DNA from: Nemertoderma westbladi
Taxonomy: Eukaryota > Animalia > Xenacoelomorpha
DNA: 39,848 nucleotides
Assembly (NCBI GenBank): GCA_032718475.1
Contig: JAUCBJ010006977.1
Location: forward strand, 1 to 39,848
Reading direction: 5' to 3'
Each line of letters begins with the position of its first letter. Position 1 is the stretch's first letter. Shown piece after piece: positions 1-39,848 of this stretch. The notes under the pieces were generated by a model. The model made no database searches and had not been told where the DNA came from. It saw only the letters and a list, made by a program, of their open reading frames with translations. Made by a program: the position numbers and the translations under genes.

Positions 1-1230
1 AGTATTCAATACCTACACTGCAATACAATATAAACTGTTACTGTTCGCGCTTTCGAAGACCTTTAGCAGTTTAACCTGCCAAAATTTATATGTCTTTTCG
101 TTAATTAAAACCACTTTAGCATATGACAATAATTTATGCTAATACGCAAAACATTAGCCGAAGTCAGCCCATGCGCGATCATTCACCCGATGGATCTACA
201 CCCAGGAGACTGAATTCGGATGCTTGAATTGTATTATTACAGTGTAAGGTTGTAGTGTATACCTAATGTATTATTCGATAGATCGTTAATAATTAATCTC
301 TGACAGATATTATTGGCTTTCGGGAAATATTAACAGTTCCTTTAGGACGTGGCGCTTTATCTATTTAAACAGAACTAAGACTTATACTAAACGCAACGAT
401 ACTGCTGATGATTAAAGTATAAAACGTATTCTTTAGGAAATACTTTGTTACCAATCACAATCATTCACACTATTCTGCCGACAGTCAGTATATTTGATCA
501 CACATAAAGAGAGCAGTAATTGACTCGCGTAGGGTCTGCTAAATAACATTGGATTCAATACACACCCCATTAATATAAATCGCAATTGTTATATATAGCC
601 GGTCTCTCTAACCTGTAGTGTTATCAAGAAAATTGGGAATTGGGTGATTTATCCGTATTATCCAAATAGCAATATTTCCATCAACAAATATTTACAATTA
701 ATAACTGACGGTAAAATAACAGTACAAACAATATGATTAATGCAATTAAATTAAGTGAGTATGTTAATTAAGATTGATCAATTAGTGCGTAGTTAGTTAG
801 GTAACAGTTTATACTTTCGATAATTCAAGCAGTTCTGCAGTTCACGGTACAGCAGTATCTATCCAAAAATGCCGGTGTTTCTGGCTTAGACAGCAATAAC
901 AACAAAAGTAACAACTCTCTCTCTTATTTTCCAAGAATCCCGTTCAACACATGTAATCAGCAGTGAGACAGGATAATTTCAGTTCAGTAGCTCGGGATTG
1001 GTCGAAATCAGAACTAACTCAACGCAGGGCTATGGGTAACTGGGGCAACCTTCCCAAGCCGGCTGGCCAATCGAACAGCTCAGATCCCTCCTAAAGGATT
1101 CCAACGCTTTGGAGGGGGGAACTGGTTAGCAAAGAAAACAAATCAGTCATATCCCAGAAAAACCTTTACAGTAGGTTTCAGAGTATTTTAGCGTATGGGG
1201 GAAAAACTGGGTTGCGGGGCGAAGGGCCAG

Positions 1231-1761
1231 TTACATCCCACAGAAGCTTTTACACATCTTGTTTCTTGGCCTTTTGTACAGATTAAAGACGTTAATGCCG
1301 TTCAGTCGCTGATCTTTTGCCAAATTAGTTTCTGTTAAAATATTGTAACAACTCACAAGAAGGGAAGGTGATCCGCTGATTTCAGTGCCTAACTTTTCTG
1401 TAAATGCTGCCTTGATGACACTTAATACTTGAGATTCAGTCATCCCCTTTGTCAGTTTAAGACCATTTATCAAATAACCTTTATTAACCAGTTCTTCTTT
1501 TTTATGCTGTCGCGGGGAAACTGAACCGACTGAGTATTCATCATTTGGTAAGTACAATACGTCGATAGTGAAAGGATACATATCTTGATCGGTAGACGTA
1601 TTGAATGTTGCCGTTGCAGTGGTGGATTGGTTACCCGTACGTTTAGGCCTTCGACACTGCCTCCTATTTTGCAGCAATCTCGTAGAAGTAAAATTTCTCC
1701 TAAAAATTTCAGAAGCCTTAGTATTCAGATCATTTAATAGTTTTCGATCATCAGGATTCAT
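1231..1761 (-). CDS. Hypothetical protein, unassigned
   Basis: 176-aa ATG-initiated ORF with protein-like composition; no motif recognised with confidence. Confidence 0.3.
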   Translation of the reverse strand: MNPDDRKLLNDLNTKASEIFRRNFTSTRLLQNRRQCRRPKRTGNQSTTATATFNTSTDQDMYPFTIDVLYLPNDEYSVGSVSPRQHKKEELVNKGYLINGLKLTKGMTESQVLSVIKAAFTEKLGTEISGSPSLLVSCYNILTETNLAKDQRLNGINVFNLYKRPRNKMCKSFCGM

Positions 1762-2654
1762 TACTGGATTACCGTTAACAGTGCTATACAGTAGGTAGCA
1801 GTGCGCTTGCGCACTTAACTGAACCTACACCAAACTCAGAAACTAAACATATAAGACTTAATTTTGTATGTAGGGAGTAGTATGTAATACTGTAGTACTC
1901 AGTGCGGGCAAAATTATTGGCATTTAGTGAGGTCTGGCTGTGTGACGGCTCTTTAAGGCATTAAAAAAATTGGAGTTGAGCTGCTACGCATTATATCTTT
2001 AAGGCATAATACCAGAATACAAGTACCCGGTTCACTGATACCTATAGTTATAACTGTATAATGCAACACCCAGCAAGGTAGGCCCTACTGCCCTACCGGT
2101 ATTTTACATGCTAATTTCACAGATGTAAGCTGCTTGTTCTGTTGTTTGGCTACCCGACAGCCCGATGCTGGCATCTGCTCCTGCTCTAGTCTACAAGTTC
2201 AGTAGTTCATAACACAGTACAGTAGAGGCTTGCTAGATAACCTGTGATAAAACTGTGATGGACCCGGGACCTGAACTTCATAGCATCAGGGCTGTTGGGT
2301 TGATGTTAGACTTAGAACAGTAGAACTGAAGGGAAGCCAAAAAAGAAGGCTACAAGTGTAAAATTAGTACAGGATTGTTGCTAGTTGCACATGGGTACAC
2401 ATGTAGAATGCAGTGCAGCTGCGGGGCAGCAGGGCGCTGGCAGGCTAGGGTTGTTGTTATACTGTTAATGCAGTAATATGGATCCAGTACTGCAGTAAGT
2501 GTTACCCTAATGCAGTAATGCTACCGTACCGGTACTGTGTACTGGTAGAGGATGAGTTTAGAAAAGGGAATACTGGAATAGACCTACTCTTGTATGCATG
2601 AATGTACTATAATATACTGAAATACTGTAGCTCCTTGTATGTATGCCTATAGTT

Positions 2655-3240
2655 TTTTTTTCCTATTGACTATAATAAACTAACCAATAACAAAAATGTA
2701 CCTACCAACTAGTTGGTAGGGTACTTTTTTCCTATTGGCTAAATAGATGGTAGGTACTTTTTTCTTATTGGCTATAATAAACTAACCAATAAGAAAAATG
2801 TAGCTACCAACTAGTTGGTAGGTACTTTTTTCCTATTGGCTAAATAGATGGTAGGTACTTTTTTCTTATTGGCTAAAATAAACTGGCCAATAATAAAAAT
2901 GTAGCTACCAACTAGTTGGTAGGTACTTTTTTCCTATTGGCTAAATAGATGGTAGGTACTTTTTTCTTATTGGCTAAAATAAACTGGCCAATAACAAAAA
3001 TGTAGCTACCAACTAGTTGGTAGGTACTTTTATCCTATTGGCTAAATAGATGGTAGGTACTTTTTTCTTATTGGCTAAAATAAACTGGCCAATAACAAAA
3101 ATGTAGCTACCAACTAGTTGGTAGGTACATTTTTCCTATTGGCTAAATAGATGGTAGGTACTTTTTTCCTATTGGCTCAATACATGGTAGATACTTTTTG
3201 TACCAAATAAAAAAGTAGCTACCAACTATTAGTTGGTAGT
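2655..3240. repeat. Minisatellite, ~101-bp unit, ~5.5 copies, with internal palindromes
   Basis: Palindrome CTACCAACTAGTTGGTAG recurs at 2702, 2804, 2905, 3006, 3107 (degenerate at 3219); each unit also has a TTATTGGC...GCCAATAA-type inverted pair. Confidence 0.9.
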
Positions 3241-3453
3241 AACATTATGGCGCTATTGGCGTTCCATAGCTTCTTTTCCCCGATTGTCTAGCAATTCCTA
3301 ACCTGTATAATTCAACAAAAGTTAAAGTTTTTACTTTGTGTTTCTTTTTCATAGTTTAAGTTAAATTAAATTATATTCATGTAACATTTATATTATAAAA
3401 CGGATATGGTGAAGGATTGAACTTGTTGTTACTTGCTTTATTTACCTTGTCAA

Positions 3454-3753
3454 TTAATTCCACGTTTCTTCTCTCCATTCTTTTTCTGTGCCCCGTGCTT
3501 CTTTCGGCCTTTCAATGCTAGGGTTTTCAGTTTTGATTTGTACTTCTTTTTTTCTTTTTCTGTAAATTGACTTTCCATTTCGATACTGACAGTATCTTAA
3601 ATGTTATTGTTTTTCTGCCTCAGGAAAGTAATGGCATTGAACGTTCGGACAATTTTTTCACCCGGTTGATTTCTTCTACATTTTCTTAAGTGTCTGATAA
3701 ATCTTCCACATGAATTCTGTGGTATGTTTCATATGAGCATATTATATACTCAT
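3454..3753 (-). pseudogene. GTSF1: GTSF1/Asterix-like double CHHC zinc-finger pseudogene (not in ORF track)
   Basis: Manual translation across two frameshifts and one stop: EYIICSYETYHRIHVE/RFIRHLRKCRRNQPGEKIVRTFNA/HYFPEAEKQ*HLRYCQYRNGKSIY...EWREETWN*. Collinear with the intact ORF at 34102-34389, including the terminal WxEExW(D/N). Confidence 0.85.
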
Positions 3754-4102
3754 TATCCCTTATAAAATGTATATGATAAACTATATTATATTTAATATTG
3801 TATATTAAAATTTTAATTAAATTATTAATAATTATTAATACCTTAGTGAATATTGAATGAATATAGAGATTTGGTTTATTATATTATATTAAAGTAACAG
3901 TCAAGCTAAGGCTTATTTATCAACAAATAAATTTATTATAATATATTAACATTTAATGTATTTTATTTTTAGATTTACCAAAATCACCCACTATAATAGA
4001 ATAATAACTAACTTATCCACCACCATCACAATAGAATAATAACAATAAAAGTGTATCATTAATGCTAGTAGTAAGCAATTAGTGTCTTCCAATACTGTAA
4101 TA

Positions 4103-5970
4103 CATAAAATTTGTTACTACTTTGAATTTATATAACTCCCACGTATGTTGGATAAAATATAAGTTTTTTATATCAAATTAAAGCCAATATTCTAACTTAG
4201 ATTTTGGTCCGCGTTTGGAGTCACAACGTTGTTATGGAAACAAAATACAGCCAATTGAATTCAAAAGCCAGATTTTATACATTCGTAAGTGAAGCTTCGA
4301 GGCCGTTTAAATAGGTAATGCGCTATTTGGACGATACATGGTCATGAACATTGCTTGTTTGTTATGAAAGGTTAAAATTCGAGGAACGTTGGTCATAAAG
4401 TGTATTTATTTTTGGTTATTTATTTTATTACAATTTATTTTGTGCCAATATTCAACATACTAACTAATCTGACAAACAAATAAAGTATACAATCAATGCA
4501 ATACTGTATGTATGCATTGCATACACACACTAGCAATAAATAATAAATAATGCCTGTGACGATATAATAAACCTGGAATAATTGTAATGTACTTGTAATG
4601 TAATTTAATCTAAGAGTTAGACTAGAAACTAGAAGTTTAATGCTATTGTTGTACCGGTATCTACCGATAATCTCTATGTGGCCACCTCCTATTTCCTGCA
4701 CTTTTTCTAGTCTACTCATCATTTCTGCAAAGGATCTCTGAAGATGGGCTTTCGGTATTCCGTTGAAGGCTTCTGTAATAGCAGGACGAAGTTGGGCCAA
4801 TGATTCAATCGGTTGGCTATAAACTAAGTTCTTAATTTGGCACCATAAATAGAAACCGCAAGGTGTCAGGTCCGGGGAGCGTGGTGGCCACAGCACTGGT
4901 CCATCTCTGCCAATCCAATGTCCGTTAAAATGACAGTCCAAATAATACCTAACGATAAGCCCCCAGTGTGGCGGTGCACCATCTTGCTGGAACACAATAT
5001 CGCTATGCTGGATTCCTAACCGAGGAACAAAAAATGAAGATATCAAATCTAAATAACTGGCACTTGTAACAGTTGGTGTATCAAAAAAGTATGGACCAAT
5101 TAATCGTGTGCGAGACATAGCTGCCCATACAGTGACCTTTGGTGAGTCGCGAGATTTTTCAGCGATTGAGTGTGGGTTTTCCTTTCACCAAATCCGAGAA
5201 TTCCATCTATTTACTTGTCCATTGACATGAAAGGTAGACTCATCACTAAAGAATACCTTGGATAAGTCCCTAGATTCTAGAAAGTTCAATATCTGGGCCA
5301 CATTATTGACACGTCTGGTGTAGTCGATTTGTTGAATTGCATGTAGGAGCTGAATTTTGTAAGATTTGAATTTGAGTTTCTTAATAACTCTTATAATACT
5401 GCTACGACCGTAGCTTAATGATAGTAATGCCCGCCTCAGTGATGTTCGTGATGACAGATGATTTATCTTGAAACACGAATGCGTCTTCCTGACCCCTTTT
5501 TTCTGGTGAAACCGAATTCGGAAGAAAGTTTCAAGTTAAAGTTTCAGCGTTTTTAGGAAGACGCTGATTTGGAAATTTGTGTCCAAATGCACTAGCTGTT
5601 AGTTTGGGCGACTTAGTTTCAAAATACGTTTTTACAATAAAAACGTTATCTTCACCAGAGAACATGGTTCCAACTTAAAACACAAGAGTGAACCAAAATG
5701 GTAGCTAGTCTTATTTCCATAGCAACACTAACTTTCTCATAAAATAAATACCCGCAAAAGCCTAGAACTTGCACCTACGAATGTATAAAATCTGGCTTTT
5801 GAATTCAATTGCCTATATTTTGTTTCCATGACAACATTGTGATTCCAAACACAGACCAAAATCTAAGTTAGAATATTGTCTTTAAATTGATATAAAAAAC
5901 TTATATTTTATCCAACATACGTGGGAGTTATATAAATTCAAAGTAGTAACAAATTTTATGGGACACCCTG
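4103..5970 (-). mobile_element. Tc1/mariner DNA transposon, DD41D (rosa) type, with ~190-bp TIRs
   Basis: 4103-~4290 is the reverse complement of ~5771-5960. The right end reads ...ATGGGACACCCTG followed by TA; the left TIR lacks the outer ~10 bp. Encloses a transposase remnant. Confidence 0.9.
4670..5665 (-). pseudogene. DD41D-family transposase pseudogene
   Basis: Starts MFSGEDNVFIVKTYFETKS; contains FFSDESTFH, FQQDGAPPH and WPPRSPDLTPC(G)FYLW. 41 residues separate the second D from the third catalytic position, which is G. In-frame TGA after NSRIW; ends near GGHIE. Confidence 0.9.
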
Positions 5971-6006
5971 TATAATAGGCCTAAATAGACCAAATCTCCA
6001 GAAATT

Positions 6007-6600
6007 CCGCCTCTGTAACCTGCTCCTTTCCCTGAATTGGTAAAGTGGCCGTTTATTGTTTTGGTTAGAAAGGCCCGCCTCTGTAACCTGCTCCTTTCCT
6101 TCATTTAGTATAGTGACTGTTTATTGTTTTGGTTAGAAAATCCCGCCTCTGTAACCTGCTCCTTTCCCTCAATTAGTTAAGTGATCGTTTATTGTTTTGG
6201 TTATAAAATCCCGCTTCTGTAACCTGCTCCTTTCCCTCAATTAGTTAAGTGATCGTTTATTGTTTTGGTTAGGAAATCCCGCCTCTGTAACCTGCTCCTT
6301 TCTCTCAATTGGTAATGTTATCGTTTATTGTTTTGGTTAGAAAAGACCATCTATGCAACCTGCTCCTTTCCTTCATTTGGTAAAGTGATTGTTTATTGTT
6401 TTGGTTAGAAAATCCCGCCTCTGTAACCTGCTCCTTTCCCTGATTTGGTAAAGTCACCGTTTATTGTTTTGGTTAGAAAGGCTAGCCTCTGTAACCTGAT
6501 CATTTTCTTCATTTGGTAAAGTCACTGTTTATTGTTTTGGTTAGAAAATCCGGCCTTAACCTGCTCCTTTCCATCAATTGGTAATTGTTTTTGGTTATAA
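6007..6600. repeat. Minisatellite, 68-bp unit, ~9 copies
   Basis: CCGCCTCTGTAACCTGCTCCTTTCC...GTTTATTGTTTTGGTTAGAAAA recurs at 6007, 6075, 6143, 6211, 6279 and onward. Confidence 0.93.
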
Positions 6601-7008
6601 AATGAGTGTTTTGCTACATCATGATGGTAATCGATTATCGACAACAACCACAAACTATTAAATTTAGAGTCTTTTACCACAGGCGCATATGGAAATCTAT
6701 CTCATTGTCTATAAATCTTGTGAATTTTGAATGTTTTGGCACAGGCATAGTGAAACCAACTGTCCGACAGACCAGAAATCAACAAATTTTGAATGTTTTG
6801 GCATAGGCATGTTTAAATCAACTGTCTGACAGTCCAGAAATCAGAAGTCTGACAGTTTCAAGAAATACATACATAAAAAGTCATTAAAGGACAACAAAAG
6901 TCATTAAAGGGACAAAAAAAGTCAAATAAAAGGACATAAAAAATCACTGCCTATTACAATATTATTAGCAAGCATACAGTACAGTATATTTTATCTTCTT
7001 ACAAATAA

Positions 7009-7244
7009 ACAATTTATTTTCTAGATTCAAGATGCCAAGATCTTCGAATACAGTCAACTGCCCCATCTGCGATAAAGAGATGCGGAGCGATAAATTATCC
7101 CATCATATTAAAATACATTTCACGCAACAATTTATTTTCTAGATTCAAGATGCCAAGATCTTCGAATACAGTCAACTGCCCCATCTGCGATAAAGAGATA
7201 CGGAGCGATAAATTATCCCATAATATTAAAATACATTTCACGCA
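7009..7244 (+). repeat. 118-bp tandem duplication covering the pPolB start
   Basis: ACAATTTATTTTCTAGATTCAAGATGCCAAG... at 7009 and 7127; ATGs at 7032 and 7150. Confidence 0.9.
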
Positions 7245-8779
7245 ATACAGATGCGACTGTTGCCGGACCGAATGGTTGCCATCTGGCTTCATGCTACCAC
7301 GGGGGAACCGGATTTACATACGTAAACGAGCCAGCCAATTATCGATGTGGAGACTCGCTCACCATGTCTTCCTTCGCTGAACACGAATGCTATACCCGAC
7401 TTTTTTCACGAAAACGTAAAACTCCTACCATCAACAACTCACAATCATACTCCATCAACTCTACCCCGGAACAAGTCGGCGGTGGCTCCAATAACGAACC
7501 ATCAACATCGCGAGATTATAACTATATTTCCCCAAACAATCCTTTTCAACCTACCACCAACAGAACCACGCACGGACGTTTATTTACATATACCATTGAT
7601 CTCTCAGAAACAAGACTTGACTTTGAACAAACTTTAAACGAGAATTTTTAGCATATTCAAGAACATGTTAGTAATCATTTAAATACTGCTTTGGGATATT
7701 TTTTAAGAGTCTGGTTAACTATCAATATCGTAATGGAACGCGAAACCAGTGATTTAGTGATTTGGCCGCAGTTAATTATAAAAAAGTTGATAGAAAAAAA
7801 AGAATATCAAAAGAATATCAATGTATAATCCTTTCTTAAACATGTTTGATTTTTCCAATTTAAGTTTTCCAGTGGACAGAGTAACTGGTATTCCCCAGTT
7901 TCTGAAAGCAAACCCTTCATACTGTATAAACATTTTATATTGGAGTAATACAGAAGAACTATCCATTCTAAGTCTACCAGATAGCACGCACTGTTCCAGT
8001 AAAACTGTAATAAATTTACTATTTATAGAAGCCACAACCAAAAACCCCACCCACTATGTAGCTACTACTAATATAGATAGATTAATAAATACAAAAGCTA
8101 CTTCAATGGCTAACAAGAAGCACTGCAAATGCTGTCTCAGAGCAGAGCCGTTAAAACTGTCAACTGGTTGGAAGAGCATCGAGAATGCTGCTATACGGGT
8201 AAACGGTAACTCGAGTATATGCCCGAAAATCTACACACTCCACAACAAATCTACAAACACACACGCCCCCATGCAACTCACTAGTAGCCAACAAATTGAC
8301 TTTAATAATGCTATGCAATGCTACGTCTGCAACTGTAACTTAACCCCTGATTCTCACAATCTAAACCTCAATGAAAGTCTCACTACCAAAGTCCACGATC
8401 ACGACCATTATAGCGGGGAGTATCGAGGGGCTTCTTGAGTTGGCTGCAATAGGAAACTATCACTAAAACGAAATAATTGTTATATTATATTTCATAACTT
8501 GAGAAAATTCGATATGCATTTACTGTTAAAAAAGAAGGAATGACTGATAGGTCTAGAACACACTGGAAAATGACTATAATACCAAAAAACACCGGAACCT
8601 ATATTCACCTTAAAGTTAGCTTTCCAATCGATCAAAGTACACCAATAGCCAAAGCTAAAGAAAGTATCTTCATTAATTTTCTATATTCCTATCAATTTAT
8701 GGCTGCCAGCCTAGATAATCTCAGTAGCTATCTCACTAAAAATAATAGTAACCTAGTGAAATATCCCGTTTTGCGATAA
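7032..8779 (+). pseudogene. Decayed, internally deleted 5' part of a Polinton-type pPolB gene (inverted paralog of ~17940-20121)
   Basis: ORF pieces 7150, 7364, 7821 and 8540 closely match the gene at 16132-20121 (CPICDKE..SD.L..IKIH; EQVGGGSNNEPSTSRDYN; DHDHYSGEYRGAS; FL.SYQFM) with frameshifts and two large deletions. Confidence 0.9.
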
Positions 8780-9131
8780 AGAAACTGTTACACTGCAGCT
8801 ATAATATATTATAATACCACAGTTTAAGTTTACCAGTTTATGGGTTTATATAAACGACTCACCAAACGTAGGCTACACGGTAGCTACACGGTAGGCCTAC
8901 TGTATATCAATATAATAGGGCTAATACACTATCGAGTACCGGTACCATGAATGTTTTGTTGCAGACAGTTTTGATTCCGGATACTTCACTCAATTCTCAG
9001 CTATAAAATCGAAACATGAACCCAAAATGAGTATTCTTTTTTTTTGTTACAGAGTTGAAGGTAAAACTTGATAAATGATTCAGGTTTTCGTACTGTAGTA
9101 GAAATGTTCCTCTCGCGGCCCCTTAGTCTTC

Positions 9132-9325
9132 GTTATTCAATGGCGCCACTCTGGCTACCATTGAATAACATTGGGCAATCATTATCTCGCCTGATGTGAC
9201 GTCATCAAAGCTGCTCTCTGATTGGTTTAATTATACAGTCTTTTCTCCCTCCTGTTCCCTGATTGGCTAACCCATTCTAGCCCCCTCTATAATAGCCCCC
9301 TTTCACCACATTCCCAATCATTGTC
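9132..9325 (+). promoter_or_regulatory. Putative Pol II promoter with upstream hairpin
   Basis: Hairpin GTTATTCAATGG...CCATTGAATAAC (9132-9169), CRE TGACGTCA (9197-9204), two ATTGG boxes and TATAAT at ~9288, upstream of ORF 9414. An inverted paralog lies at ~22285-22460. Confidence 0.45.
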
Positions 9326-9413
9326 TCTTTGTTTTCCTGAAAAGTTTTATTTATTTTCGTAAAAGTATTTATTTATTTTTATTTCCTAAACGAGTTACCG
9401 GTATACAATCACG

Positions 9414-9857
9414 ATGGCACATTCAGAAATCAGCTATTCAAGCAACGATCTGGTTTGCAACGAAAATCAGTTTATGCTACAAGACAACTCGTTTGGTCTA
9501 TATTTCGATTCGGCGAACAAACTCTTCCCGTTAACGATAAATACAACCTTACACCAACCCATCCCGATTCCGGCAAACTACGCGCACTTTATTTTCCGTG
9601 CCTGCTACGAACTTCACAATGACAACACTATTACCCTATCCAACAGCTTTACCATCGCGCGCCTTTTCGAATTACGAAAACGTTCTCTCAGAGAAGGCAT
9701 CTTTCTCCCGCAGCAAACACACCTTAATCTATTTCACCCCCCAAGAAAAGGTTATCTTAACAAACTATTAAAGAGAAAATTATCGCAGCCATTAATAGTA
9801 TCGGACCCTAAAAGGGTTAAACCAAACGTTACTCTCGGAGACCAGCAACCCTATTAA
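9414..9857 (+). CDS. Hypothetical 147-aa protein with basic NLS-like C-terminus
   Basis: ATG in good context, LKRK and PKRVKP motifs, AATAAA ~20 nt after the stop, promoter-like upstream region. Confidence 0.5.
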   Translation: MAHSEISYSSNDLVCNENQFMLQDNSFGLYFDSANKLFPLTINTTLHQPIPIPANYAHFIFRACYELHNDNTITLSNSFTIARLFELRKRSLREGIFLPQQTHLNLFHPPRKGYLNKLLKRKLSQPLIVSDPKRVKPNVTLGDQQPY

Positions 9858-11269
9858 TATAAACAGTCTCTATTTAATAAAAACTGTTCTGACTATATCT
9901 TTTGTTATTGTTGATGTTCTTATATTATTTATTATTATTGTTGTTGGTAAATTATTTATCTGTTGTTGTTATATTATTTATTATTGATGTTGTCGGTAAA
10001 TTATTTATTCTTGTTTCCCCGTAATGTTTAAAAAATATAGGATGTTTAACCAGTTATTTTTCATTTTTCTCTATTAGTTAATATATTCTATGAGAGCGAG
10101 CCATGAAGTAAGTGAGTCTCAGCATACCATTAATGACCCTATTGCTTGTTCATAATCATTTTGAATGTTAATCCCTAAATAAACAGCCAATCCCTATGAA
10201 TTCTTTACAAACTCGATATGCAAGTTGTTTATCAGAGTTGATTTTAATTAAAATATATTATTTAGTGATTTTCGTGATTAATGCTATAAATTATATTCAC
10301 CAAAATGAAAATATCCACGCTATTACTCTTTCCATCAAGCGATGCTTTGTATGTATTGATGGCGAGCAAAGTTTTCACCTCTAAGCTGTAAGTATACTGT
10401 TCTGCCCTATCATAGACACTCTGTCTTTTAGATGCTTCACTATTGATATTAAGTCGTTAGCCATGGCTCCGCTGATAAGCCGCGAGGATATTCAGCCCTA
10501 TATTCAAAGGCTTTGGTTTGATTGTTCATACTATGGATAGTTCAATGAAATCATGAAAGGGGGGCATGGGTTGAAAGTGATAGCCCCTCGTCCTTATTTT
10601 CCCGAGAAATGCTTAAAGGCAACTATGAATAGAACAATGAAACATTAAAGGGAGGACCGCATATGTTGGGAATGATAGCCCTTCAACCTCCTTTTACCCA
10701 CATTTGCGTAAGATCGAAGTAGGATGTAAAGGAAAATACACTCATAGCTTTAATGCCCCATTTGATTAAAGTAGAGCAAATTTAGCTTTCACCTAAGGGT
10801 TATCACTCCATGCGACTGCAAAATTTAAAATTCCTGAAAATTTCACGAACGAAGATTACACCTGGGGGGAGGTTGTAGGTGATCGAAGGTTGCACCCAGC
10901 CATCCTGTAATTATACATATAGTATTTTACTCGATTTACTATTTTACTATACAACGAGTTCAATCACACTATCCAATGAATTTTTTAGTAGTAAGATTGA
11001 TAGTAAGCCATTCAAGGAGACAGTTAATGCGTTAGTAGACTGGTAGACGCGGACCTACGCGATTTCGTCCATTGTTTAAATTATGCTTTGTATACAAATG
11101 ATGAACTAATGGTGGACTCCATGTACATTAGGTTCACTGTAGGTTTGCTTTCTACCCGCTGTATACAATTAATCAGTTAAATCTATTGTAAAATTTATCC
11201 AAATTAACATTTGCGCCTGCCTACCCTGATATTCCCAGGTCTACCCAACTTAAAAATCCTGGCTACAAA

Positions 11270-12046
11270 CCTGATCCACACTTGAGGTGTAAATACATTG
11301 CATCCACTTCACCAAGGTGGAACATTTGAATTTCATTTAAGATTTATTTTCATGAGTCACATAATAACCTTTTTACAATAGTAGCTTTAACCCTAATACT
11401 ACCGGGCTATAAAATGTTGTACAAATACCGGGGGAGGGTCATAATGACCCTGGTCGGGGTAGGGATCGAATCTATGACAATCTGTGTATCCTATTTTGTG
11501 TTTACTTTTTATATTTTCCGCGAAGCGACGGCAAAAATTTAAAATTCCTGAAAATTTCTGAGTCTCAGCATACCATTAATGACCCCTATTGCTTCTTCGT
11601 AATCAATTTGAATGTTAATCCCTAAATCCCTACATTTTTCATAAAAACCCTCAAAACTTTACAAATTTTGAAAAATCGGCTAATATAAAAAAAACCATAG
11701 TTTCAATAAAAATGGTACTCGAAATGTGAATACAATGCTTCCACTTCACCATGGTGAAACCTTAACGAAAACTATCCTGATCCACACTCGAGTTGTAATT
11801 ACATTGCATCCACTTCACCAAGGTGGAACATTTGTATTGTATTTAAGATTTATTTTCATGAGTCACATAATAACCCCAATACTACCGGGCTATAAAATAT
11901 TGTATAAATATCGGGGGAGGGTCATAATGACCCTGGTCGAGATAGGGAATCGAATCTATGACAATCTGTATATCCTATTTTATGTTTACTTTTTATTTTT
12001 TCCGCGAAGCGACGGCCAAAATTTAAAATTCCTGAAAAATTTCGCG
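11270..12046. repeat. Two ~270-290-bp direct repeats (11270-11558, 11777-12046) including a piggyBac-like end
   Basis: Shared CCTGATCCACACT...GGGTCATAATGACCCTGGTC...AATTTAAAATTCCTGAAAA. TTAACCCT at 11388 resembles a TTAA-specific terminus; no partner end found. Confidence 0.7.
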
Positions 12047-12528
12047 GATAGAGAATTATAAATATAATTGGTGAGCATAGTGCTACGCGAAGGCTCCATG
12101 GCAGATGTATTTTAGCTATGGACTCGTATATCCATTCTACTCTACTATAGCCAGACTGTCTTTGAGGTGCCCCGTTAGCCTTGGCGCCGCTAAATCTGCA
12201 TGAGGGCCGGCCGGCAAGCGAGATATCTCTATTGCTAATAAGCTTGAGGGCCCAAATAAGGCTAACATTCATATGCTATATCCCATAGTTATTACCGATA
12301 TATAATTACTACTGGCTCCTAACGACTTATCACTGGGGAGCCCTTTAATTAAAGCCGCCGCTCGTTGAAACTGTTGCGTTGCTCCCTCTGCGCTGATGCT
12401 ATATAAACCGAGTTGGGCCTTCATTCGTCATCAGTTTTGAGCTCGAAAAATTTTATGTGATTTATTCTACATTTTAAACTTTTGCGTTTACAATTTTAAA
12501 CTTGTTAATTTACCAATTAATCAATACC

Positions 12529-12954
12529 ATGGATTCCACCTCCAGCACCCAGCTAGCTGCCCCCGTGGCATCGGTCTCCATCACCACCACAGCTACATCC
12601 ATCACCACTGCTTCCAACGCTATCAACACAACCATGACCAGAAGCGTCGGTACACAGACCATGGAGAGCAGGTCGGAAGCGGTCACTCCCTATGGCCGTT
12701 ATATGAGGGATCAGGAAGAGGAGATGGCGTGGGAGGAGGATTTGGTTAATCGAGAGCTCGAGATTCGAGCATTGGAGGAAGCGCGTGTGGAAGGGCTTCG
12801 GACCTCCTCCAACTGGTACGACCAGTATTTGTACCAGGAATATGTTCTGAAAGAGATAGCAGCGGCTGAGGAACAACGTTTCCTTTACCCTTTTCCCCAG
12901 GAAAACTGGGAGGAAACAGAGGATTTTAGGGAGGAACCATGGTGTAAGTTTTAA
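12529..12954 (+). CDS. Hypothetical protein: Ser/Thr-rich N-terminus, acidic Trp-containing C-terminus
   Basis: ACCATGG start at 12529; TATATAAA at ~12400 and TCAGTT Inr at ~12430; GC content above the flanks. Confidence 0.5.
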   Translation: MDSTSSTQLAAPVASVSITTTATSITTASNAINTTMTRSVGTQTMESRSEAVTPYGRYMRDQEEEMAWEEDLVNRELEIRALEEARVEGLRTSSNWYDQYLYQEYVLKEIAAAEEQRFLYPFPQENWEETEDFREEPWCKF

Positions 12955-13156
12955 TTAATACTAACATTCCTTTATATAATATGATATAATAAAATAGGTT
13001 AAAGCAATATGCAGTTTGAATAGAAATTAATTTGAGTAATTACAATAATTTTAACGTTATAAGAATTACCAAGATGGCTATAAAGCAATTACTTAAATAA
13101 TAAATTATTATTTAATTATAAAATAAATTATTTATTTTCTCATAGGCTAAATTTGC

Positions 13157-14044
13157 GTGAGGACCGGCCGGCGAGCGAGATTGGGAGCGCAGTTGTCCCT
13201 TACAGTTACTCCTTACAGTATTTGCCTTATCTTAGCTTACTTTGGATCGAGCAAAATCTTCCTCAAATTCGGCGATCTAGTCGACCCAACTCCAATAAAA
13301 GTCTCGCGGGGATTGAAACAGGGATCACTCATCTCACCTATCCTCTACAATCTTTACACCTCCAACATCTTAAGTAGAATAGAACATAGTAACCTCGGAT
13401 GCCGAATTGACACATCCTGGCTTGGTACAGTGGCCTATGCTGATGATTACCTACTCCTGGGAACCTCGCTTAAATCCGTCGAGAAGATGTGCGAAATACT
13501 CATACGGGAAGCCGCTCTGGTATCCCTCCAAATCGACATGAAGAAAACAAAATGGACGATCCTAAACCGTAACTATATGACCCACAAGGAATGTTTCATT
13601 ACAGTCAACGGATCACTAATCCAAATGTCGAACCATCTGAAATTCCTCGGACACAAACTGGGAAATTCTAACCCCGCTAGCAACCTCCACAATGTTATCC
13701 AGACAATAGCCATGATGTCGCAAGTTTTCCATACCAAAGGATGGACAGCAAGGTGGCTCAACCTAGAGACCATCTTTAAGATGTGGAACACACTCGCCGT
13801 CCCTGTCATAATCTACAGATTAACTCTGACTATTGGATCCCTACGCCGAAAGGATATCGACAAACTCGACGCCTACCACCGCAAGGTGCAACGTGGCCTC
13901 TTACTTCCTGGGAACTATTTGGAGAATAATACACTCTATCTACTCTCAGGGACCCCACCATTATCGATCATTGCCTATCGGAGTTGCTATAGAACCTTAG
14001 TTAGAACACTTGATTGCCCCAGTCTCGAGCTACAGTTACCTTAA
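13157..14044 (+). pseudogene. 5'-truncated non-LTR retrotransposon reverse transcriptase fragment
   Basis: RGLKQGSLISPILYNLY, AYADD, KTK and KFLG motifs; N-terminal RT subdomains and endonuclease absent. Confidence 0.85.
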
Positions 14045-14686
14045 TTATAAATGTATTTACCCCCACATTATTTATTACTATTAGGTCTATCTATTCAAGA
14101 AATTATATGTTTTTATAATATACTTTGGAAAATTAGTCGACTAAGTCATAATTTTTAAAACTTTAAATACGGGTTGAGTTATTTTATAAAGTTAAGAAGA
14201 ATGAACCAATAGAGGGAGCCTGAAGTCTAATCTCTTGGTCTTTACTCACGTTAACTCCCAAGGTTGCATACTATCACTATAGCCGGGGGAGTCAAAGCTA
14301 GAGTGTATGCTAGAGTTAACCAAGAGCTAGGAAAAAGAATAATGCTCTTCTAGGGTGCAAACTCACGACCTTCTAATTAGAAAACTAAGCAAATGATCAG
14401 CTTGAAGGTCTTAGACCCTTAATCGGAGGCATCGAGCAGCCAATGAGAGAGCGGATGCGAGTACAGTGGTAAAGCCCATCCATAGTGAGATAGCGTTGCA
14501 CTAGCTCTCAAGGATAGTTATACTCACCATTCAAATATCCCTCGCAAACCAGATTCCCCCAACATCTAAAGTATTCCACTTCAATGCAAAATATATAATG
14601 CAATATAACTCGAATATTTCTGTTTTTTATAATATAAATAATAATTGTAGCATAAATTTATAATTTCACATAAATATAATGTGAAA

Positions 14687-15530
14687 ATTCACTTTAACAT
14701 AGAGTAACTAACTAAACATGTAATAGGATATACAGATGGTCATAGGTTCGACCCCTTCTCGTATCCCATATTATGGAAAATATAAAAAGTAAACATAGAA
14801 TAACTAGAGTAACTAAACTAAACATAAAATAGGATGAACAGGTGGTCACATGTTCGACCCCTTCTCGTATCCCGTTTTATGGAAAATATAAAAAGTAAAC
14901 ACAAAATAGGATACACAGATTGTCACGGGTTCAATCCCTACTCGCGACCAATATAAAACCAACACAAAATAAGTTAAACATAGAATAACTAGAGTACCTA
15001 AACTAAACACAAAATAGGATAAACAGATGGTCACAGGTTCGATCCCTACTCGTATCCCATTTTATGGAAAATAAACAGGAGGTCATAGGTTCAATCCCTA
15101 CTCGCGACCATTATAAATCCAACACAAAATAAGTTAAACCAGGGTTCGAATCCTAGTCATGAAAATATAAAAAGTAAACATAGAATAACTAGAGTACCTA
15201 AACTAAACGTAAAATAGGAAAAACATATGCTCACAGGTTCGATCCCTAATCGTATCCGTTTTATGGAAAATAAACAGAAGGTCACGGGTTCAATCCCTAC
15301 TCACGACCATTATAAAACCAACACAAAATAAGTTAAGCCAGGGTTCGAGTCCTACTAATGCAATAATAAAAAGTAAACATAGAATAACTAGACTAAACTA
15401 AACATAAATTAGGAAAACATAGGTCACATGTTCGACCCCTACTCGTATCCGTTTTATGGAAAATATAAAAAGTAAACAGCTGGTCACGGACTCAAACCCT
15501 ACTCACGGAAAAATAAAAACCAACACAAAA
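14687..15530. repeat. Composite tandem repeat (~60-180-bp units)
   Basis: Recurring GGAAAATATAAAAAGTAAACA, CATAGAATAACTAGAG and GGTCACAGGTTCGATCCCTACTCG. One unit is the reverse complement of ~11451-11519 and the equivalent part of the second direct repeat. Confidence 0.85.
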
Positions 15531-15572
15531 TAAATAATATTGTAAACTTTCATGTATACCATAGTAAATAAA

Positions 15573-16094
15573 CTAATTTAATAATAAAGTTTGTAAAATA
15601 GATAATGATCCGGGGAATTCATCGGCAGGACACATGGAAACGATTTTATTACTATGAAATACACTGAAATATGCACGTCCTATATATATTCAAATCGCGC
15701 AAAATAATTCGGGGGTATAGATAATAAATATTGCTTTATTATTAATTGTATGATGTCCACATTTTTTCATTAATAATTTAAAATTAACACTTGGAAAAAT
15801 AATAGTTCGTGTTTCGGTATTAAGTTTCAAATTTTGTAATTGCATACCGATAGTTTGTTTTAAATAAAGCAATTCACTAGCTAAATTATTGCATAGGCCT
15901 ACAATTGTTACTGCGCCGCTGGGAAATAGCATTATAGTTGAATCGTCACTTTGTAGATAAACAATAAACATGTTTGGTTTTAAGCAACTTTGACCTGTAA
16001 TTTGCTGTGAAATTTTCTCTAGTTCAAATTTGGCAATGTTTTTTCCGGTAAACTGTTTATTGGTTATTTCTATTTTGTTGCTCAATTTCTTATT
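15573..16094 (-). pseudogene. TATA-binding-protein (TBP)-like gene with one internal stop
   Basis: First repeat TIMLFPSGAVTIVG matches TBP TALIFSSGKMVCTG; YTPELF matches YEPELF. Past the TGA at 15690 the frame continues IYIGRAYFSVFHSNKIVSM (cf. LLIFVSGKVV) to TAG at 15573. Confidence 0.7.
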
Positions 16095-16131
16095 CTAGAA
16101 AAATAAAATTAAATCCTAGTAGGGGGGATTA

Positions 16132-19100
16132 CTACTCGTTTCGATTTGATTTCGTATCCCAGAGCGTTAGTGCCTTCTTATAGACATGACCAGTAAAAAT
16201 TTGATGCTTTCTAGAAATGAAGGTAGAGTTATAGCGGAAGAGCATTGCTTCGTTTTCAAAACAGTCTGCATAATCCTCGTGTGTTAGTTGCTTAGCGACA
16301 ACCGATCTAGATACACCTTTGGCAGTTTTCTTGATTGGGGCATCGTAGGATTGAAAACTGTAGACCTTTGGTTTAAGGAAAACCCACTGTTTATACTGCA
16401 AACCGCAGCTCTCATCTTTTACGAAGCCGAGAGCCGCTTTGTGTTCAATGGTATAGAGTGGATGTGTTGTACTGTAGTTGGAAGTATCTAGGAAACCACC
16501 CCCAAACATTGCCCATAGAAAGGTTAGCTGTGGTGTATTAGTTACGCTTAGCATTAGAGAATCCGTGTCACCGGCTAGACAGCGAATCTGGCAACCCAGT
16601 TTTTGTTCTAGAGGCTTCAGTTTGTTGTAAAATAGGTCGTACATCTGTAGCTTAGATAGATCTAGTATAGTGCAACCGATGAACACGCCCTGATTTAGGC
16701 AAACAGCCTCTTTAGTGAAAGTATGACCACTCAAGTTGGGGGTAAAGACAACAAACGATTCATGGTTGGGCTTGGCTAAGAGCAAATCGCATTGTTCGTC
16801 GCTATTGCATAACCTGAAAGAAACGCGGTCTCTAACCTTTTGGAGGCATTTCCCATACAAGGCATTGTTCATCAACTTATAAAATAGGACCTCGAATGGG
16901 TTATTTGCCAACTGTCTTTTATTTGTATTAAAACTAATGTAGTCCTTGAAAATATATTTTTGTGAGAAAGAGTAGACCCTATGTACTTGTGTAAGTTTAA
17001 GACCGAGCTTCAAATAGAGCTGAAGTAGCTTAATATGGATACCGTATTCAACCTTATTAAACTGATGTAGTAGTAGCTTAGTACAGGTATCGTTGTATGG
17101 TCTACAGGTAGCCGTATCGGTGAGATTATAATGCTCCCAAAGATCTTCCATGTATTCGCTAAGAAAGGATTTAGGGACTGACATCTTCTCTGCTCCTAGA
17201 GGCAGATCGGCGGTCAAATCAAGAATTTCTTTCGGGTAATGTAGATCAACTATGCAATAATAACCAGTGTCCCCACTCGCCTCTACTGTAGCTAGGTCTA
17301 TGGGGGTAGTTACGAGTTTAATATTAGCGTAGGGAAGTTTCTGGCTCAGGGCGCAGCCGTAAAGGTTATTCGCATCGATGGGAATTAGATATTTCTCGGG
17401 GAGACTGGAGTCGTAGTCAGGTTTATCGGGGATATTTGTGTCTACGGAATGTGTATTCAAGAATACTAGACCACCCCTAATATTTGTTTCAAAGTCCGAG
17501 TAGATGGAAGCGTCTGATAGTAAATGAATTTCTGATTCCGTGAATTTCAGCGCCGCGTCGTAAGTTAATCCTGGGGCAGTGAAGTACATTACGGGTTCGA
17601 GTCCATAATTAGTAAGACAGAGGGATCGGAACTGCTCGAAAGTATCAGCCAATAGGGTAACGTCTAGAACCAAATAGCCAATCATATAGTCGAAGATTGT
17701 TGCGCAATTTAATTCAGCCCAAGTAGTAAGCGCGCACTGTAGTTGTCTGCGCTACACTGTTCCAATTTGAGATCCTTATAGAAGCTTTCTATTGGGGGGA
17801 GGGTAGTTTCGTGTAGGTTTGAAATATTTTGAATGTAAGAATATGGGAATACGCCCTTGTTTTTTATTGTGTTATCGCTAATGTTGGGATAGAGTTGGGT
17901 CATTTGAGCTAGTGTATGGGGTATGGCTGTTGCTAGGTTACTATTTATTATTTTTAGTGAGATAACTACTAAGATTATCTAGGTTGGCAGTCATAAATTG
18001 ATAGGAATCTAGAAAATTAATGGAGATACTTTCTTTAGCGTTGGCTGTTGGTGTACTCGGATCGATTGGAAAGCTAACTTTAAGGTGAATATAAGTTTCG
18101 GTGTTTTTTGGTATTAGTCATTTTCCAGTGTGTTCTAGAACTATCGGTCATTCCTTCTTTTAGTAGTAAATGCATATCGAATTTCCTCAAGTTATAAAAT
18201 ATAATATAAAAATTATTCCGTTTTAGGGAAAGTCTCCTGTTGCAGCTGACGCAAGAAGCCCCTCGATACTCCCCGCTATAATGATCGTGATCGCGGACTT
18301 TGGTGCTGAGATTGTCATTGAGGTTTAAATTATGAGAATCAGGGGTTAAATTACAGTTGCAGACGTAGCATTATGTAGCGTTATTAAAGTCAGTTTGTTG
18401 GCTAGTAGTGAGTTGCATGGGGGCGTGCGTGTTTGTACTAGAAATAGACCAATCGTATAACTCCCTACAATGACTTTCCATAGCGGTTAGAAAGTCGCGC
18501 ATTACGTGGTTACTGCCATCATCACGGAAAATTTGAACATCTGTTTTAGGAGGGTTAATTAATTTCTGATTTGGAACTGTATAAAAGGCTGCCGCGCTAG
18601 CTATATGTTTCTGTGGGAGTTTAATATTGTTTGTAGGTTCTAGAATAGTTTCAATGTCAGCGTATATACAGAAAGGTGGGGATAGAATAGAGTCTTATCG
18701 TACCGGTCAAATTTAACCAAGAGATTTTCGGGCATATACTCGAGTTGGCGTTTAGCCGTATAGCAACGCTCTCGATGTTCTTCCAGCGATTTGTCAGTGT
18801 AAAAGGCTCTGAGACAGCGTTCGCAGTGCATCTTGTTGCCTTTAGAAGTAGCTTTAGTATTTATTAATCTATCTATGTTAGTAATAGCTACGTAGTGGGC
18901 TGGGTTTTTGGTTGTGGCTTCGATAAATAATAAATTTAGTACAGTTTTACCGGAACAGTGCGCGCTATCTGGCTGACTTAGAATGGAGAGTTCTTCCGTA
19001 TTACTCCAATATAAAAGGTTTATACAGTGTATAGGGTTTGCTTTCAGAAACTGGGGAATACCAGTTACTCTGTCCACCAGGAAACTTAAATTGGAAAAAT

Positions 19101-20121
19101 CAAACATGTTTAAGAAAGGAGTATATGTTGAAATTCTACTAATATTATTTTGTTTTCTATCAATTTTCTTATAATTCGTGGCGGCCAATACTGCGTATTT
19201 AAAGCATTCCCCCAGTGGGCAGTCTACACTTACGGTACAATGTTTATTTAATAATAATTTAGATTTATTGAAGCCATGACCCTTTAAATAGGGGTTGCGT
19301 TGGGAACATGCAATCTCAATAGTTATTCGCTCGATAGCTATTATGCGCCAACCTGAGCCGAGGCAGAGAAACACGCTTAACAGCTGATCAATACGATTTA
19401 CGGCGCTAGAAAACCAGTTATTAAAGTCGCTATTATTTAGAATTTGATTATTGTTACCACTAGATTTAAAACAGAATGATTCAATTTGAAAACTCTTGCT
19501 GGTTTCACGCTCCATTATAATATTGATAGTTAGCCAGACTCTTAAAAAAGTTCCCAAAGCACTATGTAAATGGCTACTAACGTGTTCTTGGATATGTGGA
19601 AAATTTCCATTTAAAGTTAGTTCAACATCGAGTCTTGTTTCGGAGAGGTCATTGTTATAAGTAAACAGTCGTCCGTGTGCGCTTACGTTGGTGGGGGGTT
19701 GAAAGGGATTGTTTGGGGAAATAGAGTTATAATCTCGCGAAGTTGAAGGTTCATTATTGGAGCCGCCGCCGCCGCCGCCGACTTGTTCTGGAGTAGAGTT
19801 GATGGGGGATGAGTGGGAGGTAGATGGAGTTTTGCGTTTCCGTGAAAAAAGACAAGTGTAGCATTCATGTTCAGTAAAGGATGATAGGGTGAGCGAATCC
19901 CCGCAGCGGCAATCGGCTGGCTCATTTACGTAATTAAATCCTGTTCCCCCCTGAGGACATGATACCAGATGGCCAACCAGCGTCTTCTTTTCCGAAGACC
20001 AAGTCGGGCAACAGTTGCATCTATATTGCGCGAAATGAATTTTAATATGGGATTTTAGATTATCACTCTGCATCTCTTTGTCGCAGATGGGGCAGCTGAC
20101 TTTATATGTTGATCTTGGCAT
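16132..20121 (-). pseudogene. Protein-primed family B DNA polymerase (Polinton/adintovirus type), lineage A, near full length, frameshifted
   Basis: N-terminal C2H2-like finger, GSGW, EndoVII-like DHDHYSGEYRG, KGVFPY, motif A DANNLYG, motif B KLMNNALYGK, motif C GDTDS, KPKVYS and AKGV; split over ORFs 18640, 17709 and 16132. Confidence 0.93.
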
Positions 20122-21729
20122 CTTGAATCTAGAAATAAAAATTGTTTATTTGTAAAAAGATAAAAAAATACTGTATACTTGCTAAAAATAAAGTAAAACA
20201 GTAGATATTAATCAGTTACTAGGTAACAATACTGCGTTTGTATAGTTAGTGTAGTAGTGTTAGTGTACCAGCTGCCAGATAGTAGCAATAACCAAGACAC
20301 AAAAGCGATGGCAGTTATTATTCGTGTAAAGAGGGTCTATAAACAGCAGTCAACAGTCAGTCAGTGCAGTAGTGCTAGTGGTATAGTCTGCCAGAAGTCA
20401 GACGTATCGGTAGCGTTAACCAATACAAATCTAGGAATCTAACAAATCTAACAAGGCCTAGCTAATCGCTGTGTGAGATCTCAGTTAGTCAGTAGGATAT
20501 ATAGTGAAAACTGCAGTATTCATTGTTGTTCAGTAGGGTCTATATCGCTACTATGATGGCATTAGGCTAACTCGAGTGATCCGGTACCGATAGTCAGGTA
20601 GACAAGCAGATAGGCCTATTGATCGAATGCTTCGATCACGGTTTAGGCTATCGCTACCACTGCAGTCTGACAGTAATTAATAATGAGCCTACTGCAATAC
20701 TGCTGTACCGGTAGATATTAAATGTAAATTGTTTGCTACCAGCATCGAAAGTATAGCTAGATGGTGGAAGGCAGATTTTACTTACGGTGTTAGTAAATAT
20801 TCACGGAAAGATGAAGTTTGGATGTTTGTTGGCAACGAAGAAGTTGGTTGACGTGGACGACAAGAGAGTTTATTTACCGATAGGACGGAATGGTATCGGA
20901 AAAATATTACGCGGTTGTATGACGGATTCGCGGAAAGTTTTTTTTGTCGATGATGAGTGATAACGCGGTGAAATGACAATAATACAACTGTACAACTGGA
21001 TTGTTGATAGATGATAATAAATAAATATTCTTAATAAATAATAATAAACTCGAAAACAAAATAATGGTAAATGATGTTAATCGTAACTTGCAAATGAAAT
21101 AATGACGTAAAATCTTGGTGGGGGTGATATTAAATAGCAATTCGGTTGTTTAGGAGGCCGTTGTCTCTTAAATGAGCCAATCAGGGCACAGCAGCAGAAA
21201 TGATCCCCGCTGATTGGATGTTCGTGCATACGCGCTAACCAGGGCAACTTCTCGTGTTGATGATTCTATATTAGAAAACCCCTGTAGGCATCTTGACTAA
21301 TTATGTTGAGTTGACTGTATAACAGAAGCAGGTCTGGTGCAAAGGAATGGGATTGGTAGAGAGGAATGCGTGTTTAGAGGCGCTTCATTATTATGATACG
21401 GGATGCCTGGATATAGGAAAGGATCCAAGTGATGCCGGCTATAGTGAGAACAAAGGAGGGCCGCTGGAACATTAGCCTCGGGCGATATACGGATTTGGTG
21501 TAGTCAAGGACGCGTTGGGATTATTAGTGAGTCATCAAAGGGGCTGCTAACAGCCGAGACCGCTGATTTATATTTGCCTTGGGGGTATACGTGTAGATTC
21601 AATGCGTGTCGTATCTACTTAATGAATAGCGACGGCAGAGGAGAGGGCCCGCCGATTAGTTGCCAGTAGGGAGCCGTATACCATAGCCATTATAAAGTTA
21701 AATATAGACATTATGTCATAGTGATCTCA

Positions 21730-22127
21730 TTGGTAATATAAAAACTAATTAATCTAAAAATAGAAATCAATGTATAAAGACAATTATAAAAATAACAATT
21801 AATTAATTTAAAATAAAGTACAAATGAATAATTAATTTAGAATTAAATACGAATAAATAAAGTAAAATAAAATACAAATAATTAATTAAAATTAAATATA
21901 AATAAATAGGTATTAATAAATAAAAGAGCCGCGGTGTCACTTATGACACCCTCTTGAGCCGGCTTTGTGACAGTTGGACATCACTGATGACCCATTGTGT
22001 GTCAGGGCGCAGTCTGATTAATTAGGATAATCAATTAAACCCTAATTAGGAGTCGTAAGACACCTATTAGGTAGGGTTTAAATGTACTAATTAATTGATG
22101 ACATCTGTCAATTAGGGTCTAATTAGC
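21730..22127 (+). repeat. Dispersed direct repeat, paralog of 37405-37583 plus 38292-38516
   Basis: Shared AT-rich block followed by AAAAGAGCCGCGGTGTCACTTATGACACCC...GGTCTAATTAGCC. Confidence 0.85.
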
Positions 22128-22512
22128 CTAATTGGGAGTTGTCACCCAGACAGTCTGGCGCCAATGACACCCAATGACACCCATAGGGTGATAATTGGGT
22201 GTCATATGACACCCAATGGGTGTCAGTTAGGTCCAACTGTCGCAAAGCCGCCCAAGACCCTACTACTGAGGGAGAAAAGAATGTAAAATTAAACCAATCA
22301 GAGAGCAGCTTTGATGATGTCATAGGAGGCGAGATAAAGTTTGCCAATGTTATTCAATGGTAACCGGAGGAACCAGCTTTGATGATGTCATACGAGGCGA
22401 GATAAAGTTTGCTGCCCAATGTTATTCAATGGCAGCCAGAGTGGCGCCATTGAATAACAATGACAAAGGGTAGGATACAATAGAGTAATTAGTTACCAGT
22501 AAGGGAGCTGTA

Positions 22513-23260
22513 AGTAGTGAGGGATTGCCCCGCTTTGGACCAGCCCCCCCCCCCCCCCCCCCCCCCCACTCGCTCCCTATGGCTCCTTATGGCTCCTATA
22601 GCTCCCATTGGCTCCCATAGCTCCCATTGCCCATAGCTCCCATTAGCTCCCTATGGCTCCTTATGGCTCCTATAGCTCCCATTGGCTCCCATAGCTCCCA
22701 TTGCCCATAGCTCCCATTGCCCATAGCTCCCATTGCCCATAGCTCCCATTAGCTCCCTATAGCTCCCATTAGCTCCCTATGGCTCCTTATGGCTCCTATA
22801 GCTCCCATTGGCTCCTATAGCTCCCATTGGCTCCCATAGCTCCCATTGCCCATAGCTCCCATTAGCTCCATTGCCCATAGCTCTCATTAGCTCCCTATGG
22901 CTCCTTATGGCTCCTATAGCTCCCATAGCTCCCATTGCCCATAGCTCCCATTAGCTCCCTATGGCTCCTTATGGCTCCTATAGCTCCCTTGGCCATTGCT
23001 CCCATTAGCCGAGTCTCCCCATTGCTCCCATTAGCTGAGTCTCCCCTTTGCTCCCATTAGCCGAGTCTCCCCATAGCTCCCATTAGCCATTGCTCCCATT
23101 AGCCGAGTCTCCCCATTGCTCCCATTACAAATGTCTCCCTATAGATCGCATTACCTAGAGTGTCCCCATTGCTCCCATTACAAATGTCTCCCTATAGTTC
23201 GCATTACCTCTATTGCTCCCATTACACGAGTCTCCCCATTGCTCCCATTACAAATGTCTC
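22513..23260 (+). repeat. Left terminal inverted repeat
   Basis: Poly-C tract then arrays of GCTCCCATT/GCTCCTAT variants; reverse complement of ~36729-37336. Confidence 0.92.
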
Positions 23261-23832
23261 CCTATATATCGCATTACCCAGAGTCTCCTCATTGCTCCTA
23301 TTACAAATGCTCCCATTACCTCACCATTGCCAACTCTCTCTATATCCTATTACTTCAAATGTAACGTAACCATTGGTCAAACAAGCAGCCAATAAGGTGC
23401 ATGTAACGCGTTACACTGGATGAATCACCAACCAATCAATGTTAAGGAACACCTACATTGTCAGACATGGCGTCTCATTGTCTTGTCATTCATTATTATC
23501 ATTGACGTCATACCATTGCCTACTATAGGCCAAATTATACGCTCTGGTTGACTATGCTCGCAATCGTCCATGAAATTGATTTAATGTTTCATTGCCTTGC
23601 AAACTTTACCTAAATCAAATTTATCCGCCAAAAACATCGGAGCTGATTAGCTGTCAACACAAGCCACCTAGTCGTGATTGGTGGACATATTTGGATATAA
23701 ATTGGACAGAAATAAAAAATTATCATTTATCCATATTCTATGTGATGTTAACATTGTATTTAATTGTATTGCTATATTTTATTTAGTTAATTTTCTTGTA
23801 AACTTTATTCTAAACTTTATTCGCTCAAAATA

Positions 23833-24720
23833 ATGGCCCTATCTAAGAAGATATCTGTTAGCAACCAACCATTCAAAGTAGCCAGTCAGGATTTTTCTAT
23901 GATAATCCAACCTCACAAGTATGCAGTGTTTACACAAGAACAAGATTCATTTGTACTCAACATGATGAACACACGGTTTCTACTGCAAACAGTTATAGAG
24001 AATAAAATTGGTGAATTCAAGAAATCCTATATTGTTGTTAACTTGATGTCTGATGGAGCTCATGTTGAGAAAGAACATTCTCATTTTTTCATACCCCGTT
24101 ACTTCTTAGAACAGCTAAAGCTCCTACATTCTCATATTTCGCAATTATTGAAAACACGCCTATCATTTTTGAATCATGATCGTTATGTTCTTCTCTCAGA
24201 CCCTTTAGTGGGCTTTGTAACAAAATACAAAGGGAAAGCCTATGTTGGTCTTTGGGAATATGAAACATCTTATCCTCAGTCAGTATCAATTGATTTCTAT
24301 TCTGGCTTGAATTTCACTCCTGATGAGCTGGCCAGAGTAGATTTTGACCATGATAATTCTGAATATAGTTTATCCACTCGGTTAATGGCTAAGAAACAAA
24401 ATAAAGATCTTATTGTTAAACATAATATGTCAGGGAATGCAGTTGTCCTATCAAAAGATGATCTTGAAACAGTTAAATTTCTTGAAAATAAATGTCGCAA
24501 TGCACACTTTGAAGATAACAATCGTTTTATGTTACTAGAAGAAACTTACGAAGAAGATGATTTCGGTGAAACACCTCCACCTACACCTCCCTATTATACC
24601 CACACTAAAGAAGGACGAAACCTTTTAATTAATGAATCTGGTAAAGATGTACCTAAATGTTCCGCTAACTTGAAGCGCGATATTGTAGAAATATGCAAGG
24701 CTAGCACGCGGGCAACTTGA
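23833..24720 (+). CDS. Polinton accessory ORF, possibly PC4-like ssDNA-binding
   Basis: Intact 295-aa ORF. FVTKYKGKAYVGLWEY...SGLNFTPDEL resembles PC4 VSVRDFKGKVLIDIREY...KGISLNPEQW; the functional call is tentative. Confidence 0.55.
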   Translation: MALSKKISVSNQPFKVASQDFSMIIQPHKYAVFTQEQDSFVLNMMNTRFLLQTVIENKIGEFKKSYIVVNLMSDGAHVEKEHSHFFIPRYFLEQLKLLHSHISQLLKTRLSFLNHDRYVLLSDPLVGFVTKYKGKAYVGLWEYETSYPQSVSIDFYSGLNFTPDELARVDFDHDNSEYSLSTRLMAKKQNKDLIVKHNMSGNAVVLSKDDLETVKFLENKCRNAHFEDNNRFMLLEETYEEDDFGETPPPTPPYYTHTKEGRNLLINESGKDVPKCSANLKRDIVEICKASTRAT

Positions 24721-25216
24721 CATCGTTTAAGGCCGACTTATTATTTTATATATCCAACCATTAAAACTTTACTGTTTTAATTTTATCATAAGGCCGATTC
24801 CATGGGTATTTCTCTCTATCCAACCGATTATCACAATATGACTGTGGGTAATCTTCCATAGTCATAAGGGATTCCATGGGTATTTCTCTCTATCCAACCG
24901 ATCTATCACAATATCATGTTTGTTTAGACCTCTATTCACCACTGGCCGGTTCCTTTCCACCCTTCACTCGAAATTGCTTATTCCTAAGTCATCTGCCACT
25001 GATATTTCCTTGAAGACTATTTCTCCATTGCTTAATTTGTAAAATTGAAAATCAATCACTGATGTTGCTAGTACCTTAGGTAATACACCAACCGAATAAG
25101 AATTTCCACTCATATTATATATAGCTTCCAAACATGGATTAATTCAGGATATGTATTGATTATAGTTTGAGAACATTAATAATTATATTAATAATAATAA
25201 ATTACAGACATTTTTT

Positions 25217-25660
25217 TTAATCCTTTTGAACAATTTTTGCATAGTTACGAAACCAACATGCAAGTATCTTTTCATTTAAAAACAGATTATCAGTAAATAT
25301 CCCCAATGGATTATGTATATAAGGTCTTTTAGTCAAATAAAAAATCACATACCCTCCACATGTAGTAAACTTTGGGTGTTGGTAGATACGCCTTGTTCGT
25401 CTCCATGTCATTGTATTATTATTCAACCAAGTTTCTATTTGAGGTGGAGGATACTGACCAAATGAGTCAAAATATTCAGCTCTGTGATTGTTACCATAAA
25501 TACAGACCCAATGGGAACCAGGTAAATGACTGCCTTGGGTATTACTTATTAAACCAAATTCCTGACCTTTATTCCCCAACTTCGGTATTTGGTTACTGGC
25601 AAAGCAACCTAAATAGTGTTTACCAATTTCAAAGTTCTTTAAGTCTCTAGAATTTAGCAT
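25217..25660 (-). CDS. Adenain-family (C5) cysteine maturation protease
   Basis: NT...PGSHW, EYFDSFG and YQ.....TCG: catalytic H/D/C plus oxyanion Q. Confidence 0.93.
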   Translation of the reverse strand: MLNSRDLKNFEIGKHYLGCFASNQIPKLGNKGQEFGLISNTQGSHLPGSHWVCIYGNNHRAEYFDSFGQYPPPQIETWLNNNTMTWRRTRRIYQHPKFTTCGGYVIFYLTKRPYIHNPLGIFTDNLFLNEKILACWFRNYAKIVQKD

Positions 25661-25663
25661 TGT

Positions 25664-26912
25664 TTAGAATATGCGAACTTGTCCATCGAGACTGATTGTC
25701 ATCATTGCATCATATCCACATAATAGAATCACATTTACTGTCTCAGGTAAACCAGTCCCAAAATGCAATTTCAATATTCCATTGGAAAATTGTTTTGGTT
25801 GAAATTGGTCAATTAAGTCGTTATTAGCTGTAAGGTCCCATATCACCCACGGATAGTAGTTTTTGTAATCATCAGGTTTAATAGCATTTCCTGATCCAAG
25901 CATATAATCATTCAAAGTCAATTGAAAGGCAAGGTATTCATTCATGAAAGTATCGTTGGGAAAATTAGGTTTAAATGCCCTTCCTCCAATTATTTTCCCA
26001 TCAACATTCAATTCGGCATGATTTATATTAAAATGATTAAATAATAAAGGGTCGGATGTAAATGATCCACTGTAGGCTAAATTGGTCTGCATTGCCATGA
26101 CAACAAATTTAGGTAAAGTACCTTGAAATGGGTCATTTCGGGTATGTGTGTTGGTTCCTCTTGCAATAGTAAATGTTGTAACAAGATGTTTGTTTAAAGG
26201 AAATTTAAAATCATCCTTTTGAAGACCCATTTGATGTGCTCGCATTATTTCACTATCTAGTTCATACCTAGTCACGTGACATACGGCATAGGTAATTTGA
26301 ACACGAGGGTTTGTTACATTACCATCAGATTTGATAAAAAATGAATTTGAATGACGTGTAAATCTAATTTTAATTGAAACACCAGGAGGAGTTGCTTTTC
26401 CTTGGGCAAAAATGTCACTAATTATAGGACCAACGATTTGACGCTTATGTTTATTAGGGGCAATAACATTAGCAACAGCAATTCATTCCATTTGTATCAC
26501 TTGGTTTAACGAATCCACCGGCTTGTAATGTTGTTTTCTTGAGATCATTGTCTGAGAATAAAATAACTTGGAATATACCTTTCTGTGCATAATGATTATT
26601 TGCCGTCTCAACTTCTTGATCATTAAGGAATACTTGTAGGTTACTAAATAGTGTATTAATAGGATAGTTTGTATGATGGACTAAAGCCTCCCCCTCACGA
26701 GCATCCCAGCCAACTTCATAATGAATTTCCAATAGCGTCTTATGCAGTGGCGTATAGAAGCGATCAGATGTCCCAAAATCGAATTCATTAATGAGTGAAC
26801 TCGCATGCAAAGGAGATATAAGGTGGACTTCCTGTACATGACAAGATGCAAATTCAGTTTGCGATAGTTTAGAATCAAATAGAGCAATTTCTCTTTTTGT
26901 TACAGTTGCCAT
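25664..26912 (-). pseudogene. Major capsid protein (double jelly roll), one frameshift near 26480
   Basis: NYPINTLFSNLQVFLND, then the frame of ORF 25664 is open upstream (GPIISDIFAQGKATPPGVSIKIRFTR) through GTLPKFVVMAM, AYSG...DP..F.HF and WDLT; adjacent to the protease. Confidence 0.88.
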
Positions 26913-26988
26913 TATTATTATTATTAACCAAATATATCTTCACAATGTTTGTTCTTCTTTTTCTTCCTAATTCCCTGTCGACCTTCGT

Positions 26989-27489
26989 TTATAGTCCTGT
27001 TTTTAAGACCTCTTTATAAATTTGTTTAGCTACTTTTCGTGTACTAGGCTTCATTCGAGAAGCTGCCTTAATTGCTATATGTTTTACTTTTTTTTTAATA
27101 AGTTTTTTTCCAGCTGGTATAACTGATTTTCGTACAAATTTTCCAACTTTAGGTATTGCTTTCTTTACAGCCACTTTAGCTATTGGCTTGGCTACTTTTA
27201 TAACTGTTCTTAATATGTTACCGAGAATACCCTTCCCTCTTTGGACATTGTATCTTCCATTAGGGAAGTAACCAATTGGTAGTGACTGACCTTTTCTAAC
27301 TCGTCCATAAATTCCAGGACTCAAACCACCTTTAAATACACCCAAGTGACTTCCACCTTTAAAAATTCCTAAATCTGCTCCACCAATCTGAGGCTTATTA
27401 TACAAATTGAATAAAGTATCTGATCTCATGCCTTGAAACTTATTATTATTATTATTATTATTATAAATATGATATGAAATAGAATTCAT
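26989..27489 (-). CDS. Basic Gly/Lys-rich virion core or membrane-active precursor protein
   Basis: QIGG and FKGG adenain-like cleavage motifs; QRGKGILGNILRTVIKVAKPI amphipathic basic segment; lies between penton and MCP. The real start may be the internal Met at ~27429. Confidence 0.65.
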   Translation of the reverse strand: MNSISYHIYNNNNNNNKFQGMRSDTLFNLYNKPQIGGADLGIFKGGSHLGVFKGGLSPGIYGRVRKGQSLPIGYFPNGRYNVQRGKGILGNILRTVIKVAKPIAKVAVKKAIPKVGKFVRKSVIPAGKKLIKKKVKHIAIKAASRMKPSTRKVAKQIYKEVLKTGL

Positions 27490-28166
27490 TAAATCTCCTT
27501 AAAATGTAGGGTTATAGTAGCATCACCATACTGGAAATGAATTGGATAGTTATTATCTGATCTTAGTAAAATTGTTAACTGTTTTATTTCAGCGGCTTTT
27601 TTCACACGTTTATAATGAATATGTTCGCATTCATGTTGAATAATATCACCATATCTACCCACAATAGGTATTGTTCTTAGAAGTTGCATATGATAATTAT
27701 TAACTTCTTGCGGTTCTATGAAATTACAAATTATATTTATATTAGGTTCAACCTTATCTATTGGACCGCATATATTTATTGGTATATAATTAGACCTTTT
27801 ATATGCTCTACCATGTTTAATAATTGTATATCCTTGATAACCAAATTGTTCATCCGTTTGACATATATATCCAGCACGAATTTTGTGTTCTTCTACTCCG
27901 AAATAGTTTATTAGATCACCTCCAATGAATAATTTCTTGTTGTTATTTTTAAATTTAATGTCAACCTTTCTTGTATTTACATTGTAATAAAACTGAAATC
28001 GTTTTCCTTGTCGACTATTATTATAGTAATTTATAACAGAAACAATATCCGTGAAGGAGCCTTCTGGTAATTGTGTTATGATAGGAGGTTCTCTGATCGA
28101 TTCTGATATGATAACTGTGTTATTATTTGAAGTATGTAGCGAAGAATCATATGTAATTTCTGATAA
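27489..28166 (-). pseudogene. Minor capsid (penton) protein, N-terminally truncated
   Basis: Frame is open from ~28166: LSEITY...LPEGSF...ICNFIEPQEVNNYHMQLLRTIP...IHFQYGDATITLHFK; no start codon because of the deletion junction with pPolB. Confidence 0.8.
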
Positions 28167-28169
28167 CTT

Positions 28170-31100
28170 AGAGAGTCTGTATATATATCAAAGTGCTTAT
28201 GGTTTGGCTTTGATAAAAGTTGCTCACATTGCTTCTTATTATTGCACAATCTAAAGTTAAGACGGTTCCTCAGGTTCTCCATTGTTTTACCAAATAAAGA
28301 ATTGTTTAAAAGTTTATAAAAGTCTTTTTCAAATTTATTTTTAGCATTTTTACGTTTATCAATATTGAAATATATATAATCACGAAATATATAACCTTGC
28401 TTGAATTTATATAATCTGTGAATTTTTGTAACTTTCATTCCATGACTTAAATAAAACTTAAGCAGTTCTAAATGGAGACCATATGCAACCTTATTAAACT
28501 GATTAAGCAAAAGTTTTTCTGTAGAGTGGTATTTCTTAGCCTTAGGGTTAGCATCTGTAGAGGTTGCGGTCTTATTGTGTTGATTCCATAGTTCTTTTTG
28601 ATAATTGCTCAAAAATTGTTCATTTGGTTGTAATTTTTCAGGACAAAATGGCAGATCTGCTGTTATGTCATGTATGTTATCAGGGTAGTCTAAGTCAACA
28701 ACTGCCAGATATCCAATATCACCAGAAGTGTCTAAGCTCATCAAATCAATATGATCAATATTAGTCACTTGTAAATAGTTAGAGCAAGGGAGTTTCTCTG
28801 CTAAACATCCTGCATATAGAGAATTAAAGTCAATATTTAATAAATGACACTCTGGTTCTGAACTCTTATAATTATCAGTGCCTGGAATATTTGCCTGTAT
28901 ATAGTGAGTAGAAACATATGTCATCCCACCTCGTATGGACTTTTCTATCTCTTCATATGTATCTTGATTACTTAAGAGATGCAATTTCGTTTTTGTAAAC
29001 TTTAATGCTGCATCCCAAGTCATGGAAAAAGCTGTTAGGAAGTGGGCAGGATCTAAACCATAGTTAGAAAAACATAGTTGTCGAAAATTCTCAAAAATAT
29101 CTGCTAGTAAACAAGTATCAAGGTGTAAGTACGCTATTAAATAATCAAATAATGTATTACACTTGAACAATGACCAAGATTTCTTTGCCCTATTATAGTC
29201 TTCCGGTTCACAGTGACTTAACATTAATTTACTATAGAATTGTTCTATAGGTGGGAGGTGGGTCTGATCTAGTTTGTCGAGACTAGTTATTGCTTCATAT
29301 GGGAAGACTCCCTTGCTCTTTAATATATCATATGTTACAGCTGGGTATAAGGTTCTCATCTGTTGAACTGTATGAGGAAGTACAGATTCTAAGTTATTGA
29401 TGTCATCTGTTAAAAAATAAGCAAGTTGGCCTAAAGAATGGGCCATAAAATTAAAGCTGTCTATAAATTGTATATGAATTTGATTCCTGTTGCTTTTTGG
29501 TTCATTAACTTTGTATGGAATTGTACCTTTTATGGTTATATACTTTTCGGTTGTCTGTGCTATTGTCTCCATTTTCCAGTCTGAATGCTGATTATTTGCA
29601 AATGCTTGGGTTAAAACCAGATGGCTGTCAAAACCCTTAAAGTTATGAAATACAACTGTCATATGATTTCTTTTTAAACTCAATTTTCTATTGCATTTAC
29701 GACAAGCAGCGCCCCTGTACTCCCCTGTATAATGATTATGCTCCATAATTTTATCTGTATCTTGCTCTGTATTATTTGATGTTTGTTGATTTTCTACAGT
29801 TAATTTTATATCACATAGGTAGCATTTTTTTGATGAATGAAAACTTTCCATTTGTGTCCTACTTAGTATTATCTTTTTCTTTGTATTTTCTAGTGACCAA
29901 GTATAAAGTTCCCGGAAATGATTTTCTAGAGATGTGAGGAATTCGTCTATGCAGTTAGTTGTAGGTGTTTGTTTGAAAGTTGCTAAGAATTGTTTTGGAG
30001 GGCTAACTAATTCTTTATATGGGATCGTGAGGTAGCTGGCAGCGGATGGTAGCAATATATTAGTATACTTAACATTATCATTTGATTTAATAATGCATTC
30101 AAAGTCCGCATATGTAATGAATGGTAACGGTATTGTTCTATCAAATCTTGTGAATTCTACCTTTAGCTGATGCTGAGTTGGCATTGATGTTATCTGTGGT
30201 TTTCCCTGGTAGCAAAGTATTCTATGTTGTTGAAGAGCATTGCTAGTATAATAACCTCTGCAACACCGCTGACATCTATTACAATGGGTATCAGTCCCAT
30301 CCCCTACCGTACTGTTCAGTAGTCTATTTAAATTGCTGATTGCACAGTAGTGATTTGGTTGGCCATGTCGTTTTTCTATTAATAATAAGTTTAGTAGTTC
30401 TTTTCCCTCTACCTTTGAACCTTCAGGCTGTCGTAATATCTCTACTTTACTTTCAGTGTTATACAAGAGTAAATTTATAGCTATATTTTTGTTTTTTCTT
30501 TCAAATTTGTCAATATCATCATTACAATTAGTTGGAAACCCTATATCACTAAAATCAAAATAGTTTACCCATTGGCTATACAAACTTTTTCTATTTTTAT
30601 GACTTGTTATTTGTTTATGGAATTTTGCACAAATGCAGGCATCTCTAAAACATTCAGATTGGTTTCCACCTTCTATATTAATTATACAGTGTTTATCTCT
30701 TAAAGTTTTCGGGATAAATCCTCCATGACCCTTTAAATATATGTCTTTACTATAGCTACCTACTCTTACTTCAATATGTGACATCCCTATTATATACCAG
30801 CCAGAACCACGAGTAATAAAACTCGCAACCTGTTCTAAAATATAGGATATACTATCCCCAAACCAATAGTTAAATTCAGATTCGCTATTAATTATATTAT
30901 CATTATTCCCTCTAGAATTAAAAACAAATGTACCCCTATCCCTGACTCCATCACCATCCTCCCTCTCCATATCTATATATACCGATAACGTCATTCTAAT
31001 AAATCTATGTGATCCTATTGTTTCTGTATCATGCATGATATTTGTATTATTTGACATTGTAAAAATATTACGTACATTGTTTTCATTGTGTTGCAGAACC

Positions 31101-32111
31101 CCCTCAATGTCCGGGTTGTGACTGTTTATATCACATCTAAAGTACTTTAAACAGCCATCATGGCAGTTTCGCCGCTCTACAAAGCTGTCTTCATCCTCCT
31201 CACGATCATGGATATGAACTGGTGACTGTGACATTGGCATCAGCGAAGATGATGATGATGATGATAATTGGGGATTGCTGCTCTGAGCAGTTGTCTGAAC
31301 AGGAATCATCACTTGTGGCTCACTGACTATAGGTGGCGTAGCAAACTCTACTGGTTGTCTCATCATCATATCAGATGGTTGAGTTATTGCTGTAGATGGT
31401 ATAGTGTATGGGACTGGTGGTGGTAAAGATAATGATGATGCCGACATTGATGATGATGATGATGGTAATGGTATCAGTTGTGTCATAGATGTTGATGTCA
31501 GTGGTATCACTGATGGTACTACTAGAGCCGAAGCTGACATTGGTGGTGGTGGTGGTGATGGTGGTGGTGGTAGCTGTGGAGATGGCGGTGGTGGTGGTGG
31601 CGGTGGCAGTGGAGGAATCATAAACCAAGGTTCAATCATGTCATATGTTGATGGATAGTTTGAAAACAGATTGATGTACTGCGCTGATGTGCTAGGAATC
31701 ACCACTTTGCGGCTCTCTGTCTATAGGTGGTGTAGGAAACTCTACTATCGGTGGTCTCATAAGCAGAAAAGATGATGTAGTCATTGGTGGAGGTTGTATA
31801 CTGTATGGGATTGGTGGCATACTCATTGGTGGGGGCATGGTGTAATGAATTGTTGGCATATAATTGGTATCCAGAGTTGAAATCTTAGTAGGACTAGTTG
31901 ATTGTTTAAAACGCTTGGAAGGAGAATGGTCTGGAGTGGTTATGATTTGTTGATCGCAATTGTGACTTACGTAGTTTTCTAGCGTTAATATATTTAAACA
32001 TGTTGGGCATTGTTGTGTAGAGGATGGTTCTCGGATATGCTGTGTACGTAAATGTCTGGTGTAATTTTTCTTTAAGGTTGATATGGGACATAAGGCGCAT
32101 TGTCGATTCAT
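28170..32111 (-). pseudogene. pPolB lineage B: +1 frameshift at ~31707, C-terminus deleted
   Basis: Zn-finger ORF 31692-32111 plus ORF 28076-31705 with YADFE, HNFKGFDSH, FIDSF, KGVFPY, DFNSLY and KLLNNSLFGKT; motif C (DTDS) is missing. Confidence 0.93.
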
Positions 32112-32329
32112 TTCTGTAAAAAATTAGAAATGAAAATGAATGATAAAATGAAATTGATGAATGAATGAAACAAAATGAAAAAATATAAAATGAAATGATG
32201 TTGCATTCGATATCTTATATATTTTTTTTTATATTTTATTTCGATTTAAGTCATTTATATTATGCTACCTTAATATATAAAATATGAGAAAGAGAAAGGC
32301 TAGGCGATCCTTAGCAATAGAAAAAAACA

Positions 32330-32700
32330 GTATGGTACGGTACAGTGCACAGTATGGTACGGTACAGTGCACAGTATGGTACGGTACGATACTGTGCACT
32401 GTATGGCACGGTATAGTGCACAGCATGGTACGGTAGAGTACATTGCACAGTACGGTATGGTATGGTACAGTGCACAGTACGGTACGGTACGGTATGGTAC
32501 ATTGCACTGTATGGTACATGTACTCCTGTATTGCACCTGTAGTGCACCTGTATAGTACGGTACGGTACAGTGCATCTGCACGAATTATTGTACAGTGCAC
32601 ATGAACAGTGCACCTTACAGTTTGGTACACAGCGCATAGTATGGTATGGTACAGTCGTACAGTGTACCTGTGTACAGTAAGGACGATTCACGGTACCTAA
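32330..32700. repeat. Degenerate pentanucleotide simple repeat (TACGG/TACAG/TATGG)
   Basis: Directly visible; explains the overlapping low-complexity ORFs here. Confidence 0.85.
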
Positions 32701-32793
32701 AGTACCCACAACGTATTACTTGAACTATTATTATTATTATTATGGGTTTGTTCAGAAGTGGAAAAAATGGGAGCGCGTCACCGGGGGTTGAAC

Positions 32794-32841
32794 CAGCGCT
32801 ATACGCACGTTTCGGCCTAACAGGCCTCATCAGTAGCGCTA
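32794..32841 (-). ncRNA. Minimal type I hammerhead ribozyme (mirror copy)
   Basis: Reverse complement of 33203-33250. Confidence 0.85.
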
Positions 32842-33202
32842 ACCAGCTCAGCCACTAGCCCCTGACACTCGCAGTCCCACCTAATCCACTTCTATTGAAC
32901 GGGCAGTCTTAAGTTGCAAATATTCTATCTCTAACAGCGGACCTAATGGCCTCAAGTATGCTAGAGTGAAACAGGAGGGAAGTACAAATAAATAAATATT
33001 CAGCTCGGTATTGCCGGTATTCAGCTCGGTATATACCGAGCTGAATATTTATTTATTTGTACTTCCCTCCTGTTTCACTCTAGCATACTTGAGGCCGTTA
33101 GGTCCGCTGTTAGAGATAGAATATTTGCAACTTAAGACTGCCCGTTCAATAGAAGTGGATTAGGTGGGACTGCGAGTGTCAGGGGCTAGTGGCTAAGCTG
33201 GT

Positions 33203-33250
33203 TAGCGCTACTGATGAGGCCTGTTAGGCCGAAACGTGCGTATAGCGCTG
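33203..33250 (+). ncRNA. Minimal type I hammerhead ribozyme
   Basis: TAGCGCTA-CTGATGA-GGCC TGTTA GGCC-GAAAC GTGC GTA-TAGCGCTG: stem I, conserved core, stem II, short stem III and GUA cleavage triplet. Confidence 0.88.
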
Positions 33251-33552
33251 GTTCAACCCCCGGTGACGCGCTCCCATTTTTTTCCACTTCTGAACAAACC
33301 CATAATATTACACCTTTAATTACAGTTGCAACAGCTCATCTCCAATTTATTTAATTATTATTATTAATATTATTCGTATAAAACTCACTTGAATTATAAT
33401 AATTTTCTAGTAATTATCGTTCTGAGGTATATCTTGCTTTCCTTCTTCGTCTACACAACGCAAAATGATGAATTGACAATGATCAACAATTAATGGTTTT
33501 TGATAATAATAATAATAATAATATAAGGCTAAACAAAAACAATGAAAACTTT

Positions 33553-33980
33553 TTTACCTGTAAGTCGATAACAGTTAATACAATGATTATATTTTTGTAT
33601 GCGTCTTAAATACAAAATGAAATTTTAATGGAATTTTTGTGGAATTTTGATGGAACTTTCTGGAGAGCCAATCGCGTTGTACTTTTGGGCGGAGAAAATT
33701 TGAATCAGGCGAAATCTTAAACCCTGTGAAAAGGATTAAAACATTTTGTGGATGAATGCGATCATTTTCAACCAGAGCGTATAATTTGCTTAATAGTAGT
33801 CAATGGAGTAATGCTTAGGATAATAATGAATGATGTGTCACCACGGCACCAATAGTAATTATGTATTTTTCATTGACCAGGATAGGTCTAGACAGATAAA
33901 CTCGTTTAATAATGCACAGCAATGAGGTGTATTTTCTCTAGACATAACTTTTTCTTGAACTTTTCGCCACCATATACAAT
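33553..33980 (-). promoter_or_regulatory. Duplicated upstream/leader region; copies at 34456-34516 plus 35821-36185, and a partial inverted copy at 36461-36529
   Basis: Near-identical TTTACCTGTAAGTCGATAACAGTTAATACAATGA... blocks; contains CCAAT and a CAG|GTAAA donor-like site on the minus strand. The duplication is seen directly; promoter function is inferred. Confidence 0.6.
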
Positions 33981-34101
33981 AGGAACAATAATACAATATA
34001 CATGGCTGCACCAATTATTAATCGCCAAGTACATACAATTTATACACCAATAATAATTACATAACAATTTATACTAGGGTGCGGAGAATCGCATCATCAC
34101 A

Positions 34102-34389
34102 TCAATCCCACACCTCTTCTCCCCACACCGCCAGACATTCAATTTCTTCTCCTTTCTTCTCCACTTTTTTCTCTTCTTTTAATTTCTCAAAAATGGAGCT
34201 CCTATTTCTGTATTCACAAAATTGTAGATGATGTTCCCTTTCGGCTTCTCTAAAGCTATGCGCAACTTCAAAGGGACACTGTACCATTTTTTGGCCAGGA
34301 AAGTTCTTGCGGCATTTTCTTAGATGTTTGACGTATTTCTCCGAATGAATCCGGTGCGTGGCATCATAGGGGCAAATAAAGTACTCCAT
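34102..34389 (-). CDS. GTSF1: GTSF1/Asterix-like protein (two CHHC U11-48K-type zinc fingers, acidic Trp tail), intact, inside the Polinton
   Basis: CPYDATHRI......KHLRKCRKN and CPFEVAH.......EHHLQFC match GTSF1 CPYDKNHQI...YHLIKCRKN and CPFNARH...SHHISSC; ends WGEEVWD. Confidence 0.9.
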   Translation of the reverse strand: MEYFICPYDATHRIHSEKYVKHLRKCRKNFPGQKMVQCPFEVAHSFREAEREHHLQFCEYRNRSSIFEKLKEEKKVEKKGEEIECLAVWGEEVWD

Positions 34390-34516
34390 AGTAACAAAAA
34401 GACAAATTTAGTAAGATTTACTTTAAAAAAAAACTTTGAAAAACTTCACTTAATGTTTACCTGTAAGTCGATAACAGTTAATACAATGATTATATTTTTG
34501 TATGCGTCTTAAATAC

Positions 34517-35820
34517 ACGAAGTGGGGCCTTCGCGCAGCACGTGACTTAAATTTAATTTAAGTACTAATTCGAAAGTATTACTGTATTAGCAAATTTTAA
34601 GCAGATTTCGCCTAATCACTTTTTACCTCTTTCATTTCTATTCAGACATTTCTGACTCTAGCGGTATAGTGAGAACTGAAGATGGATTAGGGTCTCCAGC
34701 CCCACAAAGACACAGCCTATGGATGAATAGTACATACGTACATCGGCCAAGTTTCATCTTGAATAACGGATAACGAAATGAGAGACGGATCTCACTTTCA
34801 GAAATTTCGTCGTATAGCGGCAGACCGATTAAATCTCCCCCCCGCCCCACAAAGACGCAGCATGTGGTCCAGAATATATGGCAAGATTCAGCTTAAACTG
34901 ATAAAAATCAATGAGACGGGAGAATCTATTCACTTTCAGGCATAAAGTAGTCCTATAGCGGGTGACTGTTGAACTGATTTTCAACAAAACAAATTTTCAA
35001 CTTGGCAGCTTTAAATTCGACAAAGTTATAAGCATGTCAATATCATAACGACGACAACGATTTCACTTTCAGACATTTGGCCCTCTAGCGGCAGACTGGA
35101 GAACTGCAGATGGATTCGCCTCCTTTGAAAGTCACAGCTAATGGTCTAATACATATCTGCCAAGTTTCAGCTTAAACGGATTAAAAGCAAAGAAATGGGA
35201 GGGCATTTAATGTTTAGACATGTGGCCCTCTAGCGGGAGACCATTGCACTGATGGTGTCTGAAAGTCTCTCAAAAATCTCAACTTTAGCTCATATTGATA
35301 CCTACAAATTTTCAACTTGGCAGCTTTAAATCCGACAAAGTTATTAGCATGTCAAAATCGTAACGATGACAACGATTTCACTTTCAGACCTTTGGCCCTC
35401 TAGCGGCAGACTGGAGAACTGCAGATGGATTCGCCTCCTTTGAAAGTCACAGCTAATGGTCTAATACATATCTGCCAAGTTTCAGCTTAAACGGATTAAA
35501 AGCAAAGAAATGGGAGGGCATTTAATGTTTAGACATGTGGCCCTCTAGCGGGAGACCATTGCACTGATGGTGTCTGAAAGTCTCTCAAAAATCTCAACTT
35601 TTGCTCATATTGATACCTACAAATTTTCAACTTGGCAGCTTTAAATCCGACAAAGTTATTAGCATGTCAAAATCGTAACGACGATGACGACGACGACAAC
35701 GACGACGACGACGACGACGATGACGACAACGACGACGACGACGACAACTATTTGCATAAATTGACCCACCCCCTAACAGTGTCAATTCGCTAAGGCTCCG
35801 CCAACTTCGTGGCTCGCCCC
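34517..35820 (-). mobile_element. Non-autonomous Helentron-associated (HINE/DINE-1-like) insertion
   Basis: Interrupts the duplicated block (empty site AAATACAAAATG at ~33608). Short subterminal IRs GTGGGGC/GCCCCAC, (GAC)n microsatellite at ~35679-35747, and 315-bp internal tandem units at 34991, 35306 and 35621. Confidence 0.7.
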
Positions 35821-36600
35821 ACAAAATGAAATTTTAATGGAATTTTTGTGGAATTTTGATGGAACTTTCTGGAGAGCCAATCGCGTTGTACTTTTGGGCG
35901 GGAAAATTTGAATCAGGCAAAATCTTAAACCCTGTGAAAAGGATTAAAACATTTTGTGGATGAATGCGATCATTTTCAACCAGAGCGTATAATTTGCTTA
36001 ATAGTAGTCAATGGAGTAATGCTTAGGATAATAATGAATGATGTGTCACCACGGCACATGTATTTTTCATTGACCAGGATAGGTCTAGACAGATAAACTC
36101 GTATAATTATTTAATAATGCACAGCAATGAGGTGTATTTTCTCTAGACATAACTTTTTCTTGAACTTTTCGCCACCATGTACAATCATGTATTTTCCATT
36201 AACCGAGATAAGTCTAGACATATAAAATCTTATAATTATTTAATAAGAAATTGGATGCATCTGTCGTTTCTTTTCTTTGCTACATAACCTTTAATTTTAT
36301 TGATGGTCTTTAAACAACCAATGAATGAACGCTGAACTATACATGATCAGACTTGTTCCCCTAGTGACTTGTCATTCTGACGTAGGTTTAATTTTTCACT
36401 TGATTCAAACTTATCCCATCTAAAAAGTACAACCTGATTGGCTCTCGAGATCATAGCATCAAAAATTCCATTAAAATTTCATTTTGTATTTAAGACGCAT
36501 ACAAAAATGTAATCATTGTATTAACTGTTTTTACTGCCTTAGTAAAAAAGTAAAAAAGTCTTATTCTACAACACATTATTCTTAAATATAGAAACTAACA

Positions 36601-36693
36601 ATGGAGACGACATATCAAATATGTCCTTACAACCCTTCCCACAGAGTGGCCGATGCTCGAATGCTTAGGCATCTTATAAAATGTAGAAATCCG
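36601..36693 (+). pseudogene. GTSF1: Truncated GTSF1-like gene, first CHHC finger only (not in ORF track)
   Basis: METTYQICPYNPSHRVADARMLRHLIKCRNP, then runs into poly-G and the right TIR; stop at 36771. Confidence 0.8.
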
Positions 36694-36728
36694 GGGGGGG
36701 GGGGGGTGGAGTTTGTCAAAATGTGGAA

Positions 36729-37336
36729 TGGGAGCAATGGGGTAATGGGAGCTATAGGGAGACATTTGTAATGGGAGCAATGGGGAGACTCGTGTAATGG
36801 GAGCAATAGAGGCAATGCGAACTATAGGGAGACATTTGTAATGGGAGCAATGGGGACACTCTAGGTAATGCGATCTATAGGGAGACATTTGTAATGGGAG
36901 CAATGGGGATACTCGGCTAATGGGAGCTATGGGGAGACTCGGCTAATGGGAGCAATGGGGAGACTCGGCTAATGGGAGCAATGGCCAAGGGAGCTATAGG
37001 AGCCATAAGGAGCCATAGGGAGCTAATGGGAGCTATGGGCAATGGGAGCTATGGGAGCCAATGGGAGCTATAGGAGCCATAAGGAGCCATAGGGAGCTAA
37101 TGAGAGCTATGGGCAATGGAGCTAATGGGAGCTATGGGCAATGGGAGCTATGGGAGCCAATGGGAGCTATGGGAGCCAATGGGAGCTATAGGAGCCATAA
37201 GGAGCCATAGGGAGCTAATGGGAGCTATGGGCAATGGGAGCTATGGGAGCCAATGGGAGCTATAGGAGCCATAAGGAGCCATAGGGAGCGAGTGGGGGGG
37301 GGGGGCTGGTCCAAAGCGGGGCAATCCCTCACTACT
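36729..37336 (-). repeat. Right terminal inverted repeat
   Basis: AATGGGAGC arrays, poly-G, ends CCCTCACTACT. Confidence 0.92.
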
Positions 37337-37583
37337 GCTGTATACCCTAGGGCTAAATAAGGCTAAAGTCCATGGTTAGATGGTTCCAATAATGACAATT
37401 AGCAATGGTAAGTAATATAAAAACTAATTATTGGTAATTCTAAAAATATAAATCAATATATATAAAGTAAAAGTAATACAATTAATTAATTTAAAATAAA
37501 GTACAATTAATTAATTTAAAATAAAGTACAAATAAATAAAGTAAAAATAAATACAAATAATTAATTAAAATTAAATACAAATA

Positions 37584-38291
37584 CAGTACAGGCCACCAGA
37601 AAACGCAGATTTGTACAATTGTGAACACATTTTATCAAATGGGTACCAGTGTAATGTATTGTTGTTGAACGGGACAATTGAACATAATTGAACATAATTG
37701 AATTGGAAACAATCAAAATTTTTTCGCCAAAGGATACAATTGAATACTTTTGAAACGCTTAGTAATCGGGAAACTCTCTGTAGTTTGCCGCGAACTGTCA
37801 CTCACTGCAGCTGGAAATGCGATAAGGATTTTGTTTACCTTTATAGTGTGCGGTTAATAGTGTCTAGTAGGCAGGCCTATAGTTAGTGAGGTTAAGACAT
37901 CTTCTGGTGTTTCTCTGTGCCCTCTCGGTGTCAGACTAATGGCGCGACATCTCCCTGCACTAAATTAATTATTCAATGGTCTAGGCTCCTCCATCCACAT
38001 ACCCATCCACTCCCATACACTCCATGAACCTCCATGTGGTCTTGTATGTAGTTCTCTCTCTACCAATACAGCCCATGTCGGCAATGTTACGCCCTGGGGG
38101 CTCTCTCATCTACCTGATATCAGACATACAGGCGCACCGCACACAAAGCCTTTGTGGGTCCCAGCAAGTTATCCCCCTGCTGTGTGATCTAGAAGATAAC
38201 TCGCCATAACCTGACAATCTGATGACTTCAACAAATGTGTTCACATGTGATCACATTGGATGAAATCTGCTTTTTCTGGTGGCCTGTACTG
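37584..38291. mobile_element. MITE / non-autonomous Tc1-mariner-like element, ~29-bp TIRs, TA TSD
   Basis: TA|CAGTACAGGCCACCAGAAAACGCAGATTT ... AAATCTGCTTTTTCTGGTGGCCTGTACTG|TA; the paralogous block near 21900 lacks it. Confidence 0.88.
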
Positions 38292-39773
38292 TAAATAAGT
38301 ATTAATAAATAAAAGAGCCGCGGTGTCACTTATGACACCCTTTGGTCCTCTAGGTGACAGTTAGATCTCACTGATGACCATTGCGTGTCAGAGCGCTAAT
38401 CAGTTTGATTAATTAGGATAATCAATTAAACCATAATTATGAGTCATAAGACATCTAATTAGGGTTTAATTGTACTAATTAATTGATGACACCTGTCAAT
38501 TATGGTCTAATTAGCCGAATTTAGGTTAGCAGTTTGGGTAAATTTCTTATTTATTTATTTAAATTTCTTAAATACCGATTTTGGGATAGAAGTGCTCAAT
38601 TTTAATCTGTATCTGATAAACTGAGCCTCGTGCTGCGCTAAGGCCCCACGAACGTGTACTGTATAGTATAAGGGGTACACTCTCCAGTTTGCTGCATTCA
38701 GTTTTGGGGCTGATTTAGACAATCTAATTACAGACGAGCTAGTACAGGATGTGCAGGACAAATATAAATTTATGGACCACTTACAATACTTACAAACCCA
38801 TAACTGTATTACCGTGGGAGGGTGGTGTATAAAACACACCAATAAAAATGGCATACCAATTTGCCGATACACGAAATATCCCGACTCAGGAATATCAAAA
38901 TGTTTACCAAAAGAAAACCAAAACCTGTATTCCGTCCGATACCTTCCTGGAGTGGCTTTTAGATTTAGGATTTGGCCTTTCAAGGATAGCCTTCTATAAT
39001 AATATTGTTATGAACGAGAAATTCGTGCGGGGTCATACCAGTACGCTGCTGCTATGGCACACGAATTCTTTGTTCCAACAATACCTCGTATATTTGTACT
39101 AAAATGCGTGCCTGTACTAATGCTCAGGTATGCGCTATGCGATTCATGAAGGCATACTTACTCAAATATGGCGCGGGCAAGGAGGAACATCGGAAACATA
39201 TACTCGAAGAAACCAAAGTAGCGGGGGGAGTTTAGGGGGGAGGAACATTCTTAGGTCAACGAAAAAATTACAGGGGCGAGGATCGCAGAGGAAAAACGGG
39301 CAAAGAAGGGGTGCACAAGTCGGATCATCAGTGCAAATGAATTAATTTTTCATTCTTTAAAATTTTATTATTTTACCACCAGTGTAAAATTTCTCCACCT
39401 CCAAACTACATCCAAACTTGTATAGTATCCGATGATTCTAATTAGCCCACCCTTCCCCTACATATCAATCAGGAATGATCCGAATCTTAGAAATGGTGTA
39501 TTTATTGATAGCTAGAAGTATAATAGAAAATACAATATGTACTGTAGTACTTAATATAGAGATTAATACCTTTAAATGTAGCATCTATTAACTCATGTGC
39601 CTAGGACAGCACAAAGGACGGGTGGAAAGTACACATGTTACAAAGTCAGGGTATCTAGGGAAGCGGTATCTAGGGAAGCACGAACTTAAAGTACTGAGCG
39701 ATTACTAAGGATAAGTCAATGTGAGGTGTAAAAACGGTGTTGGTAAATAATAATTGTAATAATGGATTATACT

Positions 39774-39848
39774 CTATTTAATTACACGCTATTTAATTAT
39801 ACGCTATTTAATTACACGCTATTTAATTACACGCTATTTAATTATACG
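39774..39848. repeat. 15-bp tandem repeat (CTATTTAATTA(C/T)ACG), runs off the window end
   Basis: Five copies visible. Confidence 0.9.

What the first reader, a model, noticed from the sequence alone, without database searches (positions are those of the whole stretch)
34102..34389. Polinton/adintovirus carries an intact GTSF1-like gene: candidate anti-piRNA (PIWI) counter-defence
Seen: a compact, intronless 95-aa double-CHHC ORF with an acidic W-x-E-E-x-W-D end, lying between the TIRs of a TSD-flanked Polinton. Established: GTSF1/Asterix is a PIWI cofactor for transposon silencing; its fingers bind RNA and C-terminal tryptophans contact PIWI. Inference: an element targeted by piRNAs that carries a minimal copy (fingers plus Trp hook, ending right after the hook) may compete with host GTSF1. 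The position equivalent to mammalian R26 is His here, although that site may vary naturally in invertebrates. I know of no description of this cargo in Polintons but cannot search the literature.
Basis: partly seen in the sequence, partly recalled or inferred. Interest (0 to 1): 0.92.

Follow-up and report, generated by a model that had tools for sequence, protein, structure and literature searches.

The report
Polinton carries a PIWI cofactor gene
A virus-like DNA transposon (Polinton) in an animal genome carries an intact copy of GTSF1, a host protein that helps silence transposons; related copies differ mostly at silent sites and a distantly related Polinton carries a similar gene, so these elements likely keep it to interfere with that silencing.

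Summary
Observation confirmed. The 95-aa intronless ORF (34102-34389, minus) is a GTSF1-family protein: two CHHC fingers, 3 of 4 RNA-binding basic positions, and a terminal Trp aligning with mammalian W107. It lies inside a defective Polinton with TIRs and a 6-bp TSD; no integrase or ATPase was found. New evidence that it is kept cargo: (1) a second, truncated GTSF1-like gene in the same element, both behind an upstream block shared with another element gene; (2) a decayed third copy near a second Polinton's polymerase; (3) several haplotypes in runs of two studies, with 23 of 33 listed coding differences silent; (4) a distant Polinton-type contig (pPolB 30% identical) with an 82-aa two-finger gene. 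Corrections: His at the R26 site is ordinary (Arg in only 30 of 125 homologs). The Trp hook is missing in some copies and in the second element, so the fingers are the conserved part. Short host genes also exist. Most multi-copy haplotypes could not be placed inside Polintons, and nothing here shows expression, PIWI binding or inhibition. Counter-defence is the best guess (about 45%). No description found in ten literature searches.

The parts
34102..34389 (-). Intact intronless GTSF1-like ORF, 95 aa: CHHC finger 1 (C6,H12,H22,C26), finger 2 (C38,H44,H54,C58), charged helix, acidic end with W89 and W94
36601..36696 (+). Second GTSF1-like gene, head-to-head with the first; one CHHC finger, then it runs into a G-run and the right TIR repeats (truncated in this copy)
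   Evidence: zf-U11-48K E 8e-11
3457..3751 (-). Decayed GTSF1-like copy (frameshifts and a stop; 62% nucleotide identity over 216 nt; similar Trp end), outside the TIRs, about 3.3 kb from a pPolB fragment of a second Polinton family; no TIR or TSD ties it to that element
22507..22512 (+). Left 6-bp target-site duplication
22513..23308 (+). Left terminal inverted repeat with internal tandem repeats
36721..37336 (-). Right terminal inverted repeat (shorter than the left)
37337..37342 (+). Right 6-bp target-site duplication
23431..23802 (+). Upstream block before the element's 295-aa ORF; homologous to blocks A and B (scores 152 and 151, shuffled maxima 52 and 48); likely a promoter module (inferred)
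33548..33980 (-). Upstream block A; no intact gene behind it in this copy
34456..36185 (-). Upstream block B of the GTSF1-like ORF (94% identical to A), split by a high-copy host-repeat insertion at about 34518-35820
36198..36551 (+). Upstream block C of the second GTSF1-like gene (251 of 337 aligned bases match block A; score 211, shuffled maximum 46)
23833..24720 (+). 295-aa element ORF, no family match
25217..25660 (-). Adenain-type cysteine protease
   Evidence: ASFV S273R E 1e-4; relative in L013 matches Peptidase_C5
25664..26912 (-). Likely major capsid gene, split into two frames; label rests on position, on a 471-aa relative in L013 and on recall, no Pfam or PDB match
26989..28187 (-). 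Basic core-like ORF and a likely minor capsid ORF without a start (labels recalled, no family match)
28076..31639 (-). Protein-primed PolB with endonuclease VII domain; lacks about 200 C-terminal residues present in the window's other pPolB

Best explanation
The ORF is a GTSF1-family gene inside a defective Polinton, its relatives vary mostly at silent sites, and the element likely keeps it as a competitor that would occupy the GTSF1 site on target-engaged PIWI and so would weaken silencing of the element. Shown: family identity, position, element-type upstream block, silent-site bias among related copies, and a two-finger gene in a second, distant Polinton-type contig. From published work: GTSF1 finger 1 binds RNA through basic residues, central aromatic residues bind PIWI, and PIWI-GTSF1-Maelstrom assembles on engaged targets. 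Inferred: capture from a host mRNA (no intron); expression from the shared upstream block; the fingers dock on the guide-target duplex and W94, where present, docks on PIWI; lacking the long tail of most host proteins, it would fail to complete the productive complex or to recruit later factors. The fingers, not the hook, are the constant part.
For: All 8 zinc ligands are present; K18, K25, K28 match mouse R29, K36, K39; W94 aligns with the mammalian D-E-D-W-D Trp. The model built on 99 sequences is confident over the fingers (pLDDT about 90) and its best PDB match is GTSF1 in the SIWI-piRNA-target-GTSF1-Maelstrom complex (9nhc_E, E 2.9e-4). In run X1 four contigs over 34228-34291 differ from the window at 0 of 141, 6 of 141, 9 of 99 and 33 of 187 bases. 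Of 33 listed coding differences 23 are silent, pN/pS 0.10-0.18, p about 1e-6 or lower; 21 of 26 in the fingers against 2 of 7 in the tail. Two paralogs in one element sit behind homologous upstream blocks, one of which also resembles the block before another element ORF. L051 (16,350-bp contig) has an intact pPolB, integrase, dUTPase, BIR protein and an 82-aa two-finger gene near its end; its pPolB is 30% identical to the window's. Only 3 of 86 homologs end within 5 residues of the hook; median tail 128.
Against: No test of binding, inhibition or expression. The protein keeps fingers, basic ridge and hook, the parts that activation needs in the passages read, so it could be an activator. Some copies lose codons 82-94 and one variant contig changes a finger-2 zinc ligand. 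A host gene between ordinary housekeeping genes is also intronless, 122 aa and ends at its Trp (L101). Contig depth over the ORF (about 1000-3200 in X1) far exceeds that over this pPolB (127.5) and capsid gene (161.5); depth is no copy number, but most haplotypes could not be placed in Polintons, and many have another upstream flank beyond 34458. The silent-site test uses the 40 best-supported of 74 rows, site by site. 0 of 29 pPolB-related viral loci have the gene and only 1 of 92 GTSF-like metagenome loci had a pPolB (only 23 of 92 held 3 kb or more). A broad piRNA block is argued to be costly for germline elements (PMC6719617).
Confidence: 0.45

Rival explanations
1. PIWI-independent use of the fingers: the element keeps a small structured-RNA-binding protein (tRNA or duplex RNA) for its own gene expression or to shield its RNA, and the Trp hook is a leftover.
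For: Constraint is concentrated in the fingers (21 silent of 26, against 2 of 7 in the tail). Hook-less forms occur among the copies and in L051. Mouse GTSF1 finger 1 binds tRNA (PMC9539491 section 19); nematode GTSF-1 switched partner away from PIWI (PMC13650160 passages).
Against: The ORF and the decayed copy, 62% identical in DNA, both end at the Trp motif. None of the 33 listed substitutions falls in codons 89-95.
Confidence: 0.2
2. Passenger from an expanded host family: the host has many short intronless GTSF1 paralogs under selection, and this Polinton lineage picked some up without benefit.
For: ORF-like contigs outweigh this element's core genes several-fold and many have other flanks. 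Hosts often carry several paralogs. Short host forms exist. The decayed copy is not delimited by TIRs.
Against: Two diverged paralogs in one element, both behind element-type upstream blocks. A second, distant element with intact core genes has such a gene among its accessory genes. Contigs identical to the ORF have depth like the capsid contig (69.5 against 75.2 in X2; 253 against 161.5 in X1).
Confidence: 0.2
3. Working cofactor: the element supplies an active GTSF1 that boosts PIWI slicing, limiting its own copy number or suppressing competing elements.
For: Fingers, 3 of 4 basic positions and the W107-type Trp are kept. Self-control strategies are argued to be common for germline elements (PMC6719617 passages).
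Against: The tail that is thought to set PIWI specificity is gone. The L051 protein lacks the hook and has only 2 of the 4 basic positions.
Confidence: 0.12
4. RNA-level attack as in TART-A/nxf2: element-derived piRNAs from the captured sequence target the host GTSF1 mRNA.
For: Precedent in Drosophila (PMC7785250 abstract).
Against: The bias towards silent changes points to selection on the protein; silent divergence would erode RNA complementarity.
Confidence: 0.03

Closest known systems
GTSF1/Asterix (mouse GTSF1, PDB 6x46; silkworm GTSF1 in the SIWI-piRNA-target-GTSF1-Maelstrom complex, PDB 9nhb/9nhc)
   Same: Tandem CHHC fingers with the CPx4Hx9Hx3C spacing, basic ridge on finger 1 (3 of 4 positions), acidic Trp motif about 35 residues after finger 2 (homolog median 39.5).
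   Different: 95 aa with no tail after the Trp; intronless, multi-copy, inside a Polinton; no homolog above 49% identity among the 150 best representatives.
Plant transposon anti-silencing factors (VANC of VANDAL, mir820 of rice CACTA, Athila6 tasiRNA), from PMC6719617 passages
   Same: Accessory gene of a mobile element that would oppose host silencing.
   Different: Plant systems act on DNA methylation or by small RNA; here an animal element carries a protein homolog of a piRNA-pathway cofactor. That 2019 review knew no element-encoded factor against piRNA.
Drosophila TART-A capture of nxf2 (PMC7785250, abstract)
   Same: An element captured sequence of a piRNA-pathway gene.
   Different: TART-A holds a fragment acting through antisense piRNAs; here a whole reading frame varies mostly at silent sites.
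Adintovirus accessory genes upstream of PolB (Oncoid, IAP, Bcl2; PMC8502044 passages)
   Same: Small host-like genes placed upstream of pPolB near the genome end, as in the window and in L051.
   Different: GTSF, gametocyte and piRNA do not occur in that paper's main text; GTSF, gametocyte, U11-48K, CHHC and Asterix do not occur in its one supplementary file held as text.

Membership tests
GTSF1/Asterix | Two N-terminal CHHC fingers, CPx4Hx9Hx3C | tested here: met
   definition from PMC9539491 section 19
GTSF1/Asterix | Basic RNA-binding surface on finger 1 (mouse R26, R29, K36, K39) | tested here: met
   H15, K18, K25, K28; the R26 site is variable, Arg in 30 of 125 homologs
GTSF1/Asterix | Aromatic PIWI-binding motif after the fingers | tested here: met
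   W94 aligns with the mammalian D-E-D-W-D Trp; W89 does not align exactly with the upstream mammalian Trp. Lost in some related copies
GTSF1/Asterix | Long variable unstructured C-terminal tail (typical, not what the family's conservation rests on) | tested here: not met
   0 residues after the motif; homolog median 128, 3 of 86 within 5
GTSF1/Asterix | Binds and activates PIWI | not testable with these tools
U11-48K / TRM13 CHHC proteins | Finger within a larger spliceosomal or methyltransferase protein | tested here: not met
   two-finger 95-aa protein; U11-48K matches one finger only, E 0.005 against 1e-12 for GTSF1
Polinton/adintovirus | Long TIRs and 6-bp TSD | tested here: met
   6-bp TSD as the family mark is recalled
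Polinton/adintovirus | Protein-primed PolB | tested here: met
   1522 homologs, best about 40% identical, named hits in coral, mollusc and insect genomes; C-terminal part missing in this copy
Polinton/adintovirus | Adenain-type protease | tested here: met
Polinton/adintovirus | Major capsid protein | tested here: inconclusive
   related to a 471-aa ORF beside the protease in L013 (E 1e-25); no Pfam or PDB match
Polinton/adintovirus (autonomous) | Retroviral-type integrase and packaging ATPase | tested here: not met
   no match in the window with 324 ORFs from 29 related loci, among them 5 with an integrase-like and 4 with a Walker A motif; no Pfam match among ORFs tested. This copy is a defective derivative
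Element-encoded anti-silencing factor | Measured relief of host silencing | not testable with these tools
   needs an assay

The most novel reading that the evidence does not exclude
Polintons/adintoviruses have more than once captured the PIWI cofactor GTSF1, trimmed it to its RNA-binding fingers with or without the Trp hook, and use it as a protein antagonist of the target-engaged PIWI complex: the long-sought mobile-element-encoded protein inhibitor of the piRNA pathway in animals.
Probability: 0.4. Interest if true: 0.93.

Novelty: new variant of a known kind. Interest (0 to 1): 0.78.

Why it matters
The fast evolution of piRNA-pathway proteins is often blamed on antagonists encoded by mobile elements, but a 2019 review knew of none against piRNA (PMC6719617 passages). 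An intact GTSF1 homolog carried by two distant Polinton-type elements is a concrete candidate that existing PIWI slicing assays can test with one small protein. Even if it proves to be an activator or a plain RNA binder, an element keeping a cofactor of the pathway that silences it would be an undescribed kind of cargo.

Tried and rejected
No genome was held for the window, so copies could not be placed. Word-based protein search with the ORF alone found nothing; 0 of 10 window proteins are in the collection by exact sequence. Peptide-pattern scans with the ORF found no relative in viral or metagenome contigs; single-protein scans with the window's and L051's pPolB found none in viral contigs. 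The GTSF alignment was too variable for a locus scan. DNA patterns for CHHC fingers in viral contigs gave 4, 0 and 4 hits; none of the 8 matched the GTSF profile, so they are chance hits. PF05253 was in 0 of 6 held virus records; 23 of 29 loci were not held. No match in 50,697 phage records. No significant viral fold match (best E 0.04). Folding without an alignment failed (pLDDT 42). The tree of 181 two-finger segments (63 columns, quick method, 102 of 178 inner branches open) does not join the two element genes but does not rule out one origin, and L051 is on a long branch; no donor can be named. No RNA holder was listed for the stretch; the one RNA-guess run covered host repeats among its listed pieces. 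Run X4 had little cover of the element and X6 none; no conclusion drawn. No complex prediction was run, because no PIWI sequence was available. The rest of the L051 contig (bases 1-6079) could not be fetched, so its capsid genes and other end are unseen. De et al. 2025 was not held. Rejected: His at R26 as a sign of a crippled decoy; the decayed copy as proof of a second Polinton-borne gene (its upstream DNA does not match the shared block, and no TIR bounds it).

Full report
Observation. The ORF at 34102-34389 (minus) is open, starts with ATG, has no intron and encodes 95 aa. Pfam gives two zf-U11-48K fingers. PDB sequence search ranks mouse GTSF1 (E 1.2e-12) and the GTSF1 chain of 9nhb (E 1.3e-9) far above U11-48K. 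A search of 1.84 billion representatives gave 622 hits; the best 150 are 30-49% identical, and the named ones checked are animal proteins, mostly labelled GTSF1-like. A model built on 99 sequences is confident over the fingers and best matches GTSF1 in the SIWI-piRNA-target-GTSF1-Maelstrom structure.

The element. TIRs run from 22513 to about 23308 and from 36721 to 37336 (602 of 613 aligned bases identical), with an identical 6-bp duplication outside each end. Between them lie an adenain-type protease, a split likely capsid gene (label partly recalled), and a pPolB whose closest relatives are about 40% identical and include coral, mollusc and insect records. The pPolB lacks about 200 C-terminal residues. 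No integrase or ATPase was found. It is a defective Polinton derivative that also holds host-repeat insertions. The GTSF1-like frame is intact while core genes are broken.

Is it real cargo? Four lines bear on this. First, a second GTSF1-like gene starts at 36601 on the plus strand and is cut off after one finger at the right TIR. Both genes lie behind homologous blocks of about 350-430 bp, and a further relative of that block precedes the element's 295-aa ORF at the left end (scores 110-211 against shuffled maxima of 44-52; block C alone does not beat its shuffles against the left-end block, 54 against 54). That the block is a promoter is inferred. Second, a decayed copy lies at 3457-3751, 62% identical over 216 nt, ending in a similar Trp motif, about 3.3 kb from a pPolB fragment of another family; nothing delimits the two as one element. 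Third, contigs of runs from two studies show several haplotypes of the ORF: in X1 alone, four contigs over one interval differ at 0 of 141, 6 of 141, 9 of 99 and 33 of 187 bases. That table showed the 40 best-supported of 74 rows; 33 of the 40 lie in the ORF, and 23 of these are silent, pN/pS 0.10-0.18 over four transition weights, p about 1e-6 or lower, p 2e-4 after dropping 6 silent CpG-context changes. Each site was classed alone against the window's codon. That locus, L051 (contig WNGJ01003415.1, 16,350 bp, of which 10,271 were held), has an intact 1242-aa pPolB, an integrase with chromodomain, dUTPase, a BIR protein and, near the contig end, an 82-aa two-finger gene whose best PDB hits are again GTSF1. 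Its pPolB is 30% identical to the window's and its finger protein 33%. The tree cannot tell one capture from two.

What limits this. Summed contig depth over the ORF in X1 is about 1000-3200, against 127.5 for this pPolB and 161.5 for the capsid region. Depth is no copy number, but it suggests that many haplotypes are not tied to near-identical copies of this element, and many contigs leave the window's upstream sequence at 34458. They may sit in other Polinton families, in small derivatives or in host arrays; without an assembly this is open, and the selection signal may partly come from host copies. Contigs identical to the ORF have depth like the capsid contig (69.5 against 75.2 in X2). 0 of 29 pPolB-related viral loci carry the gene, so it is not a general Polinton trait.

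Functional anatomy. Mouse GTSF1 needs R26, R29, K36, K39 for RNA binding and W98, W107, W112 for tight PIWI binding (10.1101/2021.05.04.442675, passages). The ORF has H15, K18, K25, K28. The first site is not diagnostic: Arg in 30, His in 7 of 125 two-finger homologs, while the other three sites are basic in 118, 123 and 101 of 125; the silkworm protein has Glu there. W94 aligns with the conserved acidic Trp motif, found in 89 of 125 homologs. The hook is less constant than the fingers: 21 of 26 finger differences are silent against 2 of 7 in the tail, a contig in X2 and X3 replaces codons 82-94, and L051's protein stops soon after finger 2.

Mechanism. PIWI, GTSF1 and Maelstrom form a complex on engaged targets (PMC13269885 and PMC13618286, passages), and the C-terminal region is thought to set PIWI specificity. 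My best reading (0.45) is a competitor: expressed from the element, it would dock by its fingers on the guide-target duplex and, where present, by W94 on PIWI, without the tail, and so would lower productive silencing. Every step after identity and selection is inferred. Rivals: PIWI-independent RNA binding (0.2), passenger from a host family (0.2), working activator (0.12), piRNA attack on host GTSF1 mRNA (0.03). That the gene is element cargo kept by selection, whatever it does, I put at about 0.8.

Literature. Ten full-text searches showed no paper on GTSF-like genes in Polintons or viruses in their listings. GTSF1 with Polinton gave 1 review (listing only); gtsf with maverick gave 4, of which I read passages in two, where the terms are unrelated. 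Seen: PMC9539491 passages and section 19; passages of 10.1101/2021.05.04.442675, PMC13269885, PMC13650160, PMC6719617, PMC11512509, PMC9808576, PMC13618286, PMC8502044 (plus a term search of its one supplementary file held as text, 0 hits; figures not seen); abstract of PMC7785250. Most subscription papers, Repbase entries and GenBank annotations were not searchable, and supplements of other Polinton surveys may label such genes.

Verdict. A real, well-supported observation, strengthened by a second paralog, a silent-site bias and an independent element; the anti-PIWI function is plausible and directly testable but unshown. New variant of a known kind (element capture of a host defence gene); interest 0.78.

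Noticed in passing
window:15693-16094 (minus): 134-codon frame with a weak TATA-binding-protein match (Pfam TBP E 0.005, below cut-off) directly after the second family's pPolB; possible TBP-like cargo.
   Followed up: partly
window:16132-20121 (minus) and 6940-8776 (plus): A second Polinton pPolB family in two broken copies (78-90% alike in DNA), 36-50% identical in protein to the focal pPolB. The window is a cluster of element remains.
   Followed up: partly
window:4103-5971: Tc1/mariner-like DNA transposon (label recalled) with 201-bp inverted repeats and a broken transposase, between the decayed GTSF1-like copy and a pPolB fragment.
   Followed up: no
window:32762-33282: Near-perfect 250-bp-arm palindrome inside the Polinton; very high contig depth, so a host repeat.
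   Followed up: no
window:34047-34138: A contig in X1 and X2 repeats this 92-bp stretch (end of the ORF and 3' flank) head to tail.
   Followed up: no
window:2619-3250, 5933-6680, 14684-15538, 32305-32660: Tandem arrays (101-bp unit rich in CCAAT motifs; 68-bp; about 200-bp; 22-bp) beside or inside element remains.
   Followed up: no
window:13151-14041 (plus): Reverse transcriptase fragment (RVT_1 E 8e-14).
   Followed up: no
L051:8-2605, 8743-9521: This Polinton-type contig also has an 865-aa fibre-like ORF with repeated stalk motifs, a dUTPase and a single-BIR protein.
   Followed up: no
L101:7248-7616 (minus): Intronless 122-aa host GTSF1-like gene ending at its Trp pair, among housekeeping-like genes.
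   Followed up: partly
window:21733-22133 and 37412-38521: The host flanks on both sides of the Polinton share repeats (82-86% alike), so it inserted into repeated DNA.
   Followed up: no
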